Assembly (NCBI GenBank): GCA_964346295.1 | Contig: CAYFUG010000004.1 | Location: 532 to 64,531, forward strand | DNA: 64,000 bases | Direction: 5' to 3' | From: an uncultured Bdellovibrionales bacterium | GTDB taxonomy: Bacteria; Patescibacteriota; Minisyncoccia; Moranbacterales; DUUL01 | Part shown: piece after piece, positions 1 through 64,000 of the stretch | How the letters are laid out: each line of letters starts with the position of its first letter | How positions within the stretch are numbered: position 1 is the stretch's first letter | Notes under the pieces: model-generated | What the model was told of the DNA's origin: nothing | Database searches by the model: none | The model's input: only the letters and a program-made list of their open reading frames with translations | Made by a program: the position numbers and the translations under genes

Positions 1-2
1 CG

Positions 3-1250
3 GTGGAGCGGTCGCTTTTCGGTTTGCATTTAGCGGCTGGGACCACTTATTGGAAAATTTTTTGTCCACCGCAAATTGTGATTAATTCGGGCTCCTTAAC
101 TGATCAGCAGGCTCATTTTTGGGAGCGGCTTTACCGAGAAGGGATGGGGCAGTTTTATTTTGAAAATCAACTCGATCCTAACCAGCTAGCGCCCAAATTT
201 CCAGTGGTTGAATCGGAATTACCTTCAAATATGTCCTTTAATCCCCCTAGCCCCAATGATTCAGGCGAAATTTCAGATTTATCAGGTTATTTATTGCCTT
301 GGGGTGGAGGCAAAGACTCCATCGTGGCTTCAGAGTTGCTGAAGGAAAAGCTCTTAAATCAAAAAAAAGACCCTCAGGAGGAGATTTTACTGTTTTCGGT
401 ACGAAATTCCTTGATTCAGCAAAAAAGCGCCGAGAAGGCCCAAATTGAGCGAATAGTGGCCGATCGGAAGCTGGCCGACAATCTTCAGCAGGTGCAGAGT
501 GAAGGGGGTGGCTATGCCGGGCATGTGCCTATTACAGCCATTTATGCTTTTGTAGAGGCTCTAGTAGCGATTATTTGGGGCAAAAAAACCATTGTGATGG
601 CCAACGAAAAAAGTGCCGATGAAGAGAACTTGATCTATAAGGGTCTCAAAATTAACCATCAATATTCTAAAACTAGCCAGTTTGAGCAGGATTTTCAGAC
701 TTATTTGTCTCAGTTTGTCACTCCTAGCCTTCAATACTTCAGCATTTTGCGAGGCTATTATGAAATCAAAATAGCTCAAATTTTTGCTCAGTATCCTCAG
801 TATTTTGAGAGCTTTTCTTCTTGTAACCGTAATTTTTCTCTTAAAGACTCAGAGAAGTTAGAGAACGCTTCTCGTCTAAAAGAGAATTCAAACGAGAATT
901 TCCTAAAAGAAGGGGGAAAGCTTTGGTGTGGCAAGTGCCCTAAGTGCGGCTTTGTGTTTTTGCTTTTGGCGGCTTTTTTGCCTAAAGAAGAAGTGGTAGG
1001 CAAAATTTTTGGTCAAGACTTGCTAGATAATTCGGACCTCAAAGGTTTGTTTGAAGAAATTCTGGGCCTAGAAGGTCACAAGCCCCTGGAATGCGTGGGA
1101 ACGGTAGCAGAATCTCGTCTGGCGATGCTGAAAGTGATTGAAAAAGGAGAGTTTCAGGATAGTGTGTTGGTTTCTCAATTGGCTGAAAAGATTCTACTTC
1201 TGCAAGAGGAGATTTTGGCACAAGAGGGGGAGTTGATGGGGAATCTCTAA
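3..1250 (+). CDS. PP-loop / adenine-nucleotide-alpha-hydrolase-like protein, 5' end off-window; function unassigned
   Basis: ORF is open from the window edge. The translation has WGGGKDS (a variant of the SGGKDS PP-loop) and a C-terminal CGKCPKC cysteine motif. Confidence 0.6.
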   Translation: MERSLFGLHLAAGTTYWKIFCPPQIVINSGSLTDQQAHFWERLYREGMGQFYFENQLDPNQLAPKFPVVESELPSNMSFNPPSPNDSGEISDLSGYLLPWGGGKDSIVASELLKEKLLNQKKDPQEEILLFSVRNSLIQQKSAEKAQIERIVADRKLADNLQQVQSEGGGYAGHVPITAIYAFVEALVAIIWGKKTIVMANEKSADEENLIYKGLKINHQYSKTSQFEQDFQTYLSQFVTPSLQYFSILRGYYEIKIAQIFAQYPQYFESFSSCNRNFSLKDSEKLENASRLKENSNENFLKEGGKLWCGKCPKCGFVFLLLAAFLPKEEVVGKIFGQDLLDNSDLKGLFEEILGLEGHKPLECVGTVAESRLAMLKVIEKGEFQDSVLVSQLAEKILLLQEEILAQEGELMGNL

Positions 1251-1280
1251 ATATTAAGATGCAAATTTTGTATTAAAATT

Positions 1281-1925
1281 ATGGCTAAATACCTGATAAT
1301 TAATGCCGATGACTTTGGTTATAGTAAGATTTTCAATGAAGTTATTTTAGAACTGATCAAGAAGGATTTAATTCGCTCTACAACGGTAATGGTTGACAGA
1401 ATTACAGATAATCAAAAAGGGCAGTTCGACGACTTGGTTAGTCTTTCAAGGAGCAAAAACCTAAGTATCGGCCTTCACCTGGAATTTGAAAATTTGGACT
1501 ATTCTTCGCAAATAAAATCTCAGCATCAAAAATTCAAAGATTCTCTTGGTTTTAACCCATCGCATATTGATATTCATAAAGCACACAGCTTAATAGAATC
1601 CTTTTCTGCTGTCGCAGAATTTTGTAGAAAAAATAAACTCCTCCTGAGAAATAGTGGCGTATTCCATGAAGGAATAAAAACCACCGCCTCCGAAGCATTT
1701 TTCGGTAGCATTCCTGATTTTAATGAAATTGAGGAATGGATTAGAACTCTTGAAAATGGAAAATATTACGAAATTCTATTTCATCCTGGAAGATTTGATC
1801 CTACCTGTGAATCAAGTCTTAATAAAGACAGGGAGCGAGATGTGGAGCATATCAAAAAATTGAATTCGATTCTTGATGAAAATAATATAAGGGTTATTAG
1901 CTATTTGGATTTAGCTGATGTTTAA
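1281..1925 (+). CDS. ChbG/HpnK (YdjC-like) carbohydrate deacetylase family protein
   Basis: N-terminal LIINADDFGYS signature, plus GLHL and FHPG motifs typical of the YdjC family. Confidence 0.85.
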   Translation: MAKYLIINADDFGYSKIFNEVILELIKKDLIRSTTVMVDRITDNQKGQFDDLVSLSRSKNLSIGLHLEFENLDYSSQIKSQHQKFKDSLGFNPSHIDIHKAHSLIESFSAVAEFCRKNKLLLRNSGVFHEGIKTTASEAFFGSIPDFNEIEEWIRTLENGKYYEILFHPGRFDPTCESSLNKDRERDVEHIKKLNSILDENNIRVISYLDLADV

Positions 1926-1997
1926 ATAAGATTCCGGATATTTTCTTTTAAAAATGAAAATTCCGGAATGACATAATTTTTTAGATGCCATTTTTCC

Positions 1998-2732
1998 ATG
2001 CCAGTTTTCTTTTTTCAAGCTTTGGGTGCGGCCCTGGTGGCTAGCCTGGTCTCTTTGGTGGGAGTAGTGTTTTTGGGTTTGGCGCAGAAGAGACAAAAAA
2101 GATGGCTGTTTGGACTGATTAGTTTTTCGGCTGGAGCGCTTTTGGGAGGAGCTTTTCTTCATTTGTTGCCGGAAGCTCTGGAGGAGCTGGAGAGCGCCCA
2201 GGCTGTTTTTCGTTTAGCACTGGGAGGATTTGTGCTATTCTTCCTTTTGGAGCGAGTGTTGCTCTGGCATCATTGCCACGAGGATCATTGCGAAACTCAT
2301 CGGCTTTTGGGCTATCAAAATTTGGTTGGAGACGGCCTGCACAATTTTTTGGATGGCCTAGTTTTGTTAGCGGCTTTTTCGGTAAATATCGAGGTAGGTC
2401 TGGCAGCTACTTTGGCAGTGGTGCTGCACGAGATTCCTCAGGAGATTGGTGACTTTGCCGTGCTTCTGTATAGCGGCTTTTCTCGTGTTAAGGCTATTGT
2501 TTTCAATTTGATCTCCGCTTCTTTGGCAATTTTAGGGGTAATAGTAGGATTTTTCTTGTTGGATAGGATTCCTCACTTGGTAGGTTTTTTGCTTCCAATT
2601 GCCGCAGGAGGTTTTATTTATATCGCGGCGGCCGATTTAATCCCGGAATTGCATCGGGAAAAAAGCCTCCAAAAATCACTTTCGGCTTTTGGGTTGTTCT
2701 TGGTGGCGCTGGTAGTGATGGCAGTGATTTAG
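1998..2732 (+). CDS. ZIP family divalent metal transporter
   Basis: Multi-TM protein with a HEIPQEIGDFAVLL signature and a His-rich loop (HHCHEDHCETH). Confidence 0.9.
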   Translation: MPVFFFQALGAALVASLVSLVGVVFLGLAQKRQKRWLFGLISFSAGALLGGAFLHLLPEALEELESAQAVFRLALGGFVLFFLLERVLLWHHCHEDHCETHRLLGYQNLVGDGLHNFLDGLVLLAAFSVNIEVGLAATLAVVLHEIPQEIGDFAVLLYSGFSRVKAIVFNLISASLAILGVIVGFFLLDRIPHLVGFLLPIAAGGFIYIAAADLIPELHREKSLQKSLSAFGLFLVALVVMAVI

Positions 2733-2810
2733 TTTAGGTTGATAGTTTTTGAAGACCAGGTTTTCCCAGGAAATAATTTTAAAAAATTTTAAGGCAAAAT
2801 AAAATTTAAG

Positions 2811-5273
2811 ATGAATTTTAAAAGAGAACAAATACCTAGAGCCAAAGAGGCGATTCCAACTGTTTCCTTGGAAGCGAGAAATCGGAAAATAGCAGCGGCA
2901 CAGCCAGCTTTTGATAGGGAGCTTTTTCAAAGAGAATGGGAGGATCAGGGTTGGTCAGAGAAAGAGGTTCATCGGATGGCTTTAGTTAGTTTGAGTCCCC
3001 GAGCTTTGAGGGCCGCTTATAACTTAATAAGTGAGGATAATCCAAGTGATGCTGATCAATCAGTCTTGGAAGCGGAGTTGCCTGATGGACTTTCCAGAGA
3101 GTCGCTTTTAGAGATGGCCCAAAATGTCAAGTTAGAGGGGAGTTTTGGTTCTTCGGATATTTTTGCCTTTCAAGTTCCTAAACTGGTGGAAAAAAAGGAT
3201 TTGCCTCGAGAGTTGCAAAAAAGAGCGGATAAGAATGAGCTCCTAAAGTCAATGGAGAGGTTTTCCCAGGCGGACTTAAAAGAGCATGCTTATGTGGCGG
3301 ATATCGCCCTAGAAATTTATCCTGATAACGAGCGAAGACTGCGGTACACTCAGTTTTTCCTGGATAAAATAGAGACTATTAGAGGTAAATTTCCTGCGAA
3401 AGCAAGGGATAGAGAAGCTCGAGAGGCGGCGATCACTGAATTCGTGGAAGAGCAAAAAGAAGGTCTGTTTTTACGGGCTCAAGAGCAGTGGGACCCCCTT
3501 TTTTGCAATAATATAGAATCTTTAAGTAGAAAACTCAAAGGTCTGGTAAATTCTCCCGAGGGTAATCAGGAGGCTAAGAAATTTTACCGTGATCTTTTTC
3601 AGCATTACAAGACGGAAGGCGAGGAGTTAAGAAGTCTAAGAGAGCAATTAAGTTCCTGGGTGAGGCCGGACGAAAATTTTAAAGGGTTAAAAAGGCATCA
3701 ATTGTTGGGAATTAATTTTCTTCTTAAAAAAGAGCGGGCAATTTTAGCGGATGAAATGGGGCTCGGGAAAACTTTGACGGGAATTTTTGCCGCTTTGGGA
3801 GCCCAAACTAAGCGCAATGTGGTGATAGGCCCTAACTCCTTGATTTCTAATTGGCGAGAAGAGCTAAAACGAACTAATGTTCCCGAGGAAAATATTTTAG
3901 TAGTGAGGGGTAAAGAGGAGTTGGTAGCCTTAGAAGGTGGACCAGCGGGAGCTGATTCAAGCTTTCCAGTGTTTATTCTTTTTAATAATGAGAAACTAAG
4001 CGGAGATTATGCGGAGAGAATTACTCAACAAATTAATGATAACTCTCAAGATACGACTTTGATAGTGGATGAGGCTCATAACTTCAAGTCTTCTTGGGCT
4101 AATTCTAATCGAACAGAAGCTATAGCGGGATTGAAAAGTAAGAAGCTTTTCTTGTTGTCGGGGACCCCTATAGTAAACGGGGGAGAGGATTTGTATAATT
4201 ACCTGAGCTTAATAAGCTCAGAGGAATACCCCCAAGAAGCAATTTCCAAAAAAGGCTTTAAGCAAAAAATTAACACTCCCGAAGGAGCGGAGGAGGTTTA
4301 TAAAATTCTCAAAGGTTGCATGCTGAGAAGGAGAATCGCTGATTACGATCAAAGAATTAGGGAGATCAAGGAAGCGGCAGAAAAACAGGAAATAACAGTG
4401 GATTTGAAGGGTAAAATTAGAGAAGTCTATCTGAGGGTGATAAAGTCTTTTCAAGAAAAGGCCAAGACAAGCGATGTGCTCTCTCAGAAGGATTATATTC
4501 GAGCGTTACATCTTTTGAAAAAACTAGAAACCGATCCGTTTTTGGTAAGTGATCAGGCGAAGGAAAACACCATTTTCTCCTACCTAACCAGTCAGGAGCT
4601 AGAAGAAGTTTTTGAAACCACTGATCCGGAGCAAGTGGCAACAATTTTATCCCGGGAGCTTTTACCAGAAAAAATTCAAAAAACCATTGAGATGATCAGG
4701 AATCTCCCGTCTGATCAAAATGCGGTGGTTTATGTCTGCAACCCGGAAACAACCAAAAGAATGGCAGAGTTGTTAAATGAGCAAGGAGTGGTGAGTACTT
4801 TTATTTCTGGAGAAGTCAAAGATGATACCAGAAGGCAATCCAGGAGTGAGCGAATAGCAGATTTTAATGATCCTACCTCTGTTACTAGGGTCTTAGTGAT
4901 GAATCAAGTGGGAGGAGAGGGGCTTAACTTGCAATCCGCCAGTCATCTTTTTAAGCTGGATAGCCCTTGGACAGCTGCTCAAGATGCTCAAATTGACGCT
5001 CGGATTATTCGTCTGGGTCAGAAATTGGCGGTAAAAATTTATTCTTTTATTACTAAAAATCTCTCGGAATTAACCTCTTCGGACGGGAGTGGCCAACCGA
5101 TTAGAACCATTGATTCTTATGCCAGAAGAGTGGTTTTGCCCGCCAAAGAACGGCTAGCAGAATTCTTTTTAGAGGGCTTACTAACCAAGGCTGAACTAGA
5201 AGAACTGGAAGCAATGAGGGATGCTGAGAAAAGGATTATGCTTAGATTAGCAGGTGTAACAATCGCAGATTGA
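2811..5273 (+). CDS. SNF2-family DEAD/H helicase with long N-terminal extension
   Basis: Helicase motifs LADEMGLGKT (I), DEAHNFK (II) and LSGTPIVN (III). C-terminal helicase block GGEGLNLQSASHLFKLDSPW...RIIRLGQ. Confidence 0.9.
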   Translation: MNFKREQIPRAKEAIPTVSLEARNRKIAAAQPAFDRELFQREWEDQGWSEKEVHRMALVSLSPRALRAAYNLISEDNPSDADQSVLEAELPDGLSRESLLEMAQNVKLEGSFGSSDIFAFQVPKLVEKKDLPRELQKRADKNELLKSMERFSQADLKEHAYVADIALEIYPDNERRLRYTQFFLDKIETIRGKFPAKARDREAREAAITEFVEEQKEGLFLRAQEQWDPLFCNNIESLSRKLKGLVNSPEGNQEAKKFYRDLFQHYKTEGEELRSLREQLSSWVRPDENFKGLKRHQLLGINFLLKKERAILADEMGLGKTLTGIFAALGAQTKRNVVIGPNSLISNWREELKRTNVPEENILVVRGKEELVALEGGPAGADSSFPVFILFNNEKLSGDYAERITQQINDNSQDTTLIVDEAHNFKSSWANSNRTEAIAGLKSKKLFLLSGTPIVNGGEDLYNYLSLISSEEYPQEAISKKGFKQKINTPEGAEEVYKILKGCMLRRRIADYDQRIREIKEAAEKQEITVDLKGKIREVYLRVIKSFQEKAKTSDVLSQKDYIRALHLLKKLETDPFLVSDQAKENTIFSYLTSQELEEVFETTDPEQVATILSRELLPEKIQKTIEMIRNLPSDQNAVVYVCNPETTKRMAELLNEQGVVSTFISGEVKDDTRRQSRSERIADFNDPTSVTRVLVMNQVGGEGLNLQSASHLFKLDSPWTAAQDAQIDARIIRLGQKLAVKIYSFITKNLSELTSSDGSGQPIRTIDSYARRVVLPAKERLAEFFLEGLLTKAELEELEAMRDAEKRIMLRLAGVTIAD

Positions 5274-5302
5274 TCTTGCAAGAGGTCTGCTAGAAAAGCA
5301 AA

Positions 5303-5335
5303 AATGGGCGTACCCAAGAATCGGGTGCGCCCATT
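5303..5335. terminator. Bidirectional intrinsic terminator between convergent genes
   Basis: 13-bp stem AATGGGCGTACCC / GGGTGCGCCCATT with a 7-nt loop. A-rich upstream and T-rich downstream. Confidence 0.6.
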
Positions 5336-5364
5336 ATTTAGTGGATAAATTCCGAGCCTTTAAG

Positions 5365-5775
5365 TTAGGAAAAAATTGACTCTAAAGCTTCTTCTTTGAG
5401 CCATTCTCCTTTGAGGCCAAATTCTTCTACCAGTTTTGAGGCAGCTTCTGCTTGGTCTCCGGTAAGGCCTCGGAAAAGGATCAGGGTGCCTTCGTTTGGA
5501 TCTTCTCTAACCCGAAGAAGGGGAGGGAAAGCTTCCTTAGTCCCAAAATTAGCCCCAAAAAAGGTATCGAAAAGATTCAGATTTCTTGTCGCTAATTCTT
5601 CTGGGACTTCTCCAATGAAATTCACCGGGAAATTGAAAAGGGGCATTTCCCGGGCGGTTTTTCCCAGCCCCTCTAAAACCTCCCTTGAATCTCCCTCCTC
5701 CTTGAGGCGGAAGGCCAGGTTTAGGCCATTGGAGGAGCAGGAGCTGGGAGAGTAGCAAAGAATTTTATTTTCCAT
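5365..5775 (-). CDS. Hypothetical protein (136 aa)
   Basis: Longest of three overlapping ORFs here. AAGGAG lies 9 nt upstream of the ATG on the minus strand. No motif recognised. Confidence 0.55.
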   Translation of the reverse strand: MENKILCYSPSSCSSNGLNLAFRLKEEGDSREVLEGLGKTAREMPLFNFPVNFIGEVPEELATRNLNLFDTFFGANFGTKEAFPPLLRVREDPNEGTLILFRGLTGDQAEAASKLVEEFGLKGEWLKEEALESIFS

Positions 5776-6098
5776 GACATTTTCTCCTTTTTTTGGTTTA
5801 TTTTTCTATTTTAACCTCTTTGAATTTCAAAAACAAATCAATAGATCAAAATCAAAGAGGGAAAATTAGAAGAGCGTCGAACAAGTCGACTAGTTTGTTT
5901 AGCAGGGAATTGGATTTTTGTAAATAGCGGGATTTATAGGGCGGCTTTGATAAGAAAAGAGGGCCGCATAGTTGCCTAATTATTAGCTTCCCAGAAGCTT
6001 TAAAGCACATCGGTTTAGGCCGGTGTTTTTTGTTGGAAAAAATAAGATAGAACATTTTCGCCCCAGTAATTTTTTAGCTAAGATCCTTCGACTTTTTT

Positions 6099-6138
6099 CT
6101 TCGCTAGAGCTACGACGGACAAGCCGCTTGGGATGACA
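6099..6138. repeat. Short interspersed repeat, family A (CTTCGC...GCTAC.G..G.CAAG.CGCT.GGGATGACA)
   Basis: Related copies at 34324-34363 and 42283-42322. A related variant lies inside mnmA. Confidence 0.5.
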
Positions 6139-6195
6139 GTTGAAAAATTTTTAGATTTAGAGCGAAATTTATTGAATTACAATTCCATAAATTTG

Positions 6196-6239
6196 AATTA
6201 ATTTATAGATTATGCTTCTATATATTATAATTAATTTAT
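6196..6239 (+). promoter_or_regulatory. Pair of AATTAATTTAT direct repeats, 33 bp apart, just upstream of an AAA+ ATPase gene
   Basis: AATTAATTTAT at 6196-6206 and 6229-6239. The same 33-bp period is seen upstream of the two paralogous ATPase genes. Confidence 0.4.
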
Positions 6240-6257
6240 GGAGTTAATTTTAACAAA

Positions 6258-7505
6258 ATGGCTAATGATAAGGAATTCGGTAGATTTTTTAATTTAGAAA
6301 GACTTATTTCTACTGTTCCAGGTAAAATTCTGGTAATTCAGGGGCCTCGAGGAGCGGGCAAGACCCGAACTTTGAGGAAAATTGTTCGGGAATTAAGACT
6401 TGATTGTCACTGGGATTCTGGAGATAGTTTTAGATTACAGCAGCTATTCAGAGATCCGGAAGCAGCTAAGATTTTGCAGTATATCCAAAGCCGAGAGTGG
6501 TTAGTGGTAGAGGAAGCCCAGAAAATTCCCAATCTAAGAGAGGGGCTAGAAATTATAAGGAGGCATAAACTAAAACTAAAAATTATTCTGAGTAGTTCTT
6601 GGAGGCTAGATTTGGCTACTGCGCCTAAGGGCGAAGAGGAGCGGAGGACTTTTGGTCAAAATTTTTGGCAAGTAGATCAGCAGTTAGGATCAGAAGAAGA
6701 TCCTTGGGAGGAGCAAAAGACTATCATTGACTTGCTACCTCTTTCTCAGGCGGAACTTAACCAAAAATATACTCGGTTTCAACTGCGAGAATTGCTGCCT
6801 TGGTTTCTGATTTTTGGCACTTATCCTCAGGTGATAAGGGCGGCTAATAAGCCTCAAATTGAAGAATTTCTTGGGGAGTTAGTGTTTTCTCAGCTACTTC
6901 CAGAAGTGGTGATCCAGGGTAGAGTTAAGAAGCCAGAAAAACTCCTCCAGCTAAGCAAGCAAGTGGCTTTTCGGATAGGTGAGGAGCTTTCTCTTAACGA
7001 ACTTTCGGAATTGGTGGGGGTGGATGTTAAAACGATAGACCGCTACTTGGAATTGCTAGAAAAAGCCCTCATCATTAAGAAAATTTCACCTTTTAGTCGT
7101 AATTTGAAAAGAGAGATTGATTTTAAGGCTAAATATTATTTTTACGACACCGGAGTGCGCAATGCGCTAATTTCTCAATTTAATGAATTAGAAAATCGGA
7201 ATGATGGGGCGGCGTTATGGGAGAATTTTCTTGTGATGGAGAGAATTAAAATGTTTGAAATAAATCAAAAAAACGCCAGTTTTTATTTTTGGCGGACTTA
7301 CGATGGGCAGAGGGTAAATTGGATCGAGGAGACTAAAGAAAGACTGCGGGGAGGGGAATCTAAAGGTGAATTGCGAGGCTATCAATTTCAATGGAAGCAA
7401 ACTAACCGCAAGAGATCTAAAGCCCCTCAGGATTGGCTACGGACTTACCCAGTGACGAATCTTGAGATTATTAGGCCAAGTAACTATTTGGATTTTTTGA
7501 TTTAG
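6258..7505 (+). CDS. AAA+ ATPase of the AAA_14/DUF4143 type
   Basis: Walker A QGPRGAGKT. Overall architecture is shared with the ORFs at 7623 and 47103. Confidence 0.85.
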   Translation: MANDKEFGRFFNLERLISTVPGKILVIQGPRGAGKTRTLRKIVRELRLDCHWDSGDSFRLQQLFRDPEAAKILQYIQSREWLVVEEAQKIPNLREGLEIIRRHKLKLKIILSSSWRLDLATAPKGEEERRTFGQNFWQVDQQLGSEEDPWEEQKTIIDLLPLSQAELNQKYTRFQLRELLPWFLIFGTYPQVIRAANKPQIEEFLGELVFSQLLPEVVIQGRVKKPEKLLQLSKQVAFRIGEELSLNELSELVGVDVKTIDRYLELLEKALIIKKISPFSRNLKREIDFKAKYYFYDTGVRNALISQFNELENRNDGAALWENFLVMERIKMFEINQKNASFYFWRTYDGQRVNWIEETKERLRGGESKGELRGYQFQWKQTNRKRSKAPQDWLRTYPVTNLEIIRPSNYLDFLI

Positions 7506-7524
7506 TTTCTAGCTAAAATTAGCT

Positions 7525-7554
7525 AAAAACACCCCTAAAGCAGGGTGTTTTTTG
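7525..7554 (+). terminator. Intrinsic terminator
   Basis: AAAAACACCC-loop-GGGTGTTTTTT hairpin followed by a T-run. Confidence 0.7.
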
Positions 7555-7572
7555 AGCAAAGGGTTGACTTTT

Positions 7573-7632
7573 TGTAAATAAATGGTACCATGTTTAGACA
7601 TAAGATGTAAATAAATGGTACCATGTTTAGAC
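7573..7632 (+). repeat. 27-bp direct repeat x2 (period 33 bp) spanning the start codon of the AAA+ ATPase gene
   Basis: TGTAAATAAATGGTACCATGTTTAGAC at 7573-7599 and 7606-7632. The first copy yields a 6-codon mini-ORF, MFRHKM*. Confidence 0.8.
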
Positions 7633-8957
7633 GAAAAATCGAGAAAACTCTTTTAGAATGGAAAAATAGAGCAGAAAGGAAGCCTTTGATTTTAAGGGGT
7701 GCTCGCCAAGTAGGAAAAACTACTTTATTAGAGAGTTTTGCTCAAGAAAAATTTGCTGATTATCTGAAAATAAATTTTGATAATGGAGAAGATCTGAGGA
7801 ATTTTGAAAAAGTAGATAATTTAAAGGATTTTGAAGAAGTGGTTAAAGCCGTTTATCATAAACAGTTTAACAAAGACACTCTTGTTTTTATTGATGAAAT
7901 TCAAAATCTTCCTAATATAATCAAGCTTTTAAGGTTCTTTTGGGAAGACAGAAGAGAAATTCCAGTGGTAGCGGCGGGGTCGCTTTTGGAGGTAAAAATT
8001 AAACAAGAAGGCTTTTCTCTGCCGGTGGGAAGGGTAGAATTTGCCTATCTTTACCCCTTAAGCTTTTTTGAGTTTCTTGATGCCAGGGGAGAAGACCAAT
8101 TATTAGCCTATATTAAAGAGGCGAATTGGAAAAATCCTCTTGGTCAGACATTGCATCAAAAGTTAGAAGATTTTTTTCTGGAGTATGTTTTGTTGGGGGG
8201 TATGCCGGAGGTAGTAAAGACTTTTGTGAGGGAGGGTAGAGCAGATTTAGCAAGAATTTATCAGTCTTTGCTTCAAACTTATGCAGAAGATTTACATAAA
8301 TATTCCTCTCAATCCGAAGCTAAATACTTAAGATTTGTTTTCGATAATGCTCCTTTTTATGCTGGAAGTCTGGTTCATTATCAAAATTTTGCCCAGTCGG
8401 AATATCGCACTCGGGAGATGCAAGTAGCCTTCGAAGCCCTGCGGGATGCAATGCTCTTGGAAACCATTTTCTCTACCGGCTCTAAGCGCTTACCTTTAAC
8501 AGGTAAAAACAAGCGGCCTAAAAAGCTGCTTTTTCTAGATTCCGGGTTAGCAAGTTATAAAAGAGGTTTTGAAAGGAGTGACTTGAATTGGAACAGCTTA
8601 GATGATGCTTATAAAGGGGGAGTTTTTGAACAGACCATAGGTCAAAACCTCAAGTCTCTTTTTGCTAATGAGCAGAAAAAGCTTTTTTACTGGAGCAAAG
8701 AGAAGGCTCGGGGAGCAGCCGAGGTGGACTTCTGTTTCGAAAGTAGAGGCAAAATTGTGGGGCTGGAAGTTAAGGCGGGAGTGGCTACTCGAGCTCGTTC
8801 TTTGTTTAGTTTTGCTAGCCAAGTGGAAAATAGTGTGATTGTGAGAATTTATCCCGGACCACTTCGAAAAGAGCGAGTAAAACTAGGAGGAGATGAATTT
8901 TCTCTGGTTTCGCTCCCTTTTTACCTAATTGAAAGAGTTTTGGATTTTATAGATTAG
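7623..8957 (+). CDS. AAA+ ATPase of the AAA_14/DUF4143 type
   Basis: Walker A RGARQVGKTT, Walker B LVFIDEIQ, and a long C-terminal domain as in its paralogs. Confidence 0.9.
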   Translation: MFRRKIEKTLLEWKNRAERKPLILRGARQVGKTTLLESFAQEKFADYLKINFDNGEDLRNFEKVDNLKDFEEVVKAVYHKQFNKDTLVFIDEIQNLPNIIKLLRFFWEDRREIPVVAAGSLLEVKIKQEGFSLPVGRVEFAYLYPLSFFEFLDARGEDQLLAYIKEANWKNPLGQTLHQKLEDFFLEYVLLGGMPEVVKTFVREGRADLARIYQSLLQTYAEDLHKYSSQSEAKYLRFVFDNAPFYAGSLVHYQNFAQSEYRTREMQVAFEALRDAMLLETIFSTGSKRLPLTGKNKRPKKLLFLDSGLASYKRGFERSDLNWNSLDDAYKGGVFEQTIGQNLKSLFANEQKKLFYWSKEKARGAAEVDFCFESRGKIVGLEVKAGVATRARSLFSFASQVENSVIVRIYPGPLRKERVKLGGDEFSLVSLPFYLIERVLDFID

Positions 8958-8982
8958 AATTCTTTGCTAAAGAGTATATTTC

Positions 8983-9015
8983 AAAAACACCCCAATTATA
9001 ACGGGGTGTTTTTTG
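8983..9015 (+). terminator. Intrinsic terminator
   Basis: AAAAACACCCC-loop-GGGGTGTTTTTT. Confidence 0.75.
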
Positions 9016-9045
9016 ATAACATTAGAAGTCAGTGGGTAATTATCC

Positions 9046-9074
9046 TTGACATTTTTTTATAAATATGCTATTAT
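9046..9074 (+). promoter_or_regulatory. Module 1 promoter P1 (sigma70 consensus-like)
   Basis: TTGACA (9046-9051), 17-nt spacer, TATTAT (9069-9074) preceded by TGc. Followed by GTCCAGCTGAAATGG, which resembles the conserved start of the other module transcripts. Confidence 0.6.
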
Positions 9075-9127
9075 AGACCGTCCAGCTGAAATGGGGAGCA
9101 AAAACGGGGGCGAGTAGTGACACGATA

Positions 9128-9156
9128 TTGACAAGGTTTCAAAAATATGCTACACT
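9128..9156 (+). promoter_or_regulatory. Module 1 promoter P2
   Basis: TTGACA, 17-nt spacer, TGcTACACT. Followed by GTCAAGCTAAGAAAAGG (9162-9178), almost identical to 28912-28928 and 59154-59170. Confidence 0.7.
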
Positions 9157-9958
9157 GTATCGTCAAGCTAAGAAAAGGATTCAGGCGAGCACCTTAAAAG
9201 CACTATCATAAATTATTCTTTGAGGAGAGAGTAATCTATAAAAAGAGTTTAACAATTGGACCTTGAGGGCTAAAAAGATTTTTAAATTAGCTCCCTAGAA
9301 AGGTTGTTATTCAAATTAGATTACAAAGCGGATTTATTTCTCTCTCAAAGTTTTTTCATCGTTTTCTCATCGGCAAGAACGATGGGAACCGACAAGAGGT
9401 GGGAATGAATCCGTTTTTTATTGCTTTTGTGGCAAGCCCGATGGAGGAGAGAGTTAAAATCCAAAAGTTTCCGCGGTTACGAAGTCATAACTATTGAATC
9501 GCGAGAAAGTATTGGCCGTAGTTTTTTCTACACCTTCATCGGGCTTCTCGCAAAGTCGAGGAGCGATTCTCAGCGAAGAATCACTGAACCCAATTTAGAG
9601 CGTTTTAACAGCGCTCCTACAAAGAACCTTACAATCAGGAATTTCTAGAATTTATCTAAAAATTCCTAAAACAAATGTTTAAGCTTTGCTTTTGAAAAAC
9701 CTCCCCGCCGCTATTAACGCTTTGGCGGGGTGCTAAGCAAATCTAATTCTCACTCAGCCTTCAAGGCTGGCTCGGATTGATTTGTTGGCAGAGGAGAGAG
9801 GCTCTAGCAGAAAACTAGAGTTCCCGAGAGGAGAGAGCAAGGTCGAATCATGAACATTTCTTTTGTTTTAGCCGGTCTTTTATAAAGACGGGCGGACATC
9901 TGCCGGTAAGAAGTTTCAACGCAAATTTCTTGCTGGTGATGTCTCTCAACGGAGAGAC

Positions 9959-9977
9959 TGTTCTTTGAAAATCTTAG
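9959..9977 (+). promoter_or_regulatory. boxA-like antitermination motif (module 1)
   Basis: TGTTCTTTGAAAATCTTAG. The core TGTTCTTTGAAAA matches the Gram-positive rrn boxA consensus and the copies at 29130, 32104 and 59261. Confidence 0.55.
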
Positions 9978-10017
9978 TTACTGTTTAGTCTATTTTCTCC
10001 TTATTTTTAAGGTGAAA

Positions 10018-10110
10018 GGTGATTAGCTTCTTTAGGGTGGTTTGCCATTTGGTCATTGCAATTTGCAATTAGCAATTAGAAGGCAAGCCGCTGGAAAGGA
10101 GTTAATCACC
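10018..10110 (+). promoter_or_regulatory. Long imperfect hairpin following boxA (RNase III-like substrate)
   Basis: GGTGATTAGCTTCTTTAGGGTGGTTTGCC pairs with GGCAAGCCGCTGGAAAGGAGTTAATCACC. Pairs include G-U pairs. Confidence 0.55.
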
Positions 10111-10228
10111 AACAACCTTATTTCTAAATCCCGAAAAGGAAGGCAAAAGTAAAGGCCCGGTCCGCTTTGGGCGGATGGTCGGGAGCTACACTGACTTTTG
10201 CTGGAATTGGAGGGAGAAGGAGAGGATC

Positions 10229-11209
10229 ATGACCAATTTCGCGAGCAAATTTGACGGCAAGGGGATCCATGTAATCGCAACCGGTTCGGTGGACGGGGTT
10301 TTGACCACCGCGGCATTTTTGCGGGTGATCGGACTCCATGAGGAGAAGGCAGGGGTGGAGTTTACCCAGGCCTTCACGGTTGACAAGCTGAATCCGGCCC
10401 AGTGGCCGGAGGGGCGGCAGGTCGTTTTCGTGGACCTGGCGGTCAACAATCAGAACCCGGAGATGACGGCGGATTTCGTCCGGCGCATTCGGGAAGCGGG
10501 ACATGAGATCGTTGCCGTATGCGACGAGCACGACGCCGACGCCTGGAAGCGGGTGTTGGGGCAGGAGCCCTTTGAGGCCCTGATCGTAAAGCCCCAAAGT
10601 CAGAAAAAGGGCGAGGCCCAGTCCAGCGGCGCCATTTTATTGGAGGCGCTGGGGGACGAGGCCGATGACCACACTCGCGAGCTGTGCGAAGCCGCGAATG
10701 CCGCCGACCAAATGGATTTTTCCACCCATTTTGGCAGTTACGCCAATCGGGCGGTTAAGTCCGCCATGGGAGACAACTCCCGGCGGGTGCATTTGGCTGG
10801 GCACTTTGCTGCCAACCGGGAGCCGGACGAAGTTATCAGCAGCTGGTGCGCCGAGTACGAGGCGATTATCGCCACCCACGAGGAAGTCCTGGGAAACCGG
10901 GAAGACCTGGGAAGCGGGATCGTCCGGATCGACTGCACTGGCAAGAAGGTGGACATGACCACCTTGATGGGCCAGGTCTACGATCTGCCTGAAACGAAGG
11001 CCTGCCTGGTGATCGGGCCGGTGTATAACAAGGCCAAGGGCGGAATCGAGGTTATGGCCTCCTTCGGAACACGGATTGAAGGCTTCGACATTCAGGCCGC
11101 GATTCAGTCCGAAGGTGTTTCGGCCGGCGGCTTTGCCTCCAAGGCGAATGTCGATCTGGAAAACGAAAAGGCGGCCATTGAGGCCGTCAGAAAAGCGCTT
11201 AACGGCTAG
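10229..11209 (+). CDS. GC-rich cargo protein 1a (326 aa), weak DHH-phosphoesterase-like motifs; function unknown
   Basis: Start chosen at the ATG after GGAGGGAGAAGGAGAGG (the track ORF starts upstream at 10175). GC3-rich codons. Motifs HVIATGSVDG, VVFVDLAV and VAVCDEHDAD. Confidence 0.8.
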   Translation: MTNFASKFDGKGIHVIATGSVDGVLTTAAFLRVIGLHEEKAGVEFTQAFTVDKLNPAQWPEGRQVVFVDLAVNNQNPEMTADFVRRIREAGHEIVAVCDEHDADAWKRVLGQEPFEALIVKPQSQKKGEAQSSGAILLEALGDEADDHTRELCEAANAADQMDFSTHFGSYANRAVKSAMGDNSRRVHLAGHFAANREPDEVISSWCAEYEAIIATHEEVLGNREDLGSGIVRIDCTGKKVDMTTLMGQVYDLPETKACLVIGPVYNKAKGGIEVMASFGTRIEGFDIQAAIQSEGVSAGGFASKANVDLENEKAAIEAVRKALNG

Positions 11210-11685
11210 ACAGTAGCCCCGTTCGTAACTCTCCTCTCTGCTATTTTTATAGTAGAGCAGCGACGAGTGCGTTCGGGGCCTAGCCAAAGATTTTCGTGTG
11301 GTTCAGGGAAAGGAGTTTGTCGGCAACATTCGACAGCTCCTTCCTTCTAAGCTCGGCAACTGAAAGTTTTCAGCTGGTGGTTTTAGAAGGGAATAATGTT
11401 TCCCTAGAGAGTGTATCTCTAAGATATGCTCTAGTTCTTTGACAAGTCCTATTTATACTAGACTCTAAGCTCTGGAGGTTTGATTCTCAAGCTTTTCCCA
11501 TTCCTTAATTTCCTTAAATTCCTAGCTTTACCATCACTGCCTGAGAGCGCAAATACGAATATCCGTTGAAGTAGCGGAAAGTTGTCTAAAATTTGTGCTT
11601 GCAAGTGGTGATGGTAAAAACCCTGGCCGGAATGTTTCCGGTGGGGGTTGGAAGTAATTTTTGAAAAAAGGAAAAAGGAGAAGTC

Positions 11686-12459
11686 ATGGAAAACAATTCC
11701 AAAGAGATGGCGAAGGTTGTGGCTGAGGGATTAGTCGGATTTTTGTCTGGCACTCTTATACTGTTTATTATGGCAAGGATTGCTAGTCCAGGGCCTTCAG
11801 TGTTCCTTGGAATAGCTACAAACCTCCTGTTCTTCATGGGCAGGATTAACTGGATTGGGGGGTGGGAGAAAAAAATACTTTTCATTTTCACTCCAATTAT
11901 CCTCTGGATGGCTCTTATAGGAGCCTGGGGGTTGGGATTATTTCAAATGCCCGACCCAATCAGGCCACCCGTAATCGAAGAGGGGCCGGAGGTGGAGGCC
12001 GTTGAGCTTGATGCGGAAACTTTTATTCCCCGAGTTGAGCGAGAAGAGGGGAAGTTAAGAGTTTCCCTGCATCGACTTAGGCCGTCTACAGAGAAACTCT
12101 TTTTTGCCGTTCAAGAGAACGGCTATTTCTTTCTCGAGTTTAATTTTGGGGGAGGCCGTCTTGCTAAAATAGAGCGCAGAGCCTTCGCCTCCAGCGAAAA
12201 CCCCAGGGAAAGATGGGATTACAGGCTGGAGGGAGGGGCAAGCTCTTTGCTCGAATGGCTTCAGGAAGAGAGAGTTGCTCTTGGAGACCGCGACATGGAA
12301 GATTTCGAAAAATTCATGGAGTGCTTCGGTTTCCAGGGCGAAATCGCCAGGGCGTTTTTCTTGGCCTGCCAGTTTGGAATGGACTGGCCGGAAAAATATT
12401 CACTCGAGACCCAGTTGGCTCGAGAGCTTTTCCGGGAATTAATTTCCGGGGAGCTGTAA
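11686..12459 (+). CDS. Cargo protein 1b: N-terminal membrane segments plus soluble domain, unknown function
   Basis: AAGGAG lies 6 nt upstream of the ATG. Two or three hydrophobic helices at the N-terminus. Intermediate GC. Confidence 0.75.
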   Translation: MENNSKEMAKVVAEGLVGFLSGTLILFIMARIASPGPSVFLGIATNLLFFMGRINWIGGWEKKILFIFTPIILWMALIGAWGLGLFQMPDPIRPPVIEEGPEVEAVELDAETFIPRVEREEGKLRVSLHRLRPSTEKLFFAVQENGYFFLEFNFGGGRLAKIERRAFASSENPRERWDYRLEGGASSLLEWLQEERVALGDRDMEDFEKFMECFGFQGEIARAFFLACQFGMDWPEKYSLETQLARELFRELISGEL

Positions 12460-12758
12460 AAATAGGACTACTAAAGAATAGGATGGGGCGCGCGTTGGAT
12501 CGTCAACCGCGCCTCCCCTATCATCCGGTGAGACCGGATCTGATGAGGTTTTCTGAATAACATTTCAGAGTCAAAGCCGAAATAGGGATTGTTTCTTTGT
12601 AATGTTTTTAGTGGTAAAAGTTAGCCTTTTGTGGGCTGTAGTGTCAAATTCAAAAACCTCTCTCCTCCTCTATTGGTTATAAATACTAGCTATTTAGTCA
12701 CTAGAGTTGAATTTGATGCTCAGCCCAAAGGAGGCTAAGTAAATAAAAAGTAAAAACA

Positions 12759-12785
12759 TCTCTTATCCAGGGGGTGTTTTTTGAT
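12759..12785 (+). terminator. Terminator-like hairpin, likely 3' end of module 1
   Basis: ACATCTC-loop-GGGGGTGT stem with G-U pairs, followed by TTTTTT. Confidence 0.45.
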
Positions 12786-12858
12786 GGAAATTTTGATTAA
12801 TTGGAGTTTTTTGCTAAAATTCAAAAAAGATCTGAGAAATAAAAGGATAAAAAAAATT

Positions 12859-15192
12859 ATGGAAAAGGAAAATCAACAACCATTAGAAAAGGGTAAGCCT
12901 GAAGAAGTTAGGAGGAGCCCCGAAAGTCAAGCAGGGAATTTCTGGAAATGGGAAGATTTAGAATTAGGTGAATTAACCCTAAGAAGAGTAGCGGAATTGA
13001 AAGCACAGATTGAAGCAGAAGGGCGAAGAGAACAAGAAGGCCTGAATAAAGAGCAAAAAGAATACAACAGTCATCGATTAGTAGTTTTTGAGCCAGGAAG
13101 AAGCTCTGGAGAGTTAGTTACTAGAACTTTAGGGAAAGTTGGCCTTGTAAAAGAAAACCCTCAGGAGCTGAAGGTGGAGCCAGGGAAAGTTTACGATGTG
13201 ACAATTGTAGAAGAGGTTTCTGGGAAGGGAAAGGGAGGATTTTTTCAATTAAGAGTAGAAGAGGAAATTGATCCGGATCAAATCGATGACCGGACTTTGT
13301 TTCGCTATAATAACTTGGAAGTAAAAGAGGCGGCTGAAAATCCAAAAGGAACTAATTTGCGACAGCTGTCTTTTGAGCAGAGAAAGGGAAGATGGGGCGC
13401 AGTTTATCGAGATTACAAAGGATCTGATTTGGATGGGGTGGAGCGTACTGGGCCTCGCTTAGTTACTCTCAATGAAGAGAATTTTTCGGTTGGAGAGGTC
13501 AAAGAAGGAGAGGAGTATCTGGTAGTACTTGGAGAAACTGGCAGAGAAATACCCACTAGAAGAGGTGGAAAAATGGTTTTGCAAAAAGGAATGGTTCTGA
13601 AGCCGGCTCGAGAATGGCTAATGCAGCCTCGCTTTAATCGCTTGGGTGGAATCGAGTTGTATTTGCTGCGGGGAGTCAAAAAGGAGAGTCTTGTTCAGGT
13701 TGGCTCTCGGGAAGATATTGAAAAAAAGCTTCCAGTTGAGATCCCTTCTGAATACCGGGCCAAGTTAGAAGCAATGTTGAAAATAAAAGAGTGGGAAAAA
13801 GGGCAGAATCAAGAACGAGATAAAATAGCAGTGGAATTTATCAGAGGATTTCAAGAGGCTTGGGAGCAGGCGGAGGCGAGGTATTGTGAAGAAGAGGTGG
13901 AGCTAAAGGAAGTCAGTGAGGATTTTTGCCGGTTTGAGTGGGATAATCAGGATTATACTTTTGAGCCTTATCTTCCACCTTCGGAATTAGGAAGAGCGCC
14001 CGGCTTTTTTGTGAAAAAGGGTGATAAACCAGGAATTAAAAGCAGTGAAGATCCGGTGAGTGAGCATCCTTATTTTAAGGCTTGGGAGGAGCAGAGAGGG
14101 CAAGACCCGGATTATCTTTTAAAGACAGAAATTGTGCGGGCTTTAATGAAGTATTCTCAGGAAGATCCCTTAGAGATTGATTGGGGGGATAGCGGCATTT
14201 TCGATAGTTCTGCAATGCGAAATTTAGTAGGGGATATTAGATCTCAGGGGGCAGAGATGGATTTAGACTTGGATAACCAAGGGGCAGCAGTGGCTAGGGT
14301 TAGTAATGAGGAGGCTAAAGAGGTTTACTTAGGAAGCTCGGGATTAGGCCAAGGAAGATTGAAAGGCAGTTTGGTTTTTCGGTCAGCCTTAGTGGAACAA
14401 GGAGGGCGGTATTTTATTCGGTATGTGGTGGACCCGGAGAAGACTGAGTTAAAAGTAAATTCAAAGACACTTCACCTTAAATTGAAGGCAAGAATCAAAA
14501 CGGAAATTCTGGATCCGTTGATAGAAGAATTGTCTCAAGCAACCAAAGAGGGAGAGCAGTTGATCAAAATGGGCGGTCAAGAAGAAGAGGGGGAAGTAGC
14601 CAGAGGGGGTTCTGGGGAAACATTGGAGACCGATCAAGGAACCCCGGGAGCTTTTGATCCAGGTGAAATGGAAGGAGGAGGAGATCAAGAAAGCTTCTCA
14701 AAAGGATCCGCACCAAACAGTTATCGGGAGCTTAATCTAGGGGAATTATCAGATGATGAATATGGACGGGCAGGAGCCTGTGCAAATGAAGTATTGAATT
14801 ATGCTAAGTATGATCGGAACCTTTCTTTTAGTGTCGGGGAGGCAAATAGTACTAGAGATGAATTGACTCAACTGGTTGCTTTTGAGAGGCGATACAATCC
14901 GGAGGGCCCTATCGCTGAGGCTATTCAAGGGACTGAGCGCTTAACTGGTCAGGACTGTGCTGTTGTTTGGAGGATTTACAAAAGGGAAGAGATTAGCGCA
15001 ACTTCTGAAAATTCGGAGAGCGCCCAGGGGAGTCCAGAAGTAGCAGAGGAAGTCTTAGGGGAGCCTGTTCCCGCTCAAGGAGATACTCAACAAGCATCTC
15101 CTACGGCAGGCTCGTTGGCTGATTTAAAAGCGATGTTTGGAGGAGAGGGGTCCAAAAAGAAGAATAAAAAATCTTCCAAAAAGAAAAAATAA
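12859..15192 (+). CDS. Large acidic/Lys-tailed hypothetical protein
   Basis: Long ORF (track start 12781; alternative ATG at 12784). I favour ATG 12859 (MEKENQQ...). No SD and host-like composition. C-terminus is KKKNKKSSKKKK. Confidence 0.7.
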   Translation: MEKENQQPLEKGKPEEVRRSPESQAGNFWKWEDLELGELTLRRVAELKAQIEAEGRREQEGLNKEQKEYNSHRLVVFEPGRSSGELVTRTLGKVGLVKENPQELKVEPGKVYDVTIVEEVSGKGKGGFFQLRVEEEIDPDQIDDRTLFRYNNLEVKEAAENPKGTNLRQLSFEQRKGRWGAVYRDYKGSDLDGVERTGPRLVTLNEENFSVGEVKEGEEYLVVLGETGREIPTRRGGKMVLQKGMVLKPAREWLMQPRFNRLGGIELYLLRGVKKESLVQVGSREDIEKKLPVEIPSEYRAKLEAMLKIKEWEKGQNQERDKIAVEFIRGFQEAWEQAEARYCEEEVELKEVSEDFCRFEWDNQDYTFEPYLPPSELGRAPGFFVKKGDKPGIKSSEDPVSEHPYFKAWEEQRGQDPDYLLKTEIVRALMKYSQEDPLEIDWGDSGIFDSSAMRNLVGDIRSQGAEMDLDLDNQGAAVARVSNEEAKEVYLGSSGLGQGRLKGSLVFRSALVEQGGRYFIRYVVDPEKTELKVNSKTLHLKLKARIKTEILDPLIEELSQATKEGEQLIKMGGQEEEGEVARGGSGETLETDQGTPGAFDPGEMEGGGDQESFSKGSAPNSYRELNLGELSDDEYGRAGACANEVLNYAKYDRNLSFSVGEANSTRDELTQLVAFERRYNPEGPIAEAIQGTERLTGQDCAVVWRIYKREEISATSENSESAQGSPEVAEEVLGEPVPAQGDTQQASPTAGSLADLKAMFGGEGSKKKNKKSSKKKK

Positions 15193-15245
15193 AAATCCAA
15201 GAGGTAGATATATTAAAGAGAGATAAAAAGTGACTTTCAGAGTAG

Positions 15246-15279
15246 AAAAAACCACTTGCCAGTAGGCAGGTGGTTTTTT
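15246..15279. terminator. Bidirectional intrinsic terminator
   Basis: AAAAAACCACTTGCC-AGTA-GGCAGGTGGTTTTTT between convergent genes. Confidence 0.75.
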
Positions 15280-15292
15280 AGTTAGAGAAGAG

Positions 15293-18200
15293 CTATAAAT
15301 TTGTCAAGATTGGCATATCAACAAAAGTATTAGAAGATCCAGAGTGGGTGATCTTATAATGAGTAAGAAAAATCCGATCTGTTTTGTCTGCTAAATTTTC
15401 CTGAGTTAGCTTTATTCCCAGGTTGATACCAATTTGAACAGCCAAGGCGGCTGACCAGCGTCCTGCTAGTATCCTAATTTTACTTTTTTCGGGAGAATTT
15501 TTAAGTACCAAGATTACTTGAGAGGAGATGTTTCTGACTAGCTCGCTAATAATTTCTGGTTTATCTAAATCCAGAAAGCCCTTAACGCCAATTTCACAAT
15601 CGAATTTCTCTATTGGAAAAACTTCCCCTGCTAAATTTGTCACTCCTTTTGACTTGATCTCCTCTTGATTTTCCAGGGGGTTATTTTGCCCGATGTGAAG
15701 ATTAATATACCCGTTCTTATCTGGAGTTAATTCTCTTTTTTCTGGCAAAGGCCGAAAGAAAGAATTGGGAATGGAAAGCTTTCCTTCGGTTTGGCGCCAC
15801 TCCTCGATTTGTTCTAGAGTAGCCTGAAGATTTTTATTTTCAGGAAAGGCAGTTTGAAGGTCTTCTAGTAGCCGAGGATTAGCGCGGGTGGTTTCCTTCC
15901 AAAATTGAGGAAAATCCCCGTAAGGATATCGGTCAAGAAGTCGCTCTAAGTTTTGAGCAAACTCCGGGTGGATAGCTTCTTTATTCTCCTTAGCCAAGAG
16001 CCCCAGGTAGTTAGCGAGGGTGGTTTCATTGACAACTTGCAAATCTCGCTTTCGATTTTCTTCCTGGAAAGCCTGATATTCACCAGAAAGCACAATTTTT
16101 TCTAGAGCGGGAATTAAATTACTAGGCTCTGGTTGACTATTTTCTAGGGCAGGGCGGGTTAATTTGCCTAAAATCCCGTAAGCTTTGCTGGCGATTTTAG
16201 CTGGTAGATAGGGGAATTGAAAAGCGGCGTAGTGCTCGTTCATGCCAGTGGGAACCAAAAACTTCTTGCGATCCATTTTGGGAGCTAATCGGTAAACACG
16301 ATGAAGGGCGGTGGGATTTTCGCTGATATTTGCCAAGATAGGAAGCAGTTCTTGAGTTGGGTCAAGTGCTTCCATCCAGCTGAGATCTAAATCTTCCAAG
16401 CCGTTGAGAGCATTGTGAATATCTTCTACTTGGTCTAAATAATGCCGCAACATCTTTAAGGCCCGTTGATTTTTAGCCTTGATGATTTGGGGTGGGTCTT
16501 GATAGCCTTCTTGAGTGGCAGCTTGGTTCCAGGCTAGCCGGGAAAGATCATCCATTTCTTCATAAAGTTCGAAATCGCTCTCGTAAATCCGGAAAGATTT
16601 TCCATCGTCAGAGAAGATTAAATCCAGACAACCCTCGGGAGCACGATATTGACCACGGTGCTCTGACGGGTAGTGGGCTTCATAATTTTCAAAGTCTAAT
16701 TTTCCTGCCAGCTGGCTAGCTCTTTGCCGGAAATCCTTTTTGTTGTCCGAGCGTTCAAAGCTCAAGAGATCTTTGAGGACGGTAAGAATTTCTTCTTGAT
16801 TGAGGCTGGTGCCAGCGGGGCCGGTTGCCACAATACCCCGGTGGCCGCCAAACTGACTTTGCTCCACCGAAAAAGTAGGTCGGGAGCCGTGCCAATTCTC
16901 GTACTGATTGAGCCGAGCGATTAATCTCTCCAGGTCGAAGTTTTCTCCGGTGGTATCTCTCAAGGAGGTCAAAACTAACTTAGGAGGTAACTCTTCTTCA
17001 GGCTGGTCGATATCAACCCGGTCCACTTGGAAAAGTAAAAAATCAGGCTCAAAATTATACTGTTGCTTAATTTGATTGGCTAAAAATCCGCTGGCTCCTT
17101 CTAAGTTTTTTAAATCATCTCCCGTAAGGTCTACTGCGGCAAGTTTAATTCCTCGGAAGGTGGTGGCGGTTTCTAGAAATCTTCCCTCTGCGCTGCTGAT
17201 TTTTTCGGTGGCAGTTCTTTTTAATTGGCTTTGAAGTTCTTGGTTTTGGGCTTCAACTTGCCCTCGGTTTTCCCGATAGTCCGAGTCAATTTCTGCAGCA
17301 GCTGCTTGTAGCGTACTTGAATCGCTGGAGTCTTGGCCGCGTTGGAGCATTTGATCCATAATCCGAATCATTTGCTGGATGAATTCCGGGCGATTTTCCT
17401 GGTGCTTAGAGAGATCACTAGAGTGTTGCTGGTCAAAAATTTTCTTTTTGGTGTAAAAAATTTGCTTAAGAGCAGCTAAATCCTTGGCTCGAAGATTTTG
17501 AGGCTGAAAGCGGCCACCATCACGGTTGTCAGCACTGGAAAGCCACTGGCCTAATTCCCAGAGTTGAGCCTGACGAATCAATTTAGGATTTTTCTCTTTT
17601 GTTTCACTTCTCAAGAGTTCTTTTAAAGCTTCCGGATTAGAGAAATTTTTACTATTGGCTCGTAAAATAGCTTCGGTGGTGGAATGGCCTCGGTCTAGGT
17701 CATCGTTGTAGTTTCCAGAAACTTGAGCATTGATCCCGAATTGCTCTTTTTGATCACGGTTGATGCCTTCCAGGACTAAAGTGCCACTATCTCTCAGGGC
17801 TTCTTCGGTTACTTGAGCGCCGAAGTTTATTTCTAAAGCATTGATATCTCGGCCTTGAAGGGCGACATAAAGGCTAAAAAGTTGGTCTAAGTCGAAATCA
17901 TTCCAGGAATGGCCTAAAAAGACTCGAGAGTGGTCTAGGCCTTCTACTAGTCGTTCAGGAGCCATTTCGGGCGAGGCGGCAATTTCACTTTCAGCAGGAA
18001 GGGTGATTACTTCTAGCATACAGTAAACCCTTCCTTGAGGACTTTTAGTTTTCCGGATCCTCAAGCTTGCACTATCTGGAATAGTGCCAGAGTTATAAAT
18101 GGCATTTCCCACTACTTCTGGGCTAACTTGGATGTCGTTTTCAGGTCCAAGGCCTGACCGGATAAACCCAAATTTACCCTTGCTTTTTCTTTTTTTTTCG

Positions 18201-18340
18201 AATTCAAGGGGCGCAGTATTAACAACTGTGGTTTCACCTCCCACTTCTAAATCAGTCAAAGCTTCTAATCCGTTAGCTGGAAGGGTTGTTTCCGCGTCAG
18301 GCGTTTCTGTGGGCGACTTGGGTTTGGGAGGGGCTTCCAT
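15293..18340 (-). CDS. Very large hypothetical protein (about 1016 aa)
   Basis: Uninterrupted ORF. The probable start is the internal ATG (MEAPPKPK...) rather than the track start at 18412. No motif recognised. Confidence 0.75.
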   Translation of the reverse strand: MEAPPKPKSPTETPDAETTLPANGLEALTDLEVGGETTVVNTAPLEFEKKRKSKGKFGFIRSGLGPENDIQVSPEVVGNAIYNSGTIPDSASLRIRKTKSPQGRVYCMLEVITLPAESEIAASPEMAPERLVEGLDHSRVFLGHSWNDFDLDQLFSLYVALQGRDINALEINFGAQVTEEALRDSGTLVLEGINRDQKEQFGINAQVSGNYNDDLDRGHSTTEAILRANSKNFSNPEALKELLRSETKEKNPKLIRQAQLWELGQWLSSADNRDGGRFQPQNLRAKDLAALKQIFYTKKKIFDQQHSSDLSKHQENRPEFIQQMIRIMDQMLQRGQDSSDSSTLQAAAAEIDSDYRENRGQVEAQNQELQSQLKRTATEKISSAEGRFLETATTFRGIKLAAVDLTGDDLKNLEGASGFLANQIKQQYNFEPDFLLFQVDRVDIDQPEEELPPKLVLTSLRDTTGENFDLERLIARLNQYENWHGSRPTFSVEQSQFGGHRGIVATGPAGTSLNQEEILTVLKDLLSFERSDNKKDFRQRASQLAGKLDFENYEAHYPSEHRGQYRAPEGCLDLIFSDDGKSFRIYESDFELYEEMDDLSRLAWNQAATQEGYQDPPQIIKAKNQRALKMLRHYLDQVEDIHNALNGLEDLDLSWMEALDPTQELLPILANISENPTALHRVYRLAPKMDRKKFLVPTGMNEHYAAFQFPYLPAKIASKAYGILGKLTRPALENSQPEPSNLIPALEKIVLSGEYQAFQEENRKRDLQVVNETTLANYLGLLAKENKEAIHPEFAQNLERLLDRYPYGDFPQFWKETTRANPRLLEDLQTAFPENKNLQATLEQIEEWRQTEGKLSIPNSFFRPLPEKRELTPDKNGYINLHIGQNNPLENQEEIKSKGVTNLAGEVFPIEKFDCEIGVKGFLDLDKPEIISELVRNISSQVILVLKNSPEKSKIRILAGRWSAALAVQIGINLGIKLTQENLADKTDRIFLTHYKITHSGSSNTFVDMPILTNL

Positions 18341-18654
18341 TTTGATGTTGGTTTTGATTTGAGATAATAAAAATCTAAAACTAGAATAGCAGAAAGACAG
18401 GTAAATTTGCAATACTAGACAAATCCGGAGTCAAATTCCGGAATTGTCCGGAGTTGACCTTCGAGCTCGTTTTGGTTAGTTGCCGATTTAGCAAGAAGTG
18501 GTAAAATTATCTGCATTCAAGAGTCAAAAAAATAAATATTTACGTCTTCCTTGATTTTGCTCAATTCCCTTTGCCCCCTTTCTCCCTTTACAAAAGAGGG
18601 GAGTCGAAATAGACCCGTCGGTAAAATTGAGGAAACTCTAATCATTTCAACAAC

Positions 18655-19716
18655 ATGATCAAACGCAAAAAAACTAGGCAAATACAAGTAGGGAAAGTAA
18701 AAATTGGAGGGGATGCGCCGGTAGTGGTGCAATCAATGACTAACACTGATACCCGAGAGGTGGCGGCTACCGTGGAGCAGATTAACGCCTTAGAGGGGGC
18801 TGGTTGCGAATTAGTGCGAGTGGCAGTTCCCGATCAAGCAGCGGCCAAAAAGTTAGGCGAGATTAAAGCTCAAATTAATATTCCCTTAGTAGCCGATATT
18901 CATTTTTCGGCCGATCTAGCCTTGGAGGCGATTGCTCAAGGGATTGACAAGCTCCGGATTAACCCCGGCAATATGCGGCCCCAGGAAAAGATTCTTGAGA
19001 TTGTGGCGGCTTGCAAAAAGAAAAATATTCCTATCAGGATTGGAGTGAACGCCGGTTCTCTGGAAAAAGATCTGCTGGAAAAACATGGTGGCAAGGCCAC
19101 CGCTGAAGGAATGGTAGAATCGGCTTTGCGGCATATTAAAATTTTAGAGGAACTAGATTTTCAGGATATCGCCATTTCTCTCAAGGCCTCGGACATTGAG
19201 CGCACGGTGGAGGCTTATCGATTACTTAGCAGCCAGGTGGATTATCCTTTGCATGTAGGCGTGACGGAGGCGGGGACCAAGTTTCGAGGCACTATCATGT
19301 CCAGTGTGGGAATTGGGATGCTACTTTACGAAGGTATCGGGGATACCATCCGAGTTTCTCTGACTGATAATCCTCTGGAAGAGTTGCCAGTGGCTTGGGA
19401 GCTTTTAAGTGTGCTCGATTTGCGCCACAAAAAGCCTACGGTGACCAGTTGCCCCACCTGTGGCCGAACCGAGATTGATCTGGTAAAATTAACCAATCAG
19501 GTAGAAGAACTGGTGAAAGACTTTCCGACTCATTTGCACATTGCCGTAATGGGTTGTGTGGTGAATGGTCCGGGTGAGGCTCGAGAGGCGGATATTGCGG
19601 TAGTAGGAGGAAGAGGTGTGGGGCTAATTTGTCGTAAGGGCGAAACTCTCAGAAAAGTGAAGGAAGAAGATTTATTGGAAGAGTTTAAAAAGGAATTAGA
19701 TAAAGAGGTTGTGTAA
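18655..19716 (+). CDS. ispG: 4-hydroxy-3-methylbut-2-en-1-yl diphosphate synthase
   Basis: The N-terminus (KTRQIQVGKVKIGGDAPVVVQSMTNTDT) and the C-terminal CPTCGR...GCVVNGPGEA Fe-S motifs are diagnostic of IspG/GcpE. Confidence 0.95.
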   Translation: MIKRKKTRQIQVGKVKIGGDAPVVVQSMTNTDTREVAATVEQINALEGAGCELVRVAVPDQAAAKKLGEIKAQINIPLVADIHFSADLALEAIAQGIDKLRINPGNMRPQEKILEIVAACKKKNIPIRIGVNAGSLEKDLLEKHGGKATAEGMVESALRHIKILEELDFQDIAISLKASDIERTVEAYRLLSSQVDYPLHVGVTEAGTKFRGTIMSSVGIGMLLYEGIGDTIRVSLTDNPLEELPVAWELLSVLDLRHKKPTVTSCPTCGRTEIDLVKLTNQVEELVKDFPTHLHIAVMGCVVNGPGEAREADIAVVGGRGVGLICRKGETLRKVKEEDLLEEFKKELDKEVV

Positions 19717-19963
19717 TTTTTAATCCAGAATTTTAAACTTTCAAATCCGCTTTCGCTAAAGCTACAGCTAGGCATGGCAATTTTAAATACAAAAACTAAC
19801 TTTATAGCCTTAGAGAGCTAATTTTTATTAAAAATTGAGTCATTAAGTTATTGTTTTGAAATTAAAAATTTAAAATTAGAAATTGAGCGTTGCTTGTGGC
19901 TTAAGGCTGGATTAATTTAAAGATATCCTCGATTAAGTGAATATTTAAAATATCAAACCTAAA

Positions 19964-21265
19964 ATGCACCAGGAAATAGTTAACAAAAAGAAAAAGATTG
20001 CGGTGATTGGCTTGGGCTATGTGGGCCTGCCAATTGCTTTGGAGTTTGCCAAAAAGTTTTCCGTGATAGGATTCGATATTAGCACCGAGCGAGTAGCCAT
20101 GATGAAGAAGGGAATCGACCCTTCCGAAGAACTGGATAGAGCGGTTTTTGAAGGTTGTGATATTGAATTCACGGCCGACCCCGAAGATCTTCGGGCGGCT
20201 AACTTTTTTGTGGTAGCAGTACCTACTCCGATTGATCGGCATAATCAGCCGGATTTAAAGCCACTTTTAGCGGCGAGTAAAACGGTTGGGAAGGTCTTAG
20301 ATAAAGGAGATTTTGTGGTCTACGAATCAACGGTTTATCCGGGTTGTACGGAGGAGGATTGCGTGCCAATTTTAGAAAAAGAATCCGGTCTCAAGTTCAA
20401 AAAAGACTTTAAGGTAGGTTTTTCTCCGGAACGGATCAATCCCGGCGACAAAAGTCACACCTTAACCTCCATTGTTAAAGTAGTCTCTGGTTGCGACGAG
20501 AAATCACTGGCAGAGATTGGCAAAATTTACGGGGAAATTATTACGGCAGGGATTCACCCGGCTAGTTCCATCAAGGTAGCCGAGGCTTCTAAAATTATTG
20601 AAAACACTCAGCGTGACATCAACATTGCTTTCATGAACGAGTTAGCAGTGATCTTTGGAAAAATGGGGATTAATACCTACGAAGTATTAGAAGCGGCTCG
20701 CACTAAGTGGAACTTCCTTCATTTTTTTCCTGGCTTGGTGGGAGGGCATTGTATCGGGGTAGATCCTTACTATCTTAGTTATAAAGCTAAAGAGCTGGGT
20801 CACCATCCTCAGATGATCGATGCTGGGCGTCAAATCAATGACGGAATGGGAGCCTATGTTGCTGGTCAAATTGTAAAAAAGATTATTGCTCGAGAAAAAA
20901 ACATTCGAGATGCGAGAATTTTGATTATGGGAGTGACTTTTAAGGAGAATGTTAGTGATATTCGTAATTCTAAAGTAGTGGATATTTATCGAGAATTAGT
21001 AGATTTTGGGGCACTAGTGGAATTAGTAGATCCCTTAGCGGATTCTAATGAGGTGAAAAAAGAGTACGGCTTTGATTTGACTAAAAACCCCCAAGGGAAG
21101 TATGATGCAATTGTGCTGGCAGTTGGTCATCGGGAGTATCGAGAGCTTTCGGAAGATTACTTTACAAAGCTTTCTACTGAGAAGGGTTTTGTGGCAGATG
21201 TGAAGGGTTTTTTGAAGAAGAGGCTTGCTGGCGAGGGCAGTAAGCTAGGGTATTGGAGTTTGTAG
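19964..21265 (+). CDS. Nucleotide-sugar (UDP-N-acetyl-hexosamine type) dehydrogenase
   Basis: Rossmann KIAVIGLGYVGLP and catalytic GGHCIGVDPYY, as in the WecC/TviB/WbpO family. Confidence 0.9.
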   Translation: MHQEIVNKKKKIAVIGLGYVGLPIALEFAKKFSVIGFDISTERVAMMKKGIDPSEELDRAVFEGCDIEFTADPEDLRAANFFVVAVPTPIDRHNQPDLKPLLAASKTVGKVLDKGDFVVYESTVYPGCTEEDCVPILEKESGLKFKKDFKVGFSPERINPGDKSHTLTSIVKVVSGCDEKSLAEIGKIYGEIITAGIHPASSIKVAEASKIIENTQRDINIAFMNELAVIFGKMGINTYEVLEAARTKWNFLHFFPGLVGGHCIGVDPYYLSYKAKELGHHPQMIDAGRQINDGMGAYVAGQIVKKIIAREKNIRDARILIMGVTFKENVSDIRNSKVVDIYRELVDFGALVELVDPLADSNEVKKEYGFDLTKNPQGKYDAIVLAVGHREYRELSEDYFTKLSTEKGFVADVKGFLKKRLAGEGSKLGYWSL

Positions 21266-21520
21266 TTCTAGAAGGGATTTCTAGCTTTTGAACCTTGCGT
21301 TAGGATTTCATCCAATATGGCAAGAATCTTGTTGTCGTCACCCGATTTTCGATTGCAGAGTTATCTGGAATTGGAGCTTCTCTGAAATTTGAAAGCCCCC
21401 AGTCCTTTGCTGTCTTGTTGTGCTTGTACAAGTTGTGCAAGTTGATAAAATAATTCTAAAATTTAAAATTTAAAGGCTAGTCAGAATGACTAGTTGTAAT
21501 TTCCAATACTAAATCATTTT

Positions 21521-23302
21521 ATGAAAGAGCACACTAAAAAATTAGGGGGAAAGTTTTTGGCGATTATTTTGTTAGCAATTTTAGGGACAGTATTAGTGAG
21601 TCCGCGGGAAACCGGGATTGCTGGGATCGACAATTTTACTGACCGCTTCAGCTATAATTTAGGACTGGATTTAGCGGGAGGAGCTCGATTGACTTATCAG
21701 GCTGATATGAGTCAGGTTGATTCTGGTGATCAAGGAGAGGCCTTGAGTGGTTTGCAGGATGTAATTGAGCGGCGAGTAAATGCTTTTGGGGTAGCGGAGC
21801 CAAAGATTCAAACTGTTCAGAGCGGTAACAATTATCGCCTAGTAGTGGAATTGGCTGGCATTAAGGACCTAGGAGAGGCTAAGGAGATGATCAAAGAAAC
21901 GCCCTTTTTGGAGTTTAAGGAGCTAGGAGAGCCTCGAGACGAGAGCGATTTAACCGAGGAGGAAAATCAATTAATCGAGGAACAAATTACTCAAATAGAA
22001 GATTCTAATGAAGAGCAACGAAAAAAGGCTCAGGAAGTACTAGAAAAAGCTCTGCAAGGAGAGGATTTTGCTCAGTTAGCAGAGGAGTATTCAGAAGACA
22101 CTGTGAGCACGGAGCAAGGAGGGGATTTAGATTTTTTTAAGCGAGGGATAATGACAGAGTCTTTCGAAGAGACAATTTTTAGCGAAGAATTAGGAATCGA
22201 TGAGATTCACCCCGAGTTGGTGAAATCTCAATTTGGCTATCATATCATTAAAAAAACTGGGCAGCGAGGAGAGGGGGAAGAAGAGGAAGTAAAAGCTTCT
22301 CACATTCTTTTTAAGACCACGGAATCGGATCAATTGCGGCAAGCTTTTTTGGATCAGTTCTTGCAAGGCAACTTTGAGACTACTGAATTGACCGGAAAAG
22401 ACCTAGAAGGGGCTCAGATGGTGATTCAAAGTCAGCCGGGTCAAATTACTCAGCCGGTGGTACAGCTCCAGTTCAACAGTGAAGGAAGGGAAAAATTCAA
22501 GCAGATTACTGAAAGAAATGTAAGTAAGCCGGTAGCGATTTTTTTGGACGGACAGATTATTAGCTCCCCGGTGGTTAATAGTGTGATTAGAGATGGAAAG
22601 GCGGAGATCAGCGGTAAGTTTTCTGTTAAGGAGGCTAAGGAGTTGGCGCAACGCTTGAATGCGGGAGCCTTGCCGGTACCAATTAACTTAGTTAGTCAAG
22701 AAAGCGTAGAACCTTCTTTGGGGCAGAACGCTCTAGAGAAAAGTTTGCGAGCGGGAGCCTTGGGAATGGCGGCGGTAGCGATCTTTATGATTTTTTACTA
22801 CCGACTAGCGGGGATAGCAGCGGTGCTAGCCTTGGCTTTTTACGCCTTAATGATGGGCAGTATTTTTAAGTTTTCTTCGGTGTCTCAAATTACCGCCATT
22901 ACTTTAACTCTTTCGGGGATTGCTGGATTTATTCTTTCCTTGGGAATGGCGGTGGATGCTAACATTCTCATTTTCGAGCGAATGAGTGAAGAGGTGGCTC
23001 GAGGTCGGGATCTAAAAAAGGCTCTTAAGGAGGCTTATAAGCGAGCTTGGACTTCTATTCGAGACGGTAATGTTTCTACTCTGCTTACTTGTGGAATTTT
23101 AATGGCCTTTGGAAGTAGTTTTATTCAGGGTTTTGCGATTATTCTGGGTCTAGGAGTATTGCTCTCAATGTTTACTGCGATTGTGATTACCCGAGTTTTT
23201 ATGGAGCTACTGTTGCAAATCAGTTTTGTTAATAAGGCTCCGGGCTTGGTGATTGCACCCAAGCGGGTTAGAGGGTATAATAGAAAACGGAAACGCTCTT
23301 AG
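21521..23302 (+). CDS. secD: Protein translocase subunit SecD with parvulin-like insert
   Basis: LGLDLAGGARLTY, VAIFLDGQIISSPVV, and TM block LSGIAGFILSLGMAVDANILIFERMSEE. The internal GGDLDFF...FGYHIIKK...KASHILF segment resembles PpiC. Confidence 0.9.
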   Translation: MKEHTKKLGGKFLAIILLAILGTVLVSPRETGIAGIDNFTDRFSYNLGLDLAGGARLTYQADMSQVDSGDQGEALSGLQDVIERRVNAFGVAEPKIQTVQSGNNYRLVVELAGIKDLGEAKEMIKETPFLEFKELGEPRDESDLTEEENQLIEEQITQIEDSNEEQRKKAQEVLEKALQGEDFAQLAEEYSEDTVSTEQGGDLDFFKRGIMTESFEETIFSEELGIDEIHPELVKSQFGYHIIKKTGQRGEGEEEEVKASHILFKTTESDQLRQAFLDQFLQGNFETTELTGKDLEGAQMVIQSQPGQITQPVVQLQFNSEGREKFKQITERNVSKPVAIFLDGQIISSPVVNSVIRDGKAEISGKFSVKEAKELAQRLNAGALPVPINLVSQESVEPSLGQNALEKSLRAGALGMAAVAIFMIFYYRLAGIAAVLALAFYALMMGSIFKFSSVSQITAITLTLSGIAGFILSLGMAVDANILIFERMSEEVARGRDLKKALKEAYKRAWTSIRDGNVSTLLTCGILMAFGSSFIQGFAIILGLGVLLSMFTAIVITRVFMELLLQISFVNKAPGLVIAPKRVRGYNRKRKRS

Positions 23303-23464
23303 AAACTGTCTGAAAAGTATTATCCTACTGCAAATCCCAAATCTCGACTGCAAATTTATCAAATCTCGTCACCGTAGCTTAGGTTACAACTTCCTCAATT
23401 TTCAAAATTTTCGCACGAGATTATGAAATTTTCGTCGACGAAGAATACTTCTCAGACAGTTTCT
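23301..23464. repeat. MITE-like palindromic element (family B relative), 164 bp
   Basis: 21-bp terminal inverted repeats AGAAACTGTCTGAAAAGTATT / AATACTTCTCAGACAGTTTCT. Central CACCGTAGC...TTAC core. Overlaps the secD stop codon. Confidence 0.7.
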
Positions 23465-23836
23465 TAGGGGAACTTGAAGGAGGGCTTCCAAATTTTGAAA
23501 ATTTTAGAGCTAGATTATAAAGAGCAGTTCCCCCTTTTGAAGGGGGGTGACCGGTAACAGTCTTTCTGGTTATTAGGGGTTGTAGAAACTAGAAAAGCAA
23601 TTGATTTCAAAACTAAAACTAAAATTAAAATAAAAAAGAGAATTTGATTTGAGTTTAGATATTTGAGCTCAGAGGTTGAGATTGAAAATTAGTTATTAAG
23701 CCAGAAACCCCGCCTCTGGCGGAGTGCAGGGAAAACTAATTTTTATCTATCACTCGCAAGCTCGCTCTGATTCAAATTGTTTTCTCTACAAAATAAAAAT
23801 GAAAATTAAAAGTAGAAAAGGGGGTGAGGAAGCTTA

Positions 23837-24118
23837 ATGCATGCTTTATTTTCCCGAACTTTCTTCTTATTTGCTTCTATGGCTCTAGCGGCCGCGATGT
23901 ACGGATGGGGAATCCAAGATATTTGGCTGGCTTCTACGCAATGGATGCAAGTGGCAACTGTCTTTTTACTAATGGCGATTTTTGTGAAGATGAGTGAAGA
24001 GGACGACAAACGAATTGAAGAAGAAATGCGAAAAATTGCCGAAGAAAAGGCTAAAAATGCCCCAAAGAGCAAGAAGAAAGACAAGAAAGATCACAAGTCT
24101 TTTAAGTTGTCTAAATAG
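23837..24118 (+). CDS. Small two-TM protein with Lys-rich tail (hypothetical)
   Basis: GGGGTGAGG lies upstream of the ATG, and the N-terminus is hydrophobic. An equally long antisense ORF exists, so the call is tentative. Confidence 0.4.
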   Translation: MHALFSRTFFLFASMALAAAMYGWGIQDIWLASTQWMQVATVFLLMAIFVKMSEEDDKRIEEEMRKIAEEKAKNAPKSKKKDKKDHKSFKLSK

Positions 24119-24122
24119 AACG

Positions 24123-24264
24123 GAGCCTTACTCATTTTGAAAATTTCGTTGTTGAAATCCGGGCTTCCCTTTCACCGTACACTTCAGTACGGCTCAAGCA
24201 AAGCCTACCTGCCTGTCGGCAGGCAGGGATTTCGCCTAGAACTCTCCTAAAATGAGAAAGTCTC
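24123..24264. repeat. MITE-like palindromic element, family B
   Basis: TIRs GAGCCTTACTCATTTT / AAAATGAGAAAGTCTC. Core TCACCGTACACTTCAGTACGG hairpin. Confidence 0.65.
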
Positions 24265-24377
24265 TTAGGCTATTCTAAGAAAAAGGAAAATTGCTTCATG
24301 GATTTGTTTTAGATAAGGTCCCTCAATTTCGCTCGGGCTGACAGAGGGCTCGTTTTAATTTAAATTAAATCAGGATT

Positions 24378-24995
24378 TTGAAGCAAGGCTTTTTAGTTAT
24401 TGCTCATAATATCCGCAGTTGCTACAATGTTGGCTCGATTTTTCGTAGTGCGGATGCTTTGGGCGTGGAAAAGATTTATTTAACCGGCTACACTCCCAGA
24501 CCGGGTGTTTTGGTTACTTCCGATGCTGAAAGTGGTCTTGATAAATTAAGCTTTAAGGTAAATTCTCATTCCGATTCAAATTTAAGTCTCGGAGAAAGAA
24601 GAGGCCCCAAAACGAGCTTTACTGAGGCGCTAAAAGCTAAAAAAGATGCCAAAAAGATTGCTAAAACGGCTTTAGGAGCAGAAGAAGTAGTTGCTTGGGA
24701 ATACCAGAGGCAATTAGGACCACTGATTCAAAAATTGCAGTCGCAAGGGGTGCAAGTGGTAGCTCTGGAGCAAGCTTCTAATAGTCTAAAATTAACTGAT
24801 TTTAAGCCCAATTTTCCTTTGGCGCTGCTAGTGGGTAACGAAGTGCGAGGAATCTCTCCTCAAATACTGAAAAAAGTGGACAAAATCGTAGAAATCCCGA
24901 TGCAAGGAAAGAAGGAGTCCTTGAATGTTGGGGTGGCATTTGGAATCGCCGGTTTTTGGCTCCAAGCTGTTGATTTTGGTAAATTTCGTTGTTGA
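24378..24995 (+). CDS. TrmH/SpoU-family RNA 2'-O-methyltransferase
   Basis: NVGSIFRSADALGVEKIYL, LLVGNEVRGIS and IPMQGKKESLNVGVAFGIA motifs. TTG start as in the track. Confidence 0.85.
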   Translation: MKQGFLVIAHNIRSCYNVGSIFRSADALGVEKIYLTGYTPRPGVLVTSDAESGLDKLSFKVNSHSDSNLSLGERRGPKTSFTEALKAKKDAKKIAKTALGAEEVVAWEYQRQLGPLIQKLQSQGVQVVALEQASNSLKLTDFKPNFPLALLVGNEVRGISPQILKKVDKIVEIPMQGKKESLNVGVAFGIAGFWLQAVDFGKFRC

Positions 24996-25080
24996 AGTCT
25001 CCACTTCTCGCTCACCGTAGCTTTATTACGGCTTGCTTCGATGCTCGACTTCGCCTAGAACCTTACTCAAAATCAATAGC
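24966..25080. repeat. MITE-like palindromic element, family B, overlapping the last 30 nt of the TrmH gene
   Basis: TIRs GCTGTTGATTTTGGTAA / TTACTCAAAATCAATAGC. Core CTCACCGTAGCTTTATTACGG. Confidence 0.65.
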
Positions 25081-25342
25081 TTGGCCTAGACTGTGGCTGC
25101 TTCAGATTAAACTCAAAATATTGTCTAAAATTTCCTCCCGCTTTTGCCAGTGCTACAGATGGGACAGATAAAACTTGAAAAACTTAGGCCTAGTCGTAGT
25201 TATTCTCTATTCCTGTTTTAAAAATTGCTTTCGCGACTAAATTTGGAAATTGCAGTAGAGATTAGATTTTTAAAACAGGCTCTTAGTGCCTAAGTGCTAT
25301 TTTAAAAAATAAAAAATCTAAGAAAGACTAAATTAAAAACTA

Positions 25343-28009
25343 GTGGAGAGACTTGTTGTCGATAGAAGTGAAGAGAAGAGAAACGGACCGGAAAGAAATC
25401 CGGGGTTTTTTCAGTTAGCTGCTTATCCAAAAGAAGATTGGGATTTGTTAAGGGCTGTGAATAAGGTGTTGTCGAAAGATAGTAGTCGAGTTTATGGTTT
25501 GCAGAGGGCTTTATTGGATTATCCCGAACTAGGGAACGAAGAGACAAAGGAGGTAATTTTAGAAAAGATGGAAGAAGAACTTTTAAGCATTTATTCTGAT
25601 GATTTAAGACTGGAAAATGGAATAAACTCGATAAAAGATGCTTTTGAGGGAATAAGGGGGATTTATTTAGGGAAAATAGAGACAGAGAAGGTTGTGATCG
25701 AGCGAGTCAACCAGCTTTACCCAGCGGAGTTGGAAGCCTTTGAGGATTTATTGGGCGACTTTATAGTTTATAAAAAAGTTTTACCTAAAGATGTTATTCA
25801 GGCAATTTACAGAAATAGGCTAGAGAAAATTGGAAATGTAAATCTTAATAATCTTTTTAGTTATGGAGATGTAGGCTTAGAAAAAGAGTGTTTAGGGGTT
25901 AATGAAAGAATTTTTGAAGCTCTAGAGGAGCTAGCCTTGTTTTCTGATATTTCCGAAGGTCAGAAAGCGGAACTTTTTCAGTCAGTGGCAAGGGGGTTAT
26001 TTGGAAGGGAAAAAAAGTTTTTTGTAGACCCAGAAAAGGCTTTGAGATTTGTAAGAGTCACTTTTCAAAGTCCAGAGACCAAGCGCTATGCCAAGCCACT
26101 TTTCATGAATTATTGGTGGGAGTGGGAGAATGCTATTGAAAAAATGCAGTCAGAAATTGATTTTGAAGATCAGAGCAAGGAGAATATTAGGAAAATAGCA
26201 GAGTTGGCGGAAATTTACGGGGCAGTTTACGGAGAATTGATAAAGAGGGGAATCGAACCTAATAATGATGGGGCAGTTTACATGTTGAATTTTATTAACC
26301 AGGCGGGAGGAGTAGACGATTTTTACCTTAACTTAAAGGTTAAGCAAGCCGTTTTTCTTATTCAGGCTGATGCTTGCCTTTATTATGAGGAAGGCGAGGA
26401 TTGGCAAAAGGAAGGAAGGGCGCAGTTGATTTATAGTGCGGCTCAAACTTTGGGAACTGATCTGCAGCTTAGTGGCGAGGAGCTGCAGCAATTTTTAACT
26501 GATATAAAAGGTTTTTTTGGGCAAAAATTAACTGCCGAAATTGAACCTCTTGTTAAGGGGCAGGTGGCAGCTCCGGGAGTAGAAGGGCATTTTGATGATG
26601 ATTTTGATCTGGTGCTACTGGAGGAGGAGAGAGGCAATGAAGGTGATAGGCTGAAGTTTAGCGAATTTATTAAGTTGAATTACTACGATGTTATTGAAGA
26701 GGGCGATTTTCTGGATTTGATGTTTATGCAAAATTTATTCATCAAGAAGCGAATTTCCCAGGAGTTAGGCGTGGCTTTGCATAACTTAGAGTTGAGAGCT
26801 CAGAATCAGTTTTTAAACTTCATTAAAAATGCCTCCCAGGAGAGAGTGAGACAAGTGGCAGAATTCGTAAAAAATCCAGCAGAAGAAGAGCAGCGCTTAA
26901 ACCGCCTGAGAGTCTTTCTTTCCTTGGAAGAGGGCCATTTTTCAGGAGATCAGCTATTGGACTTGCCTTCCAGGATTGATGCTGACCAAGCGCAGCAAGT
27001 TTTTGACCAGTATGGGAGACTGGTTCAAGACGCTTTTTCGGAGCAGTCGACCCTTCAAGAAGTGCTAAAGAATCCGGAGGATTTGGCCAAAATTGATCAA
27101 GAAAAAATCACTCAAAATTTGCTCTTCCGAGGCCAAAAAATCCTTCAAAGGCTAATTGAGTCTAGCGAGCCAGAGAGAGAGGCAGAAAGTGTTTTATCCA
27201 GCCTTTTAGCACAAAAATGGCAAATTCAACTAGCGGGAGCAGTTTTTAGGGAAGGGATCGAGGCTGGGATGAGTTTAGATGATTTAGAGGGTGGCAGAAT
27301 TGAGGTTTTAACCGTCCAAGACTTAATTCAAAAACCAGAATTGGTGGCTAAAATGAGGGATATTTATTCTAATAATTTCTCCAAAAAACCTGATTTGCAA
27401 GGAGCGGTTTTGCAAGGATTTGATCAAAAAATGACAGAAGGAGGCGTTAATTCGGAGTTTGCTTTGGCCTTTGTGGGCGAAGAATTGGTGGCTTTTAGCC
27501 GCAGTGATCATGTAGACGAAAAAACTCGCTATTTTGCTTCTCTAAACTCTTCTTATGGCGGTGCCAAGTTTGGAGAAGCTCTGAGGAGGAAAAGAGAGGC
27601 TCAGGTGGGAGAAAATTTTGATATTCGGGCTCATAGTGAGCCAGAAAGTGCCATGAGTACGCTGTATATTGGCCCAGAGGGAGGATTTATAGCCGATGGG
27701 GTAGAATTTAATTATCACAACACCGAGGCTAATTTATTCAGTATTACTAGACAAAAAACCCCGCCCAGTTACTATGCTTGGAGTAAGCCTCGAGAAGAGC
27801 TAGTCAAAGAGGCGAAAGAACTTGCGGATAGTGAGATAAGTAGCATTTCTCTAGAAAAGGGTAAGCCTCTGGTTTTAAGCCTCCAGGGGCTAGAAAATAC
27901 ACTAGTGGCACTAAAAACCCTACTCAATGAGCAGGGCGGCCAGTTGACCAATTATTGGTTTCAGGGCGGAAGATATTTTTTAGCTATAGAAAACCCTAAA
28001 TCAAGCTAA
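25343..28009 (+). CDS. Large hypothetical protein (up to 888 aa)
   Basis: Long ORF with a GTG track start; the first ATG is at 25568. No motif recognised. Confidence 0.7.
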   Translation: MERLVVDRSEEKRNGPERNPGFFQLAAYPKEDWDLLRAVNKVLSKDSSRVYGLQRALLDYPELGNEETKEVILEKMEEELLSIYSDDLRLENGINSIKDAFEGIRGIYLGKIETEKVVIERVNQLYPAELEAFEDLLGDFIVYKKVLPKDVIQAIYRNRLEKIGNVNLNNLFSYGDVGLEKECLGVNERIFEALEELALFSDISEGQKAELFQSVARGLFGREKKFFVDPEKALRFVRVTFQSPETKRYAKPLFMNYWWEWENAIEKMQSEIDFEDQSKENIRKIAELAEIYGAVYGELIKRGIEPNNDGAVYMLNFINQAGGVDDFYLNLKVKQAVFLIQADACLYYEEGEDWQKEGRAQLIYSAAQTLGTDLQLSGEELQQFLTDIKGFFGQKLTAEIEPLVKGQVAAPGVEGHFDDDFDLVLLEEERGNEGDRLKFSEFIKLNYYDVIEEGDFLDLMFMQNLFIKKRISQELGVALHNLELRAQNQFLNFIKNASQERVRQVAEFVKNPAEEEQRLNRLRVFLSLEEGHFSGDQLLDLPSRIDADQAQQVFDQYGRLVQDAFSEQSTLQEVLKNPEDLAKIDQEKITQNLLFRGQKILQRLIESSEPEREAESVLSSLLAQKWQIQLAGAVFREGIEAGMSLDDLEGGRIEVLTVQDLIQKPELVAKMRDIYSNNFSKKPDLQGAVLQGFDQKMTEGGVNSEFALAFVGEELVAFSRSDHVDEKTRYFASLNSSYGGAKFGEALRRKREAQVGENFDIRAHSEPESAMSTLYIGPEGGFIADGVEFNYHNTEANLFSITRQKTPPSYYAWSKPREELVKEAKELADSEISSISLEKGKPLVLSLQGLENTLVALKTLLNEQGGQLTNYWFQGGRYFLAIENPKSS

Positions 28010-28762
28010 TTTTCGGGAATAATCCCAGTGAAATTCGAACAGGGATTTGTGCATTTGGTAAATATTGGGATCTTGGATTAGCATAGCGATTTTGTGTTCT
28101 TCTGAAAGGGAGATGTAAATGACTTTTCCTTCGTAAATTTGCATTACAGAACCCGAGAAGGGGTATTTTTCTTGATCAATAAGCTTAATTTCTGTAATAT
28201 CTCGCAGATAATTTTGCAAGTAATTTTTGGCAAAGGCAGAGTCCAGGACCAGAACCTTTTTGTTAAGGTTAAGCTTGGATCTTTTTTTCATGTAGCACTG
28301 ATTGATTTTTTCGGTGTATTTGATAACAGCCTCCAGGTCGGCATAAGTGTAAATAATTTCTTGACTGGTGAGAGTGTCTTCCAGGGCCTCTTGAATGCCT
28401 TCTAGTCCCTCAAAATAGCGGACGTCAGGTTTCTGAGAAACTAAATTAAATTCTGATGTCAGTGCATCTAGATTGGCCGCTAGGTTTTTATGAGTTTTTT
28501 CTAGTTGGGAAGATTGATCGCGGAGTAATTCTTCTAATTGATTAGGGTGTTGAGGATAAAAATGAGTCAATTTTCCCTTTTTTTTGCTAATTACCAGGCT
28601 TTTTTCTTCTAAAGATTCTAAAACATTGTAAACCACCCCCTTTTGGAGGGTGGTTTTTTTAATGATTTCGCTGGCAGGAACTGCTCCAGAGCGAAGCAGG
28701 AATTCGTAAATAGTGGCTTCATTAGGGGTCAGTCCAACTTGAGTAAGGATGTCTTGGTACAT
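28001..28762 (-). CDS. TrmB-family transcriptional regulator (paralog 1)
   Basis: N-terminal wHTH GLTPNEATIYEFLLRSGAVPASEIIKKTTLQKGVVYNVLESLEEKSLV. Divergent from the module 2 promoter. Confidence 0.8.
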   Translation of the reverse strand: MYQDILTQVGLTPNEATIYEFLLRSGAVPASEIIKKTTLQKGVVYNVLESLEEKSLVISKKKGKLTHFYPQHPNQLEELLRDQSSQLEKTHKNLAANLDALTSEFNLVSQKPDVRYFEGLEGIQEALEDTLTSQEIIYTYADLEAVIKYTEKINQCYMKKRSKLNLNKKVLVLDSAFAKNYLQNYLRDITEIKLIDQEKYPFSGSVMQIYEGKVIYISLSEEHKIAMLIQDPNIYQMHKSLFEFHWDYSRKLA

Positions 28763-28877
28763 GTTATTGAAGGTTAGTATTCTGTAAAAAGACTATTTTA
28801 AATGTATTTTTAAAAGATATTTCTACTTTAAATAAGGTAAAATAATAGATTAAGTTAAATTTTTAGTCATTAAATAC

Positions 28878-28906
28878 TTGACAATTTTTTAATAATATGC
28901 TACAAT
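28878..28906 (+). promoter_or_regulatory. Module 2 promoter (consensus sigma70, extended -10)
   Basis: TTGACA, 17-nt spacer, TGcTACAAT. A/T-rich upstream tract. Followed by GTCAAGCTAAGAAAAGG (28912-28928). Confidence 0.75.
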
Positions 28907-29129
28907 GCCTTGTCAAGCTAAGAAAAGGGTAAAACTCCGAAGCTTGAAGAACTGAAAGGTTCTAGCCAAATAAGAATAGTTGGCTCTTAGTACATTATAT
29001 CGAGAATAACCACACAACACAAACCACAGGAAAGTTTCTTGCAAGGCTTTTCTAGAGGTGTTTTTTGTGTTGTGGAAACATTCTCTAGCAAGAGCCCTGC
29101 AAAAAACTCTCCTATCACGGGGAGTTTTT

Positions 29130-29154
29130 TGTTCTTTGAAAACTCAGAAATCAG
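29130..29154 (+). promoter_or_regulatory. boxA-like antitermination motif (module 2, leader copy)
   Basis: TGTTCTTTGAAAACTCAGAAATCAG. Preceded by a terminator-like hairpin at 29101-29130. Confidence 0.6.
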
Positions 29155-29172
29155 TAAAGTGGTTTTCTCCTA

Positions 29173-29251
29173 GGGCTTTTGTCCTTGGTAGGCAGCTTAG
29201 TGCTTATGAAAGTTTGTAAGCGCTGAGCTGTTTATCAAGCAAGGAAAGCCC
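29173..29251 (+). promoter_or_regulatory. 79-nt imperfect hairpin after boxA (RNase III-like)
   Basis: GGGCTTT...CCTTG...CAGCTTAGTGCTTAT-GAAAG-...GTAAGCGCTGAGCTG...CAAGG...AAAGCCC. Confidence 0.6.
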
Positions 29252-29335
29252 GGGCGTCCTAGTCACCGGGAAATTTTACAAAAAAATTATCCGGGCTGTA
29301 CTAGGCAGCCCATTTTTCAGAAAAGGAGAAAGACC

Positions 29336-29785
29336 ATGAAGAAGAATTTCAAACTCGTTCCCGGATCCAAAGGTGCTCGCCGCTCCTTCGCCGTTACTTG
29401 TGGCCTGCAAGAGGGCTACGAAGACGGAACCCTTCACACTTTCCAGGAGGCCGTTGAGGTTGCCTTGGAATGGATGAGGGGGCGGGCCGCCGCCGGTGAG
29501 CAGTACTTGACTGGGACCTTCGTCCAGGGTGAGGTGGTGTTTGCCTGGCCCGAAGGCCCTGGCAAGGCCGGTGGCGGTCACGAGGCGACGGTGATTTACC
29601 AGGGCGAGGTCAGCCCGATCTACAACGCGGGCATGACCGATGAAGAGGCCGTCGAGATCCTCAATGACCTGGCGGCCCATCTGGGGACCGCTCTGGGCCA
29701 GACCCGGGTCTATGTCGCCTTGTGCGACCAGATCTGGATTCTCCAGGCGGAAGAGACGGAAACCCCCACCGGGGAGACCGTCTAG
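29336..29785 (+). CDS. GC-rich cargo protein 2a (149 aa), unknown function
   Basis: AAAGGAGAAAGACC-ATG. GC3-rich. Antisense shadow ORFs are present. Confidence 0.75.
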   Translation: MKKNFKLVPGSKGARRSFAVTCGLQEGYEDGTLHTFQEAVEVALEWMRGRAAAGEQYLTGTFVQGEVVFAWPEGPGKAGGGHEATVIYQGEVSPIYNAGMTDEEAVEILNDLAAHLGTALGQTRVYVALCDQIWILQAEETETPTGETV

Positions 29786-30072
29786 CGGCCGTTTTTCTGT
29801 CCCCCTTCAATTTGCTTTTGGCATTTAGGAGGGGGCAGCGCTGATTTCTGAGTAAGAGGGTTCAAGGAAGGCGGATTCACATTGTGCGTCCGCCTCCTTT
29901 TCTCAAATCTCAAGTTTAATTGAGGTTTGAGATGAAGGATTGCACCTTGAAAAATTTTCCCTATTTCTCCTTTCAATTGCCTTTTTTCACTTAGTGAAAA
30001 CAAATCCAACTTCGTTGATTGAAGTGAGGCAATTGACGATTTTCAACTGAAAAAAGGGAGAGGAGAAGGGGC

Positions 30073-30513
30073 ATGAAAATTCGAGTCAGGGATCCCAAAG
30101 AGGCGGCCGCCATTACCGGTGGCTGCACCTTTGAACCGGCTATCGGTTGGTGGACCTATACCGACCAGCCGGAAGAGCACGGAAGGCTGGGGCGGCTGTT
30201 TGAGGGGGAGCGGGATGCTTTATATATCCCCACACTCCAGAAAAATGGTCAGCCGGTGGCGGAAGAGGCCATTGCCCGCTTTAAGGTGCGAGCCAAGGAG
30301 TTGGGTTTTGGTGAAATCTCCGGAGCCTCCGGTATGTGGATTTTGTCCGACACGGGGGAGGCCCAGGTCGAGTACATCTGGATCTGTTGGGCTTCCCAAG
30401 TTTCGGATGAGACGCGGTCTCAGATGGCCGCGTTGGCAGAGGAAATCAAAGCCGCCACTAACCAGGACTGCGTGGCCTGGGAAAACGGCGGCCAGCTATT
30501 TTTCACGGGATAA
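30073..30513 (+). CDS. GC-rich cargo protein 2b (146 aa), unknown function
   Basis: GGGAGAGGAGAAGGGGC-ATG. Confidence 0.75.
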   Translation: MKIRVRDPKEAAAITGGCTFEPAIGWWTYTDQPEEHGRLGRLFEGERDALYIPTLQKNGQPVAEEAIARFKVRAKELGFGEISGASGMWILSDTGEAQVEYIWICWASQVSDETRSQMAALAEEIKAATNQDCVAWENGGQLFFTG

Positions 30514-30526
30514 GGAGGAGACACTT

Positions 30527-31306
30527 ATGAAACGGATTTTTGTTGTCCCTATCAACGATGGGGAGGCGGTAGAGATTAGGAATCTCCTACAGGATGGCGG
30601 TGAAGTGGTTGTGGAAAGCGTCCTCCGTTGGGGAGCCCGATGGGAGAAGCTGGAACCGGAGGTGGTGGCGGAGATCGAAAGGCTTCGCTCCCTTAATCCG
30701 GGAGTTCAGATCTACGGCGTGGAGCTGGCCGGCCCCAATCAGTGGGGGGCTCGCAACATCGACCACCACAAGTACCAGGATGAGGATCGGAGTAATTCCA
30801 AGTCCTCCCTGGAGCAAGTGGCGGAGTTGTTGGGCGTCCAGCTGACCCGGCACCAATTTTTGGTTTCGGAGAATGACAAGGGTTGGATCCCGGCGCTAAT
30901 AGCGGCCGGAGCCAGTCCCGACGAGATCGAACTGGTGCGGGCGCAGGATCGCCAGGCCCAGGGGGTTACCCCTGACGACGAAGCCCAGGCTCTTCGGGAT
31001 ATCGAGGCGGCCCAGTGGCAAGGTCGGAAGGTCTGGCTCCAGTGTCTCAAGGGGGCCACCTCGGCCCACACTGACCGGCTCTTTGGTCAGTTTGACGAAG
31101 CCCTGACGGTGGATGGGGTCAACGGAAAGTGGATCTATTTTGGTCCGCGATCCGAAGATTTCTTCGCCCTCACCGAAGGGGGCACCGAAGGGATACGCTG
31201 GAAAAGCCCTCGACCAGGGGGGTACTCCGGGGCGGAAAAGCCCCAGGAGGAGACCCAGGAAGCAATCCGGAATTTTTTTGGGAGTAATTCCCTTACCTCT
31301 TTTTAG
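30527..31306 (+). CDS. GC-rich cargo protein 2c (259 aa), contains NIDHH motif; unknown function
   Basis: Start taken at the ATG after TAAGGAGGAGACACTT, 14 nt after the 2b stop. The track ORF 30119-31306 has an implausible N-terminal extension that overlaps 2b. Confidence 0.75.
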   Translation: MKRIFVVPINDGEAVEIRNLLQDGGEVVVESVLRWGARWEKLEPEVVAEIERLRSLNPGVQIYGVELAGPNQWGARNIDHHKYQDEDRSNSKSSLEQVAELLGVQLTRHQFLVSENDKGWIPALIAAGASPDEIELVRAQDRQAQGVTPDDEAQALRDIEAAQWQGRKVWLQCLKGATSAHTDRLFGQFDEALTVDGVNGKWIYFGPRSEDFFALTEGGTEGIRWKSPRPGGYSGAEKPQEETQEAIRNFFGSNSLTSF

Positions 31307-31457
31307 CTAAGACGCACTAAGGAGAAGGACAAAATCAGCGTCGGGTTCAGATGGGCTGGCGAGAACCTCGTTAGCCCATCCTTTCCTAGTTCAGCACTAA
31401 AGTGGTGGTGGGCTAAGAAGGGATTAACGAAAAATCACCAAAAAAGGAGGCCCCAAA

Positions 31458-32003
31458 GTGTCTTTAACAAAAGAGCAATTCTCCAGATTAGCGAAGGTAG
31501 CGCTCCAGGTGGCAAAAGAGCGGGGCCAGAGCTTTTACGGGTGGGTTAATCCGCCTCAAATAGAGAGTGGAAAATTGACCCATGACTCCGGAAAAGGACC
31601 CCAGAAGATTTCTCCGGAAGAATCCCTGGCGATTTATAAGAGGAAGCTGGACGGGGTCTATGGGGAGAGATTCATTACCTCTTTGGGCACAATAGCTGCT
31701 TTGATAGCCAATGGCTATTCGGTGCGGCTGGTGCAGTTTTACAAGGAGGTAGGCCTGCCTTTTGACGCGGAGGGTTGGCTAGTGGTGATAATCGAAACCA
31801 TGCCAATTTTCCATGTTTCGCCGGGGGATCTGCGCCTGGAGCAGGTGGCGGATCTGGTTGAGGTGCTAGATGACAATCAAGCGCCCGATGTCTGCCACAA
31901 GGGCACCGACAAGCCGGGAGAGTTTGCGGCTCTTTTGCAGGGCTCTCTTTCTCCGGAGTTGGATTTGGTCAAGATTGCCCAGGAAAACAGTGGCAATTTT
32001 TGA
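31458..32003 (+). CDS. GC-rich cargo protein 2d (181 aa), unknown function
   Basis: AAAAAGGAGGCCCCAAA-GTG start. Confidence 0.7.
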   Translation: MSLTKEQFSRLAKVALQVAKERGQSFYGWVNPPQIESGKLTHDSGKGPQKISPEESLAIYKRKLDGVYGERFITSLGTIAALIANGYSVRLVQFYKEVGLPFDAEGWLVVIIETMPIFHVSPGDLRLEQVADLVEVLDDNQAPDVCHKGTDKPGEFAALLQGSLSPELDLVKIAQENSGNF

Positions 32004-32037
32004 TTCTGTCTACTTTCGATTTTCGTTCATTTCCAAT

Positions 32038-32084
32038 GGATCAGGTGTCATTGTGCATCTGATCCGGAATTCTGAGCTTAGCTC
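32038..32084 (+). promoter_or_regulatory. Conserved trailer element: hairpin plus CCGGAATTCTGAGCTT
   Basis: GGATCAGGTG...CATCTGATCC hairpin, then CCGGAATTCTGAGCTTAGCTC. Homologous to 60573-60616. Partly complementary to the transcript 5' end at 28914-28924. Confidence 0.5.
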
Positions 32085-32103
32085 TATTAAGAGGTAGGTT
32101 CAG

Positions 32104-32128
32104 CGTTCTTTAAAAACTCAGAAATCAG
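32104..32128 (+). promoter_or_regulatory. boxA-like motif (module 2, internal spacer copy)
   Basis: CGTTCTTTAAAAACTCAGAAATCAG. Confidence 0.55.
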
Positions 32129-32269
32129 GAAAATCCAACTTTCTATCTTTTCTCTTTGTCTTCTAAAAGTTGTTGGTTACCCGAGAGAATTTAATCTAGT
32201 TAATGAACTGAATTAGCCAGTTAAGTTTTTTTGGGCAACCAACAACCAAGGAAAGAGAAGGAGGAAGAC

Positions 32270-32518
32270 ATGAGATACCAAGGAGCGAGAGAATACAAGG
32301 GCCAGAGGGTGGAAATCCAGCTGCGGGCTGGGGGCAATAATCCCGGAAACGCCTCGGTAACGCTGGTTATCAAAATGGATGGCCAGGAGGTTTTTCGGAG
32401 AAGTGCCGGCCGAGACGGAATGGGCCAGGTGGAAGCCCTGGCCGTGGCTGAAGTGGCCAAGGTCCAAGAGTTGGGCGAAGAAATATATATCGTCCAGTTC
32501 AATGCCGAAGCTATCTAG
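32270..32518 (+). CDS. GC-rich cargo protein 2e (82 aa), unknown function
   Basis: GAAGGAGGAAGAC-ATG. The track ORF starts at an upstream TTG. Confidence 0.65.
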   Translation: MRYQGAREYKGQRVEIQLRAGGNNPGNASVTLVIKMDGQEVFRRSAGRDGMGQVEALAVAEVAKVQELGEEIYIVQFNAEAI

Positions 32519-32703
32519 CCCTTACCTTAGAATTTTTTTGATTTCTAGGCCCTCTCCATCAGGCCTCCTGCGAAGTTAGCAGGTTTTAAAAATTTGGATG
32601 GTAGTCCGAGCGGCGGAAATGACTCAAAACTATCCGCAAAATTAGCCCTGACAATCAGGGCCGGCCGAGGCAAGCGCAATGCCGCTTTAGCCTAAGAGGC
32701 CAC

Positions 32704-32836
32704 CAAAAGGCCCGAAAGAGTCTGGCCAACGCGCTAAATCTTTCGGAGGGACGAACTTGTTGAACACAACATTTTCGTCCCCTCTACTAGCAACTTAATT
32801 TGAGACTTGATCTTTTATTGAGTTGCTTGAGAGAAT
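32704..32836 (+). repeat. 133-bp direct repeat, copy 1 (structured element flanking cargo gene 2f)
   Basis: 131/133 identical to 34003-34135. Contains GGCCCGAAAGAGTCTGGCC and GAGGGACGAA...TTCGTCCCCTC hairpins. Confidence 0.9.
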
Positions 32837-32852
32837 CTATTTTGAAAGGCGA

Positions 32853-32864
32853 GTTCTTTGAAAT
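32853..32864 (+). promoter_or_regulatory. Short boxA-core-like string
   Basis: GTTCTTTGAAAT. Only the core is conserved. Confidence 0.35.
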
Positions 32865-32924
32865 ATATCCAAAGCTTCATTGTAATCTTTGGGTACTTCA
32901 ACCAAACCAGAAAAGGGGGATGCC

Positions 32925-33971
32925 ATGGGTAAATTTCAGGAAATCACACTGGAATTATTGTTGGAAAATGAAGTTTTGAGGAAGTATCTTCTCAAGGCAA
33001 GAATTGGTCCAGCTAAAAAAGGCGACGGTGCTTTTGTGGGGACTTATGATATTGCCCCGAAGGAGTTTCGGAGTTTTGGAATTGTTTTGCCCAGGGGCGG
33101 GATGATTATTCCAGGGGCAGATCCTGTCAAGTTAAAGGAAATGGTCAAGGAGCCTGAGCGCCGGCGTGAGGCGGAGGACTTGGCAAATCGTCGTGCTGTT
33201 GAAAAAGATTATCTCAATCAGGTGAAAGAGATAATTGCTGAAGCTGGCCTCACGGATATTGAAGTGGTGGAAGAAGACGGAGTGGACTTCCATAGTATCG
33301 GCGCCACCAGCTGGCACAAGAGCTTTTTGGTAAGAGAAGGAGAGAAAATCTTCAGTCTTCACAGCGAAGAGGAGCCGTATCGTGGCTTAGATGACGATGG
33401 TTCGTACGAGCCGTGGAGGACGGAGTTTACTCCGTTGGAAGAGGTGAAATCCTTCCTTGAAGAGGAGGCGCGTCTTGTTGGTCCGAGAAAAATGTTTGCT
33501 GATCGGATCAGGCGGCTTATTGATATAAGCCACAATGTTGGTCAGCAAGGGCCAGATGAAACTGGCTGGGATCGCCCTCGAGTGGAATTATTTTTGTACG
33601 ATGACTATAAAAAAGGCAGGGACTGGGGTTTTTTCGGTCATCGTTGTCAGGGTATCTCTTCGGCCCACAGGATTTACTATCGAAAAAAACTCTATGAGAT
33701 TACCGAAGAAGGCATTTCTCGCCTTGAGTATGAAATCGGAGAAAGGGAGGAGGCGCTAGAAGCAAGACGAGCGATGCTCAAAAGACTCTTCGAAGAGAAG
33801 GGCAGAGTTTTTGAGGAACTCAAAGAAGAGAAAGATTGCTATGCCGGAAAGTCACTGGCAACCGGCAAGGCAAAGTACGATGAGTGGACTGAAACGCGCT
33901 ACTTTCTCGGCGACACAGAAGTTACCGAGGAAGAGCGTGATTGGCTGAAGGGCTTACCTAAGGATAATTAG
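32925..33971 (+). CDS. Cargo protein 2f (348 aa), Glu/Arg-rich, unknown function
   Basis: AAAAGGGGGATGCC-ATG. The track start at 32889 is a TTG. Confidence 0.75.
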   Translation: MGKFQEITLELLLENEVLRKYLLKARIGPAKKGDGAFVGTYDIAPKEFRSFGIVLPRGGMIIPGADPVKLKEMVKEPERRREAEDLANRRAVEKDYLNQVKEIIAEAGLTDIEVVEEDGVDFHSIGATSWHKSFLVREGEKIFSLHSEEEPYRGLDDDGSYEPWRTEFTPLEEVKSFLEEEARLVGPRKMFADRIRRLIDISHNVGQQGPDETGWDRPRVELFLYDDYKKGRDWGFFGHRCQGISSAHRIYYRKKLYEITEEGISRLEYEIGEREEALEARRAMLKRLFEEKGRVFEELKEEKDCYAGKSLATGKAKYDEWTETRYFLGDTEVTEEERDWLKGLPKDN

Positions 33972-34002
33972 TGGATAAGGCCCTCAAGACTCTTCAAATT
34001 TT

Positions 34003-34135
34003 CAAAAGGCCCGAAAGAGCCTGGCCAACGCGCCAAATCTTTCGGAGGGACGAACTTGTTGAACACAACATTTTCGTCCCCTCTACTAGCAACTTAATTT
34101 GAGACTTGATCTTTTATTGAGTTGCTTGAGAGAAT
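34003..34135 (+). repeat. 133-bp direct repeat, copy 2
   Basis: See 32704-32836. There are two substitutions between the copies. Confidence 0.9.
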
Positions 34136-34169
34136 TTTGATAGATCTTAGGAAAGTTAATAGATACAGC

Positions 34170-34204
34170 AAAAAAGCGCCGGTATTAGTCCCGGCGCTTT
34201 TTTA
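34170..34204. terminator. Strong bidirectional intrinsic terminator (end of module 2; also downstream of gyrA)
   Basis: AAAAAAGCGCCGG-TATTAGTC-CCGGCGCTTTTTT. Confidence 0.8.
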
Positions 34205-34243
34205 TTCTACTGCTTTTAGCTATTCAATTCCCCTAATCCCTCC

Positions 34244-34363
34244 TCCTTTGCTAAAGCTATGGTCGGCAGGCTTTTGTAAGGGGGTTGCTGAGCAGGGAAA
34301 GGCTAAGATCTCTTGACTTCCTCCTTCGTCAAAACTTCGGAGGACAAGACGCTCGGGATGACA
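34244..34363. repeat. Two adjacent family-A short repeats
   Basis: CCTCCTTTGCTAAAGCTATGGTCGGCAGGCTTTTGTAAGGGGG resembles the mnmA-internal copies. CTTCGTCAAAACTTCGGAGGACAAGACGCTCGGGATGACA resembles 42283-42322. Confidence 0.5.
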
Positions 34364-34373
34364 AAGAAAAAAA

Positions 34374-36866
34374 CTACAATACGGCGCTGGCGGCAATCTT
34401 TTCATTTTTCTTAAGCCGCATAATGCGCACTCCTTGAGTAGCGCGATTAAGGACAGAAATCTTGTCAATGGGAGTGCGAATGATTTGTCCTCGGTTAGAG
34501 CTAACAATCAAATCCGCTTTTTCTTCTTGATCTTCTTGAGTGATGACATGAGCCGCTACCAAGGGGCCGGTTTTTTCCGTCACGAAAGCAGTTTTAATGC
34601 CGCTACCAGCGCGAGACTGAGTTTTGTAGCGCTTGAGGGGAGTTCGTTTGCCGTAGCCGTTTTCCATCAGCACTAGCAATTGATCTTCTTTTTTAGCACC
34701 CGCTTCTTCTTTTCTCTTGCGGATCACGCTCATACTGACAATTTCATCCTCCTTCTTAAGGCGGATAGCTTTGACACCAGCGGCAACTCGCCCCATGGGA
34801 CGAGCCTGACTTTCTTTAAAGCGAATTGATTGGCCCTGGTGAGTAGTCAAGATTAAGTCATCGGTGCCATCGGTGAGACCGACCCAACCCAAGGCGTCAT
34901 CTTCGTCCAAGCGAATAGCGATCATGCCTCCGCGACGCACATTCTCAAAATCCTTGAGGGCGGTTTTTTTGATTTTGCCCTTACGAGTTTGCATCACCAT
35001 GTATTGACACCGGGTATCTTTGGAGACAGCTAGGATGGAAGTTATCTTTTCATCTGGGGAGATTTGAATAAAATTGACAATTGCCTGACCTTTGGCGGTA
35101 CGGGAAGACGGGGGAATTTCGTAAGTTTTCAATTTAAAGACTTGGCCACCACTAGTGAAGAAAAACAGATCGTCGTGAGTCATAGTGGCGAGTACTTTGT
35201 CTACGGCGTCGCCTTCTTTAATATTGCCGCCGGCCACTCCTTGACCACCGCGTTTTTGGCTGCGCAAAATGGTGGGGGCGATGCGTTTAATGTAACCATC
35301 CTCAGTAAAGCTGATAATAGTCTCTTCGTTGGCTACCAAATCCTCTTGAGAAAATTCTCCGGCATTGGAATCGATAATTTTAGTGCGGCGTTCGTCGCCG
35401 TACTTCTTTTTGATCTCTAGGAGTTCCTCTTTGATGATACTCAAGATTTTTTGAGGGTCGGCTAGGATAGTTTCTAATTCTTCAATTAGTTTTAGCTTTT
35501 CCGCTAGCTCTTCCTCAATTTTTTGGCGCTCTAGACCGGCGAGGGTTTGCAAGCGCATCTCCAAAATTGCTTCGGCTTGCCGGTCGGAAAATTTGAATTT
35601 GGCCACTAAGTTCTCGTGAGCCTTTTCTTTGGTAGCGGATCCTCGAATAGTCTCAATTACCTCATTAATGTGATCCAGAGCTTTCTTGAGTCCTTCCAGA
35701 ATGTGAGCTCGCTCCTGGGCCTTCCTTAATTCAAATTCAGTACGGCGAGTAACTACCGTTTGGCGGTGAGCTACATAATATTCCAGCACCGACTTCAAGT
35801 TCAGCACTCGGGGCTCCAGGCCATCCACCAAGGCCAGCATATTCAAATGGAAAGTTTTTTGTAGCTCGGTCATAGAGTAGAGCTGGTTTAAAACTTTCTT
35901 GGGAAAAGTATCTTTTTTGAGCTCGACTACAATTCGGACACCATCCTTGTCAGATTCGTCTCGTAAGTCTTTAATGCCTTCAATTTTACCGGTCTTTACT
36001 AACTGGGCAATTTTTTGAATCAGAGTTGCTTTGTTAGTTTGGTAGGTAACTTCGCTTACTACAATTTGGAATTGACCGTTTTTAACTTCCACAATATCTG
36101 CCTGAGCCCTTGTAACCATGCCGCCTCGACCCGTGGAATAAGCGTTCAAAATGTCCTGGCGATTATAGAGAATGCCAGAGGTGGGAAAGTCGGGACCTTG
36201 AATGTATTTAACTAATTCTTCAATGGTGATATCGGGGTTTTCAATATAAGCAGTGATACCATCCACTAGCTCGCTCAGATTATGAGGAGGAATATTGGTA
36301 GCCATCCCAACCGCGATTCCTAGGGCGCCATTCAAAAGTAATTGAGGAAGTTTGGCGGGTAAGGTGGCTGGTTCTTTGCGAGTTCCGTCGTAGTTTTCTT
36401 TCCAATCCACAGTCTCTTTCTCAATATCAAAGAGCATTTCGTCGGAAATAGATTGAAGCTTAGCCTCGGTGTAACGCATGGCGGCTGGGTTGTCGCCGTC
36501 CATAGAACCAAAGTTTCCTTGGCCTTCTACTAGAGGGTAGCGCAAAGAGAAATCTTGAGCCATGCGAACCATGGCAATGTAAACAGAAGCGTCGCCGTGA
36601 GGATGATATTTACCCAATACCTCACCGACTACGGTGGCGCTTTTGCGGAATTTGGCACTAGAACGCAGACCCAGCTTCCACATGGCATATAAGATGCGGC
36701 GTTGCACCGGCTTGAGGCCATCCCGGACATCCGGCAGGGCGCGGGTAACAATTACGCTCATGGCATAAGAGAGATAGGATTCTTCCATTTCCGAGACAAT
36801 GGGGCGAGGTTGGACTTTTCCGATATTGCTAGTTTCGTTGGATTCGTTTTGGTTGTTGGGTTGCAT
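34374..36866 (-). CDS. gyrA: DNA gyrase subunit A
   Basis: [37 protein letters not shown] and AAMRYTE motifs, plus C-terminal beta-pinwheel repeats. Confidence 0.97.
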
Positions 36867-37204
36867 TGGGCTAGTTGTCTAGTTTTTAGTTTATGGTTGG
36901 TAGTTTTAGGCTGGATCTATTAGAGATGCAGAGTGAATCTATTATTGAGTTGTCTGATAATGTATATGTCTAGGAGCACAGATTTGTAAGTTACTATAAA
37001 AATTGGCAAAAAAGTCTGATACAAGGTCTGATATTAAGTGAAGTTAATTTAGTTTAATTTTAGTCTAAAAACACCAAAAAAATCTCCAGAATCAACTTTT
37101 AATTCTGGTGGCTAGCAGAGGCTTAATTACGGTAAGGTATTTTTTAAATTTATCAATTAAATCAATCTCTCCGAATTCTTTCTTAGAGGCAATTGATAAC
37201 TCAA

Positions 37205-37489
37205 TTAATCTTCTAGTTCAGTCAAATCAGATTGATTAGAGAATAAGTAAGTTTTCAATTCCTGAGCAAATTCTGAGTCGTTTTGCTCTAGCCAGCCAAT
37301 CAACATCGCAGCGTGCTCTTTTTCTTCCTGGGCGTTGTGTAGTAAGATTTTCCTAAGATTCTCATCCTGACAAGCGTCTGCTCGTTGTTGGTACCAATCT
37401 ACGGCTTCTAATTCTTCTTTGAGGGAGTCGATAGCTCTTTTGAGCTCCAAGGTTTTGGGAGAAACTTTGTTTCTCTCTTCGTGAAGCAT
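37205..37489 (-). CDS. Small ferritin-like (EncFtn-like) four-helix protein
   Basis: EELEAVDWYQQR...NAQEEKEHAAML pattern (E..H metal-binding helices). Assignment is by resemblance only. Confidence 0.5.
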   Translation of the reverse strand: MLHEERNKVSPKTLELKRAIDSLKEELEAVDWYQQRADACQDENLRKILLHNAQEEKEHAAMLIGWLEQNDSEFAQELKTYLFSNQSDLTELED

Positions 37490-37559
37490 AGTATTGAGTT
37501 TAAGGTTTAGGTTAAATCTATTACAATCATAAAAAATTTAAAGGAAAAAGTAAAGCTAA

Positions 37560-38255
37560 TTAGCGATAAAGGTCTAATACTACTAACCAAATCAAAAGAG
37601 CTTCTCGGCTGTAGCGACGAGCGCGGGTGGTAAGCTTAGTCCACCAAGAGTAGTGGGAACGATCGATAGTGCCCAGGCTGTCGACGGCTAACCCTACACC
37701 TACTAGCCCTAATTTTTGACAATGGTAAATAATCCGGGGTAGATGGTAGTGTTGAGAGATAAAAACCACTTCTCTTTGAGAAGAGAATTTATCAATTTCT
37801 GATCGGCAAGTATCAGGGGTGCTAAGAGCCAGAGGATCCAACTCGATTTTATCTTTGGGAATCCCCGCATTTTCAAGTTCTCTGAACATTACTTGGGCCG
37901 CCCGGGGAGCGTTGGAGGCCACCAAGGAATCAGTTTTATTTTCTTCCCAGATAATTTTTCCTGCTGCTAAGCGCTCCTGGAGAATGGGGGAGGGTTTTTG
38001 ATCGGATCCAAGATTAGCTCCAAAAATTAGAGCAGCGTCTGACTTTTGGAGATCTTCAGGAGAGGTGAAAATTTGGTCTCTAGTAATTTGAAGAAGAATC
38101 AAGTAGGGTGACCAAAAAACAGCTAGAGCCAGGATGGCTAGAAGCAGAAACCAGAAAACCTTTTTTTTAAAGCTTCGTGGGGCAGGTTTCGTGGGGAAAT
38201 CTTTGAGGGAGGGACTCTCTGATTGAGAAAAGAGAGGTTGAGGCTTAGTATCCAT
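37560..38255 (-). CDS. DUF218 (SanA/YdcF/ElyC-like) membrane-anchored protein
   Basis: N-terminal TM. ALIFGANLGSDQKPSPILQERL...LVASN...TPDT pattern. Confidence 0.75.
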   Translation of the reverse strand: MDTKPQPLFSQSESPSLKDFPTKPAPRSFKKKVFWFLLLAILALAVFWSPYLILLQITRDQIFTSPEDLQKSDAALIFGANLGSDQKPSPILQERLAAGKIIWEENKTDSLVASNAPRAAQVMFRELENAGIPKDKIELDPLALSTPDTCRSEIDKFSSQREVVFISQHYHLPRIIYHCQKLGLVGVGLAVDSLGTIDRSHYSWWTKLTTRARRYSREALLIWLVVLDLYR

Positions 38256-38586
38256 GTTGAATTGTCATTAGGATGCCCAGGATAACAAATCCCCCTAAGG
38301 CACCAAAGAGGAATGATTCGGCGGGTGAAAGGACTTTATTGAAGTCATAGCCAACAATAATACAAAAGAAGATTAAAAGAAGCGTCATTCCTACAAAAAT
38401 TTGAAAAATGGGGACTGTTCTGTCGTCCATTTTAATAACAATAGGAAGGAAAATCAGGGCATTTAAAAAAGCTCCCACTAGCCAAAGAAAAGCTGAAAAA
38501 TTATCTTCTCCAGTGAGCTTTAGAGTTGCTATCATTAAACAAGCCAGAGGTGGCAATAAAAAAAATATTCTCATTGCTTTAAGCAA
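38245..38586 (-). CDS. Small integral membrane protein (hypothetical)
   Basis: Four hydrophobic segments. Overlaps the downstream gene start by 11 nt. Confidence 0.5.
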   Translation of the reverse strand: MLKAMRIFFLLPPLACLMIATLKLTGEDNFSAFLWLVGAFLNALIFLPIVIKMDDRTVPIFQIFVGMTLLLIFFCIIVGYDFNKVLSPAESFLFGALGGFVILGILMTIQHGY

Positions 38587-39073
38587 AATGGTTTAAAAAA
38601 GGATTTAAGTTACTTGACAATCAATTGAGAAAAAGATAACTTCTAACTTAATTGCTTTTTATTGAGTCCGCTAAGGCAGCGTAACATTTTTTAGGGAATA
38701 AATCTACCCCCTGAGTAAGGAGGACTGGACTTTCTTGGAAAATGTTGTTAATATTGTAGACATAATTTGTCAGACTTCCTTAGGAGGGTAAATTAATTCC
38801 TGTTTAATTTCTTTAATATGCCTTAAATAAGGGTAAATTTAAAAAAGAAATTTTAATTAGGAAATTGATTAAGAGTTTTAATTTTATGTTAATGATCTTA
38901 ATTTAATTTCTCAAAATTTAATTTCTCATCTCAAAAGGGATTAGTTTATTTTTCTGGAAAATCTGAAATTTAATCTACGACTTGAACTCTGCTTGCTGGC
39001 TAGACTTGCAAAATTTAGAGAAGCAGTTTATAATAAAGTTAGAAATGCAGGAGGGTCAAGTTTTAAAAGAGTT

Positions 39074-39868
39074 ATGATGTTAGATGAAGAATTGATTAAA
39101 CTGGGCCTTTCCGAGAAAGAGGCAAAAGTTTACTTGGGGGCAATTCAATTAGGAGCCTCCACTGTCCAAAAAATTTCTCAGAAGTCTCAAGTTAACCGGG
39201 CGACTACTTATGTGATTATCGAGAGTTTAATGCGAATGGGCTTGATGTCTACTTTCGAGGAAGGTAGAAAAACTTTCTATGTTGCAGAGAAGCCTCGTCG
39301 TTTGGTAGAGTTCTATAAAAATAAGAAGACTCGCCTGGATGAGAAGATTGAAAGGTTAAGCGAGATCGTGCCGGAGTTGAATTCTCTTTATAACGATCAT
39401 TCCGACCGACCCAGAGTGAAGTATTATGAGGGCAGTGAGGGTTTATTAGCGATTTATGATGATTTCGAAAGTACTTTATCAGGGGGGCAAGAGATATTAA
39501 TATTTACTCCCATTGATGATTTCAAGAAAATCAAGAAGCCTCAGATGAGTCAAAGGATTGAGAAGTTTAGAGACAAGAGATTGAAAAAAGGAGTGAGAGC
39601 CAGGACTATATATAGCTCTGCGAGCGGAAGGGACGAAATATTTGAAGAAAGTATTAGAAAATTAGGTGAAGAGATCCTATTTTTAGAAAAAGATAAGAGT
39701 GGTCTCAATGGTTTAGACGCGGGTTTAAATGTTTATGGTAATAAGGTTTTCCTTTTTAGTTACCAAGGCAAGAGAGGCGGAGTTTTGATAGAGAGTCAAA
39801 GCGTGGCCAATCTTTTAGGAGGTATATTTGAAATAGTTTGGTCTCATTTGAAATCTTTAAAAAAGTGA
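39074..39868 (+). CDS. TrmB-family transcriptional regulator (paralog 2)
   Basis: LGLSEKEAKVYLGAIQLGASTVQKISQKSQVNRATTYVIIESLMRMGL. Start moved to the ATG preceded by TTGCAA-17-TATAAT. The track start at 38993 is a TTG. Confidence 0.75.
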   Translation: MMLDEELIKLGLSEKEAKVYLGAIQLGASTVQKISQKSQVNRATTYVIIESLMRMGLMSTFEEGRKTFYVAEKPRRLVEFYKNKKTRLDEKIERLSEIVPELNSLYNDHSDRPRVKYYEGSEGLLAIYDDFESTLSGGQEILIFTPIDDFKKIKKPQMSQRIEKFRDKRLKKGVRARTIYSSASGRDEIFEESIRKLGEEILFLEKDKSGLNGLDAGLNVYGNKVFLFSYQGKRGGVLIESQSVANLLGGIFEIVWSHLKSLKK

Positions 39869-40024
39869 ATTTAATTAATATTAATTAATTTAAACGATAT
39901 GGCACCAGGTTTAAAAATGAAAAGAAGGTCAGTCAAGAAAAGGGCTCAGAAGAAATAATTTCTTTGAGAAACTTTTGTCTATAAAATAAAAGCCGGGTTT
40001 TTGGTCTGGTTTTTATTTTAGGTT

Positions 40025-40882
40025 TTGATTTTTATGCATAATCAAGCGAGAGCAATGCAGGATTTTGAAATGCTAAGAGCACTTCAAGTAATTCAGCTCG
40101 ACTTAGGACCAAATCACTTGGTTGATTTGGGTTTTGTTCGAATTGTAATTTGCCCTTATGCGGATAATGAATTTTGGAACTTTGCAGTTTTTCAGGACGA
40201 AATCACATCATCTCAACTGAGGGAATTGGAGCAAAAATTTCAACAATTAGAAGAAGAGGCAGATAAGGACTTTGCTATTTGTGCTTCGGATAATCAGACT
40301 CAGGTTCTAAGACTAGTGAAGAAGACTGGCTACAAGAATATTCTGCACCGGTCGTTTTTTGTTAAAGACCTGGATGGATTTCAGGAAAGGACGCTTGATA
40401 GCCCTTTCGATAGTTTCAGTGAGAAGCTCCGTTTTGAAAAAGTTCAATCTGATCAGGGCTGGGAGGATTTTGTAAAAGTCTTTGATGAAGCTTTTAGGGA
40501 GGAAAATTCTGCCTCTCTTCATCCGGGGCCGATATATCTGGAGGTAATGGAAGAGGTCTGGCGTAAAGATCAGTCCAAGGGAGGCAAGATTGTTAATCAT
40601 CTCGTTTTGTACCAAGAGGGTGAGCCAGTGGCGGTAGCTTCTAATTTTAATTCTTTGCAGCATCGGATGAGTTATATCTCTAATGTAGGAGTGCATCCTA
40701 GGTTCAGAAAAAAGGGATTGGGAGGTCGGATAGTCAATTTTTGTCTGGCCGATTCTCAAGAATTTGGCAATGAGCAGGCAACCTTAGTAACAGAAAACAA
40801 CGCCGGCTTGAGAAGTTTCTATCGAGGATTGGGATTCCAGAATTTATTTGACTTTAGCTATTATGCCAAAAAATCCAATTAA
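40025..40882 (+). CDS. GNAT-family N-acetyltransferase
   Basis: C-terminal VGVHPRFRKKGLGGRIV acetyl-CoA-binding motif. Confidence 0.75.
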   Translation: MIFMHNQARAMQDFEMLRALQVIQLDLGPNHLVDLGFVRIVICPYADNEFWNFAVFQDEITSSQLRELEQKFQQLEEEADKDFAICASDNQTQVLRLVKKTGYKNILHRSFFVKDLDGFQERTLDSPFDSFSEKLRFEKVQSDQGWEDFVKVFDEAFREENSASLHPGPIYLEVMEEVWRKDQSKGGKIVNHLVLYQEGEPVAVASNFNSLQHRMSYISNVGVHPRFRKKGLGGRIVNFCLADSQEFGNEQATLVTENNAGLRSFYRGLGFQNLFDFSYYAKKSN

Positions 40883-42125
40883 AAAGCCTAAGATATTGGT
40901 GGCGCTGAGCGGAGGGGTAGACTCGGCGGTGGCGGCCCTGCTTCTTCTGGAGCAGGGTTTTGAGGTGCAAGGGATTCATTTTTTGCTGAGTAGCGAGAAA
41001 TTGATTAGCGCAGAAAAAGTTCGGTTGATTGCTAATGAATTGGGGGTCGAGCTAGAAGTAAGAGATATTTCTCGGGAGTTTCAAAAAGAGGTGGTGGATA
41101 GTTTTGCTAAAACTTATCAAAAAGGAGCGACGCCTAACCCTTGCGTGATTTGCAACCGGAAGGTAAAATTTAAGCAGTTACTCCAGGCTCGCGAGGAGCT
41201 AGGCTGTGATCTAGTAGCCACCGGACATTACGCACGGATTGCTGCTGGTGAGGGCTCCCTGAAGGCGATCTCCACTCAATCCTCTCAATCTCTCCATCTT
41301 CGCCAGGACTACAGTCGACAGGCTCTACAAAAGGGGGAGACTGAGGGTTTTTTTCTTCAAAAGGCCAAGGATCAGCGCAAGGATCAGTCCTATTTTCTCT
41401 ATCGATTAACCCAGGAGCAGTTGCAATTTTGTCGCTTTCCCTTGGGGGAGCACTTCAAAGATTGGGTCAAGCAGCGGGCTAAAGATTTAAATTTAGGCCT
41501 AGAAAGGCAAGGAGAGTCCCAAGACATTTGTTTTTTTGAGCCAGAGGAAAGCCTGCGAGATTTTCTTGGAAGGCGCTCTAAACAAAACTTTACAGAAGCT
41601 TCAATAATTTCGGACAAAGGTGAGCCTTTGGGGAAATGCGAGGGTTTGGAGTTGTTCACGATTGGCCAGCGCAAGGGCCTAAATCTCAGTGGGGGGCCTT
41701 GGTATGTTTTGAATAGAGATTTCACCAAGCGGCAGCTGGTAGTCACTCGCGATTCGGAAAGCCCGGATTTTTGGCAAAAGGGAATTTTTATCGAGCAAGT
41801 CAACTGGATTAATCAATCTCCTCAGCCGGGAAAATGGTACGACTTGCAAATTCGTTATCAAGGAAAAGTTTATCAAGGGATGCTTGAGAAATTAAAAGAG
41901 GGGCTTCGAGGGCAGGGCGGGGGATATTCCGTCCCCACTCCTACGGGGGTTGCTCAATCCCCCCAGCCCCTCCTCCTTCGCCAGGACTACAGTCGACAGG
42001 CTTTACGAAAGGGGGAGCCTAGCTGGAAGGTTAGCTTGAAGGAGGCGGCCCGGGCGGTAGCAGCGGGGCAATCGTTGGTGGTGTATGAGGGTAGTCAAGT
42101 TTTAGGGGGAGGAATCATCTTCTAG
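40863..42125 (+). CDS. mnmA: tRNA 2-thiouridine(34) synthase MnmA, with two in-frame repeat insertions
   Basis: ILVALSGGVDSAVAA PP-loop, NPCVICN, ATGHYARI, KDQSYFL and ESQDICF motifs. Start at the ATG (MPKNPIKKPK). Confidence 0.9.
   Translation: MPKNPIKKPKILVALSGGVDSAVAALLLLEQGFEVQGIHFLLSSEKLISAEKVRLIANELGVELEVRDISREFQKEVVDSFAKTYQKGATPNPCVICNRKVKFKQLLQAREELGCDLVATGHYARIAAGEGSLKAISTQSSQSLHLRQDYSRQALQKGETEGFFLQKAKDQRKDQSYFLYRLTQEQLQFCRFPLGEHFKDWVKQRAKDLNLGLERQGESQDICFFEPEESLRDFLGRRSKQNFTEASIISDKGEPLGKCEGLELFTIGQRKGLNLSGGPWYVLNRDFTKRQLVVTRDSESPDFWQKGIFIEQVNWINQSPQPGKWYDLQIRYQGKVYQGMLEKLKEGLRGQGGGYSVPTPTGVAQSPQPLLLRQDYSRQALRKGEPSWKVSLKEAARAVAAGQSLVVYEGSQVLGGGIIF
41298..41339 (+). repeat. 42-bp repeat inside mnmA, copy 1
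   Basis: CTTCGCCAGGACTACAGTCGACAGGCTCTACAAAAGGGGGAG, encoding LRQDYSRQALQKGE. Confidence 0.8.
41976..42017 (+). repeat. 42-bp repeat inside mnmA, copy 2
   Basis: 40/42 identical to copy 1, encoding LRQDYSRQALRKGE. Confidence 0.8.
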
Positions 42126-42282
42126 TTAGTAGTTTTTGATTTTTAGTTCTTAGTTAATTTCAGAAGGGAATAATTTTTTGGCGTTGCTAACTAAAAATAC
42201 ACAGCTATTGTCATTCCGACTGAAGCGAAGCGAAATGGAGGAATCTTAGCTGAAAAATAATATAAGATCCCTCGACTCCCTC

Positions 42283-42322
42283 CTTCGCCAAGGCTACGGC
42301 GGGCAAGGCGCTCGGGATGACA
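42283..42322. repeat. Family-A short repeat (intergenic copy)
   Basis: CTTCGCCAAGGCTACGGCGGGCAAGGCGCTCGGGATGACA. A second repeat type, GTCATTCCGACTGAAGCGAAGCGAAATGGAGGAATC, lies at about 42208-42245. Confidence 0.5.
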
Positions 42323-42370
42323 AACTAAGAATTTTAGAAGCTATACTTTATTGGCAATACCAATTTTTTT

Positions 42371-42871
42371 ATGAAGAAGTTTTTTCAACGGCATCGCAAA
42401 TTATTTTTGATCGTATTTGTTTGCTTGGTATTTTTGTGGAGTGGCTGGCAAGTTGCCAAGTGGGGGTTTAGAGAACTAGCACAAAGAGGAATTTTGCAAG
42501 GTGAGCAAGTTCACGCAGTTAGTTTTTTTGTTAACCTCAACGAATTGGAAGTGGCGACCGGTGAAGGAATTGATCGGGGTCAGATCGAAATTTTTTGGAA
42601 CGGCGAGCGGGTTTTTGCTGAAGGTAGAGTTTTGAAGTCGAATTTCAACAAGCGAGAAGTGCGTTATAAATACGGCCCTCAATCGTTTGGGGTCAAGTAC
42701 CGAGGAAAGGAATTAAGCAAGTCAGAGGATATTAAATTTATTGATTACAAAGCTAATAATTGGGATTGTAGCCACTATAAATTTGATATAGTTCAAGAAG
42801 AAAATGGCAAGGTGGCAGCTTATTTTTCTTCTGATTATGGCCACAGTAAAATAAAATTTACCCAAAATTAA
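42371..42871 (+). CDS. Membrane-anchored hypothetical protein
   Basis: ORF with a single N-terminal TM segment. No motif recognised. Confidence 0.55.
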   Translation: MKKFFQRHRKLFLIVFVCLVFLWSGWQVAKWGFRELAQRGILQGEQVHAVSFFVNLNELEVATGEGIDRGQIEIFWNGERVFAEGRVLKSNFNKREVRYKYGPQSFGVKYRGKELSKSEDIKFIDYKANNWDCSHYKFDIVQEENGKVAAYFSSDYGHSKIKFTQN

Positions 42872-43021
42872 TTTGATTTTATGAACGAGTTTTTTGAATT
42901 TTTTATCAAGCGATTGTTATGGGTTTGGATGCCGCTCTATGCACTGTATAGAGTCATTCTTGACTTTATTGAAGAGCGAGAACAGACCTGAGAGTTTTTT
43001 GAGTTGCTTTAATCAAGAAAT

Positions 43022-44218
43022 TTGACTTCAAAGAAAAAAAAACAGACCAGTTTTTTAGGGGACAAGAAGGTGGCTTTAGTCCACGATTTTTTGTTATACT
43101 GGGGGGGAGCGGAGGCCACTTTGCAAGTGTTGGCCAAAATGTTTCCTCAGGCGCCGATTTACACCCTGCTTCAGGATGAGCAGTTTACCAAAAAGCACTT
43201 CAGGGGGCGAGAAATCCGGACCTCGTTTTTACAGAAAATTCCCCGCTGGATCCGCAAAAAACACACTCGCTTATTGCCGCTAATGCCAACCGCCATTGAG
43301 TCGCTCAATTTGCGGGATTATGACTTGGTAATTTCCTCCTCTTCGGCTTTTGCCAAGGGAATTGTGGTGAAGCCTAAGACCACCCATGTTTGCTACATGC
43401 ACGCCCCTATGCGTTATGTCTGGGACTACTATCACCAGTATTTTCAAGAGCGCTTTGGCAATCGAGCTAAAATTTTTACCCGGACTTTTCTCAACTACTT
43501 GCGAACTTGGGATCGAGCCAGTGCCGACCGGGCTGATCATCTGGTTGCCAATTCTCGTTACACTGCTCGGCGAATCGAAAAATATTATCGTAGAGAATCC
43601 ATGGTGATTTATCCCCCAGTGGAGGTGGAAAAATTCGCCCTCAGTCCGGACAAGGCAAATTCCAGTATTTCTTCTAGCTCTGATTTGATAGAGAAGCAAA
43701 ATCAGGCCAGGAGAGGTAGCTATTTTTTGACAACGGGGCGCTTAGCGACTTATAAGCGGGTAGATCTTTTGATTGAGGCTTTTCAGAAGCTCAAGTTGCC
43801 GCTAGTGATAGTGGGTGATGGCCCGGAGCGTAAAAAGCTAGAGAAATTAGCCCAAGGGAACAGCAAGATAAAAATTTTAGGCTGGCAAAGTGAGGAAAAA
43901 TTAATTCGACTTTATCAAAATTCCCGGGCCTTTGTTTGTGCCACCGAAGATGATTTCAATATCACTTGCGTGGAGGCAATGGCAGCCGGAACGCCGGTAA
44001 TTGCCTTAAAAAAGGGCGGCGTGCAGGAAACAGTAATCGAAGGTCAGACGGGAATATTTTTCCAGGAGGCACGGTTGGAGCTAGTGGTGGATGGAGTGCG
44101 GCGGTTTATTGAAAAAGAGGCTGATTTTGACTCGGAGGTGATTCAGGCTCGAGCGAGGGAGTTTTCGAGGGAGAGATTTGAGAAGGAGATGCGAAAGTAC
44201 TTGACTTCCATTTTTTGA
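43022..44218 (+). CDS. Glycosyltransferase family 4 (GT-B, group 1)
   Basis: VALVHDFLLYWGGAE at the N-terminus and EDDFNITCVEAMAAGTPVIALKKGGVQETV (E-x7-E region). The start could be the TTG at 43022 or the GTG at the KKV-ALVH position. Confidence 0.85.
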   Translation: MTSKKKKQTSFLGDKKVALVHDFLLYWGGAEATLQVLAKMFPQAPIYTLLQDEQFTKKHFRGREIRTSFLQKIPRWIRKKHTRLLPLMPTAIESLNLRDYDLVISSSSAFAKGIVVKPKTTHVCYMHAPMRYVWDYYHQYFQERFGNRAKIFTRTFLNYLRTWDRASADRADHLVANSRYTARRIEKYYRRESMVIYPPVEVEKFALSPDKANSSISSSSDLIEKQNQARRGSYFLTTGRLATYKRVDLLIEAFQKLKLPLVIVGDGPERKKLEKLAQGNSKIKILGWQSEEKLIRLYQNSRAFVCATEDDFNITCVEAMAAGTPVIALKKGGVQETVIEGQTGIFFQEARLELVVDGVRRFIEKEADFDSEVIQARAREFSRERFEKEMRKYLTSIF

Positions 44219-44320
44219 AAATTTTGGTGTCAAAATCTCCGCTACTCCCTCACCGTAACTCTCAGTACGCCTCGCTCGCTGCTCGATTTCTCCTAAAAAT
44301 TTCCTAAAAAATGAAAGTCC
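44203..44320. repeat. 118-bp MITE-like palindromic element, family B, overlapping the GT4 stop
   Basis: TIRs GACTTCCATTTTTTGAAAATTTT / AAAATTTCCTAAAAAATGAAAGTCC. Core CTCACCGTAACTCTCAGTACG. Confidence 0.75.
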
Positions 44321-44417
44321 TTAAATATTTCTCGGATAGATGATAACTAGATTAAAATAAGACCCTGGATATTCTTTTTGGAAATTCCGGAATGGCAGGG
44401 TTTTAATTACAATCAAT

Positions 44418-44768
44418 ATGGGGATTCAAGTGGAATTTAATCCGGATTTGGCACTGAGAAATATTCAGCATTTTAATTCGGGGAAGCGCCAAAAAGAAGA
44501 GTGCATCCCAAAGCCTTTAGAAGAGGGTGGAGTCTATAACTTTCTGAAAGAAGGCCAGCGCAATTATTGGCTAGAAGGCGAGTTGCCGCTTTTAGAAACG
44601 GAAGGCGGGGGTCAGCTCTCTCGGCCTCGGGCCAGTATTGTGATTTTAGAGGCGACACACCTTTTAAAAAATGGTAAAATCTATACTAAGGGTAAGTATC
44701 AAGTGAAGAAGATCTTAGAAGAAGGGGAGGGGATTTATTTTGAAGGATTTAGTAAGGTGAGGAGTTAA
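44418..44768 (+). CDS. Hypothetical protein (116 aa)
   Basis: ORF only. Confidence 0.5.
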   Translation: MGIQVEFNPDLALRNIQHFNSGKRQKEECIPKPLEEGGVYNFLKEGQRNYWLEGELPLLETEGGGQLSRPRASIVILEATHLLKNGKIYTKGKYQVKKILEEGEGIYFEGFSKVRS

Positions 44769-44923
44769 TTTTCAAACCCGCTTTCATCTTAGGGCTTCAG
44801 CGAGGCGCAGCAATTTTTAATATTTTAATGATTGAATTTTAAATAAGCAGAGCAGGAAAAACAAAAACAGCCCTTTTAGGGCTGCTTGAAAGCTTATTTT
44901 TATTCTAAATATAGCAAAGCAAT

Positions 44924-44999
44924 AGAAGGGGGAACACTCGTTAAAATGTCTTCTTCTGCTATAATGTCGGTAGACATTTTAACGAGTGTTCCCCCTTCT
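44924..44999. repeat. Perfect 28-bp inverted repeat with a 20-nt loop that contains an extended -10 (TGCTATAAT)
   Basis: AGAAGGGGGAACACTCGTTAAAATGTCT (44924-44951) and its exact reverse complement (44972-44999). TATAAT at 44960-44965. Confidence 0.9.
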
Positions 45000-45191
45000 G
45001 TCAATACCCCTGAAAACAAAATTGTAATTGATAGCAGCAGTGAAATTTGTATTAAAAGTAACAACTTTGAAAGTTTCAGCATAAGTGATTTATTAGAAAA
45101 TATTAAGATTCTGATTAAGCATATTTTAGCATATTCAAGGGAAAAATCAAGGGTAAAAATCGATTCTAAGCGAGTAATTTGTCAAGCAAAG

Positions 45192-46835
45192 ATGAAAACA
45201 AAAACAAAAGCTAGTTCGCAGTCAGAAGAGGGGGGAATTTGGGATAGTTTTTGGGCTTGGGAGGCCCAGTTTAAAGAAGCTTTTTTTCGCAAAAGAAAAT
45301 TGCTGAGTGGGATGATTTTGGGACTGGTGCTGGTGGCCGGATTGCTTTTACGGCTAGGCTTCGCCCCTGCTAATCTGGCGGCAAATCCCGCTTCGGAGCC
45401 TTTTGTTTCCATTCTCCAAGAGCGCACTTTTTGGTACGATGAGGCGTTTACCGGAATTTTGCTAAAAGCCTCCTGGAAAGAGATGAATCAGATGATCTAT
45501 GACGATGTTCACCCTCCCCTTTATTACTGGTTGGCCAAGCCCTGGAGCGCAGCCTTTGACTATTCTCCGGTGGGGATTCGCTCTTTCTCTTTACTGTTTG
45601 GAATGCTGACAATAGTCTCTTTGTTTTGGATCGGATCGCGACTATTTGGCCCTAAGGCGGGTCGGTTGGCGGCAGCCTTGGCAGCCTTTTCGCCTTTTGC
45701 AGTGCAATATTCTCAAGAAGCTCGAATGTATGCCTTACTGGGCTTTTTGTTTTTGTGGGCTAGTTGGTTTTTCTATCGGGCTTTAGACAAAAATCGCCTC
45801 CAGGATTGGCTGATCTGGGGAGTTTTAGGCGGGCTTTGTTTTTACACTCACTACTTATCGTTGTTCTTTTTCGTTTCTTTTTATATTGCCTTTTATTTTT
45901 ACCAAGTGCTATTTCTCCAGGGCGGCTATTTTTGGTCCCTGTGGGGACAAAAGCGGCCGCTATTTTGGTTGGGAGTAGCGATAATAGGTGGCTTTTTTGC
46001 CAGTTGGTTGAAAGTTTTTTGGGTCCATTTTACCAAAACAGACGGGGACTTAGGCTGGATTGCGCCTTCTAACCTCAGTGATTTACCAGGAACACTGCAG
46101 ATTTTCCTTTTTGGTCATCCTCCGGGAGCAGGAGGCACGCCCGATGCTAATCCGTTAAAATTCTTTTTTGATCAAAGCTCGGTAGGACTTCTCGTCCTAG
46201 TGGCTATGGCGGTTTTGATTTTTTGCGCTTGGATTAAAAAGCGGCGTCGGCCGGAAATTCTAGTCTTGGGGACGATTTCCTTGGGCGCCTTACTGCTTTT
46301 AATTATCATCTCTCATTTTGACATTAAGTTTTATGTGGCCCGTTACATGATGCCAGCGGCAGTGATTTTTTACCTGCTTTTGAGTGGTTTGATAGTTTCT
46401 GCTACTCGGTGGCGACCAGGGCTGAAGGCAGTGATTTTTCTAGTGGCTTATTTGGCTCTCTTGTCAACTCTTCAACCGATTGACTACGCTCGGGGTTGGG
46501 CTAGGCTATATCAAGTGGATCAAGAAGTGGATTATCTCAAAAGCCGAATTCTGATAGCCAATGGTCCTTTTGAATACACTTCGGCTCGTTACTATTTTGG
46601 TCAAGAGCGAGTACGGTTTTTCAGCCCGGGTAATCTGGGAGAGGATTTTTCTGGTTGGGTGGTGGTGGGGAACCACAATCGCCTCAGTAGCAAAGAAGAG
46701 CTTCGGGCTAGCCCAAACTTTACAATTGTAGATCGGCAGTGTGAGTGGGAGGAGCTGAACTTAGAGGGCTATTCGATGAATATGAAGAGGTACGGGGAGA
46801 TGAGATTGTGCGTGCCGGGAACTTCCAAATTTTGA
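45192..46835 (+). CDS. Glycosyltransferase family 39 / ArnT-PMT-like membrane glycosyltransferase
   Basis: Polytopic membrane protein with DEAFTGIL...DVHPPLYYWL and SPFAVQYSQEARMY. Start moved to ATG 45192. The track ORF begins at 44886, across the palindrome. Confidence 0.8.
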   Translation: MKTKTKASSQSEEGGIWDSFWAWEAQFKEAFFRKRKLLSGMILGLVLVAGLLLRLGFAPANLAANPASEPFVSILQERTFWYDEAFTGILLKASWKEMNQMIYDDVHPPLYYWLAKPWSAAFDYSPVGIRSFSLLFGMLTIVSLFWIGSRLFGPKAGRLAAALAAFSPFAVQYSQEARMYALLGFLFLWASWFFYRALDKNRLQDWLIWGVLGGLCFYTHYLSLFFFVSFYIAFYFYQVLFLQGGYFWSLWGQKRPLFWLGVAIIGGFFASWLKVFWVHFTKTDGDLGWIAPSNLSDLPGTLQIFLFGHPPGAGGTPDANPLKFFFDQSSVGLLVLVAMAVLIFCAWIKKRRRPEILVLGTISLGALLLLIIISHFDIKFYVARYMMPAAVIFYLLLSGLIVSATRWRPGLKAVIFLVAYLALLSTLQPIDYARGWARLYQVDQEVDYLKSRILIANGPFEYTSARYYFGQERVRFFSPGNLGEDFSGWVVVGNHNRLSSKEELRASPNFTIVDRQCEWEELNLEGYSMNMKRYGEMRLCVPGTSKF

Positions 46836-46994
46836 ACCCCGCACTAGAGCTTTGCTCAATGCGGGACAAGAATCTCGTTGTTGCCGGTTGCGTTTCGAAC
46901 TCATCGTACCTTTAGTGCGACTCGTCCGAAGCCTCACCCTTCTTTCCCACTTTCCGCTAAGGCTACAGAAGGGACAGATAAAACTTGAAAGTCC
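46819..46994. repeat. Composite MITE-like element overlapping the GT39 stop
   Basis: Left end GAACTTCCAAATTTTGAAC. Right part GCTACAGAAGGGACAGATAAAACTTGAAAGTCC is shared with 25152-25178. Confidence 0.5.
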
Positions 46995-47017
46995 TGTCTT
47001 ATCCGGAAATATTCCAT

Positions 47018-47098
47018 TGATAAAATTTCCAGGAAAAACAATCAGTGGAGTGATATAAATTCCTTGATTTTTTATCAGTGGAGTGATAAAATTTCCAG
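47018..47098 (+). repeat. 33-bp tandem repeat (about 2.5 units) immediately upstream of the AAA+ ATPase start
   Basis: GATAAAATTTCCAGG at 47018 and 47084. ATCAGTGGAGTGATA at 47040 and 47073. Confidence 0.8.
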
Positions 47099-47102
47099 GT
47101 AA

Positions 47103-48377
47103 ATGATTAATTCTAGAAAAATGATTTCAAGAGAAATTTATCCTAAGCTTTATAGTTGGGCGAAAAAGGGCAAGATTATTATTTTGAAGGGACCTCGTCA
47201 GGCGGGGAAAACGACCCTGATGAATTTTTTATTAGACAATCTTAAAAAAGAAGGTCAAAATACCGCTTATTTGTTGGCAGATGACATTGATAAGCAAGAG
47301 TTGTTTAAGTCTCCAGCCGCTCTGGAATTTTACTTGAGTCAGAAGTATAATTTTCCCGAAAAACATCTTTTTCTTTTTATTGATGAGTTTCAATACATTG
47401 ATCAGGCGGGACTCTTCATTAAAAACTTTTTTGATAAGCATCAGGGCCAGGTAAATTTAATTTTAAGTGGGTCTAGTTCCCTGGAAATCACTCAAAATCA
47501 AGAGTTTTTGACCGGTCGGGCGGTGGAGTTTGAAATGGGAACTGTTAATTTTCGAGAGTTTTTTAATTTTCGAGAAGGAACTCGGATTAAAAAATTTCCC
47601 CTTGAAAGCCAGGATGATTTAAGTAATTTTTATAAATCCTTTGAGAGTAAGCTAAGCCTCGCCTTAAAGAATTTTTTAGTTTTTGGGGGGTATCCTGAGG
47701 TGGTGGAAACCTCATTAGAGGAAGATAAGAAAGTAATTTTAAAGTCGATTGTTAAGAAATATTTAGAAAAGGATGTGGCGGGTTTTTTGCAAATCGAAAA
47801 TATCACTGCCTTTAACAACTTAACGAAGATTTTGGCTTCTCAAATTGGTAATTTAGTTAATATTAGCGAACTGGCTAATACGGTAAACTTATCCATTAAC
47901 ACCGTTAAAAGATATCTGGATGTTTTGCAAGGGACATATGTCTTTAGTCTGGTGCGACCATATGCTAAGAACATTCGCAAGGAGCTAAGCAAAATGCCTA
48001 AAGTTTATATTCAAGACTTGGGGGCAAAAAATTATCTTTTAGGTGATTACAAAGACAATTTATTTGGTGGCAAGGAAGTGGAAAATTTTGTTTTTTTAGG
48101 GATGGCTAATAATTTAAGTTCAGAAGGAGTTAACTTCTATCGAACCAAGGGAGGCTCAGAGGTCGATTTTATTTTAGAAAAAGAGGGTGGCTTGAATTTG
48201 ATAGAAGTTAAATATCGGTCGGTTTCCAAGATCAAAGAGCCTCTGGCATTCGCCAATTTTTCGGAAAATTATGGAGACAGAGTTCAAAACAAGATTGTGA
48301 TTTCCAAAGATGTTTTAAAAAAAGATGGGAATATTTACTTTATTCCGGCGGTGCTTTGGCCCTGGATAGAGTTATAG
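47103..48377 (+). CDS. AAA+ ATPase of the AAA_14/DUF4143 type
   Basis: Walker A KGPRQAGKTT, Walker B LFIDEFQ. Paralog of the ORFs at 6258 and 7623. Confidence 0.9.
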   Translation: MINSRKMISREIYPKLYSWAKKGKIIILKGPRQAGKTTLMNFLLDNLKKEGQNTAYLLADDIDKQELFKSPAALEFYLSQKYNFPEKHLFLFIDEFQYIDQAGLFIKNFFDKHQGQVNLILSGSSSLEITQNQEFLTGRAVEFEMGTVNFREFFNFREGTRIKKFPLESQDDLSNFYKSFESKLSLALKNFLVFGGYPEVVETSLEEDKKVILKSIVKKYLEKDVAGFLQIENITAFNNLTKILASQIGNLVNISELANTVNLSINTVKRYLDVLQGTYVFSLVRPYAKNIRKELSKMPKVYIQDLGAKNYLLGDYKDNLFGGKEVENFVFLGMANNLSSEGVNFYRTKGGSEVDFILEKEGGLNLIEVKYRSVSKIKEPLAFANFSENYGDRVQNKIVISKDVLKKDGNIYFIPAVLWPWIEL

Positions 48378-48419
48378 CTTTCAGGTGGTTTTTTAGGCAA
48401 ATTAAATTAAAACAAAAAT

Positions 48420-49652
48420 ATGAAACAAACTAAAATTATTACCGAAAAGTGGGAGCAGGTGAGTCCAAGATTTATCTCTAGCTACCAAAAGACAGGAGGT
48501 TATCAGGATTTGGCTAAAGCCTTAAAAATGGGTCCGGATCAGGTACTTCAAGAGGTGTTAGCGTCTGGTCTGGCCGGTCGGGGCGGGGGCGGATTTCCTA
48601 CCGGAAAAAAGTGGCAAACGGCTTTAGAACAAAAAGCTTCGGAAAACTACTTTATCTGCAATTTGGATGAATCGGAGCCAGGGACTTACAAAGATCGCTA
48701 TTTAGCGGAAAGTAGTCCTCACCAGCTTTTAGAGGGCATTATGATTGCTTCTTTTGCCCTCAAGGTGAAGAAGGCTTACATTTACCTCAATGGAAATTTT
48801 CACGCCGCTCGGCAGTTGCTGCAAAACGCCCTTCAACAAGCCCAGGAAGCCGGATTTTTAGGAGAGAATATCTTGGAGAGCGGTTTTGATTTAGAAATCG
48901 AACTATTCGTGGGGGCGGGGGCCTATATTTGCGGAGAGGAATCAGCTTTGATTAATTCTATTGAGGGTAAAAGAGGGGAGCCACGGCGCCGGCCTCCTTT
49001 TGCTTGTGTTTGCGGACTGCATAATCGCCCTACGGTTGTGAACAACGCCGAAACTATTGCCAACTTGCCTTGGATAATCCAGAATGGCGGCAAGGCTTAT
49101 TCCCGGGTTGGCCTGCCAGATCAGCCGGGTACTAAACTTTTTTCCATCGGGGGAATGGTGCGTAACCCTGGTTTGTACGAGTTTCCTTTGGGCGTCAGTG
49201 TGCGAGAATTGGTTTACAAAGCGGGAATGGGCATGCGGCCAGGATTGGATTTTTGGTTTGCTCAAGTGGGGGGATCAGCCGGTCGCCTGGTAACGCGCAA
49301 TTTATTGGATGAAATTCCTAGTTATTCTCGCAAGGCTCGGATTTCGGTAGGATCGGGGGCGGTGCTGGTGGTAGATAAAAACCAGGACATCAAGGAACTT
49401 TTACTAGCTTGGAGCCGGTTTTTTGCTCGGGAGTCTTGCGGGCAGTGTGTTCCGTGTCGAGAGGGGACTTTCCGTTTGCAGCAGCTTGTAGAGCGCTTGG
49501 GGGGAGAAAATTTCAGTCAAGATGATTGGGAGGACATGCAGCGCATTATTTTCACTCTGGAGCGGAGTACTTTTTGCGCTTTAGGGAAGTTTGCAGCGGT
49601 GGCGATTAAGGATGCGCTGGAGCTGAAGTTGGTGGAGGCTTCCAAATTTTGA
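48420..49652 (+). CDS. NuoF-like NADH-binding FMN/Fe-S flavoprotein (51-kDa subunit family)
   Basis: GLAGRGGGGFPTGKKW, GAGAYICGEESALINSIEG and ESCGQCVPCREG motifs. Confidence 0.9.
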   Translation: MKQTKIITEKWEQVSPRFISSYQKTGGYQDLAKALKMGPDQVLQEVLASGLAGRGGGGFPTGKKWQTALEQKASENYFICNLDESEPGTYKDRYLAESSPHQLLEGIMIASFALKVKKAYIYLNGNFHAARQLLQNALQQAQEAGFLGENILESGFDLEIELFVGAGAYICGEESALINSIEGKRGEPRRRPPFACVCGLHNRPTVVNNAETIANLPWIIQNGGKAYSRVGLPDQPGTKLFSIGGMVRNPGLYEFPLGVSVRELVYKAGMGMRPGLDFWFAQVGGSAGRLVTRNLLDEIPSYSRKARISVGSGAVLVVDKNQDIKELLLAWSRFFARESCGQCVPCREGTFRLQQLVERLGGENFSQDDWEDMQRIIFTLERSTFCALGKFAAVAIKDALELKLVEASKF

Positions 49653-49754
49653 AAATTTTGGTGTTGCAAGCTGCGTTTGGCACTCACCGTACCCTTCAGT
49701 ACGGCTCGCACCAAGCCTCGCTTGCGCCTAAAAATTTCCTAAAATTTGGAAGCC
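49637..49754. repeat. 118-bp MITE-like palindromic element, family B, overlapping the NuoF-like stop
   Basis: TIRs GGCTTCCAAATTTTGAAAATTTTGGTG / CCTAAAAATTTCCTAAAATTTGGAAGCC. Core CTCACCGTACCCTTCAGTACGG. Confidence 0.8.
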
Positions 49755-49815
49755 TTAATCCAGCGGTTATTTTTAGTGGGAGATTTTTACAAGTTAACTT
49801 TTAAAATTTATTAAA

Positions 49816-50349
49816 ATGCAAAATCAGCCTAAAAATTGGCCTCAGGGGGGGGCAGAGCGAGGTAGCAGACAAGAGTTTTTTAATGCTCCAGAAAGAGAGC
49901 AGCAAGTAAGGGCTAAAAGATTAGATTCCTTGCTTGCTAGAGAGCGAGGAAATTATTTAGATTTTTGCCTGAATTTGTATAAATACCCTGATAGATTCAA
50001 AGGTAATTCTGAGAAAAATACAAAAATTTTTAATCAGCTTAGCTCTGGAAGTAGGATTTTAGAGAGGGCATTTGCTTTTTTTCTTGCTCAAAAAAGAAAT
50101 CAGGACACAAAAGGAGCCCATGAGGAATTGGGAAATATTATACAAAGTGATACTGGTGGTATTTCTGACCCTAATAATTTTCAGATTGATATCGATAAGG
50201 CTAAAGAAATGTTTCGATGGGGATTAGATTTGTATGTCAACGGAGGTGGTGAAAAAATTGGTAGGACACCTACTATCTCTGGAGGAGAGATTGATTCTTT
50301 GGTGGACGATATGGGGGAAATTTTAACAAAGGTAAATCAGTGGAGGTAG
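49816..50349 (+). CDS. Hypothetical protein (177 aa)
   Basis: ORF only. Confidence 0.55.
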   Translation: MQNQPKNWPQGGAERGSRQEFFNAPEREQQVRAKRLDSLLARERGNYLDFCLNLYKYPDRFKGNSEKNTKIFNQLSSGSRILERAFAFFLAQKRNQDTKGAHEELGNIIQSDTGGISDPNNFQIDIDKAKEMFRWGLDLYVNGGGEKIGRTPTISGGEIDSLVDDMGEILTKVNQWR

Positions 50350-50373
50350 TTTAATTAAAATCAAAAATTAAAA

Positions 50374-51525
50374 ATGGAGCGATTAATCAATCTCAAAAAG
50401 CCGGGTAATTTTGCTGGTAATCCAGAGGAATTCAGAGCTCTAGTAGCCTCGGCGAGTTCAAGTGAATCAGAGGCAGTTAAGAGCTTCTTGGAAAAAGCCG
50501 AGGATGAAGAATTCGAAACCTTTTCTTTGTTTTTAGAAAATGCTGATAAGCACTTAGGACTTTCTTTTGATCAGCTGGAGGAGTTGAAAGTTTTGTTAAT
50601 TAAAAACTTGCGAGGAGAGGGCAAGGAAGATTTTTTAAGGGCAATGCAAAGGGCCAATCAGATTTTGCAATTTCAAGGTAGGGATGGTTTACTTGATACT
50701 ATTCAAGCTAAGAGAAGGGCTAGGGATGGTGCTAAAGTTTTAGTTGAACCAGCCTTGGCTTGTCTGTTGGCAGTTTTCTTAACAGTAGGAATTGCGGGAG
50801 AAGCGTTTTCTTCGACTGATATGGAGGGAATGACTTTTAGAGAAGTCAGGGAATTTGTTACGAGTGGAAATCAAGAAAGTGATAAGAAGCTACCCTTTAA
50901 AATCCTTGGTATGAAAACTGCTAGCAATGGAGCTTGGCGAGCAGTAGAAAGCGAAATAAGACATTCAAGGGAGCCCATTACAAAAATAGCAAGAAAGGTG
51001 ACGGAAGGAGTTGAGAGAGTCTATTTTTATTATGAAGGTGAGATTAGGCCTAGTTACTCTTGGAGTGGAAGGAAAGGCGAAAGTGACGTTGTTGAGTCAG
51101 TAGGAGGGGCTAAAGAAATCTCTGCAAATCTTTTAGAAGATGGCTTTAGAGGGAGTGTCGATCAATTGAAAGAATCATCAAGTAGAGCTGTTTTTAGTAA
51201 GTTAAGTAAAAACCAGCGAGAGGCTCTAGGGGATTTTTTATCTAATATAACAAGCAATCCTCAAGTAGGGGTAAGCTTTAATGAGTACACTCTTTCCTCG
51301 GGCAAGACAATCTTGATTCCTTTGGTAAGTTATTTTATTGGAGGGTATGAAGTCAAGGTTAAGTTTCTTTTTAATAGGACAGAAATTACAGCTAAAGGGA
51401 AAGAGAAGGAGTTGGGTGGTCAGGAAACTAAGCATATTTTAATTAAGAAAGGAGGTGGTTTTTCTAGTTCTGACATATTAAGTTTAATTAATGGACAAGA
51501 TGACCCGGAAAATCAGCGTCAGTGA
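50374..51525 (+). CDS. Hypothetical protein (383 aa) with one central TM-like segment
   Basis: ORF only. Same strand as, and tightly spaced with, the previous ORF. Confidence 0.6.
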   Translation: MERLINLKKPGNFAGNPEEFRALVASASSSESEAVKSFLEKAEDEEFETFSLFLENADKHLGLSFDQLEELKVLLIKNLRGEGKEDFLRAMQRANQILQFQGRDGLLDTIQAKRRARDGAKVLVEPALACLLAVFLTVGIAGEAFSSTDMEGMTFREVREFVTSGNQESDKKLPFKILGMKTASNGAWRAVESEIRHSREPITKIARKVTEGVERVYFYYEGEIRPSYSWSGRKGESDVVESVGGAKEISANLLEDGFRGSVDQLKESSSRAVFSKLSKNQREALGDFLSNITSNPQVGVSFNEYTLSSGKTILIPLVSYFIGGYEVKVKFLFNRTEITAKGKEKELGGQETKHILIKKGGGFSSSDILSLINGQDDPENQRQ

Positions 51526-51540
51526 CGACAATCTAAGAGA

Positions 51541-52860
51541 ATGAAAAAATTTAACAAACCACAATTATTGGCGCCGGCGGGGAGTTTGGAGAAGATGAAA
51601 ATTGCTTTGGCTTTTGGAGCGGATGCGGTCTATTTGGGGCTGCCGGATTTTTCTTTGCGAGCCCGAGTTAATAATTTCACTCCAGAGCAGTTGGAGGAGG
51701 CGGCGGAGTATTGCCGAGAGCGAGGCAAACAGTTTTATCTCACTCTCAATATTTACGCTCATCAAAGGCATCTAGAAAAGCTTCCGGAGCAGATCGCGTT
51801 AATCCGTAAGTTGCAGCCCAGTGCCGTGATCGCCTCGGATCCGGGGGTTATTACTCGTCTAAAAGCAGAGGTGCCGGAAATCCCTCTCCATCTTTCTACC
51901 CAGGCCAATGTCACCAATGCCGAGGCGGCTAGATTTTGGTGGGAGCAAGGGATCGAGCGGGTGATTTTGGCTCGAGAGCTAAGCTTGTCAGAGATTAAAC
52001 AAATCAAAAAAGCAGTACCAGAGTTGGAGTTGGAGTGTTTTGTTCACGGGGCAATGTGCATGGCCTATAGCGGCCGGTGCCTGCTTTCTAGCTGGATAAC
52101 AGGAAGAGGGGCGAATGTGGGGGATTGCGCACAGCCTTGCAGGTGGTCATATCGTCTTCAAAATGAAGAATTGTTTAAGATTCAGGACGATCAAGAGCGG
52201 TTTGAGATTGAGTTGGAGGAGGATCAAAATGGGACTTATCTTTTCAATAGCTACGATATCAATTTGATTGATCAGTTGAACAAATTACTGGAGGCCGGAG
52301 TGGAGTCCTTCAAGATAGAGGGGCGTTCTAAAAGTGTTTATTATGTGGCGGTGGCCACCCGCGCTTATCGAAAAGTTTTGGATGCTGCTTTTGATTTTCT
52401 CCAGGATAAGCTCTCGCAGAATGCTTATGAAGAGCTAATTAAAGAGCAAAAACAGGAGTTAGAAAAACTCTCTCATCGGGGGTACTGGACCGGATTTTTG
52501 CTGGGTCAGCAGCCGCCGCATCTCACAGATCAAGACGCAGTGCGGAGTGACTGGGAGTTTGTGGGAATCGCGGCCTCAACTGAATCCGGGAGCTCTAGCT
52601 CTAAGCCAAGCACCAAATTAAATCCTAAAAAATCTGAGGGAAAGTGGCGGGCGGTGTTTGCGCACAATGCTTTGCGAGAAAATGACCAGGTGGAAGTGGT
52701 GACGCCAGAGGAGAATTATTTGGTGGAAATTAAAAAGATCGAAAATAGTCAGGGTGAGCAGGTGGATTCGGCCCACGGTGGCCAAAATGAAATTTTTTCG
52801 GTAGAATTCTCGCAGGTGATTGAAGAGGAAGTTTTTTTGCTGAGGAAGAAAATTAGTTAG
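51541..52860 (+). CDS. Peptidase U32 family protein
   Basis: LLAPAGSLEKMKIALAFGADAVYLG at the N-terminus, plus ECFVHGAMCMAYSGRCLLS and CAQPCRW cysteine motifs. Confidence 0.9.
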   Translation: MKKFNKPQLLAPAGSLEKMKIALAFGADAVYLGLPDFSLRARVNNFTPEQLEEAAEYCRERGKQFYLTLNIYAHQRHLEKLPEQIALIRKLQPSAVIASDPGVITRLKAEVPEIPLHLSTQANVTNAEAARFWWEQGIERVILARELSLSEIKQIKKAVPELELECFVHGAMCMAYSGRCLLSSWITGRGANVGDCAQPCRWSYRLQNEELFKIQDDQERFEIELEEDQNGTYLFNSYDINLIDQLNKLLEAGVESFKIEGRSKSVYYVAVATRAYRKVLDAAFDFLQDKLSQNAYEELIKEQKQELEKLSHRGYWTGFLLGQQPPHLTDQDAVRSDWEFVGIAASTESGSSSSKPSTKLNPKKSEGKWRAVFAHNALRENDQVEVVTPEENYLVEIKKIENSQGEQVDSAHGGQNEIFSVEFSQVIEEEVFLLRKKIS

Positions 52861-52965
52861 AATTTCTAATTTTAATTATTAGGGCGATGCATGGATTAAT
52901 TGAAAAATTTAAGAAGCATGTAATCGAAGAGTCGGGCAGATCAGATTTTATTCATCATAAGTGGT

Positions 52966-53475
52966 TTGAAATATCATCTGGAGATTGTGGAGAGGATTGC
53001 TAATGAGCTGTGCGATGCCTACCCGGAGGCTGATCGAGACTTAGTGAATGCGCTGGTCTGGCTCCATGATTATGGCAAAATCCTTGATTTTGATAATCAG
53101 TACCAGGCCACTCTTGAGGCGGGTAAAAAGAAGCTTTTAGAGTTAGGATTATCTCCTGAATTTACTTCTCGAGCAATTGAGTATGTTGATATCACCAATA
53201 AAAAATTAGAACTTGACATTGCTAAGCAGTCAATTGAGGTGCAGATTATTTCTTCGGCCGATGTAGCCGCTCATTTCGTGGGACCTTTTTTCAGCCTGTG
53301 GTGGTACGAAAATCCCGATAAGCCTTTCGAAGAACTGATGGCTGATAACTTAAAAAAGGCCCAAAAAAACTGGGAAAGAAAAATGGTCTTGCCAGAAATT
53401 AGAGAGAAATTTTATCAAAGATATAGAATTACATTAGAAAATAGTGGACAATTTCCCGAGCGATTTTTAGATTAA
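52966..53475 (+). CDS. HD-domain phosphohydrolase-like protein
   Basis: H...WLHDYGK...D pattern. A possible upstream N-terminal piece in another frame is described in the findings. Confidence 0.75.
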
Positions 53476-53489
53476 ATTTATCGACTGAA

Positions 53490-54254
53490 ATGAAATTAAC
53501 GGCTTTGCAAAAGGCCCGGACGGTGGTTTCAGTAAACTTCTTTATTTTGTTTATTATAGCCACATTAACTCCTCGTTTGGTGAGGGGCGATTTTTGGGTT
53601 TTGGGGGAAGAGACGATTGAAGGGATGTTTCTCTCTTTGGAATTTTTAGCAATGGTCTTGATTTTTCGCTACTATGATCAGCACAGCAAGAAGAGCGAGG
53701 AGGATCGCTTGGAGCTAGAGGGTCAGTTAAAAAAGAAAGAGCGAGAGCTTCTAGGTACTTTGGAATATTTGGGTAAGGTAAATGTAAAGATTTCTTTGGT
53801 GCGCTCTATCATAGAAAATACTAAAGCGCCAGGCAGTCGGAGTGAATTACGAGAAATTTATTCTCAACTGCTTAGTAGCGTGCGAAGTCTTGCTAAGAGA
53901 AAAAAGATTTTTTTGAAAATTGTCGATTTAGAAGAAGGAAAGACTATTAGTGAACAGACAGAGACTATGAAAGAAGAAGATAGCGGTAAAAAGCAGGCTT
54001 TTCATTTTGAAAATAAGACTCTGCTAGAAGCTTATAAATCTAAACAAGAGCTAATAAAAAATGCAGAAGGGAAGCAATTTAGGGTTTATTATTCTAGGCT
54101 AGAAAACTTCTCTCTGAAGGCTTTTATTATTGTTCCTAAAAACGGGCAAGGAGATCCCACGGAAGATGAAAAGGAATTTTTGCAGGCGATTGCCAATCAA
54201 TGCGAGGTGGTATTTTTGTTGTTTAATTCGGCTTATTATAAGTGCAAAGTTTAG
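53490..54254 (+). CDS. Membrane-anchored coiled-coil hypothetical protein
   Basis: Two N-terminal TM segments, then a charged helical region. Confidence 0.55.
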   Translation: MKLTALQKARTVVSVNFFILFIIATLTPRLVRGDFWVLGEETIEGMFLSLEFLAMVLIFRYYDQHSKKSEEDRLELEGQLKKKERELLGTLEYLGKVNVKISLVRSIIENTKAPGSRSELREIYSQLLSSVRSLAKRKKIFLKIVDLEEGKTISEQTETMKEEDSGKKQAFHFENKTLLEAYKSKQELIKNAEGKQFRVYYSRLENFSLKAFIIVPKNGQGDPTEDEKEFLQAIANQCEVVFLLFNSAYYKCKV

Positions 54255-54386
54255 CAAGAATCATCCCAGGATTAGAGAGTTTTGTTCCTCGAGAAGTCTC
54301 AATAGTTATGTTCTAAGTGCAAAGGCAACTGAGAAGCTATTGTGGGATTTAATCTTTTATCAAATTATCAAATTTAAACTAAACAA

Positions 54387-55868
54387 ATGGAAAAACCGAA
54401 AATTCACTTGGGGTCACTGGAAGAGTATCGAACTTCCGTCCTTAAGTATCTAGAATGGATGTTAAGCCGCTACTATCAAGGTCAAGATTTGAGCAAAATT
54501 TCTCTAGAGGAAATTGAAAAAGATTCCCTGGAGATCAATGCTTATGAAAATTTCTCTCATCTTAAGCCGATTGATGAGAAGGCAGTGACTATTTTAGATG
54601 ACGAACGAATCAATACTAAGTGGGCTGAGAAGGCAGTTTTGGAGGGCAAGATTCTTTGGGAGCATACGGCAGCTGGTGAGGCCACTCGTTTGGGATTGGG
54701 CACCAAGTACCTTCTTAATTTAAGTCGTTTTTCTCTAGACGAGGTGATTTTTCATATGAAAAAGGAAGCTCAGAAAGAGCTATCCAAGCAAGAACTTTCG
54801 GAATCAGAAAAGGAGGAGCGGCTCAAGAATATTGAGAAGCAAATTGATCGGGATCAGGTTTTAGCTCAGATGGGCGGTGACCCCAGCGAACTGGGAGAAA
54901 TTTCCTTGGGTAATCGGCATATGTTTCAATTGGCTTTCGACATTAAAAAGCTGGCTCAAAATAACGGAGTTGATCCAGGGGAGGCACTTGCCAAGCAGAA
55001 AAATTTAATAATTCTCAATGAGCAAACCGCCGAAGAAATCATCGAAGAGTTCAAGCGCTTCAACTTCTTTGGCTTTGAACCGGAGAATATTTATTTTATG
55101 GTTCAGCGAGCTTTTCACGGGATTTATTTAAGAGAAGGAGGTCTCTTTTTTGATATCACCACTGAACGTAATAAGCGTTTGCATAATCATGGCCAGATGA
55201 TCATGCAAAAAACTCACGACGAAATGATTTTTCAGGTTGATCGCAATAATTTGCGCAATCGTAAGTTTCTTTTTAGCCAGGAGCTTGAAGATCTTTTAGC
55301 TCAGCACAAAGATTTATTGTCCTATAATGTAGAAGATCTAGCCTACCTTAATAGTGCGATTGATCTGCCTAGTTTAGCTTTGGCGCTTGAGTTAAAAGAT
55401 CAAGGTTACAATATGACCATGGAAATTGTGGCTAATAATCCTATTAAGCCACAAAAAGGAGGAGCCTGCTTTTACGATTCTAAGTTGAAGCGAGTAGTGA
55501 TGATTGAGTCCAATCAGCTTAAGGACATTAAAAACGAAGAAATTAAGCACCTTAATAAAAATTTTAATCACTATGTTGATCCAGTAGTAGCGTTTCGGGC
55601 AGTTAGAGAACAAGGACTGCCGCTTAGCTTTGATGTTAAAGCGGCTTTTAATCAAAGCGGAGAAGCTCAAAAATATATCTATCCTTGTCCGGTCCAAGGA
55701 GATGTCAATTTTTTGGTTAAAACCGCTTTTGTGATGCGCAAGAATATCAAGCCAATTTCTAACTGGAAGTCTCCCGCTACTACTCCGGCTGCTGTTAAGG
55801 CGATGTTGGATCAAGACGCTCAAGAAGGCTTCTTGGATTTGGTAGAGAAGGTTCAGAATGGGAAGTAA
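54387..55868 (+). CDS. Putative UDPGP-family sugar-1-phosphate nucleotidyltransferase-like protein
   Basis: TAAGEATRLGLGTKY resembles the (L)xGGxGTRLG loop of UDPGP/UAP enzymes. The CDS is solid; the function is tentative. Confidence 0.5.
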   Translation: MEKPKIHLGSLEEYRTSVLKYLEWMLSRYYQGQDLSKISLEEIEKDSLEINAYENFSHLKPIDEKAVTILDDERINTKWAEKAVLEGKILWEHTAAGEATRLGLGTKYLLNLSRFSLDEVIFHMKKEAQKELSKQELSESEKEERLKNIEKQIDRDQVLAQMGGDPSELGEISLGNRHMFQLAFDIKKLAQNNGVDPGEALAKQKNLIILNEQTAEEIIEEFKRFNFFGFEPENIYFMVQRAFHGIYLREGGLFFDITTERNKRLHNHGQMIMQKTHDEMIFQVDRNNLRNRKFLFSQELEDLLAQHKDLLSYNVEDLAYLNSAIDLPSLALALELKDQGYNMTMEIVANNPIKPQKGGACFYDSKLKRVVMIESNQLKDIKNEEIKHLNKNFNHYVDPVVAFRAVREQGLPLSFDVKAAFNQSGEAQKYIYPCPVQGDVNFLVKTAFVMRKNIKPISNWKSPATTPAAVKAMLDQDAQEGFLDLVEKVQNGK

Positions 55869-55944
55869 GGAGTTTTAAATTTTGAAAGGATTCGAGTGAA
55901 TTATCAAGATACTTTTTGGAAAAATTGTTTAATTTGATTTTTTT

Positions 55945-56360
55945 AAACTAAAATACTACAATTCCTAGTCGCTTGGTCTAGCTTTGTCTAGATCAAGAGG
56001 AAAGTCTGGACACCAGCCGGCTTTCAATTGGAAGCCAGTTAAAAGGGTAATCGGTAACGCCGATCGGGCTCGATGTGAGTCGAGTCAAGGGATAGCGCCG
56101 CAGAGACAATACTAGTTAATGCTCTGCATTAACGAAAGGTGAAAAGTGTCGAGGGGCTCATTTCTTCGGAATTTGAGCTACTCGACTCGGCTATTGGCGA
56201 CAATAGTTTGTGGCAAGCCCTACCCGGTGCAAGGCCGTGTCTTCTCGTAAAAGAGAGGAAGTGCCGCTAAAGTTCAGCAGTGATGTTGAATGTAGATAAA
56301 TGACTAGGCCAATTTACTTTGGTAGATTGGTACAGAATCCGGCTTATTTTATCTAGTTTT
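55945..56360 (+). ncRNA. rnpB: RNase P RNA (bacterial type A-like)
   Basis: GAGGAAAGTCTGG (55997-56009) and ACAGAATCCGGCTTA (56332-56346) form the universal P4 strands. P1 pairing is AAACTAAAATA / TATTTTATCTAGTTT. GC-rich relative to its surroundings. Confidence 0.85.
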
Positions 56361-56658
56361 CAGTTAGTAGTTTTCAGTTTTTAGGCCGCATGGAGGCAGC
56401 GCAGGTTATAGAAGCGAGTCCTTTGTAAAAATCTCGAGCGTTGTTTACAGCTTTCTTTATTAGTAGAACACCTCTATTTTTCTTCATGAGGCATTTTGTC
56501 TCCTATATAAGGCAATAAACGCCGTCATTAAAACTGGAGCGGTTTGAAATTGAAATTTAAAAATGTAAACAACGCTAAGGAATCTTACAAGTTATTTCTT
56601 ATCTTGAATTTTCTGGTGTAGTATATGCTGAGCTAAGATAGAAAATAAAATCAAAAGA

Positions 56659-57144
56659 ATGGGTCAATTTGTTTATTTTATACCCCATTTATTCCCACTG
56701 ATTGTCGGAGGGGTGGTAATTTTCTCTCTGGGACATTTTAGCTTTAAATTCTTTATGCACCTTGTGAATAGGAGGTTTTATGTAGCTCCTAGGGAAGGCT
56801 CTATTCTTGGTAAGACGGCAGCTTTCTTGTCTTTGGGATTTTTACCAATTTTTTTCTTAGTAGGAATGCTGGAGTCTAAATTGGATGGATTTTTGAATGA
56901 CCTAATGTTAAATTCTAGTATTTTTCAGCGGGGGACTTTTTTAAGAAAAGCTATCTTTTATCTAGAGCAAAGTTCACTTGCTCTGATTTTTCTAGTTGTT
57001 TATTTAATTTTTTACTCATTTTTAATCTTTCTTTCATATTCCAAAGAGTCAAATAAAAAGTGGGCCTTTCTTTCAGAAGTTGTAATTTTTATTGGGATAG
57101 GCTATTTGGGCTATTTGCTTTTAGTGGCATTTGGAGTGGGATGA
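56659..57144 (+). CDS. Integral membrane protein (hypothetical)
   Basis: Four or five hydrophobic segments. Confidence 0.55.
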   Translation: MGQFVYFIPHLFPLIVGGVVIFSLGHFSFKFFMHLVNRRFYVAPREGSILGKTAAFLSLGFLPIFFLVGMLESKLDGFLNDLMLNSSIFQRGTFLRKAIFYLEQSSLALIFLVVYLIFYSFLIFLSYSKESNKKWAFLSEVVIFIGIGYLGYLLLVAFGVG

Positions 57145-57172
57145 TTTTTTAGTTTTAATTGCTTCATTTTCT

Positions 57173-58018
57173 ATGGTTAAAAGATCTTCGGGTAAAATTA
57201 AATATGGAGTGGTTGGGGGAGTTTTTTTATTGGTTTTATTGGTGGTCTTTGTGACTAGAGGGAGCGATAAAAAACCCCTGGAGGGCTTTTGGAATTGGAC
57301 AGTGCGGCCAGTAGCAGGAGTTTTTTCGGCAGTGGGAGGTTGGTTTGGTCAAAAAACTTCGGTGGTTACTTCCATTGGGGAAGTTAAAGAGGAGAATAAC
57401 CGCTTAACGGAGGAGAATTTAAAATTAAAATTTCAATTATCTCAATTGGCTAGTATTCAGCGAGAAAACGAGGAGTTGCGGAGTTTGTTGGCCTTGGCAC
57501 CAGTGGATAAATACGATCTGGAATCAGTGCTGATTGTGGGGCGAGATGTGAATGGTCAAAGAGAGGTGGTTTATCTTAGCAAGGGCAGCAAGCAGGGCAT
57601 TCAAGAGGGGATGGGAGTAGTGGTAGGTGAGGGGGTGTTGATTGGAAAAATTTCTAAAGTTTTTGCTAATTCTTCACAAATGGAGTTTTTAGTGAGTGAT
57701 ATGCGAGTAAACGCTGAAATTGTGGAAGCGGGAGCCAAGGGTGTAGTGGTGGGCCGCTATGAAACGGCAGCGCTAATGGAGATGATTCCTCGGACAGTAG
57801 AGGTAAACAAAGGCGATGCGATTATCACTTCTGGGGTGGGAAAAACTCTCCCCAGGGGTCTTTTGATCGGTTATGTAGCGGAAGTTAAACCTTCTTCTAA
57901 CCAGCTTTTCCAAGAGGCTAGTATTGAATTTTTGGTGGATTTTCAAAAAATTCGGGGAGCGTGGGTGGTGAAAAAGGCTAAGGATGAGGAAGAGGAAGTT
58001 GACCGAGTAGAAAACTAA
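57173..58018 (+). CDS. mreC: Rod shape-determining protein MreC
   Basis: N-terminal TM, coiled coil EENNRLTEENLKLKFQLSQL...ENEELRSLL, and C-terminal beta domain (VITSGVGKTLPRGLLIGYV). Start at ATG 57173. Confidence 0.85.
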   Translation: MVKRSSGKIKYGVVGGVFLLVLLVVFVTRGSDKKPLEGFWNWTVRPVAGVFSAVGGWFGQKTSVVTSIGEVKEENNRLTEENLKLKFQLSQLASIQRENEELRSLLALAPVDKYDLESVLIVGRDVNGQREVVYLSKGSKQGIQEGMGVVVGEGVLIGKISKVFANSSQMEFLVSDMRVNAEIVEAGAKGVVVGRYETAALMEMIPRTVEVNKGDAIITSGVGKTLPRGLLIGYVAEVKPSSNQLFQEASIEFLVDFQKIRGAWVVKKAKDEEEEVDRVEN

Positions 58019-58051
58019 CTCTTTTGGCTAATATAAGGCGTTTATTGATTA

Positions 58052-58837
58052 TTAAGCTGGCAAAGTTTTCCAAAGTTGCTCAAATTGGGTGCGTTGGAGA
58101 GCGTAGATTTGAGGATCTTCGATAATGATGGAAATTAACCCGGAGGACCCGATTGCCTGGTAGGAGATTTTATTGTGATAAATTTGAATGGAAGCGCTGA
58201 AGTTAAGGGCGCTTTTTTTAATGAAACGCACTTGAGTGATGGCCTGGTAATTAGCGGGAGCAGTTCGATATTCTTCGATTATTCCGGGTTCATCAAGATC
58301 GATAATCCTTTTTTGGAGCCCCAAACGGGCTCTTTTTTGAGTGTAGCGAGCGTTGATCTTCTCATTGTTTTTGGCTAATTTCGGATCAGTGGTTCTAAAA
58401 ATAGCAGCAGAATCGATTAAAGTGAGAATTTCCGTGTCGCTGCGCAAAGTGTCCTCCAGCACTTTCTCTAGACCTTCGGAGCCCTCTAAAAAGCGAATTC
58501 CTGGTCGATTGAGGCCCAAATTGTATAAAGAAGCTAAGTTAGGCGCCATCTCTAAGAAGGCGCTTTTTTGTTGCTTAAATTCTTGCTCTTTTTGATCGAG
58601 GATTTTTTGGATTTGAGCCGGGTGTTGAGCGGAAAAACGGGCTACTTTGCCTTTTTTATCAAGCCTAAAGACTAGTTCCAGGTTCTCTAGCTCAGCCAGA
58701 ATTTTATAGGCGGCTTCTCTGGGGCGGTTGGTTTTTTGGGCAATTTCTCGGGCTCGGGTCGGTCCGTTTTGGTAGAGGAATTCCAAGATTTGGGCTTGGG
58801 AGGGGGTGAGGCCGATGCTTTGGAGAAGTTCCAGCAT
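58052..58837 (-). CDS. TrmB-family transcriptional regulator (paralog 3)
   Basis: GLTPSQAQILEFLYQNGPTRAREIAQKTNRPREAAYKILAELENLELV. Divergent from the module 3 promoter. Confidence 0.8.
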   Translation of the reverse strand: MLELLQSIGLTPSQAQILEFLYQNGPTRAREIAQKTNRPREAAYKILAELENLELVFRLDKKGKVARFSAQHPAQIQKILDQKEQEFKQQKSAFLEMAPNLASLYNLGLNRPGIRFLEGSEGLEKVLEDTLRSDTEILTLIDSAAIFRTTDPKLAKNNEKINARYTQKRARLGLQKRIIDLDEPGIIEEYRTAPANYQAITQVRFIKKSALNFSASIQIYHNKISYQAIGSSGLISIIIEDPQIYALQRTQFEQLWKTLPA

Positions 58838-58846
58838 ATTGAGAAG

Positions 58847-58964
58847 AACTTCCAGATTTGGCGAATCTCGATGTTACTCGCTGCGTTTAGTACTCACCAT
58901 ACTTCTTAGTACGCCTCCCACTAAGCCTCACTTGCACCTAGAGCTTCACTCAAATCTGAAAGTT
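58847..58964. repeat. 118-bp MITE-like palindromic element, family B
   Basis: TIRs AACTTCCAGATTTGGCGAA / TTCACTCAAATCTGAAAGTT. Core CTCACCATACTTCTTAGTACG. Confidence 0.75.
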
Positions 58965-59119
58965 TTAAAGTAAGCTGTTTATTTTGTCATGGGTAATTTT
59001 AGCACATTTATATTTTTTGTAAACTTTTAAGATTACATTTTTTAGGCTTATTTAATTATTTTATCTTTATTGAGTTATTTTTTAAAGTAACATTTTCAAT
59101 TTTAGTGTAGTTTTGATTA

Positions 59120-59148
59120 TTGACAAATATTAATTATTATGCTACAAT
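59120..59148 (+). promoter_or_regulatory. Module 3 promoter (consensus sigma70, extended -10)
   Basis: TTGACA, 17-nt spacer, TGcTACAAT. A/T-rich upstream. Followed by GTCAAGCTCAGAAAAGG (59154-59170). Confidence 0.75.
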
Positions 59149-59260
59149 GCTCTGTCAAGCTCAGAAAAGGTTCAGATTCGTGGGTTTTGATTGTTGGAAT
59201 AATTTTGAGATCCGGAAAAAGGCTTAAAAAGCTTTTCTCGGGCTCTCAAAGCAGAGCCTA

Positions 59261-59285
59261 GGTTCTTTGAAAACTTAGAAATCAG
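59261..59285 (+). promoter_or_regulatory. boxA-like antitermination motif (module 3)
   Basis: GGTTCTTTGAAAACTTAGAAATCAG. Confidence 0.6.
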
Positions 59286-59324
59286 TTACTTCGAGATTCT
59301 TACTTGGAAATTGATAAAGAGGGT

Positions 59325-59384
59325 AGTTATCAGTCTTTTGAGGCTCTAAATTGCAAAATTTGGGGCTTGAGATGACTGATAACT
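59325..59384 (+). promoter_or_regulatory. 22-bp-stem hairpin after boxA (RNase III-like or terminator-like)
   Basis: AGTTATCAGTCTTTTGAGGCTC pairs with GGGCTTGAGATGACTGATAACT (2 mismatches, several G-U pairs). Followed by TATTTTTTATTTT. Confidence 0.6.
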
Positions 59385-59420
59385 TATTTTTTATTTTCTT
59401 TTATCAACAAGGAGGATATC

Positions 59421-60554
59421 ATGAAAAAAATTTTTTTATACAGTCCGGGCGCGGATCTGCTCCTTTCCTGGGGCGCTCATTTGATCGAACGGCCTGATCT
59501 GTCAATCGAACGGGACATGCTCGCGGGCGCGATCAGCGAATGGAACCGGAACGAATTGCTGGCGGATTTCCTGGAATCCTGGCCGACCATGCTGGAAGAC
59601 GCCAACAAGGCGCAAGCGTTTTTTGAAGCTCGTCCCGTCATTCCCAATGATTTCACCGATCCTGACTGGAATGAGGCCATTGACGCCCTGCGGGCGTTCG
59701 ACCAGGTCGTTCATCTGTGGGTCGCGGTCGAAGACTTGTTCAGTGACAACGCGCCGGAAGTCATCGACGAACTGGAAGGCCGTTGTTACGACATTTCCGA
59801 ATGGCTTGACAACGCCGAATCGTTTACCAGCCTTCGTCTGGCCCCCTTGAACGAATGGCGGAAAAACCGGATTGAACGCGTCGAAGCGTCTTCCCGGTTC
59901 CTGTTTCCCTGGCTTGCCGATATGGCATGGGCCCCCGCCGACGCGCTGGAACAGCTTGAAGCCCATTGGAACGCGGTTCGGGAAAAAGGCGTTGGCGGCC
60001 TTTCATTTATCGCCGAGCCGGACCGCCTCATTTTCTGGGATTATTTAAAACGCGACATCGGGCTTCAGCAGGAAATGGAAAACCGCCGGCGGCTGGACAT
60101 CGCCATCGCCGACGCCGTGGATCAGAGCCTTCCGCTTCAACTGTTGCGGGTATACGAGAAGCATGTGCAAATATCCGACGTGCCGGAACACGTCCTTCGC
60201 CATGGACTGGCCAACGCGGCCTGCGCCGCCCTGACGGGCGACCGGCATGACGAAGCGTCCCATGAAGACCTGGGCCCCGCCCTGGAAGCGGCCATGGCGC
60301 AAAACGCTCCCATCGAGCGCGTGCTGACGACCGCCCTTTGCGGCCCCTTTCTTACCGACGCCCAGCGGCTTGCCGCGTTCAAGCGGGCCGCGATGAAGCT
60401 GGAAAAAGACGTCTCGGTGGGCGGTTTGGAGGGAATCTTCACCCAGGTGGACCTATGGATGAAAAACGAACTGACGGACGGCGATTTTGCCGACGCGATG
60501 ATGGCCGCCTGGGACCGGATGGCGGAAAACGCCATGAAAGGAGGTGATAACTGA
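59421..60554 (+). CDS. GC-rich cargo protein 3 (377 aa), unknown function
   Basis: CAAGGAGGATATC-ATG. GC3-rich. Several shadow ORFs on both strands. Confidence 0.8.
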   Translation: MKKIFLYSPGADLLLSWGAHLIERPDLSIERDMLAGAISEWNRNELLADFLESWPTMLEDANKAQAFFEARPVIPNDFTDPDWNEAIDALRAFDQVVHLWVAVEDLFSDNAPEVIDELEGRCYDISEWLDNAESFTSLRLAPLNEWRKNRIERVEASSRFLFPWLADMAWAPADALEQLEAHWNAVREKGVGGLSFIAEPDRLIFWDYLKRDIGLQQEMENRRRLDIAIADAVDQSLPLQLLRVYEKHVQISDVPEHVLRHGLANAACAALTGDRHDEASHEDLGPALEAAMAQNAPIERVLTTALCGPFLTDAQRLAAFKRAAMKLEKDVSVGGLEGIFTQVDLWMKNELTDGDFADAMMAAWDRMAENAMKGGDN

Positions 60555-60572
60555 TTTCTAGTGGTTCTTTTC

Positions 60573-60616
60573 GGATCAGGCTCGCAATGCGCGCTTGGTC
60601 CGGAATTCTGAGCTTG
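60573..60616 (+). promoter_or_regulatory. Conserved trailer element: hairpin plus CCGGAATTCTGAGCTTG
   Basis: GGATCAGGC...GCTTGGTCC hairpin. TTCTGAGCTTG (60606-60616) is the exact reverse complement of CAAGCTCAGAA at the transcript 5' end (59156-59166). Confidence 0.55.
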
Positions 60617-60672
60617 TCTGGAGCAATTTGATTGCTTTAGGCAAGTTGAGAATTCTTGAGTGATATTTTTTC

Positions 60673-60707
60673 AAACCTGGCAGATCTAAAGATAGGCCAG
60701 GTTTTTT
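60673..60707 (+). terminator. Intrinsic terminator (end of module 3)
   Basis: AAACCTGGC-loop-GCCAGGTTTTTT. Confidence 0.75.
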
Positions 60708-60813
60708 GATGGTGCTCAATTTCCCTGTCTCCCTTTGCAAAAAAAAGGGGGAGCTGGGAAATTGTTTTTTGTTTAGCTAACTGTTAAAATTAGGCTATCA
60801 ATTTCTATCAACT

Positions 60814-61050
60814 CTAGGAAGATCTTAAAAAATAAAAACTAATGTTGGGCGAAAAAATTATCGATAAAAAAAGATTTGATTCTCGTTTTTTATCCTCATG
60901 AGTGTACTTCATTGCGTCTCCTCGTTGTTCAATGATCTTGTCAATTTGCTTTTCTGATAGCTCCGGATCATCGTTTCCAGTGAATTTTGCCATCATCATT
61001 TGAAGTCTCCGCTCCTCTGTTTTTTCAGATTTTTCCAATTCCTTGCTCAT
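60814..61050 (-). CDS. Small hypothetical protein (78 aa), downstream partner of a 2-gene pair
   Basis: Its start overlaps the upstream gene's stop (ATGA). Confidence 0.4.
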   Translation of the reverse strand: MSKELEKSEKTEERRLQMMMAKFTGNDDPELSEKQIDKIIEQRGDAMKYTHEDKKRESNLFLSIIFSPNISFYFLRSS

Positions 61051-61298
61051 TGCGTTGTTTTTTGAAGGTAATTAAGCAAAAAAACGCTCCCTTTGGATTT
61101 TCTTGAGTCTTCTTCTTTTTCAAAGTAATAATCTAAAGAATCCCTCAATTCCTTTTTCAGTAAGATAGAAATCAAAAAACGAGCCTCTCTTGAAGTGATT
61201 AAACTTTCCTTTTTCGCTTCAACGATTCTATCAATTTTTAAGTCAAGTTCGTCGGAGTAGTTGTTCTTGGGACGGATTGTGATGCTAGTAGTATTCAT
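61047..61298 (-). CDS. Small protein with ribbon-helix-helix-like N-terminus (83 aa)
   Basis: SITIRPKNNYSDELDLKIDRIVEAKK...SREARFLISILL fits a beta-strand/helix/helix pattern. Tentative. Confidence 0.45.
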   Translation of the reverse strand: MNTTSITIRPKNNYSDELDLKIDRIVEAKKESLITSREARFLISILLKKELRDSLDYYFEKEEDSRKSKGSVFLLNYLQKTTQ

Positions 61299-61521
61299 TA
61301 GATTGATTTTATCTTTATGGTTTCATTTTAACTCAATTAGAGAAAAAATCAAGAAAGCAATTGAGGCAGTTAATCCTGAAGCTCCCTTCTTTAGAGATTT
61401 TTTTGTGAAAAATTTACCAGTTGCGAGAGTTGGAAAATCTTGTAAACTGAAAATGTAGTTAGCAGATTTTAATTTCCTTATCTATTCCAAACAGGCTCTA
61501 AGCCACTATTCAGATTATGTT

Positions 61522-62046
61522 ATGGGCAAGATCATTTTTTTCTTTTTATTTCTCACTTTTTTTGTCGAGTTCTCTCTTTTGGCAGCTTTTCCGGGGGATT
61601 TTTTTGCGGGAGCCGGTTTTTTCGCAGTTTTTTTGCTGGCAGTAACTCTCAAGCGAGATGAGGAGGAAAGTCTATTTTGGGCTATTTCCGGAGGTATTTT
61701 CTTGGATTATTTCTCGTCTTTGCCCTGGGGAACTAATGCCTTGGCTTTTGGATCAATAGTTTTTTTGGCTGCTTTAGTAAAACAGAAGTTGCTTTCTCAG
61801 GACCAGCGCTTTTATCAAGCTTTTGTCTTGGTGCTGGTCTTGGAGATCATCTTTTCAATCCTGATTCTTTTGTGGGGTAATTTTTTATCGTTAATCACGG
61901 GAGAGGGTTGGTTATGGCTAGGTTCTTCGGCGGGAAGTTACTTAATTTCGCAGGTGTTTTTTGCTCTTTGGGGAGGATTTTTCTACAAGATACTGTGGCT
62001 GGGAGAGAGTTATTTGGAGAAGAAAGAGAGACGGTTGATTGTCTAA
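61522..62046 (+). CDS. mreD: Rod shape-determining protein MreD (probable)
   Basis: 174-aa polytopic membrane protein directly upstream of PBP2. Size and position are typical of MreD. Confidence 0.6.
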   Translation: MGKIIFFFLFLTFFVEFSLLAAFPGDFFAGAGFFAVFLLAVTLKRDEEESLFWAISGGIFLDYFSSLPWGTNALAFGSIVFLAALVKQKLLSQDQRFYQAFVLVLVLEIIFSILILLWGNFLSLITGEGWLWLGSSAGSYLISQVFFALWGGFFYKILWLGESYLEKKERRLIV

Positions 62047-62142
62047 GACAGTCCCCAAGAAAGCTTCCGAGACAGCTTTCAGAAAAGTTTTCCAGGAATA
62101 TTTTTTAGATAGATTTTGAAATTGAAAATTAGCTCTTTTATC

Positions 62143-64000
62143 ATGGGTTTATTTAAAAAACACAAAAAAATAGCGAACTTTGAGATCGATAATCCCTTAG
62201 GCTACTCTCGCCGGAAGAGTGGCTTAGGGGAGGCGGAAGAGTCAGATAAGGATTCAGCCTCTCTTAATCGTGGGATAGCTTGGCTAATAATGGCCGGTTT
62301 TTTCGCATTGCTATTTGGCAGGGTTTTTTATCTGCAAATAATATCCGGGGAGCATTATAGGGAGATAGCTAGGGAAAATCGAATTCAATCCAAGGTGATT
62401 CCAGCCTTGAGGGGATTGATTAAGGATCAAGAGGGAGTGGCTTTAGTGCAAAATAAACCTGGATTTGATGCGGTAGTGATTCCGGCCTTACTCCCTAAGG
62501 AAGAAAAGGAATTAGAAAAAGGCATGGAGATATTTTCTCAAATGGTTGATATAAGCAAGGAAGAGTTGCGAGTTCAGGTTAAACAATATCGACCCTATGA
62601 TCAGAACATGCATTTAATTGAGGAAGGAATCTCAGAAGAGAAAGCCTTAGCAATTGCCGAAAAACAAGGGGAGTTTCCAGGGTTCGAAGTGGCGAACTTT
62701 GCTAAGCGCTATTATCCGCGAGGACCGGCTTATGCTCATATTTTGGGGTACGAAGGGAAAGTTAATCAGGAGGAGTTGGACTTAAATCCTGGCTATCTCT
62801 CAACTGATAATATCGGAAAGAGTGGCTTAGAGTATACTTATGAGCAATACTTAAAGGGAGAGCACGGAGAGTATCAATTCGAGGTAGATTCTCAGGGGCG
62901 TTTAAAAAAAGAATTAGGAGAGGATCCTCCAATTCCCGGGAGTGATCTAGTTTTGCATTTGGATAGTCAATTGCAAGAGATGATTTATCAAGAGTTATCC
63001 TTGGTAATGGAGGAAAATCCAGATGCTACTGGAGCCACGGCAATCGCAATCGACCCTCGGAATGGAGGAGTACGGGCACTGGTAAGTGTTCCTTCTTTTG
63101 ATAACAATCTTTTTTCTGGAGGAATAGGGCAGGAGGATTACAATAAGTTATTGCATAATCCTAACCGCCCACTCTTTAATCGGGCAGTGAGCGGAGAGTA
63201 TCCTCCGGGCTCCACTTTTAAGCCGGTGGTAGCCCTGGCAGCCTTAAATGAAGGTACTGTTAGCGAAAACCTCATTCTCCAATGCAAAGGAGGGATTAAA
63301 GTAGGAGAGTGGTATTTTCCAGATTGGAAAACCCATGGCCCGACCGATATCAAAAAGGCGATTGCTGAGAGTTGTAATGTATATTTTTATGCTATAGGAG
63401 GAGGTTGGGGAGATGTTCCAGCCTTGGGAGTTGATCGAATTAACAAATATGCCAAGGGGTATGGATTCGGAGAAATTTTAGGTATTGATTTGCCCGGAGA
63501 AAAGGGGGGGCTAGTGCCGAACGATGCTTGGAAGCAGCGTCGATTTGGGGAGAGTTGGTATGTGGGAGATAGTTATCATATTTCGATTGGCCAGGGTTAT
63601 TTTTTAGCCACTCCTCTTCAGGTGGCTAACATGACAGCAGCAGTGGCTAACGGGGGTACTTTATATCGACCTCAGTTAGTAGACAAGATAGTAAATGCGG
63701 AGACCAGACAGGAAAAACAGCTGTCCTCTGTGGTGTTGGGCAAGGAAATAGTTTCTCCGGAGGCAATGCGAACAGTGCGGGAGGGCATGAGAGACACCGT
63801 GATAACGAAACATGGAAGCGGATGGCCCCTTAAGGAGTTGAAAGTGACTAGTGCTGGGAAAACTGGGACGGCTCAATTTGGAAATGAAGATAAGACTCAC
63901 TCTTGGTATACTTCTTTTGCGCCTTATGAGAACCCGGAACTGGCGATGGTGGTGTTAGTTGAATCAGGAGGAGGAGCTTTTGATTGGGCGGTTCCAGTTA
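62143..64000 (+). CDS. mrdA: Penicillin-binding protein 2 (elongasome transpeptidase), 3' end off-window
   Basis: Not in the ORF track because no stop lies in the window. My own translation from ATG 62143 gives an N-terminal TM segment, GRVFYLQIISGEHY, PGSTFKP (SxxK), AESCN (SxN) and AGKTGTA (KTG). Confidence 0.92.
   Translation, partial: MGLFKKHKKIANFEIDNPLGYSRRKSGLGEAEESDKDSASLNRGIAWLIMAGFFALLFGRVFYLQIISGEHYREIARENRIQSKVIPALRGLIKDQEGVALVQNKPGFDAVVIPALLPKEEKELEKGMEIFSQMVDISKEELRVQVKQYRPYDQNMHLIEEGISEEKALAIAEKQGEFPGFEVANFAKRYYPRGPAYAHILGYEGKVNQEELDLNPGYLSTDNIGKSGLEYTYEQYLKGEHGEYQFEVDSQGRLKKELGEDPPIPGSDLVLHLDSQLQEMIYQELSLVMEENPDATGATAIAIDPRNGGVRALVSVPSFDNNLFSGGIGQEDYNKLLHNPNRPLFNRAVSGEYPPGSTFKPVVALAALNEGTVSENLILQCKGGIKVGEWYFPDWKTHGPTDIKKAIAESCNVYFYAIGGGWGDVPALGVDRINKYAKGYGFGEILGIDLPGEKGGLVPNDAWKQRRFGESWYVGDSYHISIGQGYFLATPLQVANMTAAVANGGTLYRPQLVDKIVNAETRQEKQLSSVVLGKEIVSPEAMRTVREGMRDTVITKHGSGWPLKELKVTSAGKTGTAQFGNEDKTHSWYTSFAPYENPELAMVVLVESGGGAFDWAVPV

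What the first reader, a model, noticed from the sequence alone, without database searches (positions are those of the whole stretch)
58052..61298. Module 3 with its TrmB regulator is wedged between mreC and mreD, which suggests an insertion
mreC ends at 58018 and the probable mreD starts at 61522, followed by mrdA. In most bacteria mreC and mreD are adjacent and co-transcribed. Here about 3.5 kb separates them. That interval contains a minus-strand TrmB-like regulator, a 118-bp MITE, the module 3 promoter/leader/boxA/hairpin, one ~62% GC cargo gene, the trailer plus terminator, and a small minus-strand two-gene pair. This argues that the regulator-plus-module unit, or part of it, arrived by insertion and may be mobile or recombinationally shuffled.
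Basis: partly seen in the sequence, partly recalled or inferred. Interest (0 to 1): 0.85.

Follow-up and report, generated by a model that had tools for sequence, protein, structure and literature searches.

The report
Captured CRISPR Csx30 fragment splitting mreC–mreD
A tiny symbiotic-type (CPR) bacterium has a 3.5-kb insertion between two cell-shape genes; in it, a switchable, strongly expressed cassette carries a recently stolen half of Csx30, a signalling protein from another bacterium's type III-E CRISPR immune system.

Summary
mreC (57131/57173-58018) and mreD (61522-62046, followed by mrdA from 62143) lie 3,503 bp apart. Three Moranbacteria-like relatives have mreC-mreD-mrdA contiguous, with a gap of -4 to +28 nt. 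The interval holds a TrmB-like gene, a MITE, a near-consensus promoter, a structured boxA leader, one 58.6% GC ORF, a structured trailer with two terminators, and two small minus-strand ORFs.

The cargo is the N-terminal domain of Csx30, the substrate of the type III-E CRISPR protease Craspase. In Csx30 this domain binds the sigma factor and Csx31. It matches the NCBIfam Csx30 equivalog at 154.5 bits (cutoff 125), covering profile positions 2-347 of 560.

Foreign DNA spans only 59434-60537. It is 92% identical to csx30 in a canonical cas7-11/csx29 locus from a sister sample. The host cassette supplies the SD, the ATG, the first four codons, the last five codons and the stop. The linker, cleavage loop and Csx29-docking C-terminal domain are absent.

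The insertion is composite. A TrmB ortholog already follows mreC in a relative at dS 1.56, whereas cargo dS to the donor-like allele is 0.15.

I found no target-site duplication, terminal repeats, recombinase or empty-site variant, so mobility of the unit is not shown. The function (decoy or toxin) is inferred.

The parts
57131..58018 (+). mreC, the left flank of the insertion. The probable true start is ATG 57173.
   Evidence: Pfam MreC E 2.9e-32. The ortholog P0006 and the ENA gene call start at MVKRSSGK, which is 57173.
58052..58837 (-). TrmB-like winged-helix regulator (TrmB3). It is convergent with mreC and divergent from the module promoter.
   Evidence: PF01978 E 6.6e-11 and MarR_2 2.6e-8. 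It is 36% identical to the TrmB-like gene beside module 2, 28001-28762. The 3' end of an ortholog follows mreC in relative L004.
58845..58967 (.). MITE-like repeat between the TrmB start codon and the module promoter.
   Evidence: 14-nt terminal inverted repeats, 93% complementary (I16). Diverged copies at 49639-49752 and 46870-46937, with more distant family members.
59120..59148 (+). Module promoter, TTGACA-17-TACAAT with TG. A 60-nt block including it is shared with modules 1 and 2.
   Evidence: 11 of 12 matches. Repeat family D1 has copies at 9046, 9128, 28878 and 59120. TTGACA...TGTCAA brackets the core promoter in the copies.
59155..59420 (+). Structured leader. It contains a hairpin at 59240-59259, boxA at 59262-59273, the arm TAGAAATCAGTTA at 59276-59288, a long terminator-like hairpin at 59325-59384 followed by a U-rich run, and the SD AAGGAGG at 59409-59415.
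   Evidence: MFE -85.9 kcal/mol, z = -4.8. boxA motif 4 of 4 inside modules against 0.16 expected. Hairpins (I2).
59421..60554 (+). Cargo ORF, 377 aa: a stand-alone Csx30 N-terminal domain.
   Evidence: NCBIfam NF041234 CAS_csx30, 154.5 bits (cutoff 125), E 4.4e-45, residues 12-369 matched to profile 2-347 of 560. 83-88% aa identity to the 572-576 aa Csx30 proteins P0003 and P0002. AF2 pLDDT 94.7, all-alpha, last helix 353-376.
59434..60537 (+). The foreign DNA proper. This is the only stretch that aligns to the donor-type csx30 genes.
   Evidence: blastn 92.0% to L002 and 86.0% to L001 over exactly this span. Both junctions are sharp. GC 59.4% and GC3 70.7%.
60548..60770 (+). Structured trailer. 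It contains TAACTGATTTCTA at 60548-60560, a perfect complement of leader 59276-59288; a hairpin at 60572-60608 with loop CAATGCGC; a hairpin at 60603-60655 holding the shared TCCGGAATTCTGAGCTT; and terminators at 60673-60704 and 60717-60764.
   Evidence: 13 of 13 complementarity, P about 0.001 by shuffling (I19, 107). MFE -103.4 kcal/mol, z = -8.5. Trailer motif shared with module 2 (D19, 53, 79). Conserved-loop hairpins.
60814..61298 (-). Two small overlapping ORFs, 83 aa (61298-61047) and 78 aa (61050-60814), of unknown function.
   Evidence: ORF list. No hits in Pfam, PHROGs or PDB. They sit on the same contigs in other assemblies.
61522..62046 (+). mreD, the right flank of the insertion.
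   Evidence: PF04093 26.3 bits against cutoff 24. Aligns end to end with the genes that follow mreC in L005 and L006.
62143..64000 (+). mrdA (PBP2), which runs off the end of the window.
   Evidence: PBP_dimer 2.7e-38 and Transpeptidase 5.5e-65. 670 aa on the full contig.

Best explanation
**Shown.** The 3.5-kb interval is a composite insertion into the mreC-mreD junction of a Moranbacteria-like CPR bacterium from microbial mats.

Its framework is a resident expression cassette made of:
- a divergent TrmB-like regulator gene;
- a near-consensus sigma-70 promoter;
- a structured leader of about 265 nt, with a hairpin followed by a boxA antitermination motif, then a terminator-like hairpin just before a strong Shine-Dalgarno sequence;
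- a structured trailer;
- two intrinsic terminators.

The same kind of cassette occurs twice more in the window.

Into this framework a 1.1-kb piece of foreign, high-GC DNA was captured much more recently. It corresponds to the whole N-terminal domain of Csx30 from a type III-E CRISPR-Cas (Cas7-11/Csx29 'Craspase') locus of a co-occurring bacterium. The cassette supplies the ribosome-binding site, the ATG, the first four codons, the last five codons and the stop. The linker, the Csx29 cleavage loop and the C-terminal domain are missing; in Desulfonema ishimotonii, residues 396-565, which span that linker end and domain, suffice for cleavage.

**Inferred.** TrmB3 represses the promoter. When repression is lifted, the Nus/boxA complex carries RNA polymerase through the leader hairpin and the GC-rich foreign ORF, and the trailer structures stabilise or process the mRNA. 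The product is a free Csx30 N-terminal domain that can still bind the CRISPR-associated sigma factor (CASP-sigma/RpoE) and Csx31, but that Craspase should be unable to dock or cut.

The most likely role is as an uncleavable competitor that perturbs type III-E signalling of the donor-type organism, which may be the symbiont's host. That would make it a counter-defence decoy. The evidence does not separate this from a growth-arrest effector role.
For: **Insertion**
- The gap is 3,503 bp, against -4 to +28 nt in L005, L006 and L007.

**Cargo identity**
- NCBIfam Csx30 equivalog above its cutoff.
- PDB 8EEY_E 'Csx30', E 1.2e-5, for the full-length homolog.
- The homologs sit in the operon CHAT/Csx29 (7zoq_A, 6e-106) - sigma70_r4 protein - two ~190-aa genes - Csx30 - Cas7-11 (7zol_B, E = 0).

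**Foreign origin and junctions**
-.

**The fragment is a complete domain**
- Homology ends at residue ~372-373.
- Literature places the D. ishimotonii N-terminal domain at 1-377, the linker at 377-406, cleavage at M427|K428, and says residues 396-565 suffice for cleavage (PMC10028731; 10.1101/2022.08.17.504292).
- P0004 diverges from P0002 and P0003 at the same point.
- The AF2 model has pLDDT 94.7 and is compact and all-alpha to residue 376.

**N-terminal domain binding partners**
- It binds CASP-sigma/RpoE and Csx31.

**Selection**
- 25 nonsynonymous to 22 synonymous changes on the window lineage; binomial against a neutral 0.75, P = 0.001.
- dN/dS 0.36-0.41 against 0.23-0.25 between the two full-length genes.

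**Relative ages**
- Cargo dS 0.15 against mreC dS 1.56 to L004, which already has TrmB after mreC.

**Cassette paralogy and structure**
-.

**Donor type co-occurs**
- L002 comes from the sister JGI sample.
- Contigs of other assemblies break at 59967-60000, inside the stretch nearly identical to L002.

**Recurrence**
- Two further Csx30 genes that consist only of the N-terminal domain lie outside CRISPR loci, behind strong promoters or in cassette arrays: L017 and L018.
- Module 2 carries a type III CRISPR-associated DHH nuclease homolog.
- boxA antitermination outside rRNA operons is established (10.1101/091223; PMC7665894).
Against: **Function**
- It is untested. Strecker et al. found that the D. 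ishimotonii N-terminal fragment binds CASP-sigma only weakly and does not block its DNA binding.
- A decoy would have to reach a cell that owns a type III-E system. The protein has no obvious secretion signal, and transfer from CPR cell to host is unproven.
- The window covers only 64 kb, so the genome could hold its own type III-E locus elsewhere.

**Regulation and RNA**
- The TrmB-promoter link rests only on adjacency, in 2 of 3 modules.
- No transcription data are available.
- boxA is assigned from a 10-11 of 11 match to a gamma-proteobacterial consensus. I could not compare it with this organism's own rRNA leader, because the window has no rRNA and the collection scans found nothing.
- Leader-trailer pairing is not conserved as strictly in module 2. 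Part of the trailer motif folds locally.

**Selection signal**
- Part of the purifying-selection signal may date from before the transfer.

**Synteny**
- Relatives with contiguous mreCD are distant (MreC 46-54% identity).
- mreB is also missing upstream of mreC here, so this lineage has rearranged the mre cluster more than once.
Confidence: 0.6

Rival explanations
1. The structure is the same, but the role differs. The stand-alone Csx30 N-terminal domain is a tightly repressed growth-arrest toxin. The CPR cell would use it for its own abortive-infection or dormancy response, or as a weapon against its host. The TrmB repressor and the leader terminator would keep it silent.
For: - Kato et al. 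report that the Csx30 N-terminal fragment (1-427) inhibits E. coli growth and that Csx31 suppresses this. No csx31 is present in the window.
- A repressor gene, a very strong promoter and a terminator-like leader hairpin together are what one expects for a dangerous gene.
Against: - Strecker et al. saw no toxicity of Csx30 fragments in E. coli and no phage defence.
- The reported toxicity may act through the cognate sigma factor, which a CPR cell is not known to have.
- This role does not explain why another module carries a DHH nuclease of a type III-associated family.
Confidence: 0.2
2. The cargo is functionless debris of horizontal transfer that landed in a tolerant intergenic site and is still intact only because it is young.
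For: - The transfer is recent: dS 0.15 overall, and only 5 differences in 297 nt in the central part.
- The window-lineage dN/dS is somewhat higher than between the full-length genes.
- No partner genes are nearby.
Against: - The fragment is bounded within a few codons of a domain boundary at the 3' end and 8 residues into the protein at the 5' end. It is in frame with a host-type SD, ATG and stop.
- The nonsynonymous-to-synonymous count of 25:22 departs from neutrality, P = 0.001.
- Three cassettes share the same architecture.
- Independent Csx30 genes limited to the N-terminal domain occur in L017 and L018.
Confidence: 0.12
3. The whole TrmB-plus-module unit, or each cargo unit, is an active mobile element. 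It would be a transposon-like island, or an integron-like cassette that uses the conserved trailer hairpin as a recombination site.
For: - Cargo units end with a conserved (C)TGATT(T)CT motif plus a hairpin whose loop CAWTGYGC is conserved while the stems differ.
- The cargo is far younger than the framework.
- Module 2 holds several cargo units of differing GC.
Against: - No target-site duplication or terminal repeats at the borders beyond chance.
- No integrase, transposase or recombinase among the larger ORFs scanned across the 64 kb.
- TrmB2 and TrmB3 are only 36% identical, so the units are old paralogs rather than recent copies.
- A TrmB ortholog sits at the same site in L004.
- All assemblies sampled carry the same arrangement.
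Confidence: 0.08
4. This is an assembly chimera between the CPR genome and the co-occurring high-GC organism.
For: Other assemblies break inside the cargo at 59967-60000, where it is nearly identical to L002.
Against: - Independent ENA and Logan contigs cross both junctions at 99.9-100% identity.
- The cargo differs from L002 at 89 of 1,104 positions.
- Both junctions are in frame, with host-type start and stop signals.
Confidence: 0.02

Closest known systems
Csx30 of type III-E CRISPR-Cas (Craspase substrate; NCBIfam NF041234)
   Same: The cargo is homologous over the whole alpha-helical N-terminal domain. It is 83-88% identical to Csx30 proteins encoded next to cas7-11 and csx29.
   Different: It has only profile positions 2-347 of 560: no linker, no cleavage loop, no C-terminal domain. 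It is not in a CRISPR locus. It sits in a low-GC CPR chromosome behind a host promoter and leader, and its first codons have been replaced.
Protease-regulated anti-sigma factors (RseA/sigma-E type), the analogy Strecker et al. draw for Csx30/CASP-sigma
   Same: The retained domain is the one that binds the ECF-type sigma factor.
   Different: The part that makes the anti-sigma factor responsive to its protease is missing. No cognate sigma factor gene is nearby.
Anti-CRISPR and counter-defence proteins derived from, or mimicking, defence components. Viral ring nucleases against type III signalling are an example (my own knowledge).
   Same: The logic would be the same: a captured piece of the defence pathway is expressed by the attacked party. 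A second cassette holds a type III-associated DHH nuclease homolog.
   Different: The carrier is a cellular chromosome, not a virus or plasmid. No inhibition has been shown. I found no hit for the cargo in phage, plasmid or viral collections.
rRNA-operon antitermination leaders (boxB-boxA-boxC) with a leader-trailer helix
   Same: A hairpin is followed by a boxA-like GTTCTTTGAAAA, matching the consensus GYTCTTTAANA at 10-11 of 11 positions. A 13-nt perfect complement brackets the cargo right after boxA and at the stop codon.
   Different: The enclosed gene encodes a protein. Nus-factor binding and processing are untested. This organism's own rRNA leader was not available for comparison.
boxA-dependent antitermination of non-rRNA transcripts (suhB, CRISPR arrays)
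   Same: boxA is used outside rRNA operons, to protect transcripts from premature termination.
   Different: Here it precedes translated, horizontally acquired genes in a CPR bacterium.
Integron gene cassettes
   Same: One strong promoter drives foreign ORFs of varied composition, and each ORF is followed by a structured element.
   Different: There is no integrase, no attC-type core sites and no attI. The cargo is fused in frame to host start and stop codons.

Membership tests
Csx30 (type III-E CRISPR-associated protein, NF041234) | Sequence match to the family model above its curated cutoff | tested here: met
   154.5 bits against cutoff 125, E 4.4e-45. The full-length homolog P0003 hits PDB 8EEY_E 'Csx30'.
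Csx30 (type III-E CRISPR-associated protein, NF041234) | Two-domain architecture with a linker and a C-terminal domain that carries the Csx29 docking surface and cleavage loop | tested here: not met
   Only profile positions 2-347 of 560 are matched. The ORF stops at residue 377. The homologs P0002 and P0003 continue for about 200 more residues.
Csx30 (type III-E CRISPR-associated protein, NF041234) | Encoded in a locus with cas7-11, csx29, csx31 and the sigma factor | tested here: not met
   No cas or RAMP/CHAT genes among the larger ORFs scanned in the 64-kb window. The rest of the genome was not seen.
Csx30 (type III-E CRISPR-associated protein, NF041234) | Cleaved by target-RNA-activated Cas7-11-Csx29; binds CASP-sigma and Csx31 | not testable with these tools
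   Needs biochemistry. Literature places sigma and Csx31 binding in the N-terminal domain, and docking and cleavage in residues 396-565.
mreCD-mrdA cell-shape operon | The flanking genes are MreC, MreD and PBP2, and they are adjacent in relatives | tested here: met
   Pfam hits, MreD alignment, contiguity in L005, L006 and L007.
TrmB-family transcription regulator | N-terminal TrmB-type winged helix-turn-helix | tested here: met
   PF01978 E 6.6e-11, residues 5-70.
TrmB-family transcription regulator | Ligand-binding C-terminal domain and binding to the adjacent promoter | not tested
   No Pfam hit covers the C-terminal 190 residues. The operator is inferred only from the TTGACA...TGTCAA repeat around the promoter.
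rrn-type boxA antitermination leader | boxA consensus in the 5' leader, preceded by a hairpin | tested here: met
   GTTCTTTGAAAA at 59262-59273 after the hairpin at 59240-59259. Four motif copies, all in modules, against 0.16 expected. Consensus GYTCTTTAANA.
rrn-type boxA antitermination leader | Same motif in the organism's own rRNA leader; NusB/NusE binding | tested here: inconclusive
   The window has no rRNA. Pattern scans of genome and metagenome collections returned nothing. Binding cannot be tested here.
Transposon, insertion sequence or genomic island with recombinase | Target-site duplication or terminal inverted repeats at the borders | tested here: not met
   Longest border repeat is 7 nt direct and 6 nt inverted. 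Shuffled controls most often give 7.
Transposon, insertion sequence or genomic island with recombinase | Transposase, integrase or recombinase gene | tested here: not met
   None in the interval or among the larger ORFs scanned in the window.
Transposon, insertion sequence or genomic island with recombinase | Presence/absence polymorphism or different locations among strains | tested here: inconclusive
   All contigs found are the same strain with the same arrangement. The closest other lineage, L004, shares TrmB at this site, but its contig ends there.
MITE | Short, non-coding, with terminal inverted repeats and multiple copies | tested here: met
   118-123 bp with 14-nt terminal inverted repeats. 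Diverged copies in the window and in L004. Target-site duplication not examined.
Anti-CRISPR / counter-defence protein | Demonstrated inhibition of a CRISPR system; usually carried by a mobile element | not testable with these tools
   This is only an inference from the domain content. No homolog found in phage, plasmid or viral collections.

The most novel reading that the evidence does not exclude
An episymbiotic CPR bacterium keeps a set of repressor-controlled, rRNA-leader-like (boxA) expression cassettes. It loads them with pieces of other bacteria's type III CRISPR signalling machinery. Here the piece is the sigma/Csx31-binding half of Csx30, without its protease handle. In a neighbouring cassette it is a CorA-associated DHH nuclease. 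The cassettes would form a cellular, non-viral anti-CRISPR arsenal directed at the host that tries to reject the symbiont, and their cargo would turn over while the cassette frame stays in place. Host CRISPR targeting of episymbionts has a precedent in archaea (Esser et al. 2023, as cited in PMC12612501).
Probability: 0.25. Interest if true: 0.9.

Novelty: new variant of a known kind. Interest (0 to 1): 0.78.

Why it matters
**If the cargo is functional.** This would be the first case I know of in which a cellular symbiont, rather than a virus or plasmid, has domesticated part of a type III-E CRISPR signalling protein. It would give a concrete handle on two open questions: what the Csx30 N-terminal domain actually does, and how CPR bacteria cope with host defences. 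It would also nominate a host or donor, namely the ~55% GC owner of the L002-type Craspase locus living in the same mats.

**Independently of function.**
- The locus shows sharply defined, in-frame capture of a foreign domain into a conserved promoter-leader-trailer frame.
- boxA-type leaders appear in front of protein-coding, horizontally acquired genes in CPR bacteria.
- Essential operons such as mreCD can be split by such cassettes without loss of the flanking genes.

**Recurrence.** Csx30 genes limited to the N-terminal domain also occur outside CRISPR loci in two unrelated contigs. That suggests a wider phenomenon worth a systematic survey.

Tried and rejected
1. **Concatenated protein search.** I joined TrmB3 and eight cargo proteins into one 2,021-aa query for the search for homologous proteins.
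2. **Genome-collection scans.** The MreC protein and the boxA-plus-stem pattern both found nothing.
3. **Metagenome-collection scans.** The promoter/5'-leader pattern and the TrmB3 protein both found nothing. Even the window's own contig was not returned, so that collection seems not to hold this sample.
4. **Mobile-element collections.** The cargo has no match in viral contigs, phage records or plasmid records.
5. **First AF2 run.** Full-length P0003 with a 4-sequence alignment gave pLDDT 44 and is unusable.
6. **Second AF2 run and fold search.** The cargo with 46 sequences gave a confident model. Foldseek against the PDB then gave no hit with E below 0.6. The Csx30 N-terminal domain is probably unresolved in the solved complexes, so fold comparison added nothing.
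7. **Leader-trailer duplex energy.** RNA duplexfold gave z = -2.9 for module 3 but +0.8 for module 2, and it over-extends the pairing. I do not use it as evidence. An earlier version of that script timed out.
8. **Border repeats.** The search for a target-site duplication, att site or terminal repeats was negative.
9. **Small ORFs.** No family or structure hit. A toxin-antitoxin pair is only a guess from the 4-nt overlap.
10. **Organism names.** Cluster look-ups returned none.
11. **High-GC islands as hidden rRNA or another known structured RNA.** Rejected. Rfam finds only RNase P RNA in the window, and the islands carry long ORFs with protein homologs.

Full report
**1. What is at the coordinates**

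- mreC is ORF 57131-58018 (Pfam MreC, E 2.9e-32). It is followed 33 nt later by the stop codon of a convergent TrmB-like gene, 58052-58837 on the minus strand (PF01978, E 6.6e-11).
- mreD is 61522-62046. PF04093 scores 26.3 bits, above the 24-bit cutoff, and the protein aligns end to end with the genes that follow mreC in relatives.
- PBP2/mrdA starts at 62143.
- mreC and mreD are therefore 3,503 bp apart.
- Two corrections: mreC most likely starts at ATG 57173, and the cargo is 58.6% GC overall, reaching 62-66% only in its 3' half, against 42.9% for the window.

**2. Anatomy of the interval**

From left to right:

- The TrmB-like gene on the minus strand.
- A 118-123 bp MITE with 14-nt terminal inverted repeats and diverged copies elsewhere in the window.
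- A 19% GC spacer.
- The promoter TTGACA-17-TACAAT with an upstream TG, 11 of 12 matches.
- A leader of about 265 nt that folds far better than shuffled controls (z = -4.8). It contains a hairpin at 59240-59259, the motif GTTCTTTGAAAA at 59262-59273, a 28-nt-arm hairpin at 59325-59384 followed by a U-rich run, and the SD AAGGAGG six bases before the ATG at 59421.
- The 377-codon ORF.
- A trailer that is even more structured (z = -8.5), with two hairpin-plus-T-run terminators.
- Two small overlapping minus-strand ORFs that match no family.

The boxA-like motif occurs four times in the 64 kb, always on the + strand and always inside one of the three high-GC modules, against 0.16 expected. It matches the published consensus GYTCTTTAANA at 10-11 of 11 positions.

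A 13-nt stretch directly after boxA (59276-59288) is perfectly complementary to 60548-60560, which overlaps the cargo's stop codon. Shuffling reaches 13 nt in 2 of 2,000 trials.

The promoter block, the trailer motif TCCGGAATTCTGAGCTT and a hairpin with the conserved loop CAWTGYGC but differing stems are shared with the other modules. The frame of the module is therefore a repeated, conserved design. The two TrmB-like proteins next to modules 2 and 3 are only 36% identical, so the copies are old.

**3. Is it an insertion?**

MreC homologs place the organism among CPR bacteria near Candidatus Moranbacteria.

In three relatives with 46-54% MreC identity (L005, L006, L007), mreC is followed at -4 to +28 nt by a 175-181 aa gene and then PBP2. 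That gene aligns with the window's MreD where I tested it (L005, L006). In two of the three relatives mreB lies directly upstream of mreC. The ancestral state is therefore a contiguous mreBCD-mrdA cluster, and the 3.5 kb here is an insertion.

The closest lineage found is L004 (MreC 89% aa, 79% nt). Its contig ends 131 nt after mreC, but those last bases encode the C-terminus of a TrmB3 ortholog (...QFEQLWSTLP...) in the same convergent position. The regulator, and presumably the frame, was in place before these two lineages split, at mreC dS 1.56.

mreB is absent from the 57 kb upstream of mreC. RNase P RNA and a 161-aa membrane ORF lie there instead, so this lineage has broken the mre cluster more than once.

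**4. Is the unit mobile?**

I found no sign of it.

- The longest repeat shared by the two borders is 7 nt direct or 6 nt inverted, which is what shuffled sequence gives.
- None of the larger ORFs scanned in the window encodes a recombinase, integrase or transposase.
- Seven further contigs from four other sequencing runs (microbial-mat metagenomes PRJEB25599, and ERR1878606) are 99.9-100% identical to the window across the left or the right junction. No empty-site variant turned up.

**5. What the cargo is**

The cargo has no Pfam or PADLOC hit and only three relatives in the word-indexed protein search. Two of them are 572-576 aa proteins on ~55% GC contigs.

On those contigs the gene sits in an operon with:
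- a CHAT protease (PDB 7zoq_A TPR-CHAT, 6e-106);
- a sigma-70 region 4 protein;
- two ~190-aa proteins;
- a giant RAMP protein (PDB 7zol_B Cas7-11, E = 0).

That is a canonical type III-E CRISPR-Cas locus with the gene in the csx30 position.

- P0003 hits PDB 8EEY chain E, named Csx30.
- The window's ORF itself scores 154.5 bits against the NCBIfam equivalog model CAS_csx30 (cutoff 125), but only over profile positions 2-347 of 560.
- An exhaustive HMMER search of 1.84 billion representatives finds just 97 family members, nearly all 510-700 aa.

**6. The junctions**

Nucleotide similarity to the donor-type genes covers exactly 59434-60537, at 92.0% to L002 and 86.0% to L001.

- **5' side.** The donors read ATG-ACG/AAA-ACA-TGG-ACC-GAA-CAG-GAA-ATT-TTA-TAC. 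The window has AAGGAGGATATC-ATG-AAA-AAA-ATT-TTT-TTA-TAC. Eight native codons were replaced by a host-type ribosome-binding site and four AT-rich codons.
- **3' side.** Similarity stops after ...GCC-ATG-A. The window continues with AA-GGA-GGT-GAT-AAC-TGA, running straight into the conserved trailer element.

The break falls at the end of the conserved N-terminal domain.

- P0004, another family member, diverges from P0002 and P0003 at the same residue.
- Conservation in a 46-sequence family alignment ends there.
- An AF2 model built on that alignment is a compact all-alpha domain with pLDDT 94.7, whose last helix is 353-376.
- The literature on Desulfonema ishimotonii Csx30 gives the N-terminal domain as 1-377, a linker at 377-406, cleavage by Csx29 at M427|K428, and residues 396-565 as sufficient for recognition and cleavage. 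The N-terminal domain binds the CRISPR-associated sigma factor and Csx31 (PMC10028731; 10.1101/2022.08.17.504292).

The cargo is therefore the sigma/Csx31-binding half of Csx30, without everything that ties it to the protease.

**7. Age and selection**

- Cargo against L002: dS 0.15-0.17 and dN/dS 0.36-0.41. L002 against L001: dN/dS 0.23-0.25.
- With L001 as outgroup, the window lineage has 25 nonsynonymous and 22 synonymous changes. This is far from the roughly 3:1 ratio expected without constraint (binomial P = 0.001), and close to the L002 lineage's 18:15. Some of this branch predates the transfer, so it is not proof of selection in the new host.
- Divergence from L002 is mosaic. There are 5 differences in 297 nt in the centre and 14-18% at 59532-59630 and 60225-60521. 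The true donor was therefore a related allele, and the transfer may be very recent.
- With mreC dS at 1.56 to the lineage that already had TrmB here, the cargo is much younger than the frame. This inference assumes roughly comparable synonymous rates.

**8. Co-occurrence with the donor type**

L002 comes from JGI sample 3300012009, and the window from 3300012002, whose neighbouring sample and contig numbers suggest the same project. In other assemblies the contigs stop at 59967 from the left and at 59997-60000 from the right. That is inside the stretch where the cargo and L002 share identical runs of 112, 43 and 96 nt. The simplest reading is that the assembly graph branches because both organisms are in those samples.

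**9. How it most likely works**

Shown: the structure, the origin and the domain content.

Inferred:
- The divergent TrmB-like protein controls the promoter. The promoter is bracketed by TTGACA...TGTCAA in the copies.
- boxA recruits Nus factors, so that RNA polymerase passes the leader hairpin and the foreign ORF. boxA antitermination outside rRNA is established for suhB and CRISPR arrays. boxB-boxA-boxC elements and a leader-trailer helix characterise pre-rRNA transcription (PMC10250234 abstract).
- The leader and trailer structures stabilise or process the mRNA.
- The product binds CASP-sigma and/or Csx31 but cannot be docked or cleaved.

I favour a counter-defence decoy, for four reasons. 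The retained and deleted parts fit that logic. The donor type lives alongside. Module 2 carries a homolog of a type III CRISPR-associated DHH nuclease family (PADLOC DHH_CorA, 3e-31). Host CRISPR targeting of episymbionts is documented in archaea (PMC12612501).

Against it:
- Strecker et al. found the N-terminal fragment unable to block sigma binding.
- No route for delivering the protein into another cell is known.

The main alternative is a repressed growth-arrest effector, which rests on the toxicity Kato et al. reported. I cannot separate these two roles with sequence data.

**10. Recurrence elsewhere**

Among the few short family members:

- **P0109** (377 aa) is a complete gene of 58-63% GC on a 32-48% GC contig, next to polA and a GIY-YIG gene. 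A TTGACA-17-TATAAT promoter lies about 380 nt upstream, and its first residues are also trimmed.
- **P0163** (358 aa) sits in an array of six small genes with GC alternating between 35% and 60%, separated by repeated hairpin, promoter-like and SD spacers.
- **P0155** (372 aa), on a 29% GC contig, follows a gene similar to the region upstream of csx30 in L001. It probably belongs to a native type III-E locus.

At least two further, independent placements of a Csx30 limited to its N-terminal domain therefore exist outside CRISPR loci. This argues that the stand-alone domain has a use.

**11. Comparison with known systems and novelty**

- The cargo matches the Csx30 family by sequence, but it fails two defining features that I tested: the two-domain architecture and the CRISPR-locus context. 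It should be described as a Csx30-derived domain, not as a Csx30.
- The frame resembles an rRNA-operon leader and trailer, and boxA-controlled non-rRNA transcripts. It also has a loose likeness to integron cassettes, but with no integrase or attC.
- Genomic islets in conserved operons and horizontal transfer into CPR genomes are ordinary. The in-frame capture of a CRISPR signalling domain into a conserved, regulated boxA cassette in a CPR chromosome is, to my knowledge, undescribed. Two literature searches on anti-CRISPR in Patescibacteria and against type III-E found nothing of the kind.
- I rate it a new variant of known kinds.

**12. Verdict**

- The insertion is supported. It is composite rather than a single mobile unit.
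- The cargo is identified with high confidence.
- The function is inferred with low to moderate confidence.
- Interest is high, because of what the cargo is rather than because of the mreC-mreD split itself.

Noticed in passing
window 30527-31306 (module 2): A 259-aa cargo protein matches PADLOC DHH_CorA, a 'DHH family hydrolase, CorA associated', at 3.2e-31, and C3a116 at 3.6e-30. This is a second cargo related to type III CRISPR accessory genes, in the same kind of cassette.
   Followed up: partly
window 29872-29898, 32039-32068, 60572-60608: Hairpins with a conserved loop CA(T/A)TG(T/C)GC and different stems of 8-13 bp follow cargo units in modules 2 and 3. Each is preceded by (C)TGATT(T)CT, the complement of the leader sequence after boxA. 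They could be an RNA processing or stability element, or a recombination site.
   Followed up: partly
L017 (Logan SRR22388274) 3652-5163: An independent Csx30 limited to the N-terminal domain (P0109, 377 aa, 26% identical to the window's cargo). The gene is 58-63% GC on a 32-48% GC contig, next to polA and a GIY-YIG gene, behind a TTGACA-17-TATAAT promoter and a leader of about 350 nt.
   Followed up: partly
L018 (ENA ERZ27266020) 1-4434: An array of six small genes with GC alternating between 35% and 60%, separated by repeated hairpin, promoter-like and SD spacers. The fifth gene is a Csx30 limited to the N-terminal domain (P0163, 358 aa). It may be a phage or another cassette array; no PHROG hits.
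   Followed up: partly
L020 (ENA ERZ27252164): A 29% GC contig with a 372-aa short Csx30 (P0155), preceded by a gene similar to the region upstream of csx30 in L001. It is probably a native type III-E locus whose Csx30 lacks the usual C-terminal domain, but the contig ends 144 nt later.
   Followed up: no
window 32704-32836 and 34003-34135: 133-nt direct repeats, 98% identical, flank ORF 32889-33971 (360 aa, no family hit), just downstream of module 2.
   Followed up: no
window 24122-24260, 24975-25079, 44200-44317, 46870-46937, 49634-49752, 58845-58967; L004 173-289 and 568-689: A MITE-like repeat family with several diverged copies in intergenic regions. In relative L004 one copy interrupts the stretch that matches RNase P RNA, and another lies just upstream of mreC.
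   Followed up: partly
window 55953-57144: RNase P RNA (Rfam RF00010, 144.6 bits) and a 161-aa membrane ORF occupy the place where relatives have mreB. No mreB is found anywhere in the window.
   Followed up: partly
window 59967-60000: Contigs from other assemblies of the same strain end here from both sides, inside the part of the cargo that is nearly identical to the L002 csx30. This suggests the donor-type organism is present in those samples too.
   Followed up: partly
window 6258-7505, 7623-8957, 47103-48377: Three AAA_14/DUF4143 ATPase genes. 33-nt tandem repeats lie upstream of two of them (7573-7638 and 47018-47128). One gene sits directly upstream of module 1, in the position a TrmB gene occupies beside modules 2 and 3.
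   Followed up: no
window 38993-39868: A third TrmB-like gene (291 aa, + strand, PF01978 2.3e-13) that is not next to a high-GC module.
   Followed up: no
window 9046-9187: Module 1 has two tandem copies of the shared promoter block, 82 nt apart, and a leader of about 1.07 kb before its first high-GC ORF at 10229-11209.
   Followed up: no

What the first reader, a model, noticed from the sequence alone, without database searches (positions are those of the whole stretch)
59156..60616. Leader/trailer complementarity encloses the cargo gene like an rRNA processing stalk
In module 3, CAAGCTCAGAA at the predicted transcript 5' end (59156-59166) is the exact reverse complement of TTCTGAGCTTG (60606-60616), 52 nt after the cargo stop. 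A further GCTC/GAGC pairing lies across a small internal loop, although that GCTC may be upstream of the transcription start. In module 2 the equivalent pair is 28914-28924 with 32070-32079. It gives 9 bp with one internal A/G mismatch, and an alternative AGCTAAG/CTTAGCT register exists. In rrn operons such long-range helices bracket 16S and 23S and are RNase III sites. Bracketing an mRNA this way would define and possibly stabilise a processed cargo RNA.
Basis: partly seen in the sequence, partly recalled or inferred. Interest (0 to 1): 0.75.

Follow-up and report, generated by a model that had tools for sequence, protein, structure and literature searches.

The report
rRNA-style stalk brackets captured genes
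The 11-base match is really in the sequence but is probably not the working structure; a stronger pairing beside an rRNA-type antitermination signal (boxA) brackets each captured gene, so this candidate-phyla bacterium seems to express foreign genes from cassettes built like ribosomal RNA operons.

Summary
The 11-nt complementarity (59156-59166 / 60606-60616) is exact. On its own it is weak. Matches of 11 nt or more occur in 6.9% of non-cognate leader/trailer pairs. The M1 and M2 equivalents carry uncompensated A.A and A.G mismatches. In full-length RNA folds the helix has pair probability 0.00 in M3 and 0.05-0.07 in M1. Its 3' arm is buried in a 25-bp local hairpin, and forcing the long-range helix costs +8.4 kcal/mol.

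The general idea of an rRNA-like bracket does hold, for a different, nested helix. Each module has a strong promoter, a boxB-like hairpin, boxA (GTTCTTTGAAAACT), and then an arm that pairs with the 3' end of the next ORF, often across its stop codon. In M3 this is 59276-59288 / 60548-60560, 13/13 bp, probability about 1.0. Five of six boxA-like units in the window show such pairing (one weakly), in three unrelated arm sequences. Two other Patescibacteria genomes show it too.

The M3 cargo is a fragment of Csx30. It is 92% nt identical to a type III-E CRISPR locus of a co-occurring 55%-GC organism. TrmB-family regulators next to GC-rich genes recur across Patescibacteria.

Verdict: observation confirmed, interpretation partly supported (right concept, wrong helix). 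This is a new variant of the rrn leader-trailer architecture. All evidence is computational.

The parts
58052..58837 (-). Divergently transcribed TrmB-family HTH regulator of module 3. Its paralogue for module 2 is at 28001-28762 (-).
   Evidence: Pfam TrmB E=6.5e-11 and 1.2e-10. The two are 36% identical over their full length. Homologues are all from Patescibacteria.
59120..59148 (+). Module 3 promoter: TTGACA, 17-nt spacer, TG-extended TACAAT. Predicted start about 59155-59157.
   Evidence: 11 of 12 consensus matches. The block is conserved with M1 (9128-9156) and M2 (28878-28906).
59156..59166 (+). It lies inside the conserved +1 motif GTCAAGCTNAGAAAAGG.
   Evidence: Exact complement of 60606-60616. 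Unpaired in the leader-only fold. Pair probability with 60606-60616 is 0.00 in the full-length fold.
59240..59259 (+). boxB-like hairpin immediately upstream of boxA.
   Evidence: Stem-loop found. Equivalent hairpins lie at 9941-9958, 11408-11432 and 29109-29124.
59262..59275 (+). boxA-like element GTTCTTTGAAAACT.
   Evidence: Motif search. The same sequence starts the published mycoplasma nested-PCR primer GTTCTTTGAAAACTGAAT (PMC3019172).
59276..59288 (+). Inner (boxC-like) 5' arm TAGAAATCAGTTA. The imperfect extended version spans 59272-59292.
   Evidence: 13/13 complement of 60548-60560. Pair probability 0.76-1.00 in the full-length fold. Duplex -20.7 kcal/mol, z=-3.1 against 33 other ORF 3' ends.
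59325..59404 (+). Leader hairpin (28-nt arms, 59325-59384) followed by a T-rich run. It looks like a terminator or attenuator upstream of the RBS (AGGAGG, 59410-59415).
   Evidence: Inverted repeat I2. Present in the leader fold, z=-4.8. The function is inferred.
59421..60554 (+). Cargo ORF (377 aa, 59% GC). The foreign segment 59435-60537 corresponds to residues about 9-378 of a Csx30 homologue, with sharp junctions.
   Evidence: 92% nt identity to L001, 86% to L002. PDB 8eey_E Csx30, E=2.7e-7. The donor locus encodes Cas7-11. The 5' junction is confirmed by independent assemblies.
60548..60560 (+). Inner 3' arm TAACTGATTTCTA, overlapping the cargo stop codon TGA (60552-60554).
60573..60601 (+). 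Trailer hairpin 1 (GGATCAGGC...GCTTGGTCC). It is conserved with M2 (32038-32065), with changes that keep the pairing.
   Evidence: Alignment. Local fold MFE and centroid.
60602..60656 (+). Trailer hairpin 2, about 25 bp.
   Evidence: Present in the full-length MFE and in the local fold MFE and centroid. The trailer z-score is -7.4.
60673..60710 (+). Intrinsic terminator-like hairpin plus T run, the likely 3' end of the module 3 transcript.
   Evidence: Inverted repeat I11. Local fold.
9960..9990 (+). Module 1 boxA (9960-9973) and inner 5' arm GTTACTGTTTAGTC (9977-9990).
   Evidence: 14 bp including 3 G.U with 11204-11217. Duplex -20.6 kcal/mol. Pair probability about 0.87. Present in the MFE.
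11204..11217 (+). Module 1 inner 3' arm GGCTAGACAGTAGC, overlapping the cargo stop TAG (11207-11209). The cargo ORF is 10229-11209.
11339..11353 (+). Module 1 counterpart of the outer 3' arm (CCTTCCTTCTAAGCT). It pairs with 9165-9178 only with an A.A mismatch and a bulge, and it is also part of a local hairpin (11343-11390).
   Evidence: Rank 2 of 6395 windows. Local inverted repeat I6. Pair probability 0.05-0.07.
11434..11466 (+). Follow-on unit M1b: boxA-like GTTCTTTGACAAG plus arm AGTCCTATTT (11445-11454). The arm pairs with AAATAGGACT (12460-12469), directly after the stop of ORF 11686-12459.
   Evidence: Duplex -21.5 kcal/mol, z=-3.5, 0 of 33 controls as good. Sequence checked.
29131..29154 (+). 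Module 2 boxA (29131-29144) and inner 5' arm ACTCAGAAATCAG (29142-29154).
   Evidence: 13/13 with 29841-29853. Pair probability about 1.0 in the first-cistron transcript. z=-5.6.
29841..29853 (+). Module 2 inner 3' arm CTGATTTCTGAGT, 56 nt after the stop of the first cargo ORF (29336-29785).
32063..32079 (+). Module 2 trailer motif TCCGGAATTCTGAGCTT, identical to 60599-60615.
   Evidence: Pairing with 28914-28924 has an A.G mismatch. z=-1.2.
32105..32136 (+). Follow-on unit M2b: boxA GTTCTTTAAAAACT plus arm. The arm pairs weakly with 32530-32549, 12-31 nt after the stop of ORF 32270-32518.
   Evidence: Duplex -15.6 kcal/mol, z=-1.7.

Best explanation
**What the region is.** Window 59120-60710 is one of three paralogous expression cassettes in a Patescibacteria genome. 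The cassettes are built like the front of a ribosomal RNA operon but carry a protein-coding, horizontally acquired cargo. In order, each has:
- a near-consensus promoter;
- a boxB-like hairpin;
- boxA (GTTCTTTGAAAACT);
- a boxC-like arm starting 0-4 nt after boxA;
- a leader hairpin that looks like a terminator;
- a strong RBS and the GC-rich cargo;
- a 3' arm at the stop codon;
- stable trailer hairpins and a terminator.

**The operative bracket.** The boxA-adjacent arm pairs with the 3' end of the cistron (M3: 59276-59288 / 60548-60560). This is the counterpart of the rRNA leader-trailer helix.

**Inferred mechanism.**
1. A NusB/NusE-type complex loads on boxA.
2. It makes RNA polymerase resistant to termination through the leader hairpin and the foreign cargo.
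3. It keeps the adjacent arm near the RNA exit channel, so the arm anneals as soon as the 3' arm emerges.
4. The resulting stalk then insulates the cistron or is cut by a double-strand RNase. Because the stop codon lies inside it, its formation may also be coupled to translation.

**The flagged outer pair.** The 11-nt pair (59156-59166 / 60606-60616) is a true sequence complementarity. It most likely reflects a shared CTNAGAAA-type motif and a local trailer hairpin. At most it is a weak second tier.

**Shown versus inferred.** Shown: sequence anatomy, complementarity statistics, thermodynamic predictions, cargo origin. Inferred: Nus loading, antitermination, RNase cleavage, and any in vivo structure.
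For: **Anatomy**
- Promoter, boxB and boxA are found in all three modules plus follow-on units.
- The boxA 14-mer equals the start of a published mycoplasma nested-PCR primer. That this primer targets the 16S-23S rRNA spacer is from my own knowledge.

**Inner helix**
- 13/13 bp in M3 and M2. 14 bp in M1 and 10+ bp in M1b, with unrelated arm sequences.
- The 5x5 cross-duplex matrix is dominated by its diagonal, with three specificity groups. z = -3.0, -3.5, -5.6, -1.7 and -3.1 against 33 other ORF 3' ends.
- No non-cognate pair among 423 reaches 13 nt.
- There is a compensatory C-G to U-A change between M2 and M3 (29145/29850 versus 59276/60560).
- Pair probability is about 1.0 (M3), 0.87 (M1) and 1.0 (M2 first cistron).
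- The same arrangement occurs in a Doudnabacteria contig, L028 (z=-5.8, 3' arm over the stop codon), and in L078 (z=-3.9).

**Fit to the rrn model**
- In rRNA operons, boxC lies in the 5' strand of the leader-trailer helix just downstream of boxA. It is proposed to be held at the RNA exit channel through boxA-NusB (PMC10250234).

**Against the outer helix**.
Against: - All evidence is computational. Folds of 1.5-3.6 kb mRNAs are unreliable and ignore ribosomes.
- The inner helices are short (13-14 contiguous bp) compared with 25-40 bp rRNA stalks, and may be poor RNase III substrates.
- One boxA-like unit (32853) has no bracket, and M2b is weak.
- In many other Patescibacteria loci the post-boxA arm pairs locally within the leader rather than beyond the ORF.
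- The five units sit in one genome, and M2, M2b and M3 share arms, so there are only about three independent cases here plus two elsewhere.
- The organism's true rrn leader was not available for comparison. No nusB, nusE or rnc gene was examined.
- The outer 3' motif does recur in all three modules at top-ranked sites, so a second-tier helix is not excluded.
Confidence: 0.55

Rival explanations
1. The transcript's extreme 5' end (59156-59166) pairs with 60606-60616 to form an rRNA-like RNase III stalk that defines and stabilises a processed cargo RNA.
For: - The match is an exact 11 bp.
- The 5' arm is single-stranded in the leader-only fold.
- The module's own trailer ranks 4th (M3) and 2nd (M1) of 6395 windows for the 5'-terminal 20-mer.
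- z = -2.7 and -2.1 against other ORF-downstream regions.
- The trailer motif TCCGGAATTCTGAGCTT is identical in M2 and M3.
- The helix is topologically compatible with the inner helix, which is kept when the outer one is forced.
Against: - Pair probability is 0.00 (M3) and 0.05-0.07 (M1).
- It is absent from all minimum-energy structures.
- Forcing it costs +8.4 kcal/mol, because the 3' arm is inside a 25-bp local hairpin.
- The M1 and M2 counterparts have uncompensated A.A and A.G mismatches, and M2 gives z=-1.2.
- Matches of 11 nt or more occur in 6.9% of non-cognate pairs.
- There is no general 5'-end/trailer signal in 13 other Patescibacteria modules.
- 11 bp is well below the usual RNase III substrate length.
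Confidence: 0.12
2. The inverted repeats are DNA-level relics or recognition sites of the process that captures or replaces cargo, for example cassette insertion into a pre-existing hairpin or element ends. They are not functional RNA helices.
For: - The cargo is clearly swapped in. The foreign segment has sharp junctions 10 nt from the inner 3' arm.
- Module 3 and its regulator sit between mreC and mreD.
- A 133-nt direct repeat flanks the neighbouring ORF 32889-33971.
- In several other loci the post-boxA arm forms a local hairpin, which could be the uninterrupted ancestral state.
- A Y1 transposase gene lies next to the M1-family gene in L074.
Against: - No recombinase, integrase or transposase is near the three modules in the window.
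- No target-site duplications were seen.
- The 5' arm is always tied to boxA rather than to the cargo junction. In M3 it is 146 nt upstream of the junction.
- The 3' arm repeatedly overlaps the stop codon, which points to an RNA or translation-level role.
Confidence: 0.12
3. A fold-back control of a harmful cargo. The 5'-3' pairing (inner, possibly also outer) keeps the mRNA translationally inert or stable until 3' processing or ribosome passage opens it. This would resemble the fold-back inhibition element of hok mRNA or the icaR 5'/3'-UTR pairing, rather than rRNA-type maturation.
For: - The M3 cargo corresponds to the Csx30 N-terminal domain. That domain was toxic when overexpressed in E. 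coli (preprint 10.1101/2022.08.17.504292).
- The stop codon lies inside the helix in M1, M3 and L028.
- An extra regulator and leader hairpins suggest tight control.
Against: - The 5' arm lies 130-250 nt upstream of the RBS and does not occlude it.
- The same bracket surrounds unrelated cargos of unknown toxicity (M1, M1b, M2).
- The tight link to boxB and boxA is explained better by the rrn-type model.
Confidence: 0.12
4. There is no functional long-range structure at all. All the complementarities result from chance, low-complexity A/T-rich flanks and recent duplication of module pieces.
For: - Many 10-14-nt inverted pairs exist in these regions.
- M2, M2b and M3 share arms, consistent with duplication.
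- The signal is absent or local in many other loci.
Against: - M1, M1b and L028 have unrelated arm sequences, yet each pairs best with its own ORF 3' end.
- 13-nt perfect matches were not seen in 423 control pairs.
- The arms hold a fixed position relative to boxA and the stop codon.
Confidence: 0.08

Closest known systems
Leader-trailer helix of bacterial rRNA operons with boxB-boxA-boxC (rrn antitermination complex)
   Same: - The order of elements matches: promoter, boxB hairpin, boxA, then the 5' strand of a long-range helix just downstream of boxA. That strand pairs with sequence just past the 3' end of the enclosed gene.
- A second boxA unit follows the first (M1b, M2b), as with the spacer boxA before 23S.
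- The model in which boxA-NusB anchors the 5' strand at the RNA exit channel fits the 0-4 nt spacing here (PMC10250234).
   Different: - The enclosed gene is a translated, horizontally acquired protein-coding ORF, not an rRNA.
- The helix is 13-14 contiguous bp (about 20 imperfect), against 25-40 bp.
- The arm starts 0-4 nt after boxA, against 18-19 nt in Enterobacteriaceae.
- The 3' arm often overlaps the stop codon.
- The cassette has a divergent TrmB-family regulator and leader terminator-like hairpins.
boxA/Nus-factor antitermination outside rRNA operons (CRISPR arrays, PMC7665894; suhB leader, from my own knowledge of Baniulyte et al. 2017)
   Same: A boxA element is placed in the leader of a non-rRNA transcription unit, presumably to protect a long or poorly translated transcript from premature termination.
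   Different: Those cases have no described leader-trailer helix bracketing the downstream unit. They also do not involve serial, cassette-like units with foreign cargo.
5'-UTR/3'-UTR pairing in bacterial mRNAs (S. aureus icaR; hok mRNA fold-back inhibition), from my own knowledge
   Same: Long-range pairing between the leader and the 3' end of the same mRNA. In icaR it is linked to RNase III. In hok it controls a toxic product.
   Different: - In those cases the pairing directly masks the ribosome-binding region or the extreme 5' end.
- Here the arm is tied to boxA and lies far from the RBS.
- Those cases contain no Nus elements.
Integron gene cassettes and other capture platforms
   Same: Serial units carry unrelated, compositionally foreign ORFs, each followed by an imperfect inverted-repeat element.
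   Different: - There is no integrase, no attC-type site and no common Pc promoter.
- Each unit has its own promoter or boxA leader.
- The repeats pair across the ORF rather than forming a single 3' attC hairpin.

Membership tests
rrn-type antitermination leader (boxB-boxA-boxC) | boxA sequence matching the conserved rrn boxA | tested here: met
   GTTCTTTGAAAACT is at 59262, 29131, 32105 (one change) and 9960 (variant). It is identical to the start of the mycoplasma nested-PCR primer GTTCTTTGAAAACTGAAT. That this primer lies in the 16S-23S rRNA spacer is from my own knowledge.
rrn-type antitermination leader (boxB-boxA-boxC) | boxB stem-loop just upstream of boxA | tested here: met
   Hairpins lie at 59240-59259, 29109-29124, 9941-9958 and 11408-11432, directly before boxA. 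L028 also has one.
rrn-type antitermination leader (boxB-boxA-boxC) | boxC-like 5' strand of a leader-trailer helix shortly downstream of boxA | tested here: met
   The arms start 0-4 nt after boxA and pair with the ORF 3' end in 5 of 6 units. The spacing differs from the 18-19 nt of Enterobacteriaceae.
rrn-type antitermination leader (boxB-boxA-boxC) | Encloses an rRNA gene | tested here: not met
   There are no rRNA hits in the window; the only Rfam hit is RNase P RNA. The enclosed sequences are ORFs with an RBS.
rrn-type antitermination leader (boxB-boxA-boxC) | Binding of NusB/NusE and processive antitermination | not testable with these tools
   This needs biochemistry or genetics. nus genes were not looked for in the window.
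rRNA-like RNase III processing stalk (the flagged outer helix 59156-66 / 60606-16) | Long, stable leader-trailer duplex (about 20 bp or more) predicted to form | tested here: not met
   The helix is 11 bp, with pair probability 0.00, and forcing it costs +8.4 kcal/mol. The 3' arm is sequestered in a local 25-bp hairpin.
rRNA-like RNase III processing stalk (the flagged outer helix 59156-66 / 60606-16) | Pairing kept by compensatory change in homologues | tested here: not met
   The central pair is C-G in M3, A.G in M2 and A.A in M1. There is no general 5'-end/trailer signal in other modules.
rRNA-like RNase III processing stalk (the inner helix 59276-88 / 60548-60) | Pairing kept by compensatory change in homologues | tested here: met
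   Three unrelated arm/partner sequence groups occur in the window, plus L028 and L078. There is also a C-G to U-A change between M2 and M3.
rRNA-like RNase III processing stalk (the inner helix 59276-88 / 60548-60) | Cleavage by RNase III | not testable with these tools
   This needs end mapping or an in vitro assay. At 13-14 contiguous bp the helix is short for RNase III.
Integron cassette / transposable element ends | Associated integrase or transposase and attC or terminal repeats with target duplication | tested here: not met
   No such genes lie near the modules. No target duplications were seen. Only a 133-nt direct repeat lies around a neighbouring ORF.
Known Rfam RNA families | Match above the gathering score in leaders or trailers | tested here: not met
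   Only sub-threshold hits were found in all three modules.

The most novel reading that the evidence does not exclude
Patescibacteria use an rRNA-operon-derived chassis as a general platform to express genes and gene fragments captured from neighbouring or host bacteria. The chassis comprises a TrmB-controlled strong promoter, boxB-boxA, and a boxA-anchored leader-trailer helix that brackets single cistrons. The captured material includes pieces of CRISPR type III machinery: a truncated Csx30 N-terminal domain and an NrN-like DHH phosphodiesterase. These pieces could act as counter-defence decoys or effectors. The bracket helix would be the first example of Nus-assisted long-range RNA folding applied to mRNAs.
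Probability: 0.3. Interest if true: 0.85.

Novelty: new variant of a known kind. Interest (0 to 1): 0.6.

Why it matters
- **RNA folding beyond rRNA.** If the boxA-adjacent bracket is real, the rRNA leader-trailer and Nus "RNA chaperone" principle is not restricted to ribosomal RNA. It would have been co-opted to fold, insulate or process messenger RNAs.
- **Expression of foreign genes.** It would give a concrete, testable mechanism for how tiny, AT-rich symbiotic bacteria express compositionally foreign genes.
- **Possible link to CRISPR conflict.** The cargo found here is a fresh fragment of a type III-E CRISPR substrate protein, taken from an organism in a sister sample of the same environment. 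This raises the possibility that episymbiont-host or inter-bacterial conflicts involve stolen CRISPR components.
- **For the original finding.** The practical lesson is that the flagged 11-nt helix should not be taken as the processing stalk.

Tried and rejected
- **Genome-collection scan** for boxA plus inner arm (TTCTTTRAAAACTYAGAAATCAG): 0 hits.
- **Metagenome scan** with an arm-independent promoter pattern: 16 loci, essentially all unrelated promoter look-alikes. No close relatives were obtained for a classical covariation test of the outer helix.
- **Other assemblies of the same organism** (L070-L073): 100% identical, so they offer no polymorphism.
- **RNAduplex of whole leaders against trailers, and of the 5' 30-mer against 7 kb downstream:** uninformative, because any long pair gives about -20 kcal/mol.
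- **Rfam at permissive thresholds on all three modules:** only sub-threshold chance hits.
- **Pfam on cargo proteins:** nothing.
- **PHROGs:** nothing useful.
- **rRNA genes in ten related loci,** sought to compare a true rrn leader: none present.
- **Retron and diversity-generating retroelement readings:** rejected, because none of the ORFs scanned against Pfam matched a reverse transcriptase.
- **Integron, transposon or MITE ends:** rejected, because there is no recombinase near the modules and no target duplication.
- **Assembly chimera as the source of the GC-rich cargo:**
  - Rejected for the 5' junction, because independent assemblies span it.
  - The same architecture recurs in dozens of genomes from different studies.
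  - The 3' junction is covered only by the source contig.
Full report
**1. The observation**

CAAGCTCAGAA (59156-59166) is the exact reverse complement of TTCTGAGCTTG (60606-60616). The 3' arm begins 52 nt after the cargo stop codon (TGA, 60552-60554). The promoter is TTGACA, a 17-nt spacer, then TG-extended TACAAT at 59120-59148. The predicted start is therefore about 59155-59157, and the 5' arm sits at the extreme 5' end of the RNA.

**2. Is it more than chance?**

Only mildly.
- A perfect complement of 11 nt or more between leader and trailer arises in 1.5% of mononucleotide shuffles.
- It arises in 29 of 423 (6.9%) natural non-cognate leader x trailer pairs taken from 16 related modules. 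None of the 423 reaches 13 nt.
- The 2-kb region contains 25 inverted pairs of 10 nt or more.
- Sliding the 5'-terminal 20-mer along the whole window ranks the module's own trailer 4th of 6395 windows for M3 and 2nd for M1. The M2 trailer is not in the top 8.
- Against 33 other ORF-downstream regions, z is -2.7 (M3), -2.1 (M1) and -1.2 (M2).
- The one position that varies between modules is not compensated: C-G in M3, A.G in M2, A.A in M1.

**3. Does the flagged helix form?**

Thermodynamic models say no.
- In the full M3 transcript (59155-60712) every pair of the flagged helix has probability 0.00.
- The 3' arm is the ascending strand of a roughly 25-bp local hairpin (60602-60656). This hairpin appears in the full-length MFE and in the MFE and centroid of the isolated trailer, which as a whole folds far better than shuffles (z=-7.4).
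- Forcing the 11-bp helix costs +8.4 kcal/mol.
- In M1 the counterpart has probability 0.05-0.07 and also sits in a local hairpin (11343-11390).
- The outer helix is absent from the MFE structures of M1, M2 and M3.
- Thirteen other Patescibacteria modules show no general complementarity between transcript 5' end and trailer.

**4. What is really there: the cassette anatomy**

The three modules share a mosaic of conserved blocks.
- **Promoter and +1 motif.** The promoter is followed by GTCAAGCTNAGAAAAGG.
- **boxB-boxA.** A hairpin is followed directly by GTTCTTTGAAAACT. That 14-mer is the start of a widely used mycoplasma nested-PCR primer (PMC3019172). From my own knowledge this primer targets the 16S-23S spacer and the motif is the rrn boxA of many Gram-positive-type bacteria.
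- **Follow-on units.** boxB-boxA recurs after M1 (11408-11446) and after M2 (32105).
- **Leader hairpins.** Upstream of each RBS there is a hairpin with a T run that looks like a leader terminator (M3 59325-59404, M2 29293-29311).
- **Rfam.** No family matches.

**5. The better bracket**

The sequence immediately after boxA is complementary to the 3' end of the next ORF.

| Unit | 5' arm | 3' arm | Pairing | Position of 3' arm |
|---|---|---|---|---|
| M3 | 59276-59288 | 60548-60560 | 13/13 | overlaps the stop codon |
| M2 | 29142-29154 | 29841-29853 | 13/13 | 56 nt after the first cargo stop |
| M1 | 9977-9990 | 11204-11217 | 14 bp, 3 G.U | overlaps the stop codon |
| M1b | 11445-11454 | 12460-12469 | 10/10, extendable | directly after the stop |
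| M2b | 32117-32136 | 32530-32549 | weak | 12-31 nt after the stop |

- The arms of M1, M1b and the M2/M2b/M3 group are unrelated in sequence. Even so, each pairs best with its own partner. The cross-duplex matrix gives -20.6, -21.5 and -26.8 kcal/mol on the diagonal, against -7 to -14 between the three specificity groups.
- z against 33 other ORF 3' ends is -3.0, -3.5, -5.6, -1.7 and -3.1.
- M2 and M3 differ by one compensatory pair, C-G versus U-A.
- Pair probabilities are about 1.0 (M3), 0.87 (M1) and 1.0 (M2 first cistron). The helices appear in the MFEs of M1, M3 and the longer M2 transcript.
- In the leader-only fold the arm is unpaired, so it is available.
- One further boxA-like site (32853) has no such partner.

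Outside this genome:
- A Doudnabacteria contig (L028) has boxB, boxA and an arm ACATATGATTAGAC pairing with GTCTAATCCTATGT across a stop codon (z=-5.8).
- L078 has a similar case (z=-3.9).
- In many other loci the post-boxA arm pairs locally instead.

**6. Comparison with rRNA operons**

Warner et al. 2023 (PMC10250234) describe the following.
- The pre-rRNA carries boxB, boxA and boxC.
- The RNase III site overlaps boxC.
- In the proposed model, boxC is anchored near the RNA exit channel through boxA-NusB, so it is ready to pair when the trailer emerges.

The inner helix found here matches that logic in element order and proximity to boxA. It differs in several ways. It encloses a translated ORF, it is much shorter, and its 3' strand often includes the stop codon. 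Membership in the rrn family therefore fails on the defining point of enclosing an rRNA. The "works like" claim stands.

**7. The cargo and its context**

- **Composition.** The cargo ORFs are 52-62% GC in a 43% GC genome.
- **M3 cargo origin.** Its core (59435-60537) is 92% nt identical to codons 9-378 of a 576-aa ORF on a 55%-GC contig from a sister sample of the same JGI project. The junctions are sharp, and the start and stop codons and RBS are supplied by the AT-rich scaffold.
- **M3 cargo identity.** That ORF is a Csx30 homologue (PDB 8eey_E). It lies between a CHAT protease gene and Cas7-11 (E=0), which is a type III-E CRISPR locus.
- **Known biology of Csx30.** In D. ishimotonii, Csx30 is cleaved at M427|K428, and its N-terminal fragment is toxic and binds RpoE (preprint 10.1101/2022.08.17.504292). 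The captured piece is thus most of that N-terminal domain, apparently without the cleavage site.
- **Other cargos.** M2 ORF3 matches a CorA-associated DHH hydrolase (PADLOC, E=3e-31). The M1 cargo belongs to a Patescibacteria-wide family of unknown function. That family is also GC-richer than its flanks elsewhere, and it again sits near TrmB and AAA_14/DUF4143 genes.
- **Regulators.** M2 and M3 each have a divergent TrmB-family regulator. In 48 Patescibacteria loci fetched with this regulator, many show the same layout: a consensus promoter, a leader of about 0.3-2 kb, and GC-rich ORFs.
- **Genomic position.** M3 and its regulator lie between mreC and mreD.
- **Assembly check.** Independent assemblies confirm the leader-cargo junction.

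**8. Mechanism proposed (inference)**

A Nus-type complex on boxA would carry RNA polymerase through the leader hairpin and the foreign cargo. It would also present the adjacent arm to the 3' arm as that arm emerges. The stalk could then insulate each cistron's folding, serve as a double-strand RNase site, or couple RNA fate to translation, because a terminating ribosome must melt it. The flagged outer pairing may be a weak second tier. More likely it is a by-product of the related motifs: AAGCTNAGAAAAGG at +1 against AAACTNAGAAATCAG after boxA, with correspondingly similar 3' partners, plus a local trailer hairpin.

**9. Limits**

- No RNA data exist for this organism.
- Long-RNA folding predictions are fallible.
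- The independent cases number about three in this genome plus two elsewhere.
- The true rrn leader of this organism was not available.
- The 3' cargo junction is supported by one assembly only.

**10. Verdict**

- This is a new variant of a known kind.
- Interest is 0.6. This reflects the boxA-anchored cistron bracket and the captured Csx30 fragment, not the 11-nt match itself.

Noticed in passing
window 59421-60554 (foreign core 59435-60537); donor loci L001, L002, L003: The module 3 cargo is a truncated Csx30 (about residues 9-378 of 576). Csx30 is the protease substrate of type III-E CRISPR 'Craspase' systems. The cargo is 92% nt identical to a gene lying between CHAT protease and Cas7-11 genes on a 55%-GC contig from a sister sample. 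The scaffold supplies a new RBS, ATG and stop.
   Followed up: partly
window 30527-31306: Module 2 ORF3 matches the PADLOC model 'DHH_CorA' (E=3e-31). This is a DHH hydrolase associated with CorA in type III CRISPR loci. The other M2 ORFs have no family match.
   Followed up: no
loci L021-L068 (48 Patescibacteria contigs); window 28001-28762 and 58052-58837: TrmB-family regulators of this subfamily are repeatedly followed, divergently, by a consensus promoter, a leader of about 0.3-2 kb and ORFs 10-25 GC points richer than the genome. This recurs across Patescibacteria lineages.
   Followed up: partly
window 57131-62046: The TrmB regulator, module 3 and two small minus-strand ORFs (60814-61298) lie between mreC and mreD, which are normally adjacent. 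This suggests an insertion of about 3.5 kb.
   Followed up: no
window 32704-32836 and 34003-34135: A 133-nt direct repeat (98% identical) flanks ORF 32889-33971. That ORF is preceded by another boxA-like motif (32853) that lacks a bracket helix.
   Followed up: partly
window 9158-9178, 28908-28928, 59150-59170; loci L030, L032, L047, L053, L057, L062, L064: The first transcribed bases downstream of these promoters share a motif, roughly GTYAAsnTnArAAAAGG, across distant Patescibacteria. Several loci also carry a TTGTCA-N8-9-TGACAA palindrome near the regulator start, a possible operator.
   Followed up: no
window 9046-9074 and 9128-9156: Module 1 has two tandem near-consensus promoters 82 nt apart and a leader of about 1.07 kb. 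This resembles the P1/P2 arrangement of rRNA operons.
   Followed up: no
window 7623-8957: The AAA_14/DUF4143 ATPase upstream of module 1 matches the PADLOC candidate defence family PDC-S01 (E=2e-136). Homologous ATPases also sit next to M1-family genes in L074 and L078.
   Followed up: no
loci L070-L073 versus window 59354-59967: Four independent assemblies of the same organism all end inside the module 3 leader or cargo. This fits repeats shared between modules, or strain-level cargo differences, breaking the assembly there.
   Followed up: no
window 55953-56363: A bacterial class A RNase P RNA gene (144.6 bits) is the only Rfam family above threshold in the window. No tRNA or rRNA genes are present in 64 kb.
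   Followed up: no
window 59164-59169 / 60567-60572 and 9967-9975 / 11287-11295: In the MFE folds the inner helix is extended by a second segment: GAAAAG/CUUUUC in M3 and GAAAAUCUU/AAGAUUUUC in M1. The intervening leader hairpins become an insertion in a composite stalk, as in classical pre-16S models.
   Followed up: partly
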